Positions 1 to 64,000 of a stretch of 64,000 bases of DNA are shown here, piece by piece. A program made the position numbers and the translations under genes. Below the pieces are notes generated by a model that ran no database searches, was not told the origin of the DNA, and saw only the letters and a list, made by a program, of their open reading frames with translations. How positions within the stretch are numbered: position 1 is the stretch's first letter; the number at the start of each line of letters is the position of its first letter. The DNA comes from Patellaria atrata CBS 101060. Lineage: Eukaryota. Location: positions 682,001-746,000 of the forward strand of contig MU006095.1 of the NCBI GenBank assembly GCA_010093705.1, read 5' to 3'.

Positions 1-619
1 GTTACGCAAGGAGAGGTGCGATCGCTGTCTTTGAGGGTTTTTCTCCTCGCTCTTCTACAGGACATGGAATTCTTACTTCTTCACCGCGGGCTGCTTCGAA
101 ATCTTTTACGGATCGACGAATCACGTGGAGGTAGGAGTATCTACCATTCTCAAAGCGTCGGAGCATTCTCCTCCTCAAAGCAGAACAATTCAGGCGGCTG
201 AACGAGCAAGTAGACAACGGCCTCAGAGCTTAAGCTAAGTCCTCTGTGCCCTCACCAGGCAATCAAAAGAAGAAAAGGAAGTGAGGACAGAAATATATAA
301 AATATTCATTTTACAATAGAGAAAGTAGCCTAATCGCATATCAAAAATATCCCGTATCATAGCCGAAAAGAACGCACTAGAAATGACCTAAAAAATATAT
401 TCCAGAACATCTAGTTTTGCACCTGGCCCTCAGATCCCCGATGAAACACCATGACACCGATATGGGAGAGTGGAAATCATCTCGTCCGCATTCCTTCCAT
501 TTCCCGAATATAAATCCTTTTACCCCTATACGCCTTCTAAATTACTGACTCCGTAATATCAGTTCCGAAAACGCCTCGTCGAAAACATAAATGAAATGAC
601 AGGAAAGGAAGGAAAACTT

Positions 620-2005
620 CTATCGCCTGCCTTCGTGGATCTTCAGATCCATGACGTATTGCATAAGGCTGCAATCGTCACATTTGACAAGCATCTGCAG
701 AGCCTTGATTCTCTTCCTCAGAAGCATGTTCTCTTCTTCAGCCTTCTTCTTTTCCTTTTCCACTTGCTTGATATAAGCCGTCGCGGTGGCTAGGATCACA
801 GCTTTGGAGGGCTTTCCATTCGTCGGGGTAGGTAAGTCCTCAATGTCTGGATTAGACCCAGGGGAACCGTCCTTTTCTTGAAGAGAGGGAACAACGCGAC
901 GTAGAGACTCAAGCTGAGTGTTTAGCGTCTCCCGATATTTTCGTTCCACTTGATTGTGTGGCACGCGACGGCGTACCTTTCCCGTTGCCGTCTTCTCGAC
1001 CGTCGGCATCGGTGAATCTTGATCTGCCGCTGACGGAGAGCTCTCATGTTTCACCTGTGGCGAATCTTCTACCTTCTTCAGGTCCAGATCGCGGCCGGAG
1101 GCTCGACTAGAATCGCTTTCGGTACGTTTCAGCCTGGGTCGAATCTGGACGACCCCGGAATCTTCTGCAGCAAGTACTTCCTGATTGAGGAGAGAACCAT
1201 TCACTGTTCCAGAAGGTGGTGAGTCCGCGAAAAGGAAAGGTGCACAAGCCCCGTTGCAAGTGGAAGGATTGGGTGGAGTTCCTTCTTCAGCGTGATTTGG
1301 ACACAGTGGGGAAGTCCAGCAAGCAGATATTGGATCGGTTGGACCCCTATTCCGTTTGGTTGAAGTGGAATTGGAATTCGGAGCAGACGCGGTCTCAAGG
1401 GCGTCGACAGTCGGAAGATGTTGATATGTCAAATCCGTCGCGAATGTCGGGTCATCTGGATCAAGAAAGAGTGATGAAAGTTCTGCGCGGCTAAAGGTAG
1501 GGGTTTTGTTTACGGTCCTGCCAGTCTGTACCAGTGTAGGGTTCTGCTGAGACACAGTTCTTGCTGTCGACGTGGGAGGAGACAGCCTGAGTCTTGACGC
1601 AGGTTGAGTCGGTCGTGGCGTCAAGACTTCTTCCAAGTTTGTGTTGAAGGGTTCTGGGGAAGAATCTGAGGTACTGTCACCGGCGAGAGTCCTACTAAGC
1701 GGCTCAAGGATTTCGCCATCACTGAGAAAGTAATCGCCCAATCCGTAATATGCGTCTGAGAAATACGAGTCCGGGTGTGCAGAAGCTTCGTCTGGAGTGG
1801 TAATTGATGAGGCTGGATTTGAGTATTGCGTCATCTGGGTTGAGAGTTGAGGATTCGGTCGTTGTTGCGATAGCTGTTGTCTTTGCCCTAATTGAGCCAT
1901 CTTTGTTCGTTGGATTTGTTGCGAGGATGCTGCGTTAGACCAAGTTCCTGTAGCAGCTGAGACGAGGACATTGTCTAGAGGCAGCGAGCTCCAGTTGTAG
2001 GCCAT
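620..2005 (-). CDS. bHLH-Zip transcription factor, SREBP/Tye7/Hms1-like, no TM anchor
   Basis: Intronless ORF from MAYNWSS (ATG 2005). C-terminal bHLH RRRVPHNQVERKYRETLNTQLESLRRVVP...KPSKAVILATATAYIKQVE has the SREBP-type Tyr (ERKYR), followed by a zipper. Confidence 0.88.
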   Translation of the reverse strand: MAYNWSSLPLDNVLVSAATGTWSNAASSQQIQRTKMAQLGQRQQLSQQRPNPQLSTQMTQYSNPASSITTPDEASAHPDSYFSDAYYGLGDYFLSDGEILEPLSRTLAGDSTSDSSPEPFNTNLEEVLTPRPTQPASRLRLSPPTSTARTVSQQNPTLVQTGRTVNKTPTFSRAELSSLFLDPDDPTFATDLTYQHLPTVDALETASAPNSNSTSTKRNRGPTDPISACWTSPLCPNHAEEGTPPNPSTCNGACAPFLFADSPPSGTVNGSLLNQEVLAAEDSGVVQIRPRLKRTESDSSRASGRDLDLKKVEDSPQVKHESSPSAADQDSPMPTVEKTATGKVRRRVPHNQVERKYRETLNTQLESLRRVVPSLQEKDGSPGSNPDIEDLPTPTNGKPSKAVILATATAYIKQVEKEKKKAEEENMLLRKRIKALQMLVKCDDCSLMQYVMDLKIHEGRR

Positions 2006-4504
2006 GTCAACAGACAGCCTTTTGAAGAGGAAAAGAAAGATCAGACGAGAGTGGGTTGAGACCAATGGCCTTTGTACGAGTCTTTTATCCAGATATTAAA
2101 AAACTCAGAATGTAGCACACGAGATGTAGATTTGTTTAGTCTTTGTGCTTGTCAAACGGTAGGTACGTTTTGATGACGAAAAGTGGTTCTCTGTACTCTC
2201 GATATGAGAAGGTAAAAGAACAAGTTCGGATGAGAAATAGTTCGGGTGAGGTCAAGTTGTGTAAGGTGACCAGTTGTAAAAGTTTATGGAAGGGTTCCGT
2301 TGTCACAAAGTAAAGACGTGAAGTTTGAGGCGTAAAGAGTCAGGTCAAGGTAGACGTCAAAGGATGGAATTTTAGGGTCTGAGGAGGTGGAGTAAGGGTA
2401 CTATAGGGGAATTTAGTTCTAGGTTGGTTTCTAATTCTAGTTTTGAACTACCGGTAAGGTACTTAAGGTAGTTCTAGCACCTTTCAAGCAAAATTGATAG
2501 TGGATATAGAGGGTTAGGCTCGTGGAGTTCTTTGTATTCTTGTAATTATTGGCGGCCAAGCGGCGGAGGGTTGATTAAGCGGAGTCTTTTTTGCATTTCG
2601 CGTCACAAAGTATCGGAAGTCTACGGTGCACAGATGCAAGGCGTAAAAAGTTGGGTAAGAACACGAGGTTCTAGGTTGAAGGGTTCTTTCCTCTTTTCCC
2701 TCCTTACTCTTTCCTCTTCCCTCGAGACTTCTCCGAAGTGCAAGAACAACCCAGAACAAATTTACTTGTAGAACTAGTAATTGTGGGGCAGATATCACTC
2801 CAACGAAGACAATTAGACTCCGCAGATCATCGCGGATCCCCTTTAACCTCATCATGATTTAAGGAAAGTATAAGCTGGGGACGAACTTGGAATTCCTTCT
2901 CAAAGTTATCTTCTCTACTCCCCAGAGAATTAGTTCTATACATGCTTAAACGTCTTATCGCCTTGAAGTTTTATGGCATAACTGAGTGACTGGGTGATAA
3001 AACGGGAAGAGGTCTTTATTCGGGTTAAACGAACGATGAGACGGTGAGAAGCCTTAGGTCATCGTTGATTGAAGGGACGAGAACTTCTGTCGAACGATTG
3101 TGGCGTGATATCAAAATAGTAGAAGTTTAGACCAGTTCTGGACTCTCACTGCCAAGCGACAACCATGTGCTGTACATGCAGCTTCCGGCTTCCGGCTTCC
3201 GAGTCGGGACCCGCCGACCTCAACGATCCCCGCACTACCCGCACTCTTCCACGCCTTCCCACGTGAACTTCCTCAACTTCTCAAGCGCTCCTAAAAAGTA
3301 ATTCTCCTACAAAGTACCTTAACCTCACCGCCCCGTGCTCATACTGCATATTCATATTCCCCTACCAGGGGGAGTGCTGCAAATTTATGGAGCATCAATG
3401 GTGACGTTCGGCCGAATTCTTTCACTGCCCAGAAGCTCGATCGAGTCTTGCTTCTCCGGTCCTCGTCCTCGTCCTACAAAAGTACCCTGACCTCTCTCCT
3501 ATTATTGATCACACCCAAAAGACTTCCTCAGCTCCAAGCACCGTAAAAGAAGGATGGAAGCTGCATTTAGAATGGACATCTGAGTTGGGGAAGCTAGAGC
3601 TATCTAGTCTAAGGTAATTCACACGGTGCATGTAGGGCGTAAGCTAGGCTTATACTGTACCGACTCACTTCTCCACGCAGGTAAGGTAACCATTACACTC
3701 TCATACCTTCGAACGTTCCCAAATGTCTGTTTCTTCATTCCGGACTTTGTCGTATCACAGCATAGAGTCCTTGACGTCCTCAGACAGATAGAGAGGGGTA
3801 CACTTTCCGTGCCCGTCAGAGGTTGGAATAATCACGTAGTCAAATGCGATGACTTCTCCCTTTAACAGGCTACCGTCTTCTGCATCAATTCAACCTATGG
3901 CGTTGAATACCCGTGTCCCAGACTGCAGTATCTCGAAACCTTATCTGAATTTCTTCCGCTACAATATCCGTTAAGGTATATAAGTATCTAATAAAGCTTA
4001 TTTTAGGAGCCACAAAGCTTGATTGAACTGGACTAACCCACAGTGTGCACACCATTCCGTTCTGGACAATCATGTATCCATGTGTACAGGGTCACGCGAG
4101 TTCAGCAACAGCCCGAGCTGGGTAACTCGACGTTGAATGCGGGGAAATCCAGCTACCTTATGCATGCTACCATGCTAATGATGTGATATGGTCGTCTCAC
4201 CACCAGCTGTACTTGGAGCTCTACCTTTGCTCTAATCTACATATAAGATTTGGAGAAACCCTGGACCCTTAGGACGTTCGCATAAACCGTAATGCTATTA
4301 TACCTATGCCGAACTGTTGTGTCGATTCTTTCTTGCAACTTCAGCAGACCTCCGCCTAGGACTTGACATTTTGACGAATGTCTTAAGATTTTAGCACACT
4401 GTGCGAATAAGTCAGGAAAAATCTCGTCAGACGCTGTGGGAAAGTGTCATAAGTGTTTCGTCATGGGGAATAGCACCGAACATATAAACTCAAACGGAAA
4501 ACGA

Positions 4505-5097
4505 ATGGACTCTACGACTGCCGTGGGGATCATTATCCCATCCTTATTTGCAATGGTCCTCCTTGTCCTCATATTGGTGTCTGTAAATCTTTCTTTTGAT
4601 TTTGAGTCCATATAATCCTAAGAAAACTGCTTATCAAACCTCCACTTTTACAGAGCCATTGTTCTCCCTCGAATGGCAAGAGGCAACTATGAGTCTGCAT
4701 CCGCGCGTGAAATCCGCCAGAAGTCCCGCATCGCTCGCTTAAACTCCTTAGTCCAGACACAGGCGTATCATGACTGGAGTCTGAGTCAACAGGACAAGCT
4801 CCCTCCGGATACTATGAAAACGCATCCAATATGGTCAGAATCCTCCACTTGACGTAAGATCAGAAAACTAAGGCCATTTGTAGCGTCATATGCCTTGATA
4901 CCATCGAAGATGCTGCCCAGATTCGAGGTTTAGGCTGCTTACACGTTTTCCATCAGACTTGTCTCGACGACTGGTTTACTCGCATGAACGAGTTCTGTCC
5001 GCTGTGCCATCGCCCAATTGTCCCACCGGATCCAAAAACAAAGGGGCGAAAGCTAGCAAGAATTAGGACGCACCTACCAGCTGGTACAATGGTGTGA
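4505..5097 (+). CDS. Small single-pass TM RING-H2 E3 ubiquitin ligase (3 exons, absent from the ORF track)
   Basis: Manual splicing gives MDSTTAVGIIIPSLFAMVLLVLIL.. (TM), then AIVLPRMARGNYESASAREIRQKSRIARL...HPIC|VICLDTIEDAAQIRGLGCLHVFHQTCLDDWFTRMNEFCPLCHRPI, a complete C3H2C3 RING-H2. Stop TGA at 5095-5097. Confidence 0.85.
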
Positions 5098-5667
5098 AGG
5101 GTAGGTTCAATCGAGAACTATCCTGCAAAGTTATTAGCTGAAGCGTTTATGTGATATTAGTCTTGTTAGTTATGTTACGGAGGATATCCCAAAACGGGTT
5201 GTAAAGTTATATTGTTTGCATAATGCTGATCATAATCTGCTCCCCTAAGATATGTCTCTCTACTATTTGATTTTCACTACTCCTAAACATTGCCGCAGAA
5301 AAGCAGGTTTGCCGATTAGACTCTCTACGACCAAACCGGGCAGTACTATTGCAAGAGTTACGATAGAATGGATCAGAACGGATCATGTCAAGTCTGACAT
5401 AGTCTACCAGTGGGCTGGGGATAAGCGTCGGCCAGTATCCTTCCGGGCGGTAAATCTATAGTACTACGTCGTCTTTGCCCCTTTCTATAACCTTTATCCC
5501 CACTTATTCCACCCTTTTATAACAATTGTCCTTCAAAACATTAACAACCCAGCAATCAGCGTTGAAAGTCCTGTATATGACCCCGATATTAAGAACAAGT
5601 TATGGCCGACACACTTCGGATAATAAAAAGCCTTCAACTGAAGATTGCCAATGAAAGATCTGGAAAT

Positions 5668-6055
5668 CTATCGAGGAGGGTTGGATGTGTAAGTCCCTGA
5701 GTTTGCACACATCTCCCTATCGACCGAGCATGTCGTATTCGTCGGTACGCTCGTAGTCTGCAGCGTAGCCATTGTCACATAGACACAATTCCAGGTACTA
5801 TTTTCGCAACGGATATACCACAGACGAGTGCCACTAGGCGGAGTGTTGTCTCGAATGCACCATCTCTCCACCGCATCCGGACACGGTGTGGGATTTTGAC
5901 GGGATTGAATGCGAGGCTGGAACAGTGTTAAGCCTCCTTTCCTACGCTTAGCTTGGATCGAGAACCCTTACCGCTAGTCCATAATTTGGTAAAGAACTAC
6001 CAACATCCACCATCATCCAGAGGACTAAAAACTGAATTATCTGACTAGGTCGCAT
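5668..6055 (-). CDS. Small secreted cysteine-rich protein (~110 aa), effector-like
   Basis: Exon 6055-5972 (signal peptide MRPSQIIQFLVLWMMVDVGSS). A 55-nt intron 5971-5917 (GTAAGG..CTTAAC..CAG) joins in frame to exon 5916-5668, which has 6 Cys. Confidence 0.7.
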
Positions 6056-6903
6056 TTTTTTGGTGAAAGAATGGGTGATAGTGCAAACTACCAGGGTGAT
6101 TACAGAAAAAAGATATTCGGCGACAAACGACTGTGTACAACTCGCAATGCAGTACACTCGAACAGCCTCTATCCATCTTTTATCTTTTTCTTTCTTACCT
6201 TCTGTATAGCCCTCGAAAGTTATTCCTGTCGGCAAATAGTTTGAAACTTTCTTCGTCGTCGAATTAAAATATTAAATTGTTGCGGGGTTGGACAAGGACA
6301 ATTTAATACCAAGAACGGGTAAATAGTAGGTAGTGTCTTACCTATTTACTTAACTCTTTTTCATTGAAAGGGATTACTTTTTTCTAGCAAGGCTTTCATT
6401 AATGTTTATTTTCTCGCTATAAGTCATGCAATGGAAAGATGAAAAGGTATATGGGTAGTAAGTTGGCGTCACTCTCACCTATTCTCACAATAAGCGACGT
6501 TACAATCCTTGGCGACGTTCCAATTTGAAGCTAGTGCTAACCAAGCACCAATCGTGATCTGGAGATCTCGTGCTAATCTTAATTTAGACTCGTGGCAAAA
6601 AGTATGGACGAAAGTGGCAACACATCATTCTTTCCCCGCCGTTTTTTGTTTCTGATATTTGTCGATGACTTCATATCTTTTGACTTTCATAACTATGTCT
6701 TTATTTCTCCAGATAGTTGGGTGTTAGCATCATACAATATTCAGTTTCCCGAGTTTGTATTTCGCTCCTTATCTTGTCCAGCTTATTATTTCTCCTTTGA
6801 GTCAGCTCTATTTTATCAAAGGCGTGAACTTTTCATTATAGGACTCAACTAGGATTGGCATTTGCATGCAAGGAAGAGCTACGATTTGGTATACGGGAAG
6901 AGA

Positions 6904-8233
6904 ATGATCCTCGCGGATCTGAACGAAGATTGCTTACATGAAATCTTCTCTTGCTTTACCACACCTAGTGCCGAACTATTTCATCTATCCCTTGTTTGCC
7001 GACGACTTGCCCATATAGTTCATAAACATGCCCTGCGTCATATCGATATAGGAACTGGGGGACTATTAACGAGATCTACCACTGCTCAACAGCTCAATAG
7101 TCTTTTGGAGACTCTTCAGCAAAATCCATGTCTCGGTTTTCGAGTCCGCTCCACTCGTATCGGACCCTGTTCGGACGATCCGGAGGGTGCCGCTCAGATC
7201 GATGAAATCCTAACATATATGCAAAATGTCCGGCGATTAGAGATCTACGGATTCCATCATGGGCCCACAATTCGGCAGAGTTTATCGTTCTATCAGCACA
7301 ATAGTCTACAAAACCTGCGACATGCGACTCTCCGCGGCGGCACGATGGGAGAGCTTGCTTATGAAATTCTTCAGCGCAAGAGTTTACGCACTTTTACGAT
7401 CGAGTACCTTAGACTAGGAGAATCCGAACTGCTCAATCCGACCCGAAAAGCACAATATGAGCCTCTCCACGAATTCCAACTCTCCGAGGGACGACTTTCC
7501 TACGACTGGATAGAGAATATTCTAACACAACGTCCTGCGGTCTCTAGATTAACACTTCTTCGATGTTATATTGGCCCTACTGGGAACAGTCGGGATGGAA
7601 TGAGACATCCCAAAGATCCCCCTACCGTGAGCTTCTCATCCCAGAAGTTTGGGCGCTCTTTGGAACCCACATCCCGTTTTCTAACAAGTTTAACCATCCG
7701 TGATAAAGTGCACTGGTGGGATGGCGTTGACATGTCACGTATGGATCTGTCTTCGTTCAAATGTCTACGATCTATTGAAATCCCAGGTGATATGCTAGTG
7801 GGATATGAGGCTAGCCCCTTGAGTAGAGATTGTGCATACCGGCTTCTTCCGCGGTGCCTTGAGCGTATAAAGGTTAGTAATCCTTGAGGCTCGTTTTATG
7901 GGTTTACTCTGATTGTTAAATTCCTAGCTAAACTTTGAACAAAACACCTCTGTATTAGTACCAGAAACACTTGAAAGCGCAGAGAAAGCTCCAATTGATA
8001 GAATTCGTTGGATCACGGAAATCTTGGATCATAAGCGTTCATCATATCCGGCATTGAAGTTATTTATCGCACAGGAGATCCTACAGCTTCACAGAAGGGG
8101 AACATATGAGGAGACGAAGCAAGTAGGTCCTATGTTCTACTGGATCCCGCAACTTCTTGCTCAGCGCGCAGAGCAGACAGCTGTCCACATCGAACTTTGG
8201 TTCAGATCACACCCATTTCGAGTGCAGTCATAA
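6904..8233 (+). CDS. F-box protein with LRR-like C-terminal region
   Basis: N-terminal LADLNEDCLHEIFSCF...LFHLSLVCRRLAHIV F-box and DLSSFKCLRSIEIP...LLPRCLERIK repeats. An intron at ~7873-7927 joins in frame to the last exon ending at 8233. Confidence 0.8.
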
Positions 8234-8616
8234 AGGTAGCAACGAACGTTTCATAATAACATGCACCTTGGTTTTGATGACGTAAAGATTTTGATGACAG
8301 CTCCTAGACTATTTTTTTTTACGTTATGATCAACGCGATGACAGTTTGAGATTTAGCGGTTCGCCCCTTCCACAAGATCTCTTATTTTAGTCAATGTTTC
8401 GTATAATTTTGACATATTATTCTAGTTTTAATATCTTTAGTGTCTTGTTTTCTTCTATCAGATACCAGTCCAATATAAGCTATTCCTAAACTGACCCAGT
8501 TCGTCCAAATCACTTCACTATCTTTCAATATCGCGGGAGTCTAGATCTTGAGGAATTACCGAAATTTATTTCAGGTACACCTTTCAGATATAAGATATTT
8601 TGCCTAATCATCAACT

Positions 8617-10156
8617 CTAGTCCCACACAACCTCAATGCTCTCTAAATGCATTTCGAAATCTGAAGACCCAACGCCACCAAAGGTAATGGTATTCTCACT
8701 TCCTTCCTTAAGATCGAGTTCAACTGGAACGACATGATGATATCCAGCCCGATGGTTCAGATTCGAGATGTTTAGTGGTAATGGGTCATCATTGACATAG
8801 ACGTGAGCATCCCCACGGTTTCTGTCATTGACGTTGTAATGGAATTGCACCCATTGCCGTCCACCAGCTGCAGTGACGTTACGGAAAGTGATTTGGCTTG
8901 ATGAATCAACTATCATTTAAGGTCAGTACCTTGAACTGCACTTCAAAAATAAAGAAGCAGGATATAGCTTACTCTTATGAACAGATCGTTTACTAATGCA
9001 ACCTTCGCAAGCAGTCAACGCGGCATTGCCCTTGATATCGGCATCCGCAGCTTCATATCGTTTCTTATTCTGTGGAGTGCTGACGACCCCAGTCGCTGGA
9101 TCTATCTTCCACTGCGGGTAGTATTGCAGCGTCACAGATTTACTTCCTGTGTTGACGTTCATGGGTAACCACACGTAGTTGCTATCTGGACCACCCTTCG
9201 AGTCCCACGAATCACCCATGTAGATATACGTCGTCCGCTGGCTCCCCTTTACTGTCAACTCAAAAGTGTTTTGTGAGTTGTACGTTTTCTGATCCTCGGG
9301 TGCGACATTCGAAGGACCGTTCCATGAGCCTCCAACGAGCTTATCGGTCCAGAACATCTTGTTTGGATTACTACGCCAACCAGTCTTGCCTGACACAATT
9401 AGGTAATAGATCCCATCCACTTTAACGATACCGGGGGCTTCGTAAGCGCCTTTGGCGAGGCGGTTGACTCTCTCACCAATTGATCCGTCTGCGTTGATGC
9501 GATTGACCTGCACTTCGTTATGGTCGGCCGAAGTGAGCAGATACCAGGTACCTGATCTGGTATCAGCCAATGTGTAAAAGACGTTTTATGAACGAAAATA
9601 AAATGCGCACCATCATCGTCCTGAAACATCCCGGTATCCGAATAACTGTAGCTGCTGGGTGGCAGGAGCACAGAGTTACCGCTTTTACTATAACCTCCGA
9701 CCATCTGTGAGGAGACAAGAGCTTGCACTCGGCGGTCTACTTGACCGTAAATCTGTCATTGATGTCAGGATCGCATCGAAGAAAAGATAGAGAACCTCTT
9801 TACCCAGAACTGGCCATTTGGTTTCGCAATCTTCGGTCGCCACATCCACTCGATAGAGTTCTGAGGATTATTTGCTGGTTCCCAATTTAGGAGATCTTTG
9901 GACGTGTACAGATATGGTTGTACATCTTGTCAAAAGTGAGTTAGAGTTTTAAAGACTTATTTCAACGAAGCATACTGTGACTAGCAGCCTGTCCGATCCA
10001 GTAGAAAGTATCTCCGCGAAGCACAACTTGGCCACCATGTGCGTCAATCTTAGTGTTGGATGTGGACATCCAAGGGGAACCGGGAACAATCCATGAGTTC
10101 GCAGCTATGGTTGTCGATACTAAAGCAGAAGTTAGATAAGCTTGTGAAAGACGCAT
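8617..10156 (-). CDS. Secreted GH43 (subfamily 24-like exo-beta-1,3-galactanase) with C-terminal CBM35-like module, multi-exon
   Basis: Signal peptide; IDAHGG, YEAPGIVK, GWRSNPN, TYNSQNT and YMGDSW motifs; C-terminal YEAADA...LKEGSENTITF beta-sandwich. Confidence 0.82.
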
Positions 10157-10755
10157 GATGTTAACGTTAATCCAGCATTTGCACACAATTTGCTGGCACT
10201 ACGGAGTAGGTCAGTTTATATTCAAGGCTATGAAACATATCTCTCGGTTTCTCGCAATTACTGGATCACCAAATCTATAAAATTGCTAAATTCATCCAGG
10301 CGTACTCCGCTTTCCCCGTAAGAAGTCAATCGGCTAGCCGAGATGATGTGCCACTGCGGAAGCTATAAACAAGCAATGAGCGAGTCAGAATCCGACATAC
10401 CTTACTACCTGGTTAAGTGCGGCAGTAATAATAACGAATGCTACAGTTATATGATTGGTGCTAATTGTTATAATTCCGGAATTTTAATTAACCCATCCCT
10501 GATATAGTTCTTCCACCATGAAGCTTTTGCGGGGCAACTCTCAACCGAGCATCAATCTTTAACCCAGTTCTATACTCTATATTCTAGTGTCAGTTTGAAA
10601 AAAAATTGCTCGAAGTACTTGTTTGACGACTATCTTATAAGATAGGGTATTATAATACGCATCGGTTTAGCGTGAATCCATTCACTTATCAGATTGAGCC
10701 TGATCAACACCTCGGCTTTTACACTATGGAGTAATCTCTTAATGTATATCTTTCC

Positions 10756-12875
10756 TCACCGATTTGTTTCCCATGTCAAGTCATACTTTCCCCACAAACT
10801 CGCTTGCTTTACCCCTTGAATGAAAACAGGGGTCTTGAGGACAAAGTTCTCATGCCGTGGTCGTATGAGTAAAGGATGCAGACAGTGATTAACCACCACA
10901 ACAGTCTCGCCTTGCTCGATGGATCCAAAACCAAGACCAATGAAGCATTCCTCAAGTATAAAGAAGGTCTTGTTTTTTCCGTTGAACAACTTCGATGAGC
11001 TCGGTCCGTTCTCTGGACCATCGGAGCAGTGCAACCACTGCGTGTAGTCATTCCATTACTCGTCGGTGTGGTCAAATCCTGGGAGACGACATAGACAATG
11101 GTAAAACGCTTCAATAGTGCCCATAGAGTACATCTCTTTGCTGTCAGCCTGAATTTTGGCCTTCCAATACTAGAGTCGATTTTGCAACTGTGTTGTAGAG
11201 GGCGACTAGAAAGACTGAGTATTATGGATTTCCAGACCTTGATCCCTAAGGTCGTCAGGAGTGAATTTGAAAGCAGTCGCATCAATGCTAAGGTCAACTC
11301 TGCCGATATAGAAAGCTCTTATATTCAGTTTTAAATCCACGGCCGAGAAGATACAGTGAGATCTCGACCGATCAGTCATCACTCGTGGGTCTATGTTCTG
11401 TTCTGAGAGAACTTCAAACGTTTCATCACTCTAGTCAGGTACTTAGGAAGGAAGATCCTGGCGCCGATTTGCACTCCATACCAACTCCAGGACAGTGAGC
11501 TGAACATCATTCTTCAAACATGCAACTGTAGCCTCGGTATATATCTGAGCCAGTGATATTAAATACTCTGGTTTCGTAAGGCTCTTCGCTGGGTGTAAAC
11601 CAAGATCTCTATTTATAGAGTATAAGGCGAAGACTCTGTCCTTGGGATCTGATGTTTTTCGAGAGCGTGCGGCTTGAAGGTACCTGTGGATGTCGTCGTG
11701 CAGGCCCACAGACCGTCGCATATGCTGATGGTGCTCATCGCGGATCCGAGTCTCCTTTCGATCGTCCCTCAGGATATAGTCTGCAACCCACCGGGGGTGA
11801 TTCGAGCTGTAATTATACGTGCTTCGATTGCGCTAGCTGAACATTTGATATACTATGGGGTAACTTGAGTGTTCTGCGACAGCTAGCCATTCATGTTCAA
11901 GTAACTTGTCGGTAGCGAAACGAAATCGCTCCCATGATAAGCTCATACTTCCGCATATTACTACTGCTCTCCTTGACAACAAGAGCTCTTGAAGTGTCCA
12001 CATCCGTTGAAACTATTCTCGACTGAGTACCTCCTTAACGTAGGTTGAGACTGCTGGAAGGTTCTTCTTATCTATATTGATAAGCGCTACGGGACTATCA
12101 TGTTAACAATATGCGCATCATTTACCTATATTCCTTTTGTGCGATTTAAAAATCCCTTGACCGACTATGTTTGAGATCTCATCATCGCCGAAGATCAGAG
12201 ATTGACCCTTAAAAGCGTGGAAATATGCATCGGACAGGTCTCGCCTTCTCCTAAATAGAGATTGACAGTGTTGGCCATTTCGTAGATATCGCCCATCATT
12301 GTAACATGGGAACTCCTTTCATCTTCATTCGTCCGATCTATGCAGACTGCATCCACCCATAACAAGCGTCCATAGTCTTTACCGGGCTTGTCGCCCAAGG
12401 TCACATCTTCAGTTTCTGTGTGATGGGTGATGATACTATCGGCCTTGGTTGGTTGCAATTCCTTTTCATCTATTTCTGGTAAAATTGGATATCCAGTTTT
12501 ACCACTTCTGCTCCTTTTCTTCGCCTCATTTACACGCCTTTTCTCTTCTTTCTCATGAATTTCCTCAAGTTTCTTTACCTCCTTACTTTGCTTGTCTTTC
12601 CTTTTCGGTCGAAGTTGGCGGAGTGCTGCATCACAGTTTTTCGTAATGGGGAGCATTCTCCCGCCGATCTCGCTGTAGTGATTACTCCCTCTATCGCCCC
12701 ATACATACGATAGAGCTTCAAAAGGTGACTGCGAAGCGAACCCGAGATCCTGATCATGAATATTCAATGGTAATAGCTTTCCAACTGGGCGTGCTTGGGA
12801 ATCCACAGCTGGTTGAGGAGATATCAAACAAATATGCTGAACAGTTGGTAAAGGAATGTGAGCGTATGGCTCCAT
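10756..12875 (-). pseudogene. HET-domain (HET-6-like heterokaryon incompatibility) gene, disrupted
   Basis: FEALSYVWG, ITKNCDAALRQLR, LWVDAVCID, DPKDRVFAL and DLPS motifs are present. The conserved WFxRxWTLQE motif reads *FQRMWTLQE (TAG at 12013-12015), and downstream fragments lie in different frames. Confidence 0.8.
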
Positions 12876-14676
12876 ATGAGAAACAGTAATGACCTTCTAC
12901 CCTTAAGATTATCTGAAGCCTATGGAAATGAGGTAGCGATTGAATCAATGGATGGGAACGATCTACGATTTACGTTGTAGTGTGCGTGGGAATTCCAAAG
13001 CCTTGTAGTGATTGCATCTACGAGACGAAAATTGGAATCTTATCGTCCTCAGGAAGCTACGTCTTTATAGTCTCGAGATGGACGTAAAGTACTGTCAAGG
13101 CAATGAGATCTGGAACGCATTGTCGAAATCTGTTGTTGGGGGCTAAAAAGGGAAAAGGGGCCAAAGGAATAGTGGTTGATGTATGCTCGTCGGTGAGTGG
13201 ACCCTCAAAAGCCAACCCCCATTATATAGCTTGAACTTCTTGCTGATTAGCCATCTTCAAGAAGACTCGTTCAAAAGGAGAAATTGATCGTGTCTATTTC
13301 ATCCTTAGATCTGCATCCCATAACTATCCTTATGCATAATATCGGAACCGTCCATACTGAGGGTTGATATATATACGGATCGGTCCGCCTACAGTATGGT
13401 ATGTAGTGCGACTTCTACTATCCAAATCCTCCGTTATAATGTTGATTTATAGAGCATTAGTGCAATACAGATATTATATGTGGACGAAATTCGATGTCCC
13501 TCAATACATGGGGTCGAGTAAAGAAGGTCTGGAAAGGGTACAACTCCATGCTATGATTGAAGGGCTAGATTTTAGCTATGGAGGTCCCTTCCTATTGTAG
13601 CAGAAGGTTCGAACATGACAAGTGAGACTGCGAGAAATTCCTCTTCTAAAGGCAGGCCAACCGTGTTTATTGCTTTCATTCAACCTCTTCCAACATCTGT
13701 TCTGGCTAATACACGAGATGGTTTGCTTGAAGACATCAGCTGGAGCTCGTGTTGAAAAGTCCCACCTGACGCATCAGTTTCCATGACTGCTAAAAGTGTC
13801 CCGACGGCTGAGTAGATTCAAAGTTTCTTGAACTGAGGGAGAGTAATCATTTTGTCCATTGTCGTACGATAGAAGATGATGAATCCTCCAGTGAGACAGA
13901 CTGATTGATATCAAGAGACTTTAGACCAGCGTTCGAGTCTGATGTGTTATTCGTTTGCTAGGAGCATGTGCGCATAGGTCTTTTCTAGGACGATTCTGGT
14001 TTTTTTCTCCATTTCACATGGAAACGACTAGGTATAGTATATTGGACTTATTCTAGCACTAGAGATTTTGGATCAACTTTGTTGTAACATTCATGGGTCC
14101 ATAATGAGCGATACCGAACAACAGAGCAGTTTCCGGTTGTGAGGCTGTTTTTTGTTCCATCACTAAGTTAGCAAACCGCCTAGCAGAATAATCATTCTGG
14201 TTGGTTATGCCGGTCTGGAAATGCATCAAAACTGACCTCCGGATATATGCAAGATAAGGGCCTTCTTCGAGGCATAGCAGGACCACGCATTGGACCACAA
14301 CCCACGCTGAGATTTCGCCACCATTGTTGGAGTGAGGCTGTATCAATAGCTTCTGACCTTTTTAACTCGGACAAATCGGATCCTGTTGGTGACAGAATAG
14401 TATTGGTGAGAGATCGGTTCACTATACTGTCTTCAACTCAAAAGGCTGAATGGCTGCAGCCCAGCCTTGCGCAGGTAGAAAAATAAGAAGACAGCTAGGC
14501 ACAGACTAAAGATTGTAGTCTCTGAATCAAAACCTCTTTTCCAGCTCATGCGCTCTTTACAAACCTGCTGTCCTTCCTAGTATATCGGTATCACGCCCCA
14601 TATATTGCGAATAGTTCTTGTCATAGCCCTAAAAGTCATTTTTCGGAATACTTTAGCTCTAAAATGCAGCCCTACT

Positions 14677-15515
14677 ATGTCGTGGTCACCAGCAAGCATA
14701 ACTCTCGTATTCATCCTACTACTACAGATAACTTCCATTCGGGGTGAATATGTGTCCTTAGCGAGTGACAGAGATCTGATAGAATAGCGAAATTGTGTGG
14801 CTATCTGCATGGTTGGTAGTGCAGTACAGGGCCACATAGACCTCACGGGAGCTATCAGATGCCCGAATGCAGATTCGTGTCTCTGTCAACCATATTTGCG
14901 GCCAGCTGCATCGTCATATCTTGAAAGCTGAATACGAACAGAGTACACAACTTGTAGCGACGACTACGCGTATGCATCTGCAGCGTCCATATACGACCGA
15001 TATTGCACGTTCACAGAACCATATACATTTACAGCGGACATAACACCAACGGCGGCCCTAACGATCCCATAACGGTTACCCGCACCCATTTCTCAAGCGG
15101 CCCGACAGTTACGGTTGTGACATCCTCCTCCTCTCAGACTATGCCTCTAAGCTCAAGTGAGTGGTCCCTAGTGGCTGCGGCGAGTCTCCTTATTTTCGCA
15201 ACAAAGATCGCCTTCTGATCTGATGGTACCTGGACAGTTGGAAGGACCACGGCGTATCCGTCACACATTATCACTTCTTTTTCAGATTCTTTCCGACCTA
15301 CATCAGTTATCAACGAGAAATCAGTGACCTCAATCTCGTCAGGAACCGAACTATTACCAACAGCAAAAGACTCTGGAAAGGGACGGGAACGTGGGAATAA
15401 GATTGAGCTCTGTGTAGGATTCGTTGTGCCTACATTCTGTCTTGTTGCAGGTGGGATAGGTGGATGGCGGTATAGGAGTCGGAAGAAGAAGCCTAATAGT
15501 TCTGGTATAGCATAA
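14677..15515 (+). pseudogene. Cys-rich extracellular domain, Ser/Thr stalk and single TM cell-surface protein, disrupted
   Basis: Signal peptide MSWSPASITLVFILLLQITSIRG, then LIE*RNCVAICMVG...RCPNADSCLCQPYLRPAASSYLES*I...CSDDYAYASAASIYDRYC with in-frame stops at 14785 and 14929. Then a Thr/Ser stalk and GNKIELCVGFVVPTFCLVAGGIGGW-RYRSRKKK (TM plus basic stop-transfer). Confidence 0.65.
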
Positions 15516-18410
15516 AAACCTCATCTTTATCAATGTATACGATTCTATAAGTGATATTGGTTCCCCTTACCCTGTAATGGAGCTTCGAAGTAGCTCTCAA
15601 TATAGTTTGGAAATCCTCCGCATAGCCCGACGAGGAAGACCATAATAGAGAAGAGAAGGAGATTTTTCAGAGGAGCCCTAGTTCTATGCGTACGTAGAAC
15701 TCGAAGCCATCGATGGGTAATCTTCGTAATAAACTATAGATCGCAGGGTCGAGTCCAACTGTTGACGATCGGAAGGAACGACGCACGGGCCAAGGAGCTA
15801 TTCAGCATCTGATATCCGTCCCACCCTCAACTCCAGGGCTCTTATTAGTAATAACCTCCGCTCTCAGCAATACTATATCACGTAGGCGTGATGTCCTCTT
15901 CATCGTTATTTCACAGCAAATTGCGCTGCGCATGCTTATCTTCCAACTGATCCAAACACGGACGATTTCTAGTAGGTCAGGGTACAGAGTAGTCAGGGCG
16001 TCCTTGGGAGATATCCTTCAATGGAACTTTCAGTCAGTAGGGGGTCATAACACCTACGTTATGTCTGAGTTCGCATATTGACTGAATATGACAGTACTCC
16101 CTCATGTCTAGCCACTGGAAATCGCTTGCGTACGGCATCATGTTAAAAGCGGTAAGCGCTCGGGCTGCAGGGACACCCATTGACCAAAACCCTGAAATTT
16201 AGTTCTTGAGATGGAAGCTATCTACACTATTTTGCCGTTATCGCTATACCGTCTTTCGGTCAACTCTTCAGTATACAATCTACAACCCATACGGCCTGCC
16301 ATGACCAGATGTCCCAAGTTTGATGCTCCGACGAGTAAGACTGCAGATGACAATGTTCGAAACGACGCGTGTCCGAAAAGAGGACGAAATTCGGTAGAGA
16401 TCATGGAGATATCTGTTTACTCAGTAGGAAAAAGAAAGAATTAAATCATATTGTAAGAGTGGTCTGGCCACTGTGAAGAATAAATATAAAAAATAGATAT
16501 TGAATTGTAGAAATGTGGCTAACGAAGTGGTATGACGTCGTCCCTCACATTGGCTGTAATGCTCATAGTATATGGTCGATTTCAGGTCTGAATATCGTCG
16601 AATAGAATGAAATTGAGTATATTCTAAGTCTCTGTCTTGTTTCTCTATTATGCATGCTATGTCTCTCAACTCTGCATATGTCTCGCTCATTTTTCCATCG
16701 GTCCTATTCTTTTTCCAATTCATCCACCAAACTTGTAAGATTGTAGTTACCATGCAGCGTTTCCCCGATCGCGGACGAACCCCTGATCGGTGTGTTATCC
16801 TTTCTTTTTCAGGGAGTTATGCTTATATAGGCTGGAAGACACTTGCAGGTTTAATACCACTTCGATCAGCTTTAGCAGAAGCATAGTCTACAAGACCTCA
16901 TCTCTCATTGTAATTCACGTCTGCTTTCTTACTACGGTCTGATTTTTAAAGTCCATATTCTCTCCGATTAATGCATTATCACTTAACAGAAACGCACCAC
17001 GAGCAATAAAATCATGTGGTATTCGAAGAGGACCGGTTTGTTTATTGTCTAAGATTGATTCTCAATTCCTGAAGCAGCGCCACTCCATAGTGTATATTGG
17101 ATGCAACGGACAGTGTCTACTTTAGTTACGCCGGGAAGCATCGTGGTCGAAATGAGTCGCAGTTGTGGTCTCATAAATCAGCAAATCCAGATCATTCATC
17201 ACGTAGTCAGGCTCGAGGCTCTTTGCTGCGACGGTGCAAATTAGGAGATCTACAGGCGATCGGAGAAAAACCTGGCAATTAGTAGAAAAGTTCTAGGCCA
17301 AACTTTTCAAAAATCCAAAGCCATGAAAATGATGAAAGATTTACATTGCTTGTTTTCGACCTCTCCACTTTTGTTCGGGATTAATTTTCGGCTAATTAGC
17401 CATGCTCTATGTGGAACCCTATAACTTCTAATAAGCTCGGGACACCGTCTAGAACTCTAACTCCAACTTTATATTAATCGCACGTCAACTGTTGCTTGTT
17501 CCTGAGCTTCGCATTCTTGGTCGCATATCCAAACTTCGATAATTCCGTGCTACAGCATCGAGATTTGCTGGCCTAAACCTGGGAGATGTAATAGAAGCTT
17601 TGCTCCCCGCTGCGGACGCGCAATCCCAAATTCCGGATCAATTCGACGGGGAGCAACGGTCTAACCCCTGGGGAAAACGTGCTCTCACGCTCACACTATC
17701 CACCGCCTTGTTGAAAATTTCTTCAATATAACTACTTTCTCAGCTGTATTCACAGATCGATATCTGCTCACACGGCGGAAGTGCATACACAGTATGCCCC
17801 GTGTCGGTTCAGCGTCCGCCTTTATTCTATTCGTGGAGCAAGCATAAAAAGGTGAACCAATAAATTGCTCTGACCAGACCAGGTTTTATGCTCACCATGT
17901 GTCTTTGCTTTCCCCGCAATTTGCTAAAGCGGCTACCAGGTCTTTCAGGGGTTAGTCACTCACCTACTGCGCGCATTGCATGTTCTTTGTATGTAGATCA
18001 CGTCAGACGGGGTGGATATGATGCTTGGTAGTCAATTCATTTGTTTTGAAACTGTCGTCGATTGGTTTTTATATTCACACATCGATTCATGGGGTTACTC
18101 TGTCTCCGTTTACCTCCTCGTCTTGGATTTAGGTTTTGATTTGCTTTTGGGATGACGAATATTCCTAGGATAAAGATGAAAGGCCAATATACTCAAGTTG
18201 TCAAGCAGCGGAGACACGGGAACAGAGAAGTTTCTGACAGCGATGTGTAAAAACAGGAAACTGGGCGCTTCACGATAAATGCTAGTCTTCGATCAGAGTA
18301 TAAATAGGGACGCAGTACTTCGGCATACTCACCGGTGTACTCAGAGATATACTTTCCGAAGACCTGATTGAACTGCCTTTAGTCAATCACCTCCAATCAC
18401 TACCGCAATT

Positions 18411-18976
18411 ATGGTTGCTGCTTCTACATTTCTCACTCTTTTGATTTCTACGTATGTACTAACCAATTTTCTATGAACCTTTTAGGAATTGATACTCGGT
18501 TACGAAGAGCATTCGGGCTAACGTACTCTAGGCTGGCTGTTGCCGTTCCCGTTGCGGAACCTGAGCCTCAGCGCCCAACTGTGCGACCAACTATTACTGG
18601 AGGTCTCCCACCCTTCCCAACATTCTCTCTACCAACTGGCGTACCGAGTTTCTCTTTCCCAATGGGCACTGGAATGTCAACACGCTCAAGCAGGCCTACG
18701 TCCAGACCTACTGTCACCAGGTCCACGAAATCTGTTCGACCAACTCCAACTCTAACCGTGACAAGGTCAACCAGGTCCGTCAGACCCACCGTGACGAGAT
18801 CCACGAGGTCTCTCAGACCAACTGTTACCCGATCAACCCGTTCTATCGGATTTCCTACATTCACCCGCACACGTTCAGTGCGCCCCACCCCTACATTCTC
18901 ATGGCCTTTCCCTGACCCAGAAGATGAGGATGAGGATGATGAGGATGATGAGGATGAGGATGAAGATGATGAGTAA
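18411..18976 (+). CDS. Secreted repetitive Arg/Thr/Pro-rich protein with acidic tail
   Basis: Exon 18411-18451, intron 18452-18531 (GTATGT..GCTAAC..TAG), giving MVAASTFLTLLISTLAVAVPVAEPEPQ. RPTVTRST(R/K)S(V/L) repeats and a terminal poly-D/E tract. TATAAA at ~18299. Confidence 0.75.
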
Positions 18977-21900
18977 TTCCTAATTAGGAAGCTGATTACT
19001 ATGCATGATTGGTATTGGTAGAGCCTCTTGATAGGTCGTGCTTGTATTCCCTTCGTTTAGACAAACTCTAGTCGCTCATTAATAGCTTTTTAACAGCAAA
19101 GAATACGATACTTACAAGATAAAGTTCTAAAACCCTAGTCTCATTCTATTACACCTTGCTCTGCTCCTCACTGAGTACTATGAGCGTTAATTCAGCATTA
19201 CACGCGAGTCGCCCGCTTTTAACCACTGAGGCCCCACGGTATGGGCTCATGTTCTTCGTCTATCCCTTTCTGGATGTTCAAAGTAGATGTAAGACATCAT
19301 AGTATCTACTAAGGTCACCCTCTGGTAATCCAGGTATATGTTGTTGTGAGAACTGTCATCTCTTTCATAACTACACAATACCTAGAAAACTTTTCGCTGG
19401 AGGTCCCCTTATTAATTTTCCAATCATCGATGCTAAAGCTAATTTATTCAAATGGGATTGATTCAAGGGGGACACCCCACATTCCCGCAATCATGGAAAA
19501 CTTCAAGCTACTAATTTACAGTACCTGCACTCCGTGATGAGGACTGAGTAAAGGAGCGTCAACCCTTTGCCCAAATGATTGGCGATGTGAGAGGTTTAGG
19601 TAATCCCTCAGATAGAGCTTCAACAGGGGTGGATAATCATCAAGATAACGACGAGATGGTCTTTATACCAACGTGTTGTTAAATTTATCTTCCTTATAGG
19701 TGTACAGTACTGTAAATTTCAGTCCCAAAGAGATGTAGGAACAAAAATATAAACCTTTCATACAGGAATTCCAACAATGTAATTGATCCAAAGACAACAC
19801 AGTGCTCTGATTCGTGTATACCGAAGAGCGAATAGGGTAGTTGGGATTAGGAGAACACCTATCTATAGCTCTATCGCTGTTCATACTCAGGTACTAATTC
19901 CAATCGCTTGGCCTGTTACACCAAGGGTCCCGGATATCGTATCGAAGACGCTCACTACTTGAGTCCCTGATCAGCCGGAACAAGGTATGGCCTTCAAACT
20001 TATACTCAACGTATGTGAAGGAGATCTTCTTACTGCAGTGATCTGCATGTCTAAGCTCATAAAATTAGGGGACCCTACTCTTACGTCCTATGCAATACAG
20101 TATTCGCTATCCCTTACTCAAGTACTTTACTTAGTCGAAGCTAGTTGGAATCATAGGTAACAGCATTCTTAGACGAGAGAGGGGAGTGAGTCTCTCATGG
20201 ACTTCAACACGGTATACTAATACCGTAAGAACACAACCAATCGAGCTGTGTCTAGACATAATGCATTCCAGTAGCACCTTGCGCCCTCGCTGCGACTTGA
20301 GTGCGTTGCTCACCACAAGGGTCGTCAGACTGATAGACTAGTAAAGCTATTCGATTACCATTCAGGCCAAGGGCTATTATAGTTTTCTAAGCATCACATG
20401 TTTATTTCGTTGCGAAGAACAGATCGCGTTCTACTGATTTAGTCATCTCGAACCGTTACAATCCCATATGCTTCTTTCATTCGACTGACTCAGCCAACAA
20501 CCTGTTGGTTCTGCACTGTTCCATAGTCTGTTGTTGCAAGACATTGATATTGTTCAGCTCATAATGAAAGGAAGTGAAGTTTTGTACCGGAGCCTAGTAG
20601 TTCTGTAGTGAGGAAATCGGACTCACAAAGGTGCAGTTTTGTCAAAAGGGGAAAGCCAATTCCAAGGCAATTAGTGCATAGTGTTGTCAGTTCGGACTAG
20701 ACCGAATTTGGCAGTTGAATTGGGCTTATACAGGGGTCAACGGGCGTAGCCACCTCGGCTTTTATAGCGGAGAATCTTATCTTGACCAACAGATTACTTC
20801 CGAAGGATAAGCGCATGCTGGAAGAAAGGTGAAAAGTGTCATGTCTTTTCTTGCGAGACAAGCTTCAAGCCCGACATTTCTTTGCCAGATGGAATTATGC
20901 AGGAGAAAACGATGAAAACCGGAAAGGATCAAAAGAGTAGACCCTCAAAGGCTGATCATGCACGCCACCGCCTAATATGCAAGCCATATTGCCCTGGCTG
21001 CGTACTGACAGATGTAGTACGGAGCATTATGGGCGTTCGGTTACCTGAAAGATATGGAGATACTTCTCAAGAAAAGACCTTCCGGTACGAAACATTTTCA
21101 TGTTAGAAGGTCCACGGAGATACCTTCCTCTACAGAGACGGCCTTACACCTAAAGAAATAAGTGATACAAAGGAAAAAGAGCTATAGAGTTTGTTGATAA
21201 GGTCACATACAGAGTCAAGTTTTCGGGAGGTGCGTTTTACACAACATAACTGGTCTCTGTGTAATATTATTAGTACTTCAACCCCAAAGCAAATCAGCGG
21301 CGCATTATTCCAAGCATGAACCCAGCAGTCTAGTTATACTGTATGTGGGCGGTAAATCTCGCACATCTCGTCAATCCTTAACGGTCTGAGAAGGTGCCTA
21401 GGGCTGTCATACCTTGGCGAAAGTTACAAGCTCCCAGGGGCCAAGATGAGGGATCGATGTAGTCCAGTCAACATCCAGTCAACGTCTAGTCAACGTCCCA
21501 GTCAAAGCAGCCAACCTTCAGCAAACCTCAAAGAATCCCAGCTAAAATCCAGCCGAACCCCCGTGACCCCACAGATCGCATCCTAGACATTCCCTGTTCC
21601 TATCCGTCTTCGCCGCTCCTATATCTCCGCTAAGATAAGCTCGAGGTGACATGCAGCTGTCTGTGTTGTTCGAAGTACCAAACGGGTATGCCCGCTTCAT
21701 GCATACTTTTACTAGTGGGGTAGTATCTGCTGTGTATTCCACTATCATCCATTGCCCGTTGCTTATCTCTAATATAACCATCATGCTGACTTCCATAGAC
21801 ACCTTCTCTTCTGGCTTAGAACTCAACAAAATAAGACTGAGCCTATACCAACCTCCACTTCGCCGTGGCTGTTCCCTCATGACCTTTGTTGTGGCTACAG

Positions 21901-22214
21901 ACAAGCGTCCTTCGGCTTATCGCTGAATATGGCAGTTCGTTCGCGGGAGACATGGCCAGAAGATGTAGAAGTTGTAGCAGATGCTGTTTGCGTCCTGTTC
22001 TCCGTAGGTCAAATTGATTACCGGCGCTCCACTCCCTCCTCCCCTGTTATACTTGGAAAGAATATATAAACCATCATGGACCTCACGTTTTGTTTGCACT
22101 CTTCAGCCTTCCAAGCCAGCTCATTGTCAAGATTTCAATTCTGCTTTCCAGCCAATAGGAGATTCAGTCCCGTCGTTATTTTGAGATCAATCTTGAATAT
22201 CTCAACCATTCAAT

Positions 22215-23113
22215 ATGCGCGCCTTTATCTCTGGTCTGGTCCTTGCGACCCTTGCCTCCGCAGCTCCCCACACCGCACCCCGTGATGTCAGCAAATTCGG
22301 TTGTGCTACGGAGCCAACTAAGGAGTTTCTTGCAGTTGCGGCGAAGATGCACCAAGCCGAGGTGTCAGGCAAAATGAGCTCCATTCAAGCCACCATCAAC
22401 GTCCCAACATACTTTCACGTTGTTGCCGCCAGTACAAGCGTTGCTGATGGTTACATCTCTGTATGTGTCCCTATATTCCGCTTTACTTAGAACGCACAAC
22501 TGACCTCTACCGTTAGGATGCGACACTCCAGCAGCAGCTAGCTGTCATGAACAGCAACTATGCCCCATATGGCATTGCGTTCCAGCTTGCCGGTACCGAC
22601 AGAACCATCAACTCTCAATGGGCCAACGACAATAACGAGATGGCCATGAAGAGGGCTCTCCGCAAGGGAACCTACAGCAGTCTCAACGTCTACTTCCAGA
22701 AGAGCTTGGGCGGTAATCTCGGATACTGCTACTTCCCTACCAATGCCTCCCCAGGCTCCACCGCCTACATTCAGGACGGCTGCACCGTGCTTGCTGCTTC
22801 CGTCCCAGGTGGCAGCGCTACCAACTACAACCAGGGCAAGACCGCCACCCATGAAATCGGCCATTGGTTCGGTCTCCTCCACACCTTCCAGGGGGGCTGC
22901 AGCGGCTCCGGCGATTCGGTCGCCGATACTCCTGCCCAGTCCTCCCCCACCTCCGGCTGCCCCGAGGGTCGTGACTCTTGCCCCAATAATGCGGGTCTTG
23001 ACCCCATCCATAACTACATGGACTACTCCTATGATTCTTGCTACAGGGAGTTCACCCCCGGCCAGCAGACTCGTGCCTACAACATGTACAACCAATACCG
23101 TGCTGGCAAATAG
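22215..23113 (+). CDS. Secreted M43 (pappalysin-family) zinc metalloprotease
   Basis: Signal peptide, FGC cysteine-switch propeptide, HEIGHWFGLLHTF zinc motif, HNYMDYS Met-turn and FTPGQ. One intron at ~22461-22516. Strong C-ending codon bias. Confidence 0.95.
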
Positions 23114-23820
23114 GCGATCGATTGAGAGGCGTTTGGGTGGGATTTGTAGGAGCGTTGCATGTGTGGGCGTTGCATATGGGGTGTTATGCATGGTGTGTGG
23201 GAGAGTTGCATATGTGGTGTTCTGTATGGTAGATAAGCGTGTTGCATATGCAATGTTCGGAACATGGTTGAAGTCTCGATTAAAGGAAGAAACTTTTCCG
23301 TAATATGATGCCTCTGAAAAGAATTATTTGCGTTCCCTTCTAAACTCTTCGAACCGTCGCATGATATCCGGGGATACCCGGAAGTGACCTACCACTGTTC
23401 ATACGACTTAACGACTACGTTCCGAAAGGTAACTTATATCTCATCCTGGGGAACTTCCATCACGTTCTCAGTGGATATGCGAACACGCTCTTTAGGTATT
23501 TGTCAATAAGAAAGGTATATTTGTGTGTTTTCTGTCATCGTATTTATTCCTTATTGTATGTTACTTGAACTCTTTCTAACTACACTATAGCGTCCGGGAA
23601 AGGACAGAATATGACAATACCCGTAGTCGTCAAAATAACTTATCCATATTGTTTTAGGCGTTAAACATGTACACCTATCCTCCAAAAGCACCCTGAGAAG
23701 TGTATAGGAGAGTGAACTATGTACAGAAGCTTCTAACTGTATGTAAAACTTGACCGTGCCGATGGTGCCAGTCGTGTAATACTGTCACGGGTTAGACCCG
23801 ATAGGTATAAGTGCCTTGGA

Positions 23821-24014
23821 TGATCCAGCGGCTTAGCTATGCTATACTTAAATAGAACAACTTACGTTGTTCTGGCACTTTCTCTTACATTCTTTCCTTA
23901 AGTTTAAGCTCCATGCATGATCCAGTAGCTTAGTCATGTTTTACTTTAATAGAACAGCTCACGCTGTTCTGATACTCTCTTTTACTTTCTTTCCTTAAGT
24001 TTAAGCTTCATGTA
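23821..24014. repeat. Two diverged 97-bp tandem copies, each with a perfect 8-bp hairpin
   Basis: Copy 1 is 23821-23917 and copy 2 is 23918-24014 (both begin TGATCCAG and contain TTCTTTCCTTAAGTTTAAGCT). Hairpins lie at 23854-23873 and 23951-23970. Confidence 0.9.
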
Positions 24015-25489
24015 CATACAGCAATATACCTTTCAGCTCTCATCTGAGGTTGAGCCTTGACATTTACTACGCTTTTTACGGCCTGTTAGTAGTATGATAA
24101 AAAAAAAGAGATACAAGATTACCATCCATAACGAGATGGGAGATTGTAATTCAGATACATAGTGTTTGTATTGAGTGAAATACTTGTAGAGGTATGGTAG
24201 ATGTCAATTATATGTACATTCATTGGGTTTACGCATTGACCTACGTAGGAAGTCTGGAAGCTGGAGGGTGCACTTGGTTCGTAACATTTTCCAGTCGGAA
24301 TACCTTTTCAGGGCAGTGCCATGATGTTAATCTTGTGTAGCAGAACAGTATACGTTGAGGTGTGAAGGCTCCCATGTTCGAGTCGGACTTCTAAGTTAGT
24401 CATTTTGATAATCTAGCTATCATTTTCTTGCTGTTTTACATTCAGTAACCTTGATACGAACGGTCTTCAATAATATATGTGGTAGTCTGTGCCTGATCGG
24501 AGGTGCTCTTAGTCCCCTACTGTCCGCACCTAGTATGGAGGCCGATGGTGAAGTGATTGAGGTTGTATAGGTTATCAATCCGTACAGCCGCTGATGGTCA
24601 TCATCAAGCGGTATTGCCTTTCAGCATCGCATCGATTCGCTAATTCCCCTATTGTTTTGTTTTGCCTGTGGAAACATATTACTGTTGTTGAAGTGTGCCG
24701 ATGACGAAGAACGCGTGTACGAATGTCCATACCTTCACGGTATGGAGGCATCGAAATTATACTCGCGTAAACGCGTTGCGTACGGATATCTAAACCTAGG
24801 AAGTTTAAAATGGTTTTTTCTAAAAGTATCAATTCTGCACTAACTCCTTCAAAAAATATTAATCTTCAACAATGGTTGGACTATGACGTAAGTACAAGGT
24901 GTTCGCCCTTCTCAGCAACGCAACCTACTTAAACCACCATCGTGAGTATAAGCCCGTTAACGAGGGCGAAGAGTGCCGCTTAATTTATGGATGCAAGGCT
25001 TGATAAGCTACATAGACGAGGTCACCCCAAGATTGTAGTGGAGAAATAAGCTGCAGCCAAGCAAGCTAATAGGAGAGCGAAGATGAAAGGTGATAAGCAT
25101 AAATCGATCATCGCCGTTCATTCCCAGTATCAAGTAGCATACAAATCGGGATACAACAGGTTGGGAGTTGAACTGATTTGTCTGGTTCATTGAGTGTTGA
25201 GTTTCGAACTTTGAACAGAAGAACTTGCTTCTCATTTATGGGTAAAAGAGTATCTAACGCCGTTGTCTGAAGGGTTCAGGAGGCCTGAGAAGTCAATGAA
25301 ATTACAAGGGGTCTTTGTAGAAGCAGAGTCGATACCATTCGTGGGTGCAGTGAAGACACGCAGTGAGATAGCAAGAAACAGTATATTCATTTCTCAAAAA
25401 GACTAGCCGCATTTGAAACGAGGGTATAGTTTCAATTCTCTCTAATCCTGAGCAGGTATCCACCAAGTTAACTACTTCTTACCAGACTA

Positions 25490-26648
25490 TTACATGTTCA
25501 TGCCAGGAAGATGAGGGAGCCCTGTAGCGCGAGCCGTTAGCTTAGAACTTCTTTAAAAGTGATGCAGGATGACTTACATCCTTCAATGTCCTCATTGACG
25601 AATGATTTGACAGAGCATGCATTCATTTGGGCCACGCTCTGGGACCTGAGAGGCCTGTTGTTTTCACAGTTCTGGAACATGCATCCGGAGTCCATAGCCT
25701 GCTGGAGGGTATTGTCTTTCCAGCCGAAGACGTAATCCGCGTGGGTACCGTAGCCTTTGTTATCGCCATAGCTTAGGACGAAAGGATTCGGTTGACCTGA
25801 TTGCCACATAGAGTTGAACTGGGTCGTATCATAAAGGGTCTCGTACGCTAGCTGTGGCATGCGAACGGGATGCGAGGCTGGGCATGGACCGGCATTCAGG
25901 AAAGCCTCCTTCTGTGTGTTATACATATGAGATTGGTGATCCGGGCTATCAACATTCTTTCCGTCCCAGCATCTGTCCATAGTCAGCGATTGGCTACACT
26001 ACTAAAGGAAGCATCACTAACGAGGGGAAGTGGTGAACAGTCATGATGCCACCCCTGCAGGGCGATGTAGGGAAGTCTGGAAGCTCAGGGAATCTAGTTC
26101 CCTTATCCTGCAAGCAAACGAAACGAAGGCCTACGTGCTTCTTCGCGGCGTCTAATGAATCGGTTGTCGGGCTGCCAACCGTCATACGGAAGCCCTAAAG
26201 CTATTAGTGTCTTGTGATCGTACGATGAACTTCGCTGACTTACTTTCGGGAAGGCTGTAATCTTTTGGTTACCGTTGGAATTGAAATCTTGTTGTGTATA
26301 GTAGATAGTCATTCCACCTTTGATACCGTTAGGTAACGCAGTATTCTGCATGATCGGTACACGCTTATATGAGCCGTTTGTGGGATGCTTGAAGTACAAT
26401 GCGGCAGTCCAGTAGTTGGAAAAGTCATCCGCGAAGGTGCATGTTGTACATGAACCTTTTGCACCGATGTCGCCATCCATTGTTGGTGCAAAGACATTGC
26501 CACCGACAATTTGATGAACATGTGCGGAAGGAGAATTGCCAGGCTCAACGAGAGGATCAAGACGCTGGATACTGACACTAGAACATCCGAAACGAAGGGC
26601 AGCCTGAGAAGGCGCCGCAAGAGCGAGAGCGAGAGAAAGCCACTTCAT
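25490..26648 (-). CDS. Secreted DUF1996-domain protein (4 exons)
   Basis: Signal peptide, LRFGCSSVSIQRLDPLVEPG...HVHQIVGGN, DFSNYWTA, HHFP-CWDGKNVDSPDHQSH, CPASHPVRMPQ and HADYVFGW. Last exon WLPHLPGMNM* ends at 25490. Confidence 0.92.
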
Positions 26649-28083
26649 CTTGACAGAATAGAAGTCTATGATCTGTTCTAGCGACGGTGGAGGTTGCTGA
26701 GAAAAAAAGGACGGGTGCTCTCAGTTGTATTTGAATTCCCAGCTCATCATCCTGATTGAAGTCTTCTGTAAGTTGAAAACTTGCCGACGTTCAAGATACA
26801 AGGAATTGAAATGTTTTGTCCATCCTTTTATCTAAATGTTCGCGCACGACCAATGACATTCAAATCTTAAAGTTTCCCCGCATTTCCTTATATACCCTAG
26901 AAATCCTCGTGGAGTCTATATGGGCACGATGGGATAGAGATACCCTTGTTAAGATCTTGCCACACTAGCGCCATGGATTAGTATATTAGGGGAATATTAA
27001 CCGTCCTGTCCATTCCTGGAGCTTTGTAGAATTAGAAATCCGGGCACTCTTAATTGGAAACAACCCTGGCGGCACATGGATAACAAAATTGTAAAGTGCC
27101 GAAACACAACAGTGTAACGCCGTAGAAGGATAGATAGAATTTAGAGAGAAATATCAAGATATCCAATCAGACTTATGACTGGTCATGTGATCGAGCGTTT
27201 ACCTACCTTGTTTCAAGTCGATGAAGGGATCTTTGGGACCTCTCTCGGCTTTTGTGGAAGGGCCGTACTCGTACTACTTTCGATATACAGGGGTACATCA
27301 TCAACCTTGATGTGAGAGCGGCCGTAGTGTCAAATATGTATCGGTAGCATAAAAATCTCGCTGTTCTTAATGAAGACAAGCAGCTAGCCCACTAAAGGAC
27401 TCGCTCCGGCATTGGTGAGTCCTGAAAACCATCGACTGGTCTGCATGTCATCTGTACGACGGTGGTCCTAGGGATTCAAGAGAGAAATTTGGGTTCATGC
27501 GTCCTTCAAACACTGTTCGTGTAGAGAAAGGAATCTGTTTCGTATTGCTAATGTAGTGAGGTGGGACTCTGTATGACCACGTACTTGTAACAAGGTTTAT
27601 AGTTCTAACCGTCTCTCTACTAGCCTCGCCAAGTAACTTATTCCAACGTTTCTCTTATGATACCACAAAAGGTAAATATGAGAGTACACTCTTGTCTACG
27701 AACTCTTTTGGTATACCCTGCTTTCCGCTGCATGAGGACATGACTACTCCGTCCGCAGCTGGACTGTACAGATGATATCTCTCCCTTCCTTTTTTACTTC
27801 CATGGCGCATCCTGGATCTTTGAAATAAGCAGCTTGTTCTAGACGAGAACTACAAACTCTATGATCTAGCAGCAATTGAATCAAGCTACGGAGAACAAGC
27901 CCGCTAAGATACAATAGCCAAGTTGCTCAAGAGTTTCCACAATCAACTCGAAGCGAAACGTCGGTGACTATAAGATTTCTAGTGATGCAACTTTATCGAC
28001 AAATTAAAGCTGGTACGCCACGTGGGCACTCGTTCTTCGATTCCATATCTAATTTCATATCCATATCCCTCGCGGATGCGAAA

Positions 28084-28800
28084 TCATGAAGCAATCTCTG
28101 TTAACAAATCAAAGCCCCTTTTGGATACTGGGCCAATGTAGAACCACAGTATCTTGGGATTGGTGGACGGGGTATGAGTTGGAGCAGAAGAATTCTCGAG
28201 GAAGTTTTCCATTGCCACGAGTAATATATTGAAAGATCCCGAGATACGGTGTCTCGAGTATAAAGTTGACAAAACAGAGACTCCCCCAGACCTAGTACAT
28301 CCGATATATCCTATGGTTGCGGCCTTGAATTGATTGAAGTCGATAGCGGTGACGTGTGGCAAACCCCAGTTTTTCGGCTACCATGTCTATCAACGGTACA
28401 TCGGCTTACCGGCTAGAAGTGGTTCTTTACCATGTATTTGTGTTGATTATCGCCACGGGGAATAGGATATCTAGGCGACATCAATTTTATCGTGGAAAGG
28501 ATCTGCACAGCTAGTTCTATGAACAACCCTACGAAATTGTCAAGCATGCCCGATGAACTGCGGAGTAGCCTTATCCTCTCGAAAAGGCAGCAACCCATGC
28601 ATGGAGCAACCGAAATTCCTTTTCCTTGGGGTGTCCTTCACCTAATCTGGAAGCTAAAAAAGTCATCAAGACAGTTGTAAGGATATCGGTTGGGTAGTGC
28701 TTTGGGTTATTGCTGAATAAACCTCCGGACATAGTCTATGTCGCAAATTCTTCCAGGAGTTCCATACACCCCTTCTCTCTAGAACATTCATGGTCGATCA
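28084..28800 (-). pseudogene. Possible heavily decayed protein-kinase relic
   Basis: Fragments in shifting frames resemble kinase motifs in the right order (MELLEEFAT*TMSG, IPRGDNQHKYMVK resembling HGD-K--N-LV, VAEKLGFAT resembling AKL-DFG). Many stops. Confidence 0.25.
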
Positions 28801-29454
28801 GCTCTCGCTAGACACATTCTCAAGGTAATAAGCGTTTCTCCCGTTAGGTTCAGGTCATGGCTTACATAACTTTCCCTCTATCCAACTCACTTGTCTCTCA
28901 TGTTGTGACGAAATGTCCTTCCCAAACGTCTGTTGAATACCCTTCATCTCTCTCTGGTCTCGTTTCTCTTGGATCTTGATTCCTCAAAATTTATCTTCAA
29001 AATGTCTATCTCGAAGGTCCTCATTGTATAGAGACGGCATGAAAGCGCTCAGTAAAACTTTTGCTGTTCGTTTACCCTCTCGGAACTAGCGGTCATTTCC
29101 CTTATCGACCACATCATCCACTCATAGATATGTGAATATTGATGTCGCCAAGATATTCTATTTTGGAACGATCTTAGGATGTCCAAGGTACTAGGTATAC
29201 TTTCTCTATAGCCTTTCGGTATTTCTGGAGTGATGAGACACTCCAGAGAGGCTCGAACAATTTCTTAGAGACGAGGTATGGTTTATGTGGTACCAGGACG
29301 AGAAAGTTCTATTTCTCCGCTTCGTTATGACACCGCTGTGTTTCTATCTTTAAACACTTCGGAAATCGATATGTAAACCAAAAGGTTATTTCTTTTTCTA
29401 CTGAAAATGCAAGCTCCACGCATCCTCCTAGTCACTCCCCCAATATCCCATCAC

Positions 29455-32065
29455 TCAATGATACTGCGTCGGACCTTCCACCTTCCCAACCTTCTTTCCC
29501 AGCATCTCTGCCTGCCTTCCCAGCCGTTCCCAGTGTGTCCCCCAAATTTCCTCCCTCGTAAAATCGAGCCTATGTCCGCAACGTCTCCAGAGCACGTCCT
29601 CTCTCTTCACACCGTCCGCACAACAATGACCCCAGCAATCACCGAGGCGCGTGATGATCGACTCGGTGGGATTAGATCGCCGCGTATCGTCGATAATGCG
29701 CAGCATACTGGGGATAGCCACTTCGTGGAAGAGACGCAGTTGCCCGAAGAAGATGCTGTTGAGGAAGATGTAGTCGGGGAAGAGGCGTCGGGGGAGGTAG
29801 TAGATGTCTGACCAGCTACGCGGAGTTAGCACGTCGGACTAAATTACAAGAGTTCTCGGAAACACTCTTAGTTCGCGAAAGAAGAGTTTGGTATACTAAC
29901 CCCACACACCACTCAGTGGTGTTGATAACGTATCCCACGTTTAGATCTTCGAGGATTCGCTCACCGTGCATCGTTATCTCGTGCATACCCCACCAACCAT
30001 GCCACTCTGGATACTGCTTCGGTGTGTTCATGCAGAGATACCTCGGGTTCGGACTATCGGGAAACCATATGCCGTCAAAATCCATGTTCTGGAACCCGAA
30101 CGGGTCGATCCACGCGTCAAAGTGGAAATACAGCATCCCTTCGATTCCGTTATCTGGATCATCAAGAATCAGCTGCATAGTATCAGCCACTGCCTTGGTC
30201 GGCAGGTCCCCGATATTCCACCCGTCATGAGTCATGTTAAGGAAGTAAGCGTCTTCTTCTTCTCCGTTGTTGGGGAGGGTATGTTCATAAAGATGTGGGA
30301 TGCTATAGTGCAGAGAATGGAAGAACGGTTGGTAAGCTTCCATCAGCGGCATCCGCTCTTCGTGGGGGCTATTCCAACGGATGAAGGCGAATGTGTTCTT
30401 AAAGGGCGATTCCTGGTATTTAGGCGTTTTTGGGGTGGAACTGGCGCCGAGAGCCTCGACCTGCTTGAACTTGTTGTCTGGGGATTTACTGCCCCAGAGC
30501 GTCAAGTGGGATATTATCACAAGAGACACTAGGAGATTGGTGAGGAGTCCGATACCGCGAAGACGTCCCTGAAGCTATTAAAATCATTCTGTTCACAGAT
30601 GTTAGGGAGCACCTACCCCAGGAGCGAAAGAAGAGATTGTTCGCATGACTTTCGAAGAACCACCAAGCAAAGTTGAAGTTGCTTGAATTGAGTTCAAACC
30701 TCCCTTTGGAGTCGCTTCCATATACAACCACGTAGCTAAGAATACGACCATGGATCCAGGAATAACGAGGGGGTTGAACCAAACGTGGAAGAGAATAGGC
30801 GACACATAAAGTAAGATGGACGTCGCAATTGCAGTCGCAAGACATTTAACCAGAGCATCAGCGTCTACGTTGAATGGGTTAGTTGGGCTCATTGACATAT
30901 ATTTTCAATCCCGCATGTAGTCACTTACATTTGTATACAGCCGTAATAGCAAGACCAAAGAAGACATTACTGATGATTACAATGATTGCTCCCCAGTTAT
31001 GGTATCCTACGAAAAATCCAGGCTCTTCTGGGTTGACTATCCGAAGCGTGAAATGGATTACACTATTAATAGTAACACCGCACGCATACAAAACCATGTT
31101 ATCGGAATGTAAAGAAGCATCTTGACTCTTGATCAGACTCTGATTATACACGCTAGAAGTCGCGCTCAGAAAAGTCTTGAAAATAAGAATTAGGTATGTA
31201 GACGCAGCATATGGAGCGCCAACACCAGGACGGTATTGGGTCACGACCACACCGGCGATCTTATTGACGTCCATTTCAGTATATGGACTCGGAAAAGGAA
31301 GGGTGGAATAACGTACCTGTAAGAAAATAGCTACCCACTGAGTCTTTACTATTCGGGTTCCTACACCGTAATACAATACTAGAGCGGTGATCAAGGTGAT
31401 TCCAGACTTAATCAACTGTATCGTTCCTGGGTCCGCCAGTCGATACAAGACGAATACCTATGGCTTGTTAAAATATCATCGGAAGTGGGAGGAATTCTGC
31501 CATACGCAATTGTTGATCAGCGCATAAAGCAAAGCAAGCTGTGCAAAGCCGTACTTGGTCTTTATCGGAACTTCATGTATGCAATAGCCGAGAAAATCTC
31601 GGATCGTGAAGTCGGATTTTGAATCCCCGGCTAGTACATATGCCGCAGGTCGCTCATCGGTTACTTCGCTTGTGAAACTCGACGATTCGCTCAACTCCGC
31701 TGGAGGGTCGATTAACACTTGCTTCTCATCAAGGGAGTCTCGCTCTGGCTGAGGTATTGAGCGATACTCGGTAACTGGCAGCGGATTCCTCCTTTTACAT
31801 TCGCCGTAAAAGAAACAAGTCGAGAGAACAAGCTTGAAGAACTCAGATATTGCTACTGATGCGGAAACTGAAAAGCTATATCTGCAATGTTGTGAGATAC
31901 TATTAGAAAAAATAATTAGGCTGTTACTTACTGCCCCTGGTGCTGAGCCGCTTTATAACAGATCCCGATGCCGACTTGAATAGCGATTAAGGCTATTGCT
32001 GCAACATAGGCTGGGTTTAGTTTCCCTCGAATTGATGTTAGAGTATAAGAAAGGGAAACCGACAT
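29455..32065 (-). CDS. Nucleotide-sugar transporter (SLC35A/UDP-Gal transporter-like) fused to a C-terminal DUF288/STELLO-like putative glycosyltransferase domain (~750 aa, 7 exons)
   Basis: Start MSVSLSYT at 32065. Transporter motifs: ISEFFKLVLS, LALLYALINN, DPGTIQLIKS, QWVAIFLQ, GLAITAVYK.ADALVK. A 42-nt intron (30575-30616) joins in frame to one more TM and a soluble domain (FAFIRWNS, YFHFDAWIDP, GWSDIYYLPRRLFPDY...FHEVAIPSM). Confidence 0.8.
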
Positions 32066-32311
32066 TGTGTAGTATCTGCGCCTCCACTCTCGCTAGCAAG
32101 TACGTGACTAGGTGTTCATATGTTTCGAAAAGATCTAAGAAATCTCAAATCAACACCCTTGCTTTTGTCCGCAGGTGAGGAATGCTCAATATCGCGTTGC
32201 GGTTCGCGTCTAATGTCTAGTGAAATGATGTCAGGGAGCTTATCGGATCGCATTCTTCATCGCGTTACACGAAAGGTACAGAATTCTAGAACTACAAAGC
32301 ATGAACTACGA

Positions 32312-34728
32312 TTAAGAATGATCACCATAATTGTAAGCAGCTTTCCAAGCCGCTATAGATCCCCAATCCTTATACTGGGAAACTCTAACCCCAAAGAAGG
32401 GGTGGGATTCGCAAGTGAGTTCCCAAAGGATATCAACGACTCGAAGCTCGTTGTTGCGAGGTCTGCTATCCTTGCGTTCACAAGAGAAATCTCTAGAGCG
32501 TAATAAACGACGGAGTTTCGAAGCAGCAGAACTAAAATCTGACGCTTCGAGAAAACTCCAACCGCCACAACAGAAGTCCGATGATAAAAAAGACCCATAG
32601 GCGATATTTGAGACCAAATTATCGTAGCTAAATGACACGTAGCTTTTCCTCATTGCGTCTACTAGGTCTGGCCGTAAAGCACTTTTAGATAGTTCGTTCG
32701 AAGTATCGTCCTTGACGATTCGGGATACAGTAATATAGTTACCACCGGAGACTACATGGGCAAAGTCATTATCCGCATCCTTGATAAAGATAGGACCTTG
32801 AATATCTTTGGTTGTGATAGCATCAGTGATAGTCTCAACAACATCAACCGTTTGTTCTTCAGCGTAATAGAACTCGAGAAGACCGCATTTTCGAGGGCCA
32901 AGTAGATCAAAGAGCGATTCGAAACTCCCATCATCCACACAATGCTCTTCAATCGTCGATCGTAATACTATAACCACTATGCGGGAGACGTTTCTGACAT
33001 CAAGATTACTGATACAGTCGACAATCAGGGGTCGCCCATTAGACTAAAAGGATTGGTCAACTTGAGGAGCAATTAAGTCGGATAAGTGAACTTACATTGG
33101 TGGTTAAGAGCTTCACTGCTCCATCAGGATACACCTCATCCATGTCTGGTCCTAGGGCAGGCAAAATGACCGTAATTCCTGACCCTGTCTCATGATAAGG
33201 TCTATCCAGATCTACCGGTGACTCTAAAATGGTCGGAGCAGTCTGGAATCTCATAGGCCACATACTTTTGACAACCCTTTGAAGACCGGCCATGAGACAT
33301 CTCTTTTCTTCTATCGTAGTCATATACGGCAAAATTCGTGCAACGCAAAAGAATTCAAAAAGAGGAAGGACATCCCAGAATGAATATTTTTGGTAGGCAA
33401 TGATAATCTTCTCATGAAAGAGAGCGAGAAAGGTGACACCTCTAGCAAGCTGATCGGGGGAAATCTGCGCGACAGTGAAGAACCAGTGATGACGAACATC
33501 TTGCAACAATTTTGCGATGTCTTGCAACGGTGATTCCTAATAATCATCGTTAGCCTCGTGAGCTTGCATTGTGATATGTGCTCATGTCTTACGACGAAGC
33601 AATCAAGGAAATCTAGTACACAAAATTCTCGATTATCCGTATCTGCAAGGATATTCAGCAAGGTTAGGTCGCCGTGACAAGTACCCAGTGGTACCTCTGC
33701 ATCCGACAAACAGTTCGTGTAATAACCTAGGACGAATTCAAATTGAAGGTCAATGATCTCAATGTCAAAATCAGTGAGCAGTTCGGATGAATGAAGAGCC
33801 ATTCGGATATTCCGGGCCTTTGCGTTGAACTGCGGCATGATTGTGTGTAGAGGAACGTTTTTAGTCTTGGTGAGCATGTTATCAACAAGTCCAATGGCGG
33901 TGTCAATGAACCAATCCCATGTTGACTTATCCTTCTCTAGAAGAACGGTTGTCGTATCGTGGAATGGAATATACTCCATATCAACGACTAATGTATCTTG
34001 TTCCTCAGGGATGTGTGGGGACCGAATCCCATATATTTCAGGCGTGCTAATAACAGACTGAAGGTGATCAGTACGACACCAAGCAGAAAACTCGATTTGC
34101 TTCACAATCTGCTTTAGCAGTCTGTTACCATCTTGTTTTGCGCCGCTGAATGCTTGTTTTCTTACTGCCCACATGCTCGAGGTTAGCCGTCGAATAGTGG
34201 CTTTGTTGACGTATGATTCAGCTGATTCTAGTAGAGAAAAGTACGATGGTCTGCGTTGCGGCCATCCTTCGCGTGTCGGCAACATAGGCCTGCGTAATGC
34301 TTTTTGAGCTTGAGATGCTCTTGAGCCGATTATGCCGAGGGAGATTTCAGACGGGTTCGGGGACGGTGAGCGCGCATGTGCTAAGACGGTCTGCATATTC
34401 TCAGACCCCCATACTGTAGCCAAATCGATCAGTAGAAGAAATGAGATATGTGCTAGAGCTTACGTTTATCCTTTGCGGAAAGATATACAAGATCTAGATC
34501 CGTCTCACATTCGGCAATGCTAATGATCTTGACTTCACAATCAGACCTACTCACCCCCTTTAAGGTAGGGACGTGCGATTCTGCTTCCTTCTGTCCAATG
34601 CTACCATTTCGAAAATGGGCGGGTTTGGATATTTTTGTAGCCCCATTTGCGTTGAATGACTGAGTATCCAAGTGTTGAGAAAATGAATCAGAGATTGTAA
34701 CACTAGGATGTATTTCGTGTCCAGGCAT
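32312..34728 (-). CDS. APH/choline-kinase-fold phosphotransferase fused to a degenerate nucleotidyltransferase-like domain (752 aa, 4 exons)
   Basis: Introns 34414-34463, 33537-33592 and 33044-33095 give one continuous ORF. Kinase motifs: AVRK, RLLKQIVKQ, DMEYIP, CHGDLTLLNIL, VLDFLDCFV|ESPLQDIAKLLQD. C-terminal domain: ILPALG..., GPIFIKDADNDF, KSYV, FCCGGWSF, YKDWGS. Confidence 0.85.
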
Positions 34729-34981
34729 TATGACTGAACAACAACAGATTGAAAAACATATGATGAGTGTTGACTGATAAAGTGTATACTCATTTATCAT
34801 TCCCCCAAATAGTCGCGAGGTTGGTACGCTGCGCGTCTAAGGTATGTAAATACCTGTTGTGTAACATCCTTCCTACATGTAGTACCTGCGCGTGGAGTTC
34901 TCAAAATTTTTAAAAAGGGATAAAAGGAAATTTTGGAGAAGGCCAAACTCCGCTAATCATTCTACCTCTTTCTCAGACATC
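34729..34981. promoter_or_regulatory. Putative bidirectional promoter (253 bp) shared by the two divergent cluster genes
   Basis: Head-to-head ATGs at 34728 (-) and 34982 (+). CTGCGCGT occurs at 34829-34836 and 34886-34893. Confidence 0.55.
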
Positions 34982-36823
34982 ATGGGAGGAATCACTCAAC
35001 ACGCAACCGAAGGTATCCACCATGCCCATTTCCAGACCAGTGGAGGGAAAGGCATCATTGACTTCCTCCGTACCTGTTCAAAGTTCGAGCTCAGTTGGTT
35101 CATAGAGCAGACACTTGCGCATTTCCCTCGTGGTCGCGTTCTGAAGTACCCAGATTTGAAGGTTGACCTTGACAAGATCCGTATCGATGTGGACCAAAGG
35201 ATCTTACACTGGGAGCCAGAATCAGAGGATGAGATTTCGAACAATATCATTGAAAATTTCATTTCATCTCTCTTCAAAGCTCTCGTGAATGGGCAGGTTA
35301 CGGCTGAGAGACCCCGACGCGTACGTGAGAGTATCGCGGCAATAGTGGTGTTACAGAAGATTATCTGGAAGTTTGATGGTCTTGTCGCAAAGTGCGACGA
35401 AGAAGTGTTTTGGAATGATACAGTTTCTCGAGAAGATAGATCTAATGGTCATTACCGATATCGGGTAGAAAAGTTACTTAGGCCTACTATTTCAAAGGAA
35501 GCAACTAGCACGCTCGGATATCTCCTCAAATCTATGAATGAAAAGATTGATGGAAAGGCGCTGGAGGATGTTCCTCGAGGTCCCGTCCCAGATAGCACGG
35601 CACCTGTACCGGCCCCTACGAGGGATGCTGATGGTTCGTTCTCACATTCTCCCAACGCTCAGGTCGTGACACGGCCACCGTTGGTCGAAGGCACTCCTAG
35701 AGATGGAACATCAACGTTGATTCTACCGTGCGCTGGCCGTAGCTCTCGTTTTCCGGGAACCAGACCGAAATGGATTCTAACTCAGCCCAACGGCCGGCTC
35801 ATGGTGGTTGACTCTATAGCCGCCTTAGAACTGCAAAAGGTTCACCGAGTTGTTTTGGGAGTCCTCAAAGAACACGTTGATAAGCATTGCGGGTCGGATG
35901 TTGATGCCATAATTCGAGGTTTTGACGACGGTCCTCCTCGACTTCGAGAAATCGAAATATCTGTTGTTATTTTAGATTTTGAAACCCGCGATCATGTGCA
36001 GACGGTCGAATGCATCGTCCGAGCGGCTAATGTGCAAGGGCCTATCTTCATGAAAGATTGCGATAATAGCTTTCGATGTGATATTCCCGGTCGGGATGGT
36101 GTTGCTTTGTTTGAGGTGAGAAAAGACCTTGAATCTGTTTCCAATCCTGCTGCCAAGAGCTACGCTACGTTCGACAATGCAGGCATCATCACCAACATCG
36201 TCGAGAAGGTGATGCTTGGCTCGCACTTCTGTTGTGGCGGCTACTCATTCGGCGATGCTATCGATTTTCTATCCTACACTGAACTTGCGCGGAAATACCA
36301 AAAGAGCACTCGCACCGATGACCTCGATCTTTCCGTTTCCGATGTTATCTGGCTGAAAATGGTCTCTCCTTTCTCGCCCAGGACCCCTTCCAAAGGGTTT
36401 ATGGCCATTCCCGTCTTTGACTACGAGGACTGGGGCACACTGGTGGCCTGGCAAGCCTACACAAGGACTTTCAGCACCCTCTTCGTCGATATTGATGGTA
36501 CTCTCGTCAAGAACAGTGGGAAGAACTTCAAACCTTCCTACGGTGACATGCCGGCGCTTGAAAAGAATGTTATGGCTCTTCAGAAGCTGTATGCTAAAGG
36601 CCGTACGCATATCATTCTTACGACAACACGGCCTGAGGAATACCGCGACGTTACTATCAAACAGATGAAAGATTGCGGCGTCCCGTATCATGGTATCGTA
36701 TTTAGTCTTCTCCATGCAAGGAGGGTTGTCATCAATGATTATGCAGTCACTAATCCTTACCCGTGTGCCGTAGCTATAAATCTCCAGAGAAATGGGGAGG
36801 AACTAGCGCAACTCCTAGTATGA
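34982..36823 (+). CDS. Kinase remnant, sugar-phosphate nucleotidyltransferase (GT-A fold) and HAD (EcbF/BcbF-like) phosphatase fusion; intronless
   Basis: NTP-transferase signature ILPCAGRSSRFPGTRPKWIL, then GPIFMKDCDN, NIVEK, FCCGGYSF and YEDWGT. C-terminal HAD motif I LFVDIDGTLV, motif II LTTTR and RRVVINDYA. Confidence 0.88.
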   Translation: MGGITQHATEGIHHAHFQTSGGKGIIDFLRTCSKFELSWFIEQTLAHFPRGRVLKYPDLKVDLDKIRIDVDQRILHWEPESEDEISNNIIENFISSLFKALVNGQVTAERPRRVRESIAAIVVLQKIIWKFDGLVAKCDEEVFWNDTVSREDRSNGHYRYRVEKLLRPTISKEATSTLGYLLKSMNEKIDGKALEDVPRGPVPDSTAPVPAPTRDADGSFSHSPNAQVVTRPPLVEGTPRDGTSTLILPCAGRSSRFPGTRPKWILTQPNGRLMVVDSIAALELQKVHRVVLGVLKEHVDKHCGSDVDAIIRGFDDGPPRLREIEISVVILDFETRDHVQTVECIVRAANVQGPIFMKDCDNSFRCDIPGRDGVALFEVRKDLESVSNPAAKSYATFDNAGIITNIVEKVMLGSHFCCGGYSFGDAIDFLSYTELARKYQKSTRTDDLDLSVSDVIWLKMVSPFSPRTPSKGFMAIPVFDYEDWGTLVAWQAYTRTFSTLFVDIDGTLVKNSGKNFKPSYGDMPALEKNVMALQKLYAKGRTHIILTTTRPEEYRDVTIKQMKDCGVPYHGIVFSLLHARRVVINDYAVTNPYPCAVAINLQRNGEELAQLLV

Positions 36824-37151
36824 GGTATGGGGGATGCGTCTGGACGGCTAGGCGACAGGATTAGGACGGTATTACTCTCATCTCATCTATGTTTACTAGA
36901 CATTCTACCCTGAATATACATATACCTACTACGCTCTTTGTCACATTAACACATCAATCATTATAAATCGAAGACATAATAGCAAGTTGAGTATATTGTT
37001 ATCACCACCCTGATCTACTAATTCCTCTAAGAATTCATTAACACTAGCTTTATAACAATGTAACAATAGATAGCACTATAACCACCCATCCAACGTTGTT
37101 TCAACCAATCTCGATCATCTCAACCCCTAAGATCCACCACATACATCCCTC

Positions 37152-38228
37152 TCACTTCGTCTTCCCACCAGAAAATAACCTCGACCACTTCGGCAAGCTC
37201 ACCACCGCATTCCCTTCCATATCCTCAAGCAGTGTAACCCTTTCCCTCTTCCTCACAAAGTGCCTCCTCTCCGAATCCACATACATCTGTCCAGGTCTCA
37301 ATCCTCCTCTCACGGCTCCCGAGTGCTTCGTGGAAGTACACATGATTGTGTACATCACCCTGATAGCTCCTACGCCTTAAGGGTGTAGGACCAGGGTCTC
37401 CGTTACTGGCGTCTCCGTGGGGAGGTGTGCGAGCAAAGGCTCCCTGCGATGGAGGATAGGGACGCCGTTCGCGCTCGCGGGGAGAGTAGCGCGGGGCGGG
37501 GAATTGGGGTATCGCTGTCTCCTGGAACGATGAGCCGCTGGACTGCCATTATGCATACCGAAACGATCGGAACGTCTACGACGATGACGCCGCCTGCCAC
37601 CCTGGTTCTGGTTCTGAGTATTCGTCTGGTTTATCACTACATTTACCGGGGGAACCACTGCCGACATCTCACTCTGTGGAACAGGGGGGTTGGGAGGCAT
37701 TGCGGTCCCTGTGTGATGAGTGAAGCTACCCCTTTCGGTCCGAGCAGAGGGGGGGAGGTCGTGAAAAGCTCAAGGAGCCTCACTCTGGGTACGAGATTTA
37801 GAATTATGTCCGTAAGCTCCTGTATATGGGATAGGACCTACCTGTGATTGCCGTTCTGGCCATCTCTCCGCAAGATGAAGTTGACGAGGCGGTGGCACAA
37901 GGCTATGTCTACCATCCGGTTCCTGCGGCGGAGCGTGAGCGAATCCCTGTGCCACAGGCGGTGGCATTCCATTCCCGAGCTGGGGAGGTGGAGCGAAGTC
38001 GGGAGGGAAGTATCCCGAGCTTGAGGACTGTGGATCAGCGTTCGTGTCATGATGTTGCTGTGAGGTACAAGGAGTCTGTGGAACTTGCTGACCCCAAGGG
38101 CTGTAGACCTCCTGCATCTGGTTGGCTGAAAAGGTCACCGGAGCACGTTGTCGTAGAACCTGTCCTACGTTCGGTTGACGGTCTTCAGGATGGTCTCGCC
38201 GACGAGAGTCTCGTGGACGGCGATGCAT
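37152..38228 (-). CDS. Hypothetical Pro/Arg/Gln-rich protein; may carry a premature stop
   Basis: Exon 38228-37784 and intron 37783-37709 (GTGAGG..CAG) join in frame to MPPNPPVPQ. After TAA at 37377-37379 the same frame stays open to 37152. Confidence 0.5.
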
Positions 38229-38991
38229 GATAGGGATGAGGTGAGAGTTAGGGAATTCGTATCGAGGTGGTGAGAAGAGAAGATGGAGACATCTTAGGAA
38301 AAGACCATTATACTCCCTGTTACAGAAGATGTGGCATTACTATAGAACAATCACTCTCCGTTACGTACGTGCGTTCTTCCAGCTTGTGAATTGTAGAGTA
38401 GCAATTGCAAAGTTGGCGCGAGTTCGCCGGTTAGGTGAGTCTTTTGTTTTTGAACAATGTCAAGCACAGAGCGTGTGAAAATTGAGGGTGAATGCTAGAG
38501 TAAAAACAGAGATTCATTTTTAGAGCGGACGTTGGGTACTAGGCGAAAGCAAATTCTTTTCCTCAAGTGAGGGATTGGGGTCACAAAAGAATATGGTATA
38601 TTTACGCCTAATTATGAGCTTATCGGTGCTCATCGCACTTTAAATAAAAGGATCAGGAAGAATTCTATAAAGGAAAAAAAAAATGAAAAGGAAATTGAGT
38701 ATGAAGGGAATTGACTTGACTGAAAGAAATATAGAATGGATAGTGCCCCCACCAAGCCACACAAGCAGAATTAGGGATTTTCTTTCCGTGCCTCAAAAAT
38801 AAGCCACCCATTGAGAAATCTGGCAAAGCGAAAGAACGCGTGACCGACGTGTCAACAAGTTTTTCATTACAGCCAAACAGTTCACGCGTAAAAGTTCGAA
38901 TGACCAGTATGGTAGTCTACTAACAACGAATGGTATCTTGGTATCAAGCACACAAAATTACTCAAACACGCAACTCTACCTAGCAGGGGAA

Positions 38992-41421
38992 CTATGACTT
39001 CACGTCGACCTTCTCCGTTGGTGTGGCAGAGCCGCTTCCCTCTACTTCCCTCACTTCTCCATGTGTAACACGACCAGGCTTCCTTTTCCCAGTTATATCT
39101 AAAAAGATTGCCTTGAACGTCCTGGCACTTGTTGCGCGTCCCTCCCACAATGGATAGATCCCGACACAGAAGCTCGAGAAGAAGAGCCACATAATACCGA
39201 CGACAACCCAGCCGGTGAAGAACTTCTTGCTGAAAATGTAGCCAGATCCATACATGGGCATAGGCCAGAGTACGAGGAGACATAATGTCATGACGACAGT
39301 AAGGATGCGCGCAAACCTTGAGGCTTTCTTGAGTTTGGCTTGCTCTTCAGCCTCGTCTGATTCCGAATGTACACCGCCAGGTACCAGCTCAAGATCAACG
39401 TGAGCGGCAGCGGCAAGATCATGATCATCACCGCGGCGAATCGCCTTCATGCTCACCCAATCGTACGTTGGGGTTTTAAGTGTGAAGCTAAGAAGAGGAA
39501 CGAAGATCAGGGGTGAGAGCAGAGCAACAACGTTACCTGCCAACATGGGGTTGCTAGATCAAAAGTCAGCGCTGATAATTATGGAACGCATTGGAATTGC
39601 TTACTTGGCACCAGTGGTTGCAACAGAGAGTTCACCGCCTTCCTTTTGGGCTGTTACCAACCATGCGATGAGAGAGCAGGCAAGACCTAGAGGAGGTGTG
39701 AAAGTAGCTGCAGCCCAGCTCTGCTTGCTCCAGAGAAGCGTTAAACTGGCTGGGAGCACAGCAGAGGATATGATTACACCCATGAGTAAGTAGAGATAAC
39801 CCATGGAGATCCCAATATAGTACAGAGCAGTACTGAAGCCGGCCATTGCTAAAGCGAAGCCAACGACACAAGCATGGGCCATGTTGATCAGACGTCTACC
39901 GCTAGCTTCAGGGTTGAAGTAAGTCTGATAGATATCATAGGTGAAGATAGAGGATACAGCAATAAGTTCGGCAGACATAGCTGATGTTACAGCCATGAAG
40001 ATCAACAAAAGGGTCGCTGCAGCGCCGCCACTGCCAAGCATAGCGACAGCAGCGGAAGGAAGAGTTAAACCAGCCGAAACATCCGCAGCTGGCAGGCGGT
40101 TGGGGTAGGTTGGGAATACCGGATTATCCTCAAGAGCAAGACAAGCGAGGCCCATGGTGGTAGCAGCAAGCCAGGGAATGGCAAACCAACTGAGACCACC
40201 AATGACATATCCGGGAAGAGCATGGACCGGGTGAGCAGCAATGGCTTTGTTGTAATAACCTACAGGGGTTAACAGAGAAACTCGAAAATTGGAATCAAAA
40301 TACTATACCATTGTCGCAGAAAACTGTTCCGAAGTTTCCTACAATGTTGATGACAAAGAAGATGGCACCCTCTTTTGATCTCATAGTAAGATAGCTGCCA
40401 CCGGCATTGCCCTCGACTGGGTGACGGATCGCAGCTTCTTGCAACTTCTCCCAAACTGCACTAGGGCTACCAAGGATGTCGTTGGTCGCATATGTAGTGA
40501 ACGCGAAGGTGAGGATAATGATGAGGATGACGACGGTGTGGGCATAGTCCGTAAGGAATGTAGCTTTGATACCACCAAACATGGTATAGATAACGACACC
40601 GACTGGGAGCAGGAAACAAGCTGCAGCGGTGGGAACGCCTGTGAGGGAGGTGACCACAGCGGAACCACCAGTCAACAACATAGAAGTGACCAAGATGTTT
40701 GTCATCAGGCCGAAAACAATGAAAACACCGTGGGTCACTGTGCCATAACGAGCCCGGATAACCTCCAGGAACGTGTGAGCGTTTGGAGCTCTGCGTTTCA
40801 ATTCGATGGCAAGCGTCGCGAACAGAATAACCTGTACGGTAGCCCCTGAAGCATACCAGAATGGGCCGGAGACACCACTATAGGAATGATTAATTGGGGT
40901 TTCAGGCTATGAGGCTAATTGCTGTACTCACTAGTTGTACGCGACGGACGAGGATTGAAGAAGCGTAGCAGCCCAGGTCCAGGACGAGACGACCGCAGAT
41001 GCAACAAGACCAGTCTTGACAGTTCTACCAGCGGTACTGAACATCTCAGACGTCTGAACTTCATAGTTGTATCTGTACCATGTCAGTCTTGACTAATCCC
41101 TGCTTATGTCATTGGACGAATGTAGGTCTCCGCCCTCCGGGATCGCTATAGATTTCCGGGTGGGATATTGGGGACTTAAAAAGCAAGATGTCGTCTCCAG
41201 AGCGATAGTTTGCAGAGAAATATCTTTCAAGTACAAAGGAGAGAGCTCTGTGTAGCACGTACCGTTTGAGGATGAAGGTGGTCAAAATCATACCAAAGCT
41301 ATACCATCTGTTAACTGAAATTCTGATCATATAATATCCTAGGAACTTACGCAAAGAGAAATCCTAGGCCGATGATAACGCCATAGCCAACGGCCTGACT
41401 GAGGGGCGGGTTTGTAGCCAT
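38992..41421 (-). CDS. DUR3: Urea/polyamine active transporter (sodium:solute symporter family)
   Basis: [83 protein letters not shown] and [21 protein letters not shown]. Multiple introns. Confidence 0.95.
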
Positions 41422-41760
41422 TTGTTCTTGCCTTCACCTCAATCCAATATACGAGAAGAGCTGATGAAAGAGCAGAAAGAGGCAAGAACTGGGGGGATCA
41501 CGCCTATCTAAATATCACAACGGTGATGAATAGTCCCTGAAAGATTTGAAAGAGACTAAAGCCATGTGGGATTGGCAGAATTAAGTTGAAGACTTCAAAC
41601 TGGAGCTTGAGGACGAAAAGAGGCCTTGGAGCTCTTCGCAAGCTCTAGCCTCTCCACCGAATGCATGTCCCAGAAAGAAGACCAGCCATAGCTCCCCGCA
41701 GTCACGGCAGTATAGCTGTTGTTTGAAGATGTGTGGAGTAAAACCCTAGTCGTGCTCACT

Positions 41761-41828
41761 GATAAGGATGAGCGGCAAGCCTGTGTTACGAGGAGAAAAC
41801 AGTATGGAGCTGCAAAGACAGAGATAAG
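41761..41828. promoter_or_regulatory. Two GATAAG elements upstream of DUR3 (candidate AreA/NIT2 sites)
   Basis: GATAAG at 41761 and 41823, 340-400 bp upstream of the start. Consistent with the known nitrogen regulation of urea transporters, but the motif is short. Confidence 0.3.
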
Positions 41829-42584
41829 ATGAAATTCGGATTTTAGTCAACATTTCCGGCCAATGAAGGAGCAATAGACTTTGGGAAGACTGGCTCCGTG
41901 TCGCCTTGCGCCTTCAACGACTTTTTTTCGGAAATCTAGCCACTGGTGATCCTAGATTGAAGTCAAAACAGACGACGTCCGCACCTGAAGGAGTCTTGAG
42001 AAGTGTTGGCGCTGCAATGCGGTTCTGCCCGTAGTTCTAGCAACTGGTAAGATTAAGATTGGGGCTAACGATTTTCGGAAGAGCTGAATAAAAGACATGA
42101 CAATGGAAGATAACTTCATACCATTGATAGTGGTCATACTTCAACAATCCTCAGAAAGATTCTCTGGTAGTGGGTACTGTACCTCATCCTTAGACCGGGT
42201 GTCTGAATTGGGAGGTCCACACACTCTGGAAATCCTCTGTCAAAGCCCGATTTTCATCAGCATAAAAGGCAGTAGTTCGGTCAACGGTAGAGTTCTTTCA
42301 TGATGAGGCGCTTGATTCGGCGATCTTAACGTGGAGGTCACCCCCAACTCCCGACTCCATGTTCCATGCTCGCACACCCACCAGACAATAAAAGGCAAAA
42401 TGAGAGAAAAAGCAACGTCCTCAGGACTTCAGCCGAAAAGTGATTTTATCACTGAAGATACTTTTAGAACTATGTTTCAGGGTCAAAGCGGATCGCTTGG
42501 CTTGCGGGAAGAGCGCTCGCTACGATGAGCCCACTGTGACAACCCACGCTCTTTAGAACTAATTGGCATAAATCTTATCTTCTC

Positions 42585-43950
42585 TCACCAAGCCCCCATT
42601 TTTTTCTCTCGAAGGCTTTTAACCTCTTTAAGGTTACATCTCACTTCGACCAACTGTATCGCTATCACCGTCGTATCCAGCACACCTGTCGCGTGTATAC
42701 TATATGGCCCGTCAGCTTGGTCAGCCCCCAAGTAATGTAAAATTTCACCTCGAAACATCCTCCAGTCGGGCTTATCCACCACCGAGGCGCGGATTTCGTC
42801 GAGTTTGTTCATCTGCATCTCGACCTCTCTGTAGAGGTGCAAGATGTTGCATCCAACCGATCCATGAGCAGCTGCATGAAGCAAGTGAGATATTTGTTGA
42901 TTTCAGCTAATCCGGTAACAGATATCAGGTTCGAGAACGAGATAGCTTCCGCTCTAAATGGCATCCATCAACACCTATTCTATGGGCACGTGAGTCTTTA
43001 CTCCTTTGCCCAGTTCTCGAAAGACTGTAGAGTTTCTTCATTGTTCCGTTTCGTTTAGAACTAGAGCTGTACGAGATTGCTATCATTCTTTACTTCTATT
43101 CTGTATTGCTCCGGGGTTGCGTCCGTATCTACCTGTCCTCCCAATCTCCAAACATCTATCAGAAACACAGCATTCCACGATCCGATCCAATCCAATCTAA
43201 CATCAAAATATCCTCCGATATCGTCTGTCAAGTCCTTCCACTCGCTTGAAGCTATCCTGGTTTTGATCCTGGCTCTAGCCCGGTACAAATGCAAGCCTTC
43301 AAATACGCACGGACACTCCCCACAAGCCCTACAGGACAGAAAATCCCTCTATGCCATTCTTGTGGGGGTTGTCCAGTCCATGTTAAGGAGAATTCAACCA
43401 TACTTCCGTGAGTCTTCGGCTCCTTCGTGGTTGGCTCTGGTTTGCGCCCTTGGAACCGAGACACCAAACAAGTGTCTAGCTTTTGCCCTTGGAGCCTCGT
43501 GGCATGTATGCAGTGAACGTTGTCTAATGTTCCGGAGGACAGGAACACCCAGATAGGCGGGAGAGATATTGCTCTGGCACAGTATCTGATGCTGGTAGAA
43601 ACAAGTGTATCTTTCTCCTTAAACTTTTCGAATTCATCTTCGGGTTCAGCATTTACTTTCTCCGTCATATTCTGGCCATCAACTCTCTAGATTAGTTATT
43701 CCACTCTTCGGAACCTGTGTCTTGCATTCGGAAGCAGCTGAGCGTATCCTCTGCTGAACGCGTCGCGAACAATCTTCAATATTTTTTCATCGCTCCGTCT
43801 ACGCATTGCGTCTTACTCCCATTGGGACTGTATAGCTCTACTACAGTCTTTCTACCTTATATTTCACCTTCAATATTTGAACATCTCTCTTTTTGTCTTC
43901 TTCCAACCTGCGGAAATGGTTTAGTCGCTTTATGAAGTACCTTCAGCTCA
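42585..43950 (-). pseudogene. Unidentified degenerate coding relic
   Basis: A chain of protein-like minus-strand fragments (43668-43252, 43294-43061, 42884-42585) broken by stops and frameshifts. No family recognised. Confidence 0.3.
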
Positions 43951-44582
43951 TCAAACTTGTCCATCTTCTTTACACCTATGCGAACGTCGCCTCTTCTTAT
44001 CCTCTGACATTCTTGAAGCCCTATTCCCGTGATCTACTCTACAACCTGAAATTAGAAAATGAACGCATATCTCGTTCGATTATTCCATTGGCTTTCCCCC
44101 GTACGCCGCCATCATCGCACGCTACGATATTTTACGACCTACCCCGTTATCATGAGTCCAACATCGTTGATACCAAGCAAAAACTTAAAGCACATACATA
44201 GCAAATCATACAATCCGAAGTTCACGTATAACAAATACATGATAGGAACCGCCACGAAGAGTAAACGCTTTCATTGGACCCATATACCATTTTAGAACAC
44301 AAAGTTGTGAGATCTAACACATTCCGTAGGCCAGGGGGGTGATCGGGATGATTGTGCACATAAGCCGTGATGGGAGGTCTTGTTTTACATGGGATAGAAG
44401 GTAGGGTTAAAACACGTGAACTCTTAAATTTCGCACATTCAGAACTCGTTCATTCAGGGTGACTCCCTTGATTACATTTATCATACATTCGGCTCTATAA
44501 ACCCCCTCTGCCAAGTTCCAGGCCGGTCACCATAAACGCAACAAACGCGCCACCGTCGCCACCTTCGGAAAAAGAACCCAAC

Positions 44583-46703
44583 CTAACTCGCCGTCCCGTT
44601 CGTCGGCGGCGTGAAGAAAGTCTGCTGATCCACGACCAACAATCCTGCAATACTCGCACTGGTGAGCGTCGAAATAGCGCCCGTGATAAGCGCCGAAACG
44701 GCGAGTCTGCTGACGTCGCCACTGCGGCCGGGGGAGATCTGGGAGAGCACACCGATCTGGGTGCCAAGGGAGCCGAGATTGGCAAACCCGCAAAGGGCAT
44801 ATGTCGCGATGAGGCGAGAGCGCGGGGAGAGGTCGGCGTAGGCGGGGTCCTGTTGGAGGGCGAGGTAGGCGACGAATTCGTTCTGTTGTGAATGATCAGT
44901 ATTTCATCTTGGAGTCACTGCGTTTTATGAGAGTTGGGGAAGGACTTACGATGATGAGCTTGATTCCGATTAGGCGGCCAACGGGGAGCAGGTCTGGACG
45001 TGGGACGCCGAGTAAGAAGGCGATGGGGTAGCAGACGTAGCCGATGATGAGCTCGAGGGTGAGGTCGTAGTCGCCGTCGAGGTTGATGTAGCGGCCCCAC
45101 CATGTTAATAGGCCGTCGACGAGTCCGAGAAGCGCGATAATACAGAGGAGCGTCGCGACGATCATACCGGCTATCTTGAGACCGAGCCACGCGCCATTAG
45201 CGAAGGCATGCAGGGAGTTAGCGGCACGGTGCTCGTCGTCATCTGGAATAACGACACGACCAGCGGTTAGAGTCTCTTCTTCCTCCGGGTAGCGGAGCTT
45301 GCTGATAGCGAGGGAAGCTGGGATACTCATAACACAAGAGGAGATCAGAGCTTGGGGGTTGATGCCGAGACCGATATAAGCGACGAGGACGGAGCCTGCA
45401 ATAGTGGCGAAACCGGAGCACATGACTTGATGAAGTTCGGCCATGGTAAGATGGGCAACGAACGGCTTGATCAACATAGCAGATTCACCTTGTCCGATGA
45501 AGGGGGATGCGGCAGCAACGACAGCCTCGGCACCGGACACGCGCATGCTCCAGAAGAAGAAGACGGCGAACTTGCCAATGAACCATTGGAGGAGACCCCA
45601 GTAGTACAGCAGCTGGACAAACGCGACGAAGAATATGATTGGGGGTACCACACCCGTGAAGAACCAGGGGAGCTGGGGTACGGTTGCATCAGTGAGGAAA
45701 GTGACACCATCGTTAGCGAAGTGCAGGAGTTCACGAGCAAGCTCGGAGATGAAATTGAAGATGTCGTAACCGGCCTGGGTACGGAGGACGAAAAGAGCGA
45801 CAATGAACTGAATGAACATGCCAACGATGACGGTATGCCAATTGATCTTCGACCTGTTCCTGGAGGTGAGCCAGAGGACAAAGATAAACACGATGAGACC
45901 GAATAAGCTGACCGCACGGTTTGCACGCGTGTTGTCGAGACTCTCCTCGCTGGCAAAGGCACCAATGACGATAACGCCGACAACTAGAGCCGCTGCAAGC
46001 GGAATACGAAGCTTTGGTGGAGTCAATTCTGCGACTCTTACACCGGTGTGACGCCATACAAGCTTCACGGGCTGCATAACGAGGCTGACGGGAACGTAGA
46101 GGGTGATCAGACGGATGGTGATGCACAGGTACAACAGGAATGGGATAACCCAGTTCTTGTCACTACGGTGCTCAACCAAGCTAGCAATCCACCAGCTTCA
46201 AAATAGACATATTAGTATATGATCATTAAAAATCGACAGATCAACTTCTTGGGTCAAACCTACCCAGTGAAGAACAACCAGATGAACAAATGGAAAAAGA
46301 TGCGCCATTTCCTGTAGAAGTTGGAGACGGTGTGGGTTTTTGGGTCTTCTTCTGGCTCCATGTTGTTCCTTGTCGGACTGATGCTACCCTTTTCCGCATC
46401 ATATGCGTCTCCCATCATCTCTTTCTCCTGAGCTGCACCATCCTTTTTGTCGGAATGAAGTCGTCGGTGAAGTGCATGATCATTCGGATCCTGATCAGGG
46501 ATTATGCTCTTTTCTGCGGTCGTGCCCGTTGTATACGCAGGTTCGTCTGTCCTGCCCCTCGGAGCACTTGAATCGTGGTGAAGATGTGTATGTTGATGCT
46601 CATGGCTGATGTCGAGAGCGGGATCGCTATTTCTAAAGACGTCACGCTGCGGGGAGGCATTATGGCTCCGCTTCGGCTCCACTGGGGTGAAGCTTTCAGC
46701 CAT
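44583..46703 (-). CDS. cntA: Concentrative H+/nucleoside cotransporter (CNT/SLC28), 3 exons
   Basis: INWHTVIVG, SGAEAVVAAASPFIGQGE, MCSGFATIAGS, SKLRYPE, IGIKLII|NEFVAY and ATYALCGFANLGSLG. Stop TAG at 44583-44585. Confidence 0.95.
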
Positions 46704-48512
46704 TATGTTAAGTCCTAATTTCTAACCAGCAACTTCCAGGAGATATGAGGTGGTAAAGTCGTCGCTGCTGGATGCCCCAAAGAGAGAATTAGGAGGACAG
46801 CAAATGAGGACGTCTTCTTTTTTCCCCGTTGAGCAGCAGCTGAAGATAATAAAATATGACCGGCATGCATATTTGTGACCGGGCAGGTGGTGCTAGCTCC
46901 AAATATGCCCAAGTGAAGATCATTGATGCGAGCTGCCTCATCGAGCTTAACATCCGTGATACAACTCTGAAAAGCGTATTACGGCCCTCTGTTGGATCCG
47001 CCTAGCACCACACGGCACCCAGTATCTACACGCACGGAATCTTCTTCGGTCAGCTCCGTTCCACTCAAGAGCTCTGCTTCATCCTCGGTCTGCCGGTCAT
47101 GCTGTGGTGTACTGTACTGTACAGGAACAGCCAGGCCATCAGTTCGCCTCAACTGGTCTCATCTCTTTTTGCCGTCCAACTGGAAACCCCAGGACCCCAG
47201 ACTACTGTCTTCTTCCAGAGAACGACGGATGAGGACGAGACGGTCAGGTCTAAGATACAGTTAGTGCCGCTGATAACTGTCAGGCTCCCCAGCACTTATC
47301 GCTGCGGGATCACTGAGATTCGGAGACCTGCATGGATCCTTTTCGCCAACCCCTCGTTTTCGCTCATGCCGGCCATCATCCTGGATATCTATTCGATAGA
47401 TTCACTTCTCGATGCATGTTCTTAGGGTTGAACCGACAGAAGATAAACATAAGAATAGATGGATGGGCCTCGGTAAAGTGGACTCTGCAGTATCAAAGCG
47501 ATCCAAAGCGATTCTTCAGACTGTTTGGACAACCAAAGTAAACGCTCACCTCATATTTCGGATGGTGGCGCTGGAACTAGAACCTACCTCAGTTCTAGCG
47601 CACCTCGTTATCTCTTGAATGGCCACCAAAAACGGATGTTTCCCTTCTTTCCATAGCGCAAAGGCCTCTACTTCGTGCTGCATCCTTAAACAGTAGACGA
47701 AGTTCTAGAAGTCTTAAAAGAACCGTAAGCTGTGCTTCATCTCTGCTCAAATTGGTTGAAACTCCCGATCATCGAATGGTATCATCATGGCGTTCTTGTT
47801 CATGTGGCGAACAGACAGTATTCCGCCTTGCAAACCCTCAGACGATAAGTGATGAACCTTCGTTCGAATCTTCTGATTGGGGGTGGTATTTGATATTTCG
47901 ATCCAAAGAGGAAAGCTTCAAATACTGCTGGATCACAGACCGGATGCCCTACGCGTTAGACGGTATCTTGTCACCAAGGATTTGACATTATTTGACATAT
48001 GTTTCGAGGGGTGGGTTCAACATATCCTGGCCCTTGGGAACGATCAATCCCATGTATTTGCATCTTCAAATTTCGCTGTCGCGGGCCTGTTGGTTTAATC
48101 GAGAAAACTTAAAGTCAACTTGGGCAATTGTACTTTATAACTGCGAGATGTGGTTATAAAAAGGTGAGGCCATAGAAAGGAGTCGGGAAGTTTTTCGATG
48201 ACGCTTTCACGCCCTACGGTATATTTTAGAGCCTTTTTCTAAAAGGTAGGGTGTCCATTTCAGGTACTGGGCCTATTTTGAACACCTCTTTCTCGCATCA
48301 ATACAGAGTACTCAATACTACGCATCGGAGGGTTCAATAGACACCAAAACAGGTCATCTGCAAAACATACACGAATTAAGAATCAAGCTTTAATCTAAAG
48401 CTACAATTCATACGATGCGGTTGATTCAACTCGATCCCCAACTCCACATCCACTTTAAGCTATGCAACCAACGACGACCGACAACACCACCTGCTGAAAC
48501 ATTCTCTATATC

Positions 48513-49737
48513 TCATTCTTTTGGCCCTTCGATGAGGATCTTAATTCCCTTTCCGGCCTTAACATCTTCAAACGCCTTCTCTGCATCTTCAAATTTGACT
48601 TGACCAGTGATCAGTTCTTTCACACTCAGTCTTCCGCTACCGACTAGATCCACAGCAAGGGCGTAGTCTCCACTACCGTATCTGAAGCTACCTTTGAGAT
48701 TCAGCTCTTTGACGCACATTGCAACAATTGGGAATTCAATGTCTGGCTTGCCCATACCTAGTCCCATTATCAGCTTTGCGATTATAGATCCTGAGAGAGG
48801 GCTGGAACTTACCCCCCTGAACATAGGTACCACCAGTCCGTAAGGCGTGAATTGACGTCTGGATGCAAGGCTCTGCACCACTGGCATCGATTATTACATC
48901 AGCACCAACTCCCAAGTCACAGTCCTTTATCAGTCTCTTCGCACTATCTTCAGCACTCTCCTTTTGACTCCTGAATGCGCTTGATGCCGCATACTTCAGT
49001 GCGAATTGCAACCTCTCTTCGTTGATATCCACCGTCACAATCTTGGTCGCGCCAAATGCTTTTGCAACAGCACAACACAAGAGCCCCACCGGGCCAGCTC
49101 CAAATACGACCACCTTGTCTCCCGGCTTGATGCCAGCTTGCTTGCAAATATGCACCGCAACAGCAGTAGGCTCAATCAGCGCCCCCTCTTCTAGCGACAT
49201 GCCCTCGGGAAGCTTGTAGCAGAAGTCCTCGGGTAGACTGTAATACCGTGCAAGAGTACCATCGAACGGTGGGGTTGCAGCAAACTGCATGTCGAAGCAA
49301 AGATTGTACTTCCCCTCTCTACACCGCACGCATCGTCTGCAGGGTACACCAGGCTCCATCGCAACCCTATCACCAACCTTAAGACTTTTGACATTTTCAC
49401 CAACCTCAGTGACCACGCCCGCAGACTCGTGGCCCAGCACCATAGGGTTCTCGACCACGAAGTTGCCGATGCGACCATGGACCCAGTAGTGGACATCGGA
49501 GCCGCAGATGCCGGTGTATTGCACGTTGACGATGACATCGTGGGGTGATTTGAGGGTCGGCACAGGTCGATCTTCAAAAGTCACCGCTCCCGGCTTTTCG
49601 AGCACGAAAGATAGGTTTCTGGAGGAGGTGGAGGAGCCGTTAGTCTTTGCTTTCTTGCTGGATCTGGGCGATGTGGGAGCTGGCGGGGCATCCGCAGTTG
49701 AACGCCGTGCTGACCTGCGATTTTTGGATTCTGACAT
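48513..49737 (-). CDS. xdhA: Xylitol/sorbitol dehydrogenase (zinc MDR family), 2 exons
   Basis: GICGSDVHYW, MVLGHESAG, CRRCVRCREGKYNLC, FAATPPFDGTL, FGAGPVG, VQGG|MGK and GSFRYG. Confidence 0.93.
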
Positions 49738-52700
49738 ATTTTTAGGGGCCAGATTGGACTTGATAGGTAAAAGAATTGTGCAATTGAGTTTTCCTTTCTA
49801 CGGATATATACGCTGGGGGGATTTTTCCATTATGTACTGCTGGATTTTTCTTCTAGAGCTCCTCTGCCTTAGTTCTACCTACCTGCCCGTTCATGACGAA
49901 ACTGGACGAGAAGCCCCGCTATAGCACACGCCGAAGCTCTCCCGGCCGGTAGAATGCGACTCAAGACAGCTCTGGCAGCACCAAGAGCTATCAGTAACAG
50001 TGTGACCACATCAATTCAACCGGAGCTTGATTACTGGCTATCAAAGCTACAGATCAAAAGCGTTGAGGTGACTTTTGGTTCGTTTCTCCTCTTTGCAAAA
50101 CGCACACCGACTTCGCATCATGATTGGGACAGTCACTGGGATAATCTAAAGTTATGCAGATTCGAAATTGAGAGCAAGTAATCGAGAGAAGTGAACAATG
50201 GCTAAGTATCATGCCTATCAGTATTTCTTATTTCCTTGCTCTGTCGATTTGTGGACTGAATATTTGCGCCGAAAACTCTTCAGATAGAGCTAGAGCTATA
50301 AATCTCCTGTCTCTTGCCCCAGCGTGGATCGCTATGGTCAACATCATACTGATATCCAACTTTCCGTACAGAAGAGCCAGAAATGTCAAAGGTACTCCCA
50401 ACCGCACGCGCTACCTCAGCGTATAGACATTCTTCTTGTACGGTCCGTCTTGAGCGATACTGGTGCTTTCAACTTTACTATAGCATGCAACTCTCAAAGT
50501 TCCCAGTCTGAACTACTCCAAATTTCATTTACAGCAAGAATTGAGTCAAAGAAAGCCCAAAATGTATCATAATACCGCAAAAACATGACCCGAGTGGCCC
50601 TTGACCAAACAGATGCAGAGCTTTACGTTGTAGAATCGGTGGGATATACTTGAAGCCGGGAGTCCAGCTAGCCACAAGAGAGAAATTCGCTATTTTTACC
50701 ACTACAATAACCGTTATAGCTTTGTGCGGGGCTTTAAAACAGCTCTAGATCTAAGGATTCTCGGCTAGGTGTCTAACTACACTGCATTTGGACGGCTCTC
50801 ACTTATTTCTCGAACGTCAATTAACACTACTATACTCTATACCTAATTGAGTACATGAAGCAGTTTGACATCGGATGGTAGGTACTCAATCATTGATAGG
50901 TATCCATTTCTGCTCTATCTAGCTATTGGTGTTTTTGAGTTGGTCTCAGCCACCGATTGTTCCAGCCATCAGATCTACTCTTAACATCACCTTATGAACC
51001 TTCGCCCCCTAGATATGTTGTTCACAGAGACTTCCTTGCTATCGTTATGCGCGTATACCTACAGATACTCACACCACTTCGGTCGCTCACTCTCTCCAGA
51101 TCACTGTCACCTGTCCAGCCAGGCGCTACAGTTCGGGCCACGAAAGCACACTTTCAGTATCATGTCAGCGACAAAACTACTTAAATCCTGCAGAGAGACC
51201 AGGGTGATTGATACGGATCGTCCTACTAAAACTCATTTCTTAGTAGAATCATTTTCGTTCTTCTTGCAAGATCAAGCCTTCTTCATTCACGATACGATCC
51301 TGTGCACCTAGCCGTATAGGATGAAATCCCACTAATAAGACTTAATCTATCTGTATGCCGAATCGTACATCTTTTTCAACAACATACCCTTATAGAGGCC
51401 CCAGAAGTGCAAAAACAGCGAAGAGATCGCGGACGTAGTCCAACGGAAGGCTCAAGACCTCCTTCATGTGCTCAAGACCGGGACCCCGTTTGAGACGTCC
51501 AAATGGCCCTCAAATCTTCTTGAGACCTGCAAAGAGATTGGCACGATTAGTGCTCTGAAAAATCTTCTACCAGCACCATCTGCGACTAACGATAGCCTGC
51601 AAACATTCAAGAATTTTGCGAGAAGCGATGGTCAATGTCGCGACTGTCTTCGATATCTCATACTTGGTTCGATAGGCAAAAGCTCCTGTGAAATCAATGA
51701 TTATTACGGTTTTAGTAAAATAACGAACCAAGTAAAGCGATTGTCTATCGCGAGTCCTGAATACATGCTAACATCATCTAGAATACTGTCGATATGGTCA
51801 GAATGGCGCTGCTTGATCTCTTACTTCGGATAATTGAAGTTCATATTGACAGGTTAGTTTACCAAATCAGACATTCCGAAAACGCCTCAGTCTTATTATT
51901 AACTATAGCACAATTGCCTTGCAAAATGCAGAGAACGCTAAGAAGAGGTCAATACCCACGGAACGCGATGCCAACGATGAGCCGGTGATGAATCTGGAAC
52001 CTTCAAAGGTACTAGGACAGGGTCGTAATTTCGTGGAGAACTTTGAAATGGAGCTTATCTCCGATCGTAAGCTTAGCCCTACAACTACTGAAGTCCTCAA
52101 TTGACACGTTAGGTTTCAAACGAGCACTCAAAGATGTGGAAGACTTAAATATTTACAATTCCAATGCGCAAAGGAACTTTCGCATCAACGTCTTTTTTGT
52201 CCACAACTACTTCTAAGTAGGGGGAACACCTTCAATCATAGACAAGCTTCCATCCATCGATTCTGGGAGGATTCTATCCATCTTGCAGTCATGGCTGGAG
52301 CATACAGTTGCAAAAGCTGAAGGCACGACTTACGCGAATGTTCTCCAACAGATGTTGGAAGCTAAATAACGTGGCCAGGGTCCAGAGACCGCAGTTAAAG
52401 ATCATAAGAAATTTTGCCAAGGTCTTGCACGACTCTTAGCACCTATCAACGGGCTCTATTTGCCAGATCTCAAATTAGATCCCTCCCTATCTGTCACCGT
52501 TAAGTATACACTCGAGTCACTCTATCCACAGGTTGATCATGTGTTCAGGAATGAGCCCGCGTTCCTGGGTAACTTACCGGATGAAACCATTCAGATAAGT
52601 CTTGGACTCAATCAAGATTGGGGTTATCAAAACAAAAACTTCAAGCATGCGGTTGGAGCCTCTCTTGGTACTGCTGATATTACAAAGGATCGGTGGTACT

Positions 52701-53038
52701 ATGATGGCGCGCAATTCCCTGACGTCTACGATGACCGTGAGTATGGCCGAGCGGTTGCGACCGAACTGGAAAACCTATCCTATCTTCAGGCAAGACCTCA
52801 GGCATTTGGAATGCTCAAAAAAAGACATCGAATAGTACATCACTTCATCGATCCTCAACCCTTCAAAGTTCCAAACTTACATGTCAAAGATGGCTATCGC
52901 AAAGACCAACTTCCCAATCTCAGTGATTATGACCGAATAATCTACCCAAATGGCCCGAAGAAACCTGTGCCGTGGGAACAGATCCTTCCCGCCAATTTAG
53001 ACAAAAAGATTCAGACCATAATCGAGTCCGGCAATGGG

Positions 53039-53491
53039 TGTTTTGCCCCCGGGACTATGGTATGGACAGACACAGGAGAAATACCAATCGAAACACTTAG
53101 AGAGCATGATAGGATCTTGACTAGAGCAATTTCAGGCAAATACGGACTAAAATCTGACGAGGTTGTTGCGTTACCTGTCGAAGGTGGGAAGGTAGTTCTT
53201 TACGGCTTTAATGGCCAGCGCCCATTTTTCACCAGAAATCATGTTTTCCACACCACCACTGGACTAAGAGCAGTGGATCTGATCGCTGTAAAGATGGAGA
53301 ACCTGTGGCTTGAGGTTGGTAAATTACGCTGTGGTAATACGTTGCTATATACTAGCGACGGACGGTTCTGCGAGCATTTCACCATCTGGAGTCTTTTGAA
53401 TATTGTTGAAGAGTGTGATCATGTCTAGGGTATACACTTAAGAGAAAGCTTTCGAAGCTACCACGCTAACGGTTACCTCGTTCATCCAGAC
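53039..53491 (+). other. Hint (Hedgehog/intein) autoprocessing domain, ~151 codons, no homing endonuclease
   Basis: Block A G|CFAPGTMVWTDTGEIPIETLREHDRILT; block B FFTRNHVF (TxxH); block F/G HV*GIHLRESFRSYHANGYLVHPDY, where TAG at 53426-53428 replaces the Y of VY. Confidence 0.85.
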
Positions 53492-54042
53492 TATCCCGAG
53501 ATTACAATCAAGTCTATTGCTGACTCCATAAAACAACTCCCTATTGATCAAGGAGTTAGGATCCTAGGCTCTCTCAAAGAGCTAAAGCCAATCTTCCAGA
53601 GATTTGGGGGTGTCACAGTCGAACAGATTCTTTTGAGAGAAATTTCTAACGATGAGGTGCTTCGCAAGATGAAGCACAAGCCTACAGAGGATTTTGCCCC
53701 CCACCCTTGTACTTCCAAACGAGAAGCTACCAAGTCATCAGCATAAACGAGAATCATTCATGAGCATTATACCTTACCTATCCTTGATTGTCCTGACGGC
53801 GTCCTCTATATTGATGGCGAACCATGCACTAGGTCACGGATTCTTCGGCGCGGGTTCGCTTGGTCTCGCAAAATACGAGAGGCTCTATGGGAGCATGGAA
53901 TGTGCACATTTGGAGATGATCACTATCTCTTAAACGGCGATGGCTTTATATGGCTGTTCAAGGAGGAAAATCCAAAAGAATCTGACATCAAACCTATTCA
54001 GTTCTAAGTACGTTCTATATCTCTTTGGACACGATACACAAC

Positions 54043-54264
54043 AGAAGAAGTAGAAGAAGAAGAAGAAGAAGAAGAAGAAGAAGAAGAAGAAGAAGAAGAA
54101 GAANNNNNNNNNNNNNNNNNNNNNNNNNNNNNNNNNNNNNNNNNNNNNNNNNNNNNNNNNNNNNNNNNNNNNNNNNNNNNNNNNNNNNNNNNNNNNNNNN
54201 NNNAGAAGAAGAAGAAGAAGAAGAAGAAGAAGAAGAAGAAGAAGAAGAAGAAGAAGAAGAAGAA
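54043..54264 (+). repeat. (GAA)n microsatellite flanking a 100-N assembly gap (54104-54203)
   Basis: Pure GAA tracts on both sides of the N run, just after a GTACGT donor at 54008. Confidence 0.97.
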
Positions 54265-57200
54265 AAAGAAAAAGGCGAGCCTCGATTCTCTAAGATGGCA
54301 TGAAGTGAAGCTTTCCTACCGGAAGCTGGAGTGCTACCCAAACGACTTACAGAAAATCCGAATGGGTCGGAATTTGAGAAGCTATTGAAGTCAAATCCTG
54401 ACCTGCACAAATTGGTAGGGTCTGAGACGGCGTATCAGGAGAAAGCAAAACTTGCCGAGAAGGTTGAAGGACCAATCCCGCGAAGACCAGAGAATCTGAC
54501 AATCAATGTTAACGAGACCTACAAGGTGAAATATGACCCTGCGAATACGAGATCATGGCTGAGCCGAGCTTTGATGAGGATTTATTCAGCATAACTCGTT
54601 TTCTAATCGGTGATGATAAAGACGTGAAGACTCGTCTTTAAGGAATTCTTGAGCTAGACAAGATTGCCAAAGCGCGGCAGCGAAAGCTAGGCGCAACTGA
54701 ACCGATAAAATTCTATGAGTCGACGTTTACCTCTATCAGAAAGAATGTTATAGAGGCGTTGATTACGATTGTCAACTCAGAAACGCTTGCACTTACAGCG
54801 GACGGCAATGTGGATACAACTACTACACCACCAAGGATCAAATCTTTCACAAACCTTACTTTTAGGCAATCTAATAGTTCACTCGTGCTACCTTTCCTAT
54901 TCAGCAAGATTCAGTTTCGGCCAGACACACTACGTGGCACCTTCAGGGGTAAGATCACAGAGTACGAACCCGATTCCAAAAAAGCTTCTAAGGACAAAGG
55001 AACCCTACATTTTGTTTACGGAGAGCTTTTAAACGACTCACCATCTCCTCCAACGACCGCATAAGGAAGCACAAGCAGTGCAGCACCCACAGAACCTGGT
55101 AGTCTAGCACTACTCACCGGATCTGATAATGCGATAAATAAGATCAGGAGTGAAATTAATCTCATTAGCAACTTAGGCGTCAACTCTGACGACCTGAAGC
55201 AAGACGCGCAAGAATTAATTTACAAAGCGATGCTTTACCACATAGCCGACGAGGACCGAGAAAACATGACCGATGTTACGAAACTTCGGTAGGAAGCGAC
55301 CTAAACCTGCCTGACATTCTCCCGACCGAGTTGGGTGATGAATTGGACGATGATCTCAAATAATGGCTCAAGAGTACATGTTGCATTGCATATCCAGCAC
55401 ATAATCTACCGGAGTTGAGCAAGTCGAAACAGGAGGCTTTCAAAAATGTCTTCACTGACACTGAACTTAAGCGTCTTGACTACTTCTGGCGCGGTAAGGG
55501 TGCTAACTGCCTCAGCAGGAGGCCGGAATATAATTGACTAAATTCTTTCGTTACGACTATCGCCTTCCGTAGACATGTTCCACAAATCATAAACTACATC
55601 GGGGATAGAAAGAAAGAGGATGTCATTGATGAGAATGGTAACACCGTGAAGAATGTGAATGGTGGGAAAAAGTGGGCATATCTGTATTATCACCAGATCA
55701 CCTGGAAAGACTACATCGAGGGTATTATTACTCAATGTCAATACACCGATTTCACCGTAAGTACTGTACTCGGTAGTCTTCATATCAAAATGCTTATTCG
55801 TAAGGGATCTTAATCCACTAGAGTAGCACAGTACTGTGCTCCATGCGCTCTGGGCTGAACCACTTGGGTGCGCTGATGGATGGGGCTGGGCTCGCAAAAC
55901 TCCTCGCGGCAATGGTCCATCGTAATGTAAGGGAAAAAAAAATCGTTTTAGGTATGCACTGTTAGAAGACGTGGCTACGATGAAGAATGGCTTGCGGAAT
56001 TACTTCAAGGCTATCATTGACATTCTTCTGGATGAACGCAAAGCGACTGCAGCGGGTATCTATCCTAATGTCAGAGAGGTCATTTTAAAAGACCTCCTGA
56101 GAATAACAGAGTAGAACCAAGATCAGACCAGGGTCAATAAGTTCACGGATGAGCAGAAGTATGTTATAGTCCTTTGTTGTTGATCACTTATAAGGCCAAA
56201 TCGGTGTTACTTGGTCTTATTGCTTAGAGCGCAGATGCTTATGACTCTTTACCCCGGAGTGACGGCATTTGTAGAGGCCAGCGCGCCGTTAGTGAAGCGT
56301 GGATTCTCTTGGATCCTAACCGGTGTGCGACGTGCTATCAATAGAGGAAACGCGGAAAATATCGCCGAAGACATAATCGAACTCGTTCCTCGTGCTGGTC
56401 AACCTGCGGCTGGCATACCTCCACGAGCTGCTGGTGATGCGCCTCAACCTGTTCCTGCTGCTGGGTAATTTGGCGATGCTGCTGGAGACGCTACTGGGAA
56501 TGTGGGCGAGGCTGGACGAGGTGTATCGAAATGGACCAAAGCTAGAGCAGCGGTAGGATTCATTCTTACCATAGCTGCAGTAAGCGACCTCAGAGTAATG
56601 AAGTCAAAGAAATGACAGAACTGACATTCCTTCAGGTCGCCTACGTATTTTATGGCAGTCGAGATCCTTGGGGCCACACCAATGACCTTGGTCATGTGGA
56701 TAGAGGTATTCTCGTCACTTTTGGCCTACAAACATTGAGTACTTTCACTCTTCCCGCACACTCATCGGCGAAGGTATATTACGGATGGGGAAAATTCCCT
56801 GCGCAGCAAGCCGCCGCAGCCATGGAAGCTGATCGCCAAGCCGCTGGCCGCATCGCGAATGCCTCAGTAGAAAGAGTAGTAGCAATGAATTCACATCTCG
56901 AAGCAGTGGCCGCGAACCCGGGCGCAGCACAACGAGCCAACGCAGCAAACGCCAATGAGTTAGCACAAGCGGCCCACCAACCTGCCAATGCCAGCGAGGC
57001 GATGCCTTCAAGCAAGGGACCTAGACCTAGTAAATGGGCTACATTCAAAGGGAAGTTCTGAATGCGCTTCAACGTCGCCGAAACGACCCTTCGTTCCGTT
57101 GCTATCGCAATCTCGGTCGTTATGCTCGTGTTCTCCTGCATTTCCGCCGCGCAGAACTAGGATAAACTCGACACAATGGAGAAGTGGCTGACAGTTCTCA

Positions 57201-58166
57201 GCTTGGTTGTGCAGCTCGTCAGCGTTGTACTAGACATCATCGTGCTTTTCTGCTGTATATCACCGTTTTGACCCATCGGCGTGGCAGTCGTCGGTATCAT
57301 TATCATGATAATCATAGACCACCACCAAAAAAAGAAGTCTCCATCCGAGGGTCCGATTCAGAAATGGTTCCGCGAAAAAGGAAGGCCATTCTTCGATAAG
57401 CTCGACGTCCCACCCCCGCCACATTTCAACTGGACACCCAGCACCACTAAGGTGGAGGTGGGGAAAGATACCACGCTGACGATCAAGGGGACACCGTACG
57501 ACGGCCACCGCAACAAGCTAACCAAAAACTTCTACAGTGTCAGGATCAACTTCATCTCGAACAAGAGTCTCTCATCCACGCTCTTCGAATCCGAGAAGCG
57601 TTCCGAGGAGAAGTCAGAGCAGAGCTCCAGCGTAGGGATGAACGAAGTCGCTCTTTCGTATCCCGCGTCCATCACCAAAGACGTCGATGCCTCGCTCATC
57701 CAGCACAGCGTTTTTTCTCGAAAACGGCGCAATGGCAGGCGTCTATCGAGCATAAAGACCGCGGCAACCTCCGCACGTTGTATAAGGGTTTTATTCCGTA
57801 CATCGACATCGCGCCGGGCAGGGCCAAGATCGCGGTCATGGTTCGTGGCAAGATCGCCAAGATGTGGGATAGGAAGGGCGGCGCGGAGCAGGGCGATGGC
57901 AGGATTCCGCCGTGGGCGAAATATACCATCATGATGTAGGAGTTGTATGCGGATGAGAAGGGTTTGCTGAGCGAGATGAAGGAGACGTTGTTGGGTTTGG
58001 AGAAGGTTTGATGATTGAAAGAAGGGTGGAAACGTAAAATTTACGATCTGAGCAAGGGGTATAGGCATAGTGCGAATCAGTGTAAACAAACATAAGTGTA
58101 TAGTTTGATTATTCCAAACATGTACCTCAAGCTCTAGTTGTGTGAATACCAATGCGCTCAACCACG

Positions 58167-59253
58167 TTACGCCCACCCGAAAACCGACCACCAACACGTA
58201 ACCTCATCTTGCCTCTCGCTTCCACTAGGATCCCAACCCCAGTCATCGTAGCCTGTCTCTTCGCCTTCGTCAAGCACCTTCAATCCCGCGTCCCGCATCC
58301 GTTGCCGAAAGTCCTTGATTTCCGGCGAATACGCTTCCCGTAGCGGAAGCTCTACCACCACCCTCGCATCAGGATCGGCAGAGAGCCATTTCGAGATTGT
58401 GGTGACGAGGAGACGCGGATGTTCGGGCGAGTAGAGCGGATCGGCTGCAAGGATTATGGGAAAGTCTGATGGGTGAGATGACATTGTTGCAGACACGGGA
58501 GTAAGGATATCAGGCTGTGTCCAGTCCAGAACGGCAACTTCGGTGCAGCCGCCGTCGGCTTCGATGACTTCCCAGTTCGCGTCGGCGTTGCGCTTGAGGT
58601 TTGGCACTATCTCGGGGAGATCAGTAAGGAGGACTGATGCGCCCAGGAGTGCGGCCGCAGCCATGCCGACAAGTCCGGTCCCTGAGCCGAGTTCGAGGAT
58701 AGCGACATCCTCTTTCTGCGGGAAGGGGAAGTGTCGAAGTCTCTTGGCTAGCAAGTAAGACGACGCCCACGTCTTCAGGCCGAGATTGTCTGCGGTCAAT
58801 GCAGGTTCGTGGATGGAAATGCTTATGTAGCCAGTACCGGTAGGTATGCGGAATGTGCGCTCTATGGCCGGCATCGCTGTTCTACCAGAGCGTTCCGCTA
58901 GTCTAAGACTGGCTTGCTCCCAGATGGTTTCCTTGAGACTGTCGTCTTCTATCCAGCCTAGCTCATTTCCGACGATGCTAGTTAAATATCTTGTCACTCC
59001 TGCAGGGTCGACGGTCCGACGATTGGTAGACCCATTGACCCGATTTCCTTTACTGCGTCGAATGACAATGGGCGAATCTTCCGAATCACTCGCATCCCAC
59101 GAAGGGGGCTGTGAGACAAGAAGAGCAAGTGCGTCCAATAGAGCTACTGCGCTCGGCTTGGAGTATATTTGGGGGAGGTCGAATACTGATATTGTTATAA
59201 TATGGTCAGAAACGTAAAGTGAGATACCCACCATGCAATATTTGATGCTCCAT
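58167..59253 (-). CDS. EFM2: Protein-lysine N-methyltransferase, Methyltransf_16 family (EFM2/rrg1-like)
   Basis: HEPALTADNLGLKTWASSYLL, ILELGSGTGLVG, LLTDLPEI, LDW and ADPLYSPEHP. The first exon MEHQILH (ATG 59253) splices to VFDLPQ. Confidence 0.8.
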
Positions 59254-59499
59254 GCTCTTAGAAATTCTCTTTTGTTATATTGGCATGCTATCTCCTTGGT
59301 CGGCTCTATGGCGATATCCAGTACTAATCAAGAGAAAATGTTATACTTAGCGACAATGGATCTCAGTAGTCCGTCCGAAGTATTTCCGACGCAGTGGGTC
59401 AATATGTGTTAGGGGTTATTCAACGTCCCTTATACAGTGTACCGCGTCTATACTATACGAGACGAAAGGATAGTACTTCAGCGATTGCACTTCCAAAAG

Positions 59500-60309
59500 C
59501 TATAAGGTAGCCTTGAAGCCATAATATGCTTGCTCCATATCGAATTGAAACTCTCTCGCTTGAGCCTCATCTAGCTTATCAGCAGCGCGCATCTGGTTCA
59601 GAGTGATGAGCCATTGTATGATCTTCCCCTTGCTTTCGAACTCCTTGTCTGTGACTTTATTGACCGCTTGGATGATCTCCACGAGTAATGGATGTAAGGT
59701 ATCCTTCTCGACTAACCCGATCTTGATGGCATCCAAGAGAGTAATAAAGTTTTCTGTAGCGGCTACGACCAGGGAAGCAGCGGCAGCTTCGGTGCCCGGT
59801 TGAACGGGTTTGTGGAATGGTTGCTCGACTGTCGCGGGGATACCGACTCGGATACGCTCAGTCGCTCTGGGGCATTCTAGCTATGGCTTCGGATTAGCAT
59901 TAATCCCGGCTACTATGGTTATTTGAAGATGTACATTCCACTCCCGCTTGAAGTTTTCTAGATCCCCAAATTCCCGGAGAACGTTCTCATCTGCGAGATT
60001 GGATTTGTACTGTTTCAGGAGACGGCTGCAAGTCTCAGTGTACTCGCTTTCGGTAACTGAGTCTTTCAGGTAAGCTTTTTCGATAGAGTCCAGAGTGAGG
60101 ATTATGCTATAGACTTCGGCGAGCGTCTCATACAGATCTCTCTCGGCGTTCGTTGCGTATAGCTTAACTTCCTGTATCTACGGTCAGGGTTGACGTCCAG
60201 ATGGGAACAAGTAGGGTTTAAGACTTACTTCGTCAAGATTGATAGTAGAGGAAGTTGGGACATAGCTATATGGAGTCGGCGCGTACGCTAACTGACGAGA
60301 GCTGTACAT
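59500..60309 (-). CDS. VPS28: ESCRT-I subunit Vps28 (3 exons)
   Basis: MYSSRQLAYAPTPYSY..INLDE|EVKL...ERDLYETLAEVYSIILTLDSIEKAYLKDS...ATENFITLLDAIK...IIQWLITLNQMRA...FDMEQAYYGFKATL. Confidence 0.95.
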
Positions 60310-60494
60310 TCTTAATAAATCTGATAACACGCCAATAAATAGGGACCATGGTGGTCTTCAAGCTCCCAGGGCTCCGTATGAGTCTCCGCAGCTCCCTGAC
60401 TCGCGGAGCACCTCGCAAATCTTGGCGTAGACAAAATTTCGACCGCCGCTAAATTGAACATCCCAAACTCGTAATAGCAACAGTATAACCCACA
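60310..60494. promoter_or_regulatory. Short bidirectional promoter between VPS28 and NOC2
   Basis: Divergent ATGs 185 bp apart. Contains AAAATTTC (RRPE-like) at ~60433. Confidence 0.5.
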
Positions 60495-62847
60495 ATGCCT
60501 CAAACAAAAGCTACCAGGAAGTTTGAAAAGAATAAGCTCAAAGATGTTTTGAAGAGAAGAAAAGAGGGTGCAAAATTTAAGCAGAAGGTGCAATTGAAGG
60601 AGAAAAAGAAGGCTAAGAGAGCGAAAGAAAATGCTCGTGCAGAAGATCTCGAGGATGGGCCAAAGAAAGCACAGCCGGGTAACAATCCATTTGGGGAGAT
60701 GACCGTAGATGAGTTCTTCCAAGGCGGATTCGACATCCCAGAGCTTCATGGTAGCAAATCTAAAAAGAAGGCATCGAAGGAGTCGCAACAGAAGAGTCGC
60801 AAGAGAAAACGTACACCACCCGAGGACAAGGATGATGGCTCTGACACATCAATGGTGGATGGAGGTGCGCCAATCCAGGACAACTCTGAACATAGCTCAG
60901 ATGAGGATGTGGAGGATCACAAGGAGCAATTGAATGCTTTGGCCAAGAAAGATCCTGAATTTTACAGATTCTTGCAGGAGGAGGATGCTGAGCTACTCAA
61001 CTTTGACGAAAATGCCGACCTCGCAGAAATCGATGACTTGAGCGCCAGTGAGGAGGATGAACCTCGAAAGAAGCAAAAGAAGAGTAAGAAGAGCAAGGAG
61101 CAGGAGATGAATATAGACACGGACGAGGAGCTCGGCACGGGCGCAACCAACGAGGTAACCCAAGGGATGGTCAAGAAGTGGAAGGCGGCGATGGTAGAGC
61201 AGAACTCTTTAAGGTCGACAAGAGAAGTAGTGCTCGCCTTCCGTGCTGCAGCGCACCTTAACGAGGACGGGAAAGAGTTTAAATATAGTATCTCCAATTC
61301 GGAAGTTTACCATGATCTGCTCCTCGTAGCACTCTCTCATGTTCCAGAGGTTTTATATCACCATCTACCAGTCAAGGAGACCGCTGGGGGCAAAGTGTAA
61401 GTACAACAGTCATCCAAGAACCGTATCGTCACTGACGTCGTACAGGCGAGTGCCGACAGATTCGAAGAAATACAAATCTCTCAGTACTCTGTTGAAGTCC
61501 CACGCAACGTCTATACACCATTTGCTTGAAAACCTTTCAGATGCCTCGGCCTTGAGACTCACGCTCAGTTCACTACTACCCCTACTTCCTTATACCCTCT
61601 CCTTTAAGAAGCTTGTTCGTGATCTAGCAAGGGCTGTAATAGATGTCTGGTCAGATTCTTCAAACGCCGAAGCAACAAGAATCGCAGCTTTCCTAGTTCT
61701 GCGGCGACTCGTCGTAATCGGCGACCCCAGCATCAAAGAAGCGGTCCTCAAATCTACATACCAAGGCCTCGTCAAGGGGTCGCGCAACACGACCGTCCAC
61801 TCCATCACCGGTGTGAATCTTATGAAAAACTCCGCCGCCGAACTCTGGGGTCTCGATCCCAGCTTAGGTTACACGACTGGCTTCACCTTCATCCGCCAGC
61901 TCGCCATCCACCTGCGCTCATCCCTCACCAACAACTCGAACGAATCCTACAAGGCCGTCTACAACTGGCAGTTTGTGCACTCCCTCGATTTCTGGTCACG
62001 CGTCCTCTCCCTCCACTGCGAGTCTCTGCGCGAAGCCCAATCCAGCAAAGAGTCGCCCCTACGGCCACTCATCTACCCAACGGTGCAGATCACACTGGGG
62101 ACCATGCGTCTCATCCCAACAGCGCAGTACTTCCCCCTCCGCTTCCACCTTATCCGCGCCCTCCTCCGCATATCCCTAGCCACTCACACCTACATCCCGC
62201 TCGCCCCCTCCCTCCTCGAAGTCCTCAACGCCACCGAGATGAAAAAGCCCCCCAAAAACTCGACCCTCAAGCCCCTCGACTTCAGCACCGCCTACCACGC
62301 GCCGAAATCATACCTCCGCACGCGCGTCTACCAAGACGGCCTCGGCGACCAGGTCTGCGAATTACTCTCCGAATTCTTCTTCCTGTGGACTAAATCCATC
62401 GCTTTTCCTGAGCTCGCGTTGCCCGTTGTCGTGATGCTGAAGCGCTGGCTCAAGACTGCCTCTAATCGGGATACCGGGAATAAGAACGGCAAGGTCAATT
62501 CGATGATGGGCGTGCTGGTGCAGAAGCTCGAGGCGAATGGTAGGTGGATCGAGGAGAGGAGGGCGAGGGTGGAGTTTGCGCCGAATGATAGGGCGGGCGT
62601 GGACGGATTCTTGAGGGAGGAGGCGTGGGAGGGGAGTCCGTTGGGCGCTTTCGTAGTTGGGCAGAGGAAGGGGAGGGAGGAGAAGGCGAAGGTTGTGGAG
62701 GAAGGGAGGAGGGAGGAGGAGAGGAAAAGGAAGATGGAAAGGAAGGAGGAGAAGGAGGATGGGGAGGAGTTTGGAGGGTTCGAGGAGGAGAGTGGAACTG
62801 GGAGCGGGAGTGAGAGCGAGGAGGGTAGTGATAGAGAGAGTGATTAG
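60495..62847 (+). CDS. NOC2: Nucleolar complex protein 2 (ribosome biogenesis), 2 exons
   Basis: KATRKFEKNKLKDVL, LAKKDPEFYRFLQEED, NLMKNSAAELW, FTFIRQLAIHLR, VYNWQFVHSLDFW, YFPLRFH and SIAFPEL. Intron at ~61397-61445. Confidence 0.96.
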
Positions 62848-63682
62848 GAGTGACTCCACTGGAATGAGTTGTCTAGTCAGGGGCTTTATACTAAACCTTC
62901 CATGAAGCAGAATTAACAACTTCCATCTCAAAGAATCTGTGAATATCAATTAAAGTAGGAGGCAAAGTGGCAAGAATGATGAGGCAGCTTTGCCGGTCCT
63001 GAATATCACGGAATGCACTGGGAGGTCACAGAGTACGTATTAAACGTCGCATGAACAGAATGTTACCGAGTTCAATTGAAAGGGTTCTCAGTGTATTCTT
63101 TACCTGACATGTGTAAGATGGTATTGCGTAGTGATATTTTCTATCTAGACGTCTAATGGAACGAATTACCGAAGTCCACTTCAAGAGATCTCAGCGAGTT
63201 CATTGTCTCGACGTGTTTGAGGTAATAATGCGGTGTAAATAGAAAAGATACGCGTTGAATCAGCAAAGATAGAAGATAGTCAACCACAACACATTATCAA
63301 CCACTAAACTCAATAGGGAGCTTTTGTGTATTTTTCATAATAGATCAACATGGAGTTACTCCACACGGCTAGTATCACCCGAAGGTGTGATCCACTAGCC
63401 AGCAAAGCGAGATCCGAGAGAAGGTCAGAAAACAGACAACCCGCAAAGCACACTCATAAAGCCAAGAAATCAGAACAGCGGGTATTATCCGACAGATGCC
63501 GTCAGAGACAGAGTCCGAGGGTGATGCTGTATCCCCATAAACTCCATAGACCGATACGCCATGCTAAGTAAGCATGTTGAGGCCACCACCTGACCCAAGA
63601 TGGACCATGACGATCATTTCCTGATAATATTACGAAACAAGAGAAAGAGATTGGGAGAGATTGAAGACGACCTTGATCACGC

Positions 63683-64000
63683 TCAGAGACGCTTGCCAGG
63701 GACGAAGATGAAAAGGGAGCAGAGGGCTGCATCGATGAGGATGATTTCCACGAGGAGCATCCAGGCGCGTTTATTTAGAAGGCGACGAACGTAGGGTTCG
63801 CGGATGCGCGAGTAGGACATGAAGGTGTACTCGCTGAAGCCAACCAGTGCGATGATCGGATCGAGCATGTATTGGTGAGATGCTAAAGCGTATACGCCAA
63901 TAGTGAAAGGTAATATGACCTAATTCATAATTAGAAATATGTAGAATCCTAATCGTGCGGTTTACTCACCCAGGACCTCGTGCTACGTGAATAGTTGAGG
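63683..64000 (-). CDS. 3' end of a hypothetical fungal membrane protein (continues beyond the window)
   Basis: LNYSRSTRSW|VILPFTIGVYAL...SYSRIREPYVRRLLNKRAWMLLVEIILIDAALCSLFIFVPGKRL*, with a GTGAGT..TAG intron at ~63920-63969. Confidence 0.6.

What the first reader, a model, noticed from the sequence alone, without database searches (positions are those of the whole stretch)
29455..36823. Candidate undescribed fungal nucleotide-sugar synthesis, import and transfer cluster built from capsule-type enzymes
Seen in sequence: three genes separated by only ~250 bp each encode a small-molecule kinase (HGDLTLLN, DFLD), an NTP-transferase (LPCAGRSSRF..RPKW), a HAD phosphatase (DIDGT), a nucleotide-sugar transporter and a lumenal transferase-like domain. 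Established: kinase, HAD phosphatase and nucleotidyltransferase in series is the logic of bacterial nucleotide-heptose pathways (HddA/GmhB/HddC). Kinase, NTP-transferase and EcbF/BcbF-type HAD proteins also occur together in bacterial capsule loci such as the Pasteurella bcb genes. Inference: the cluster activates an unusual sugar or polyol in the cytosol, moves it into the secretory pathway and attaches it to a wall glycan or glycoprotein. I know of no characterised fungal pathway with this layout, and there is no PKS/NRPS that standard cluster finders would flag. The substrate cannot be deduced from sequence.
Basis: partly seen in the sequence, partly recalled or inferred. Interest (0 to 1): 0.92.

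Follow-up and report, generated by a model that had tools for sequence, protein, structure and literature searches.

The report
Fungal sugar-activation, import and transfer cluster
Three neighbouring genes in the fungus Patellaria atrata pair bacterial capsule-type enzymes that probably build an activated sugar with a Golgi transporter fused to a glycosyltransferase, pointing to an unstudied fungal glycan decoration whose sugar is unknown.

Summary
Window 29455-36823 carries three genes about 250 bp apart. Gene A is a nucleotide-sugar transporter, one extra membrane helix and a GT-A-fold domain. Gene C is an N-terminal extension, a sugar-phosphate nucleotidyltransferase and a HAD phosphatase. 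Catalytic motifs are intact in the kinase, the nucleotidyltransferase and the HAD.

Of five fungal-like metagenome contigs carrying gene C, four carry A and/or B beside it, in other orders and orientations. B and C lie on contigs of identical length in four more assemblies. In bacteria the kinase lies within 4 kb of the nucleotidyltransferase-HAD gene in 123 of 141 loci, inside O-antigen or capsule loci. The eukaryotic proteins form one clade among bacterial ones.

All three enzymes are distant homologues of a HAD / kinase-fusion / nucleotidyltransferase trio in E. coli and Helicobacter. Scan notes equate that trio with the BcbEFG/KfoE genes needed for fructose side branches; I did not verify this.

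The cluster reading is supported by computation only; the substrate is unknown. The heptose analogy is weak, and the HAD is not a TIGR01689 member. No RNA or biochemical evidence was obtained. I found no description in print.

The parts
29455..32065 (-). Gene A (P0078, 752 aa): nucleotide-sugar transporter + one extra TM helix + GT-A-fold domain. Several introns.
   Evidence: 100% tblastn pieces of P0078 at 32065-31931, 30862-29900 and 29814-29458. Named hypothetical protein of Patellaria atrata CBS 101060, 'UDP-galactose transporter' in UniRef.
30605..32065 (-). Gene A, transporter part (SLC35A / CMP-sialate-UDP-Gal type)
   Evidence: Pfam PF04142 E 1.5e-21, 77.3 bits. PDB CMP-sialic acid transporter 6oh4 E 1.6e-24. 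Hydrophobic segments listed.
29458..30574 (-). Gene A, extra TM helix (P0078 residues 416-434) and GT-A-fold domain with invariant SPFKN..RWNS and HFDAWxDP
   Evidence: Model of homologue P0092 (43% identical). VIA-align: Z 12.2 to 9q8z_B, 12.0 to 2gak_A, 11.1 to 8yrl_B. Foldseek best E 6.4e-3 to B3GNT2. Atlas: TM 0.70 to a STELLO (PF03385) cluster. Invariant columns.
32066..32311 (.). 246-bp spacer between the start of gene A and the stop of gene B
   Evidence: Coordinates.
32312..34728 (-). Gene B (P0101, 738 aa): conserved N-terminal segment + kinase + degenerate nucleotidyltransferase-like domain
   Evidence: tblastn pieces of P0101 at 34728-34465 (100%), 34414-33593 (99.6%) and 33043-32315 (100%). 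GTAAGA..TAG and GTAAGT..TAG introns read and spliced. 12 proteins aligned (the window's own and 11 others), all with this kinase part.
33593..34414 (-). Gene B kinase exon (VRK lysine, HGDLTLLN, DFLD)
   Evidence: Pfam APH E 2.5e-4 and Choline_kinase E 0.03. PDB profile: LicA-type choline kinase 4r77 E 1.7e-5, TP53RK/Bud32, APH. H, G, D, T, N and D invariant across the fungal and bacterial kinases.
32315..33250 (-). Gene B nucleotidyltransferase-like domain. The G-loop reads LPALGPDMDEVYPDG instead of P.AGRSSRFPG, and IAYG replaces IVEK. KDADNDF, KSY, FCCGGWSF and Y.DWG are kept.
   Evidence: Alignment. Conservation of the altered loop (T470, V471, A475, G477, K490, L491, L492 invariant in all 12 rows). 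Paralogy to gene C: tblastn E 1e-34 to 6e-35.
34729..34981 (.). 253-bp region between the divergently transcribed genes B and C (candidate shared promoter)
   Evidence: Coordinates. The promoter function is an inference.
34982..36823 (+). Gene C (P0001, 613 aa), single exon
   Evidence: 100% tblastn over residues 1-613 at 34982-36820. 77 homologues.
34982..35656 (+). Gene C N-terminal extension, partly helical, no family match, absent from bacterial homologues
   Evidence: Model secondary structure and pLDDT. Bacterial proteins P0074-P0077 start at the nucleotidyltransferase domain.
35657..36466 (+). Gene C sugar-phosphate nucleotidyltransferase domain (LPCAGRSSRFPGTRPKW, KDCDNSF, VEK)
   Evidence: Foldseek: 4evw_A E 1.7e-10, GlmU, RmlA, IPCT. 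PDB profile: 4evw E 0.014, IspD E 0.071. Invariant residues. Bacterial homologues pass Pfam PF12804 (36.9 bits, cut-off 27).
36467..36820 (+). Gene C HAD phosphatase domain (DIDGT, TTTR, NDY)
   Evidence: Pfam HAD_PNKP E 7e-4, under its cut-off. PDB profile: Pnkp1 phosphatase E 1.4e-6. D503, D505, G506, N585 and D586 invariant.

Best explanation
This is a three-gene glycan-decoration cluster. Its cytosolic half descends from a bacterial surface-polysaccharide cassette.

Proposed route (every step inferred):
1. A sugar phosphate from central metabolism, or a free sugar, is phosphorylated by the gene B kinase.
2. The gene C HAD phosphatase trims it to a mono-phosphate.
3. The gene C nucleotidyltransferase joins it to a nucleotide.
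4. The transporter part of gene A, of the SLC35A / CMP-sialate-UDP-Gal type, carries the nucleotide-sugar into the Golgi.
5. The GT-A domain tethered behind an extra membrane helix of the same protein transfers the sugar onto a wall or secreted glycan.

The second nucleotidyltransferase-like domain on gene B has lost the NTP-binding loop. Its altered loop is conserved among orthologues. I read it as a non-catalytic or re-purposed partner domain.

Shown here: domain identities, intact catalytic motifs, gene adjacency in several fungi, the near-obligate kinase + NT-HAD pairing in bacteria, and a single eukaryotic clade.

Inferred: the order of steps, the nature of the product, the lumenal orientation, and that A uses the product of B and C. 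The sugar is unknown. The only experimental lead is fructose, through the distantly related bacterial cassette.
For: - Domains and folds.
- Catalytic residues are invariant in the kinase, the nucleotidyltransferase and the HAD.
- Fungal linkage: L065 has C, B and A adjacent in another order and orientation. L068 has C+A. L064 has C+B. L072 has C plus a partial match to the C-terminal third of gene A's GT-A domain.
- B and C lie on contigs of identical length in 4 further assemblies.
- Bacterial pairing: the kinase is within 4 kb of the NT-HAD gene in 123 of 141 loci, and in 60 of 61 genome loci.
- Context: in 12 loci the neighbours include glycosyltransferases, Wzx-type flippases, Wzy_C (O-antigen ligase/polymerase) family proteins, WavE and acyltransferases.
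- An SDR epimerase/dehydratase lies within 4 kb in 35 of 141 loci, which suits a nucleotide-sugar product.
- All 21 eukaryote-type rows form one clade (SH-aLRT 100) among bacterial rows.
- The E. coli and H. bilis HAD / kinase-fusion / NT trios match my profiles. Kinase E 1.5e-6, NT E 1.1e-9 and HAD E 8.6e-4; NT E 3.8e-10.
- bcbE and bcbG mutants of P. multocida lose the fructose side chain (PMC13552107, passages and Discussion read). kfoE deletion removes fructose from the K4 capsule (PMC8858990, PMC3673904 and PMC7925653, passages).
Against: - No expression, localisation or biochemical evidence was obtained.
- L063 carries gene C with no A or B in 2.3 kb upstream and 8.8 kb downstream.
- The gene A family is spread over Pezizomycotina roughly by taxonomy. 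It includes Fusarium, Colletotrichum, Paramyrothecium and Cordyceps. None of these names appears among the gene C or gene B hits, so gene A can probably work without B and C.
- The window proteins themselves fall under the Pfam cut-offs for the NT, HAD and APH families.
- The GT-A domain gave no Pfam match, STELLO included. Foldseek alone reached only E 6e-3. That model is of a 43%-identical homologue, not the window protein.
- I did not verify that the E. coli and H. bilis trios are BcbE/F/G or KfoE homologues. That rests on the name of TIGR01689, gene order and earlier unchecked scan notes.
- Contigs of identical length show the same contig, not adjacency.
Confidence: 0.6

Rival explanations
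1. The cassette makes an NDP-alcohol or phospho-head-group donor, LicA/LicC style (choline, ethanolamine, glycerol, ribitol and the like). Gene A would import it and attach a phospho-substituent rather than a sugar.
For: The kinase's best solved relative is a choline kinase (4r77, E 1.7e-5). Pfam Choline_kinase gives weak hits. The NT domain resembles IspD and inositol-1-phosphate cytidylyltransferases. The transporter is of the CMP-sialate type.
Against: A LicA/LicC route needs no HAD phosphatase, yet HAD is fused to the NT in every homologue. SDR epimerase/dehydratase genes lie beside the module in 35 of 141 loci. Gene A's C-terminal domain has a GT-A fold like Golgi glycosyltransferases. 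From recall, LicD/fukutin-type phosphotransferases have a different fold.
Confidence: 0.13
2. The adjacency is not one pathway. Gene A is an ordinary Golgi transporter-glycosyltransferase using a common nucleotide sugar. B and C form a separate cytosolic salvage or metabolite-repair pair acquired from bacteria.
For: The gene A family occurs in Sordariomycetes for which no B or C hit was listed. L063 has C alone. In the gene A tree the three cluster-linked copies need 3 changes of label, so they are not a special subfamily.
Against: A lies next to C or B in the window, L065 and L068, with different gene orders. This argues for selection on proximity rather than inherited synteny. In bacteria the module sits inside surface-glycan loci, not salvage operons.
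Confidence: 0.17
3. One of the nucleotidyltransferase-like domains is itself the transferase. The degenerate domain on gene B would act in the cytosol on a glycan or lipid-linked acceptor, as may be true of the bacterial fructose cassette.
For: In P. multocida, bcbABCDI suffice for the main chain, and the fructose branch is assigned to bcbE/F/G alone (PMC13552107). In C. jejuni a single 849-aa gene, HS1.08, is assigned fructose transfer (PMC7901785, passages). The NT and GT-A folds are related: NT structures score Z about 8-9 against the GT-A model. The altered loop of gene B is conserved in all 12 aligned rows.
Against: Gene B's domain is a paralogue of gene C's NT, not of the bacterial kinase-fusion N-terminus. 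My NT-HAD profile did not match the 525-aa E. coli protein. The closer bacterial homologues have a stand-alone kinase and separate glycosyltransferases in the locus. The fungal cluster already carries a GT-A domain on gene A.
Confidence: 0.07

Closest known systems
Bacterial two-gene module: APH-type kinase + nucleotidyltransferase::HAD fusion (about 350 aa) in O-antigen/capsule loci (Limnohabitans, Roseateles, Psychromonas, Rhizomicrobium, Helicobacter bilis, Bacteroidales and others). I found no biochemical characterisation.
   Same: Direct homologues of gene C's NT-HAD part (33-37% identity over about 350 aa) and of gene B's kinase (19-28% identity with shared HGDLT..N and DFLD motifs). The three activities are the same and the genes are adjacent.
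   Different: In bacteria the kinase stands alone and the NT-HAD protein has no N-terminal extension. The fungal genes add an N-terminal extension (C), a conserved N-terminal segment and a degenerate NT(-HAD) copy (B), introns, and a linked transporter-GT-A gene.
HAD (EcbF/BcbF, TIGR01689) + ~525-aa kinase fusion + ~245-aa 4evw-like nucleotidyltransferase trio of E. coli group 2 capsule and O78 loci and of Helicobacter bilis. Scan notes equate it with P. multocida BcbE/F/G and E. coli K4 KfoE, which are needed for fructose side branches.
   Same: All three components match my profiles at a distance (kinase E 1.5e-6, NT E 1.1e-9, HAD E 8.6e-4). Gene C's best structural neighbour, 4evw, shares the PMAGxSSRF..PKY signature of that trio's NT. 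In both systems the kinase carries extra, non-kinase sequence.
   Different: Domains are arranged differently: separate HAD and NT, with the kinase at the C-terminus of its fusion. The fungal HAD does not match TIGR01689. H. bilis carries both module types at separate loci, so they are not interchangeable orthologues. The equation with BcbE/F/G and KfoE was not verified here.
NDP-heptose pathways (GmhA, HddA or HldE, GmhB, HddC or HldE)
   Same: The same logic of kinase, HAD phosphatase and nucleotidyltransferase in series (established knowledge, recalled). The HAD is of the capless PNKP / HAD-IIIA kind, to which GmhB belongs (the GmhB placement is recalled).
   Different: The kinase is APH-type, not GHMP or PfkB. 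A SIS isomerase lies within 8 kb in only 7 of 141 loci. No SIS or SDR match came up among the window ORFs of at least 110 aa that I scanned.
AmgK / MurU / MupP route to UDP-MurNAc in Pseudomonas (recalled, not tested)
   Same: An APH-family anomeric sugar kinase, a sugar-1-phosphate nucleotidyltransferase and a HAD sugar-phosphate phosphatase acting on one sugar.
   Different: It is a cytosolic recycling route, with no transporter or transferase attached. No sequence comparison was made here.
Animal CMP-sialic acid route (kinase, HAD phosphatase NANP, CMAS, SLC35A1, Golgi sialyltransferases; recalled)
   Same: The overall layout is activation outside the Golgi, import by an SLC35A-type transporter and lumenal transfer. 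Gene A's transporter part matches CMP-sialic acid transporter structures (E 1.6e-24).
   Different: There is no synthase/aldolase in the cluster. The enzymes are unrelated apart from fold classes. Here the transporter and the transferase are one polypeptide.
STELLO (PF03385) Golgi GT-like proteins and Golgi GT-A enzymes of families GT14 and GT31
   Same: Gene A's C-terminal domain has a GT-A fold. Z is 12.0 to C2GnT and 11.1 to A. fumigatus GfsA. TM is 0.70 to a STELLO cluster.
   Different: No Pfam STELLO match at E up to 1. No sequence-level PDB match for this domain. It is fused to a transporter. For the STELLO paper PMC4906169 I saw only the search listing and the start of the abstract.

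Membership tests
Sugar-phosphate nucleotidyltransferase (NTP_transferase / NTP_transf_3 fold) | N-terminal glycine-rich loop with Arg, followed by a conserved Lys (G-x-G-x-R ... PK) | tested here: met
   Gene C has LPCAGRSSRFPGTRPKW. A251, G252, R253, S254, S255, R256, P262, K263 and W264 are invariant in 25 sequences. The loop aligns with 4evw's IPMAGMSSRF..PKYML. Gene B's copy lacks it.
Sugar-phosphate nucleotidyltransferase (NTP_transferase / NTP_transf_3 fold) | Fold similarity to solved nucleotidyltransferases | tested here: met
   Foldseek: 4evw_A E 1.7e-10, TM by target 0.73; GlmU, RmlA, IPCT; 408 matches at E up to 0.001.
Sugar-phosphate nucleotidyltransferase (NTP_transferase / NTP_transf_3 fold) | Pfam model over its gathering score | tested here: not met
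   No NT family was listed for the window protein. Bacterial homologues do pass PF12804 (36.9 bits, cut-off 27).
Sugar-phosphate nucleotidyltransferase (NTP_transferase / NTP_transf_3 fold) | Catalyses NTP + sugar-phosphate -> NDP-sugar + PPi | not testable with these tools
   Needs an enzyme assay.
HAD phosphatase superfamily | Motif I DxDGT, and motifs II-IV | tested here: met
   DIDGT is present. D503, D505, G506, N585 and D586 are invariant and T548 nearly so.
HAD phosphatase superfamily | Profile match to a HAD family | tested here: inconclusive
   Pfam HAD_PNKP scores 20.2 bits, under its cut-off of 27.6. The PDB profile search hits the Pnkp1 phosphatase domain at E 1.4e-6.
EcbF/BcbF capsule biosynthesis phosphatase (TIGR01689) | Match to the TIGR01689 model | tested here: not met
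   Not listed for gene C or its bacterial homologues in NCBIfam scans. In five genomes that hold an NT-HAD locus the model matched nothing in four. In the fifth (H. bilis) it matched a different locus.
APH / choline-kinase-like small-molecule kinases (PF01636) | HxDxxxxN catalytic loop, a downstream metal-binding Asp, and the beta3 Lys | tested here: met
   HGDLTLLN and DFLD are present. H, G, D, T, N and D are invariant across 13 fungal and bacterial kinases. WAVRK is invariant in the 12 aligned gene B rows.
APH / choline-kinase-like small-molecule kinases (PF01636) | Pfam model match | tested here: met
   The exon alone scores 21.3 bits, under the 23.2 cut-off. PF01636 is precomputed on full-length P0101. 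Bacterial partners score up to E 1.2e-11.
Nucleotide-sugar transporter (PF04142, SLC35A type) | Pfam model over cut-off, and similarity to solved transporters | tested here: met
   77.3 bits against a cut-off of 27. CMP-sialic acid transporter 6oh4 matches at E 1.6e-24.
GT-A glycosyltransferase / STELLO (PF03385) | GT-A fold | tested here: met
   VIA-align: Z 12.2 (rmsd 4.0, 207 aligned) to 9q8z_B; Z 12.0 (rmsd 4.1, 233 aligned) to 2gak_A; Z 11.1 to 8yrl_B. The model is of homologue P0092, not the window protein.
GT-A glycosyltransferase / STELLO (PF03385) | Sequence membership in PF03385 | tested here: not met
   Not listed at E up to 1 for P0078 or P0092. The Atlas gives likeness only: feature score 0.96, TM 0.70.
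GT-A glycosyltransferase / STELLO (PF03385) | DxD-type metal and nucleotide-sugar binding motif after beta4 | tested here: inconclusive
   An invariant HFDAWxDP follows strand 130-135 of the model. It is not a classical DxD.
NDP-heptose pathway | SIS isomerase (GmhA) and a GHMP or PfkB heptose kinase in the gene set | tested here: not met
   A SIS gene lies within 8 kb in 7 of 141 loci. No SIS match came up among the window ORFs of at least 110 aa that I scanned. The kinase is APH-type.
Fructose side-branch cassette (BcbE/F/G, KfoE type) | Homology of all three components | tested here: inconclusive
   Distant profile matches to the E. coli and H. bilis trios. Whether those trios equal BcbE/F/G or KfoE was not checked on the named sequences.
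Fructose side-branch cassette (BcbE/F/G, KfoE type) | Requirement for a fructose branch on a glycan | not testable with these tools
   Known only from bacterial mutants (PMC13552107, PMC8858990, PMC7901785).

The most novel reading that the evidence does not exclude
A set of fungi took a kinase-phosphatase-nucleotidyltransferase cassette from bacterial capsule or O-antigen loci. The named ones are three Dothideomycetes including Patellaria, one Leotiomycete, lichen-forming fungi and a chytrid. They duplicated and fused parts of the cassette. At least in some Pezizomycotina it now lies beside a single-polypeptide Golgi importer-transferase. These fungi would then decorate wall or secreted glycans with a sugar never reported in fungal glycoconjugates. 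Fructofuranose or another ketose or rare sugar is the best lead. The donor would be a nucleotide-sugar whose chemistry has not been worked out in any organism.
Probability: 0.3. Interest if true: 0.85.

Novelty: new variant of a known kind. Interest (0 to 1): 0.66.

Why it matters
Fungal wall and glycoprotein sugars are thought to come from a short list of nucleotide sugars. A conserved cluster of bacterial ancestry that makes, imports and transfers something else would add a new component to fungal surfaces, which matters for lichen symbiosis, stress tolerance and immune recognition.

The cluster also offers a clean eukaryotic handle on an enzyme cassette that is widespread in bacterial surface-glycan loci and whose chemistry is still open. 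A relative of that cassette appears to be needed for fructose branches of capsules.

The transporter-glycosyltransferase fusion is of interest in its own right, as a built-in case of donor channelling in the Golgi.

Standard cluster finders, which look for PKS/NRPS-type anchors, would miss it.

Tried and rejected
- **PRPP-dependent ribofuranosyltransferase + phosphatase (Bcs3 CriT/CrpP) idea: rejected.** CriT is phosphoribosyltransferase-like and follows the HAD in Bcs3 (PMC10299916, passages). No Bcs3 chain appeared in the PDB searches. The model has a nucleotidyltransferase fold.
- **Whole genome of the window:** none is held. I could not ask whether Patellaria has a SIS isomerase or other partner genes elsewhere.
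- **RNA evidence:** no RNA holder was listed. The two runs laid were contigs without any joint at the introns and are probably DNA of the source organism. Nothing can be said on expression or splicing.
- **Heterodimer of gene B's NT-like domain with gene C's NT-HAD part:** Complex prediction gave no verdict (score 0.00, controls not run).
- **E. coli K4 locus by DNA similarity:** the three E. coli loci I opened (L145, L151, L152) are two group 2 capsule loci and the O78 O-antigen cluster. None shows chondroitin genes, so KfoE was not identified by me.
- **An 849-aa all-in-one fusion like C. jejuni HS1.08:** no TIGR01689 match lay in a long frame in 201 Campylobacterales genomes. There were six matches, in frames of 132-371 aa.
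- **Pfam gave nothing** for the GT-A domain, gene B's second domain or gene C's N-terminal extension.
- **Earlier scan notes:** by place and by sequence, nothing.
- **Literature:** no paper on a fungal cluster of this kind turned up. The searches used 'NDP-heptose / eukaryotes / heptose biosynthetic / fungi', 'STELLO / DUF288 / glycosyltransferase / fungi' and 'nucleotide sugar transporter / fused to / glycosyltransferase domain / Golgi / filamentous fungi / horizontal gene transfer'. No paper on a nucleotide-activated fructose donor for capsules turned up either. These searches cover open-access text only.

Full report
**What is there.** The window is fungal. The three proteins are recorded as hypothetical proteins of Patellaria atrata CBS 101060, a Dothideomycete. 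Mapping these proteins back gives the following.
- Gene A (P0078, 752 aa) lies on the minus strand at 32065-29455.
- Gene B (P0101, 738 aa) lies on the minus strand at 34728-32312.
- Gene C (P0001, 613 aa) lies on the plus strand at 34982-36823.

The gaps are 246 bp (A start to B stop) and 253 bp (B start to C start, divergent). I read two of gene B's introns directly, GTAAGA...TAG and GTAAGT...TAG.

**Gene C.** Pfam gives only sub-threshold HAD matches. A 25-sequence alignment shows an invariant P.AGRSSR.PG..PKW loop, KD.D..F, EK, and the HAD motifs D.DG and ND.
- A profile search of PDB sequences finds the Pnkp1 phosphatase domain (E 1.4e-6), the Vibrio 'NDP-sugar pyrophosphorylase' 4evw (E 0.014, with the same loop) and IspD (E 0.071).
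- The AlphaFold model (mean pLDDT 76, pTM 0.75) matches 4evw_A best (Foldseek E 1.7e-10, TM by target 0.73). GlmU, RmlA and inositol-1-phosphate cytidylyltransferase follow.
- The first 225-240 residues are a partly helical extension with no match. The 353-aa bacterial homologues lack it.

**Gene B.** The kinase exon has the beta3 lysine (WAVRK), HGDLTLLN and DFLD. These are invariant across fungal and bacterial relatives. The best solved relatives are a choline kinase (4r77, E 1.7e-5), TP53RK/Bud32 and aminoglycoside kinases.

The last 270 residues or so are a paralogue of gene C's nucleotidyltransferase domain (tblastn E 1e-34 to 6e-35 against gene C orthologues). KDADNDF, KSY, FCCGGWSF and Y.DWG are kept. 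The NTP-binding loop, however, reads LPALGPDMDEVYPDG, and IVEK has become IAYG.

The altered loop is itself conserved: T470, V471, A475, G477 and K490-L492 are invariant in all 12 aligned gene B proteins. The domain is therefore under selection but is unlikely to be a nucleotidyltransferase.

Three orthologues, two of them from the chytrid Irineochytrium, go on into a tail that looks like a HAD remnant, with IDLE in place of DIDG. This suggests that gene B arose by fusing the kinase to a whole duplicated NT-HAD gene.

**Gene A.** The N-terminal part is a nucleotide-sugar transporter. Pfam gives 77.3 bits, and CMP-sialic acid transporter structures match at E 1.6e-24.

A further strongly hydrophobic helix follows at residues 416-434. 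If the transporter has the usual ten helices with both ends cytosolic (recalled), this puts the C-terminal domain in the lumen. That orientation is an inference.

The C-terminal domain has no Pfam match. A model of the 43%-identical homologue P0092 gave these results.
- All the best Foldseek hits are GT-A enzymes, though weak (best E 6.4e-3).
- The search that does not depend on Foldseek gives Z 12.2 to CHPF, 12.0 to C2GnT, 11.1 to A. fumigatus GfsA and 10.9 to XylT1.
- The ESM Atlas places the window protein's own domain next to STELLO-family clusters (TM 0.70, feature score 0.96).

**Are the genes linked elsewhere?** Among 80 metagenome loci found with gene C, five are fungal-like (53-58% identity). 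L065 has C, B and A side by side in the order C> <B A>, where the window has <A <B C>. L068 has C and A. L064 has C and B before the contig ends. L072 has C next to a partial match to the C-terminal third of gene A's GT-A domain, plus an unrelated APH kinase 1.5 kb further on. L063 has C with no A or B in 2.3 kb upstream and 8.8 kb downstream.

In the protein database, genes B and C sit on contigs of identical length in Microthyrium, Trichodelitschia, Stipitochalara and one ENA assembly. Both also occur in Irineochytrium.

Against a strict three-gene unit: the gene A family follows fungal taxonomy and includes Fusarium, Colletotrichum, Paramyrothecium and Cordyceps. No such name appears among the 77 gene C hits or the 12 gene B hits. 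The three cluster-linked copies of gene A are scattered in its tree.

- With local profiles, a homologue of the gene B kinase lies within 4 kb in 123 of the 141 loci that have an NT-HAD match. Among genome loci the figure is 60 of 61, nearly always adjacent on the same strand.
- An SDR epimerase/dehydratase lies within 4 kb in 35 of 141 loci. A SIS isomerase lies within 8 kb in 7 of 141. A gene A-type GT-A domain appears only in the three fungal contigs.
- Pfam on 142 neighbouring ORFs of 12 loci shows glycosyltransferases, flippases, Wzy_C-family proteins, WavE, acyltransferases and capsule export genes.
- In a tree of 106 rows, all 21 eukaryote-type rows form one clade (SH-aLRT 100) among bacterial branches. 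The rows were 21 of the 73 long hits, the 4 short ones, 58 genome loci and 23 metagenome loci; three genome loci with frames under 300 aa were dropped. The root is only a midpoint.

One acquisition from bacteria, followed by duplication and fusion, is the simplest reading. Direction and timing are not proven.

**A functional lead.** The TIGR01689 model does not match the NT-HAD genes. It does find a separate locus in Helicobacter bilis with three parts.
- A 136-aa HAD.
- A 431-aa frame overlapping a 184-aa frame that carries HGDFCFSN.
- A 247-aa protein beginning IVIPMAGLSSRF..PKYML.

E. coli capsule loci have the same trio as a 248-aa 'GT2', a 123-aa 'capsule biosynthesis phosphatase' and a 525-aa hypothetical protein with HGDLCFSN. 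It recurs in a second K locus and in the O78 O-antigen cluster, and in 4 of 5 further Campylobacterales loci.

My fungal and bacterial profiles match all three components at a distance: kinase E 1.5e-6, NT E 1.1e-9 and HAD E 8.6e-4.

Published genetics:
- P. multocida bcbE and bcbG mutants lose the fructose side chain, and bcbF is predicted to act with them (PMC13552107, passages and Discussion).
- kfoE is needed for fructose on the E. coli K4 capsule (PMC8858990, PMC3673904 and PMC7925653, passages).
- C. jejuni HS1.08 is needed for fructose branches (PMC7901785, passages).

Earlier notes of this scan, unchecked AI leads, equate the trio with the genes around kfoE. They describe the kinase + NT::HAD pair as its distant relative.

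I did not have the named BcbE/F/G or KfoE sequences, so that equation remains a lead. I found no paper that defines a nucleotide-activated fructose donor.

**How it most likely works.** See Best explanation for the route: kinase, HAD phosphatase and nucleotidyltransferase make an NDP- or NMP-linked sugar in the cytosol. Gene A imports it and transfers it in the Golgi. The fusion of NT and HAD, the near-obligate kinase partner and the frequent SDR neighbour fit a nucleotide-sugar.

The order kinase -> phosphatase -> NT (as for heptose) and the order phosphatase -> anomeric kinase -> NT (as for MurNAc recycling, recalled) are both possible.

**Verdict.** The cluster is real, conserved and uncharacterised, and its cytosolic half has clear bacterial capsule-type ancestry. 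The heptose comparison is loose, and the link of gene A to B and C is not universal.

I rate it a new variant of a known kind: dedicated nucleotide-sugar supply plus Golgi transfer, built from parts not known in fungi. Interest is moderately high.

Noticed in passing
P0105, P0109, P0110 (gene B orthologues; alignment A5, columns about 920-1010): Two chytrid (Irineochytrium) orthologues and one ENA orthologue of gene B continue past the NT-like domain into a tail of about 90 aa. It starts THWIDLE/TSWVELE where gene C has TLFVDIDGT, so it looks like a degenerate HAD domain. Gene B may once have been kinase + a whole NT-HAD copy.
   Followed up: partly
L015 and L144 (Helicobacter bilis, genome handle G003): One genome carries both module types at separate loci. 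One is kinase + SDR + NT::HAD + SIS. The other is a BcbF-type HAD + kinase fusion + 4evw-like NT next to a radical-SAM gene.
   Followed up: partly
L152 10150-12503 (E. coli O78 O-antigen cluster, NZ_CP104523.1): The HAD (125 aa) / 540-aa 'nucleotidyltransferase family protein' / 244-aa 'glycosyltransferase family protein' trio sits between wzy and wzx of the O78 cluster, next to a WavE-family gene. I did not check whether the O78 antigen carries a matching side group.
   Followed up: no
L072 6754-7611 (-): A canonical APH-family kinase (Pfam E 5e-14), not of the gene B type, lies 1.5 kb from the partial gene A-like match and the gene C homologue on this fungal contig.
   Followed up: no
window 54104-54203: A run of 100 N (assembly gap).
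   Followed up: no
window 25540-26720 (-): A two-exon DUF1996 gene (Pfam E 2.6e-34 and 2.5e-30) lies about 3 kb from gene A. No link to the cluster was tested.
   Followed up: no
window 38995-40906 (-) and 44899-46197 (-): A sodium:solute symporter family gene and a concentrative nucleoside transporter gene lie downstream of the cluster. A zinc alcohol dehydrogenase is at 48739-49797. No sugar-isomerase or SDR epimerase match came up among the window ORFs of at least 110 aa that I scanned.
   Followed up: partly
window 12198-12896 (-), 6853-7884 (+), 52370-53425 (+): ORFs with HET domain, F-box and Hint-domain matches; ordinary fungal genes unrelated to the finding.
   Followed up: no

What the first reader, a model, noticed from the sequence alone, without database searches (positions are those of the whole stretch)
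32312..36823. Head-to-head paralogues with reciprocal domain decay
Both genes share an NTP-transferase domain: GPIFIKDADNDF / GPIFMKDCDNSF, KSYVSFSYDNLVSNI / KSYATFDNAGIITNI, FCCGGWSF / FCCGGYSF, YKDWGSIAAW / YEDWGTLVAW. The minus copy has lost the nucleotide-binding loop (LPALGPDMDEVYPDGAVK versus LPCAGRSSRFPGTRPK) and has no HAD, but its kinase is intact. The plus copy has intact NTase and HAD, and its N-terminus (IIDFLRTCSKFELSWFIEQTL) resembles the kinase segment TTVLLEKDKSTWDWFIDTAI but lacks the HGD and DFLD motifs. Inference: a kinase-NTase(-HAD) fusion duplicated in inverted orientation and subfunctionalised. The dead domains may be retained as interfaces for a heteromeric, substrate-channelling complex.
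Basis: partly seen in the sequence, partly recalled or inferred. Interest (0 to 1): 0.78.

Follow-up and report, generated by a model that had tools for sequence, protein, structure and literature searches.

The report
Split sugar-activating enzyme pair in fungus
Two neighbouring fungal genes divide the three steps of making an activated sugar between them, and at least one keeps a disabled but well-conserved copy of the other's enzyme part; they sit in a small conserved cluster with a sugar transporter and a sugar-adding enzyme.

Summary
The minus gene (four exons, 32312-34728) encodes an APH-fold kinase fused to an NTase-like domain. The plus gene (34982-36823) encodes an N-terminal extension, an NTase and a HAD phosphatase. 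The two NTase domains are paralogues (BLASTP E 8e-32; hhalign E 1e-44) and group together against all sampled prokaryotic relatives (99/94).

The minus NTase lacks the signature loop and the VEK motif. It is nonetheless as conserved among orthologues as the kinase (0.54 vs 0.57), so it is a fixed pseudoenzyme and is not decaying. Some relatives still carry a dead HAD behind it.

Only about 34 columns match, so I rate a kinase relic at about even odds.

The pair belongs to a conserved four-gene cluster with an SLC35A-type nucleotide-sugar transporter and a STELLO-like glycosyltransferase. Prokaryotes carry kinase plus NTase-HAD as adjacent genes in polysaccharide loci.

Most likely mechanism: sugar-phosphate to 1,n-bisphosphate to sugar-1-phosphate to NDP-sugar, as in GDP-heptose and phage UDP-arabinofuranose synthesis. 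The heteromer idea could not be tested. The substrate is unknown.

The parts
32312..34728 (-). Minus gene (kinase + pseudo-NTase), four exons, stop codon at 32312-32314
   Evidence: ORFs; splice sites; identical database protein P0078; tblastn mapping
33267..34228 (-). APH/ELK-fold kinase domain (P0078 residues 151-452), interrupted by intron 33537-33592
32315..33179 (-). Pseudo-NTase domain (P0078 residues 468-738), interrupted by intron 33044-33095
34229..34728 (-). N-terminal extension of the minus protein (residues 1-150), with intron 34414-34463
   Evidence: Mapping; mean pairwise identity 0.36 among orthologues; low model confidence
34729..34981 (.). 253-bp spacer between the two divergent start codons; a shared promoter region is inferred
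   Evidence: Coordinates; no transcript data
34982..36823 (+). Plus gene (N-extension + NTase + HAD), single exon. The ORF opens at 34892; the annotated start is M31.
   Evidence: P0001
34982..35701 (+). Plus N-terminal region (residues 1-240), mostly helical; possible relic of a kinase C-lobe
   Evidence: Model secondary structure; hhalign and shuffle controls; low conservation of 0.20-0.25
35702..36472 (+). Intact sugar-phosphate nucleotidyltransferase domain (residues 241-497)
36473..36820 (+). Small capless HAD phosphatase domain (residues 498-613)
30605..31952 (-). Nucleotide-sugar transporter gene (several exons), a conserved neighbour
   Evidence: Pfam Nuc_sug_transp 31.8 bits against 27. 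Found beside the minus orthologue in L027, L030, L036 and L032
29458..30574 (-). STELLO-like glycosyltransferase gene (two reading-frame pieces), a conserved neighbour
   Evidence: No Pfam hit. Orthologue L027:205-1197 in the ESM Atlas: feature score 0.96 to a STELLO2 cluster; TM 0.71 to a STELLO1 cluster; TM 0.80 to a 900-aa Ascomycota 'UDP-galactose transporter' cluster. Synteny

Best explanation
The two genes together encode one short pathway that turns a sugar phosphate into a nucleotide-activated sugar.

Proposed steps:
1. The kinase domain of the minus protein phosphorylates the anomeric carbon of a sugar that already carries a distal phosphate. This gives a sugar-1,n-bisphosphate.
2. 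The HAD domain of the plus protein removes the distal phosphate.
3. The NTase domain of the plus protein joins the sugar-1-phosphate to an NTP, giving an NDP-sugar.
4. The neighbouring transporter imports the NDP-sugar into the Golgi or ER, and the neighbouring STELLO-like glycosyltransferase uses it.

The NTase-like domain fused to the kinase is a paralogue of the active NTase. It has lost the NTP-binding signature loop and the VEK motif but is kept under strong constraint. I infer that it acts as a non-catalytic module: a product or intermediate sensor, or a docking surface for the active NTase-HAD protein. GMPPA plays such a role for GMPPB.

Shown here: domain identities, paralogy, motif states, conservation and cluster synteny. 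Inferred: the order of the reactions, the bisphosphate intermediate, and the role of the pseudo-domain. Unknown: the substrate and the nucleotide.
For: Paralogy:
- BLASTP E 8e-32 and hhalign E 1e-44.
- In the careful tree, plus and minus form one side of a branch at 99/94. The minus stem is 1.97 changes per column against 0.54 for plus.

Domain identities:

Motif states:
- AGRSSR..PK, VEK and DxDG are invariant in 24 of 24 plus-type sequences.
- The minus loop A[LV]G(P/R/S)..YP.G.[IV]KLL is conserved, and its VEK is replaced.

Constraint in six matched taxa: kinase 0.57, pseudo-NTase 0.54, plus NTase 0.58, HAD 0.59.

Pathway precedent: phage UDP-arabinofuranose synthesis uses an APH-like kinase, a HAD bisphosphate phosphatase and an NTase (PMC13326640, passages read).

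Context:
- Transporter and STELLO-like GT lie beside the minus orthologue in 4 of the 13 fungal-like metagenome loci. The 13 loci range from about 1 to 22 kb, and most are too short to show neighbours.
- 22 of 24 alphaproteobacterial loci have the kinase directly after NTase-HAD.
- 29 of 35 other prokaryote-like loci hold both a kinase and an NTase-HAD. In most the kinase lies directly upstream, often with overlapping stop and start.
- These prokaryotic loci also carry GT2, GT8, capsule-synthesis, sugar methyltransferase and epimerase genes. In L048 and L050 a transaldolase/FSA gene lies directly upstream of the kinase. That fits a phosphorylated sugar as the kinase substrate.
Against: - No biochemical data exist for any member, and no substrate can be named.
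- The HAD and NTase Pfam scores of the fungal protein are below the curated cut-offs.
- tblastn with the related NTase-kinase protein P0119 found no RB69- or HY126-type phage gene (16 records matched, all cyanophage or marine virus). The phage pathway is therefore an analogue, not a shown homologue.
- Linkage is not universal. L037 shows no plus gene within about 6 kb downstream of the minus gene.
- A complex between the two proteins was not tested.
Confidence: 0.55

Rival explanations
1. A single kinase-NTase-HAD gene duplicated. One copy kept the kinase and silenced NTase and HAD. The other kept NTase and HAD, and its kinase decayed into the present N-terminal extension.
For: - 0 of 301 match-column shuffles reach the score.
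- A profile of 41 kinases that excludes the fungal minus family, its eukaryote-like relatives and P0094/P0095 gives probability 76.7%, with 0 of 170 shuffles reaching it.
- The 13-row profile of the fungal minus family and its eukaryote-like relatives gives a colinear 133-column alignment. It places the plus beta-hairpin on the HGD loop and FLAxLL on SPLQDIAKLLQD. Score 21.4; 2 of 181 shuffles reach it.
- The helix breaks in the two independent models coincide (plus H25-31/H34-47 against minus H239-248/H251-270).
- The N-extension is about 240 aa, close to a bacterial kinase of about 285 aa.
- Three-domain proteins exist.
- The common prokaryotic arrangement, kinase then NTase-HAD with overlapping stop and start, is one mutation from such a fusion.
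Against: - Only about 34 columns carry the signal. The other ~185 residues score at shuffle level (12.9 against 11.1 +/- 2.3; 36 of 170 shuffles reach it).
- The small-profile comparison gave probability 0.8%.
- The ESM Atlas search of residues 1-225 gave no kinase, and TM was at most 0.35.
- No catalytic motif survives.
- Column shuffles destroy helix periodicity, so they overstate significance.
- Every three-domain protein found already has a dead NTase and a dead HAD, and none of the 160 fetched proteins is intact in all three domains.
Confidence: 0.45
2. Salvage route. The kinase phosphorylates a free sugar at C1, as AmgK, NahK and maltokinase do, and the NTase activates it. The HAD acts upstream by freeing the sugar from its 6- or 5-phosphate (like MupP), or it has an unrelated role.
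For: - The AmgK-MurU-MupP trio has the same three folds (recalled, not tested here).
Against: - The HAD is fused to the NTase in all 75 fetched proteins that have an intact loop. That fits consecutive steps better than a distant upstream step.
- The best HAD fold match is a sugar bisphosphate phosphatase.
- A TAL/FSA gene directly upstream in L048 and L050 suggests a phosphorylated substrate.
Confidence: 0.2
3. The pair activates a non-sugar head group such as choline, ethanolamine, a phosphonate or an alditol phosphate. It would be a LicA/LicC-like CDP-alcohol route rather than an NDP-sugar route.
For: - There is a weak Pfam Choline_kinase hit.
Against: - The conserved neighbours are a nucleotide-sugar transporter and a glycosyltransferase-fold protein.
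- The prokaryotic neighbours are sugar epimerases/dehydratases, sugar methyltransferases and GTs.
- LicA/LicC-type routes need no phosphatase.
Confidence: 0.1
4. The minus NTase-like domain is still an enzyme with non-canonical residues. It might be a second nucleotidyl or phosphosugar transfer step, and not a pseudoenzyme.
For: - It is highly conserved (0.54).
- It keeps KDADN, FCCGGW and DWGS. In RmlA-type enzymes these positions include the metal-binding acids (role recalled, not tested).
Against: - The SSR of the signature loop and both residues of VEK are replaced in 10 of 10 orthologues.
- The alignment places a two-residue insertion in the loop.
- The same loss recurs in P0113 and P0093-95, where a kinase is also fused in front.
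Confidence: 0.07

Closest known systems
Phage UDP-D-arabinofuranose route (AfhE kinase/pyrophosphorylase + AfhF phosphatase; RB69 gp52:53/gp51)
   Different: In the phage the NTase and kinase are fused, NTase first and both active, and the HAD is separate. Here the HAD is fused to the active NTase, and the kinase carries a dead NTase. No sequence-level link to the phage genes was found. The substrate here is unknown.
GDP- and ADP-heptose synthesis (HddA or HldE kinase, GmhB HAD phosphatase, HddC or HldE NTase)
   Different: The heptose kinases have GHMP or ribokinase folds, not the APH fold. There is no pseudo-NTase, and the pathway is bacterial.
GMPPA/GMPPB, KONJAC/VTC1, AGPase large/small subunits, eIF2B gamma/epsilon
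   Different: Here the pseudo-NTase is fused to the pathway's kinase rather than standing alone. No complex has been shown.
4evw, Vibrio cholerae RC9 'nucleoside-diphosphate-sugar pyrophosphorylase' (structural-genomics entry)
   Different: It is a single domain of 244-255 residues, and no function is stated in the entry title. The profile E-value is only 0.016.
AmgK-MurU-MupP MurNAc recycling, and LicA-LicC phosphocholine activation
   Same: Both pair an APH-fold small-molecule kinase with an NTase of this fold. MurU, LicC and LicA are all fold matches.
   Different: These kinases act on unphosphorylated substrates. There is no NTase-HAD fusion and no pseudo-NTase.

Membership tests
Sugar-phosphate nucleotidyltransferase fold (4evw, RmlA, GlmU, NTP_transf_3) | Overall fold matches solved NTases | tested here: met
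Sugar-phosphate nucleotidyltransferase fold (4evw, RmlA, GlmU, NTP_transf_3) | N-terminal signature loop G-x-x-x-R ... K (NTP phosphate binding; role recalled) in the plus domain | tested here: met
   A251 G252 R253 S254 S255 R256 ... P262 K263 W264 are invariant in 24 of 24. They align with the PmAGmSSRF..PK loop of 4evw.
Sugar-phosphate nucleotidyltransferase fold (4evw, RmlA, GlmU, NTP_transf_3) | The same signature loop, and the VEK motif, in the minus domain | tested here: not met
   The loop reads PALGPDMDEVYPDGAVK. SSR is replaced in 10 of 10 orthologues, and VEK is replaced by A-Y-G, A-M-K or S-H-A. This domain is therefore not filed as an active NTase.
Sugar-phosphate nucleotidyltransferase fold (4evw, RmlA, GlmU, NTP_transf_3) | Pfam gathering score | tested here: inconclusive
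   P0001 has no NTP_transf hit at E up to 0.1. The chytrid P0038 scores 16.3 bits against 27. The bacterial relatives P0074 and P0075 pass PF12804 (31.9 and 30.4 bits against 27).
HAD-superfamily phosphatase (capless, 1xpj/AfhF/PNKP type) | Motif I DxDGT nucleophile, motif II S/T and a C-terminal acidic motif | tested here: met
   Plus: D503, D505 and G506 are invariant; R550, N585 and D586 are invariant, T548 nearly so. The minus-family HAD remnants read IDLERL, VELEEL and INLDSF.
HAD-superfamily phosphatase (capless, 1xpj/AfhF/PNKP type) | Fold or profile match to solved HAD phosphatases | tested here: met
APH / eukaryotic-like small-molecule kinase | Catalytic loop HGDxxxxN and Mg-binding DFxD, in the minus protein | tested here: met
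   H335 G336 D337 ... N342 and D356 F357 L358 D359 are invariant in 10 of 10. Pfam APH scores 34.1 bits against 23.2.
APH / eukaryotic-like small-molecule kinase | The same motifs, or fold, in the plus N-terminal region | tested here: inconclusive
   No HGDxxxN or DFxD motif is present. One 34-column profile match at probability 69-77%. The rest gives no signal. This part could not be folded and searched alone.
AfhE/AfhF-type kinase, bisphosphate phosphatase, NTase pathway | All three domain types encoded together | tested here: met
   Kinase, NTase and HAD lie in two adjacent genes. Adjacent or overlapping genes are seen in 22 of 24 and 29 of 35 prokaryote-like loci.
AfhE/AfhF-type kinase, bisphosphate phosphatase, NTase pathway | Bisphosphate intermediate and substrate identity | not testable with these tools
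   This needs enzyme assays.
Pseudo-NTase regulatory partner (GMPPA-like) | Physical complex with the active paralogue, and ligand binding without catalysis | not testable with these tools
   The complex predictor was unavailable. Only the conserved degenerate loop is shown.

The most novel reading that the evidence does not exclude
A patchily distributed fungal cluster makes, imports and transfers a nucleotide sugar not yet described in fungi. The sugar is built from a sugar phosphate through a 1,n-bisphosphate.

The two enzyme genes descend from a bacterial-type kinase/NTase-HAD pair that fused, duplicated and split its work reciprocally. Each product keeps the other's dead domain: a pseudo-NTase (with a pseudo-HAD in chytrids) on the kinase, and a kinase C-lobe relic on the NTase-HAD. 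These dead domains serve as the interface or allosteric switch of a heteromeric channelling complex.
Probability: 0.3. Interest if true: 0.8.

Novelty: new variant of a known kind. Interest (0 to 1): 0.6.

Why it matters
It points to an unannotated route to an activated sugar in Dothideomycetes, Leotiomycetes, lichen fungi and a chytrid. All named members are 'hypothetical', 'HAD-like' or 'aminoglycoside phosphotransferase' proteins. The route comes complete with its own transporter and transferase, so the product could be identified directly by expressing four genes.

It is also a clean natural example of a multi-domain enzyme whose work was divided after duplication while a dead domain was retained under selection. 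The same kinase-plus-dead-NTase design recurs in at least two other groups of sequences (P0113 and P0093-95). That suggests the pseudo-domain does something the kinase needs.

The kinase family is rare: 69 representatives at E up to 0.001 among 1.84 billion. It has no characterised member that I could find.

Tried and rejected
Larger profiles later changed this result.
- The ESM Atlas search of P0001 residues 1-225 gave no feature hit. The structure rows had TM at most 0.35 and none was a kinase.
- My first shuffle control was flawed. Shuffling gap-rich columns gave a heavy tail, and 8 of 162 and 8 of 212 shuffles reached the real score. I repeated it on the 274 match columns only. One search timed out with no output.
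- L047 first looked like a single-frame kinase-NTase-HAD fusion. The ORF listing shows a stop codon between the two genes, so it is not a fusion.
- The AU test of a single origin for all kinase-linked dead NTase domains (minus + P0113 + P0093-95) gave p 0.08. Neither a single origin nor independent origins is established.
- Complex prediction (plus 225-613 with minus 460-738) was unavailable. Nothing was folded.
- Expression: no RNA holder is listed. The two runs that hold the stretch are probably DNA and show no joints.
- dN/dS per domain was not feasible. Orthologues are about 50% identical in protein, and the only close pair (L030 and L036) differs at 4 of 2273 and 2 of 1233 bases. I used amino-acid conservation instead.
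- The PDB profile search with the minus family found nothing below E 0.6.
- The VIA and Foldseek lists for the plus model are filled by NTase matches, so its N-terminal part was barely tested.
- tblastn of P0119 against phages gave only cyanophage or marine-virus NTase(-HAD) hits and no AfhE-type gene.
- The literature searches found no paper on this fungal cluster or family (one search was a syntax error). The library lacks most subscription journals, and the primary AfhE/AfhF paper was not in it.
- Earlier-findings look-ups by place and by sequence returned nothing.


Full report
**What is there**

The window is eukaryotic. The database protein identical to exon 2 of the minus gene is named by its source as a hypothetical protein of the fungus Patellaria atrata CBS 101060.

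The minus gene is not a single ORF. Three reading-frame pieces join through GT-AG introns at 34414-34463, 33537-33592 and 33044-33095. The annotated protein P0078 (738 aa) starts at ATG 34728 and agrees with my splice. The one difference is a further, very short intron that the annotators removed in the linker between the domains. I did not verify that intron.

The plus gene is one exon. The annotated protein P0001 (613 aa) starts at 34982. The two start codons face away from each other with 253 bp between them.

**The shared domain**

BLASTP of the two proteins gives 30% identity over 270 residues, E 8e-32. Family profiles give probability 100%, E 1e-44 over 303 columns.

Pfam does not reach its threshold on the fungal sequences. 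The AlphaFold model of the plus protein (mean pLDDT 72.9) nonetheless places residues 241-497 firmly in the sugar-phosphate nucleotidyltransferase fold:
- Foldseek 4evw_A: E 2e-9.

**Which domains are alive**

In 24 aligned plus-type sequences (20 fungal, 4 bacterial), the loop AGRSSR..PKW, the VEK motif and the HAD DxDG are invariant.

In 10 minus-type sequences:
- The kinase motifs HGD, N and DFLD are invariant.
- The NTase loop reads A[LV]G(P/R/S)..(Y/F)(P/S).G.[IV]KLL, with a two-residue insertion in the alignment.
- VEK is replaced.
- KDADN, FCCGGW and DWGS are kept.

By the canonical criteria the minus NTase is therefore inactive. It is not decaying, however. Mean pairwise identities in six matched taxa are:

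| Domain | Identity |
|---|---|
| Minus kinase | 0.57 |
| Minus pseudo-NTase | 0.54 |
| Plus NTase | 0.58 |
| Plus HAD | 0.59 |
| Plus N-terminus | 0.20-0.25 |

The degenerate loop itself scores 0.62 over all ten minus-family sequences in the same call.

**HAD remnants and three-domain proteins**

The chytrid proteins P0086 and P0087 and the ENA protein P0082 continue past the pseudo-NTase into a stretch of about 100 residues. It aligns with the HAD domain but has lost motif I (IDLERL and VELEEL against VDIDGT).

A further 695-aa protein of unknown origin, P0113, is kinase + dead-loop NTase + HAD with INLDSF. In every case found, however, the NTase and HAD are already disabled.

- 75 have an intact loop plus an intact HAD and no kinase motif.
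- 73 have the kinase motif only.
- 1 has an intact loop only.
- 11 have none of the motifs.
- 0 combine a kinase motif with an AGxSSR[FY] loop or with DxDG.

My pattern missed one reverse-order protein. P0119 is an intact NTase of another loop type (GGSGERF) followed by this kinase.

P0093-95 are kinase + dead-loop NTase proteins without a HAD.

**Origin of the two copies**

I built a careful maximum-likelihood tree of 49 NTase domains: 14 fungal plus, 10 fungal minus, 3 of the P0093-95 type and 22 prokaryote-like.
- Plus and minus fall together on one side of a branch at 99/94.
- The minus stem is long (1.97 against 0.54 changes per column).
- P0113 joins the same group (99, quick tree).

The two fungal domains therefore come from one duplication that postdates their split from all sampled prokaryotic relatives, and the minus copy then evolved faster.

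An AU test does not reject a single origin for all kinase-linked dead NTases (p 0.08).

Orientation is not conserved:
- Head to head here.
- Tandem in L030 and L036.
- Tail to tail in L032.
- No plus gene within about 6 kb downstream in L037.

By equal contig lengths, the two genes share a contig in 5 of 6 taxa where both proteins were retrieved.

**The plus N-terminus**

With small profiles there was no signal (probability 0.8%), and the ESM Atlas gave nothing.

With 70 plus N-termini against 56 kinases, hhalign aligns plus 21-54 with the post-hinge helices of the kinase (P0078 about 239-272). Probability is 68.7%, E 4.5e-5, over 34 columns.
- On the 274 match columns, 0 of 301 column shuffles reach the score (40.5 against 12.1 +/- 2.4, maximum 22.8).
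- An earlier control that included gap-rich columns was unreliable.
- A 41-sequence kinase profile that excludes the fungal minus family, its eukaryote-like relatives and P0094/P0095 gives probability 76.7%, with 0 of 170 shuffles reaching it.
- The 13-row profile of the fungal minus family and its eukaryote-like relatives gives a weak, colinear 133-column alignment. It puts the plus beta-hairpin on the HGD loop and FLAxLL on SPLQDIAKLLQD. Score 21.4; 2 of 181 shuffles reach it.
- The helix boundaries in the two independent models coincide at the aligned positions.

Against this, the remaining ~185 residues score at shuffle level and no catalytic motif is left. Column shuffles also remove helix periodicity. 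I could not fold this part alone. I rate 'relic of a kinase C-lobe' at about even odds.

**Context**

The gene pair belongs to a larger conserved unit. Upstream on the minus strand lie:
- A nucleotide-sugar transporter (30605-31952; Pfam Nuc_sug_transp).
- A gene without a Pfam hit (29458-30574).

Both recur next to the minus orthologue in L027, L030, L036 and L032, in varying order.

The ESM Atlas classifies the L027 orthologue of the unknown gene as STELLO-like glycosyltransferase (feature score 0.96; TM 0.71 to a STELLO1 cluster). It also finds the same fold inside a 900-aa Ascomycota 'UDP-galactose transporter' cluster (TM 0.80). That suggests a transporter-transferase fusion in other fungi.

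In prokaryote-like DNA the kinase and NTase-HAD are neighbouring genes:
- NTase-HAD then kinase in 22 of 24 alphaproteobacterial loci.
- Both genes are present in 29 of 35 other metagenome loci. In most of these the kinase comes directly before NTase-HAD, often with overlapping stop and start.

I scanned 47 neighbouring ORFs from eight such loci. They include GT2, GT8, capsule-synthesis, pyruvyl-transferase, FkbM/TylF methyltransferase, epimerase/dehydratase and UDP-glucose-dehydrogenase genes. In L048 and L050 a transaldolase/FSA gene sits directly before the kinase.

**How it most likely works**

The three live domains match the logic of GDP- and ADP-heptose synthesis. They also match the phage UDP-arabinofuranose route, in which an APH-like kinase makes arabinose-1,5-bisphosphate, the HAD enzyme AfhF removes the 5-phosphate, and an NTase makes the UDP-sugar (PMC13326640, passages read).

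I therefore propose this sequence: sugar-n-phosphate, then 1,n-bisphosphate (minus kinase), then sugar-1-phosphate (plus HAD), then NDP-sugar (plus NTase). Import and transfer by the two neighbouring gene products would follow.

I infer that the conserved pseudo-NTase is a sensor or docking module. The analogy is with pseudo-NTase partners such as GMPPA and KONJAC, whose structures are fold matches (7d72_K, 8yre_A). Their biology is recalled, not tested here.

The substrate, the nucleotide and any complex remain unknown. The complex predictor was unavailable. No RNA data were available.

**Verdict**

- Duplication and division of labour: yes.
- 'Decay' of the minus NTase: no. It is a fixed, constrained pseudoenzyme.
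- Dead kinase in the plus gene: possible.
- Inverted duplication: not shown.
- Heteromer: untested.

Four literature searches found no description of this cluster or family. The library is limited.

Noticed in passing
window 29458-31952 (-): A STELLO-like glycosyltransferase and an SLC35A-type nucleotide-sugar transporter are adjacent. The ESM Atlas shows a 900-aa Ascomycota cluster in which this GT fold is fused to a transporter.
   Followed up: partly
tree (P0038, P0086, P0087): The chytrid plus-type protein P0038 nests inside the lichen-fungus sequences (100/99). The chytrid minus-type proteins, in contrast, branch outside all the others. This could mean gene transfer between fungi or contamination of an assembly.
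   Followed up: no
L040, L044, L045, L056, L061: A nitroreductase-family gene recurs downstream of NTase-HAD in prokaryote-like loci. It is directly downstream in L040, L044, L056 and L061. A methyltransferase often follows it.
   Followed up: partly
L048 7985-8680, L050 8446-9141: A transaldolase/fructose-6-phosphate-aldolase gene lies immediately upstream of the kinase. It may be the source of the phosphorylated sugar substrate.
   Followed up: no
phage records H1-H15: Cyanomyoviruses carry NTase genes of this kind. They are annotated variously as 'phosphatase', 'HAD-superfamily hydrolase' or 'nucleoside-diphosphate-sugar pyrophosphorylase', which suggests NTase-HAD fusions in phages.
   Followed up: no
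P0111: This 554-aa protein consists of about nine tandem copies of a 60-residue unit, and it matched the kinase query in 8 stretches. It is probably a mistranslated tandem DNA repeat derived from a kinase gene fragment.
   Followed up: no
P0092: This minus-family orthologue from Sphaceloma murrayae is named 'DNA polymerase epsilon subunit B' by its source. The name looks like an annotation error.
   Followed up: no
window 33180-33266 (-): The annotated protein P0078 removes a stretch of about 45 bases (encoding SMWPMRFQTAPTILE) as an intron in the kinase/NTase linker. That is very short for an intron, and the stretch is open in frame, so the model is doubtful.
   Followed up: no
window 22517-23110 (+), 25540-26720 (-), 37380-38336 (-), 38995-40906 (-), 44899-46197 (-), 48739-49797 (-): Other genes seen in the Pfam scan: an M43 metallopeptidase, a DUF1996 protein, a proline/glutamine-rich ORF without a family, a sodium:solute symporter, a concentrative nucleoside transporter and a zinc alcohol dehydrogenase.
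   Followed up: no
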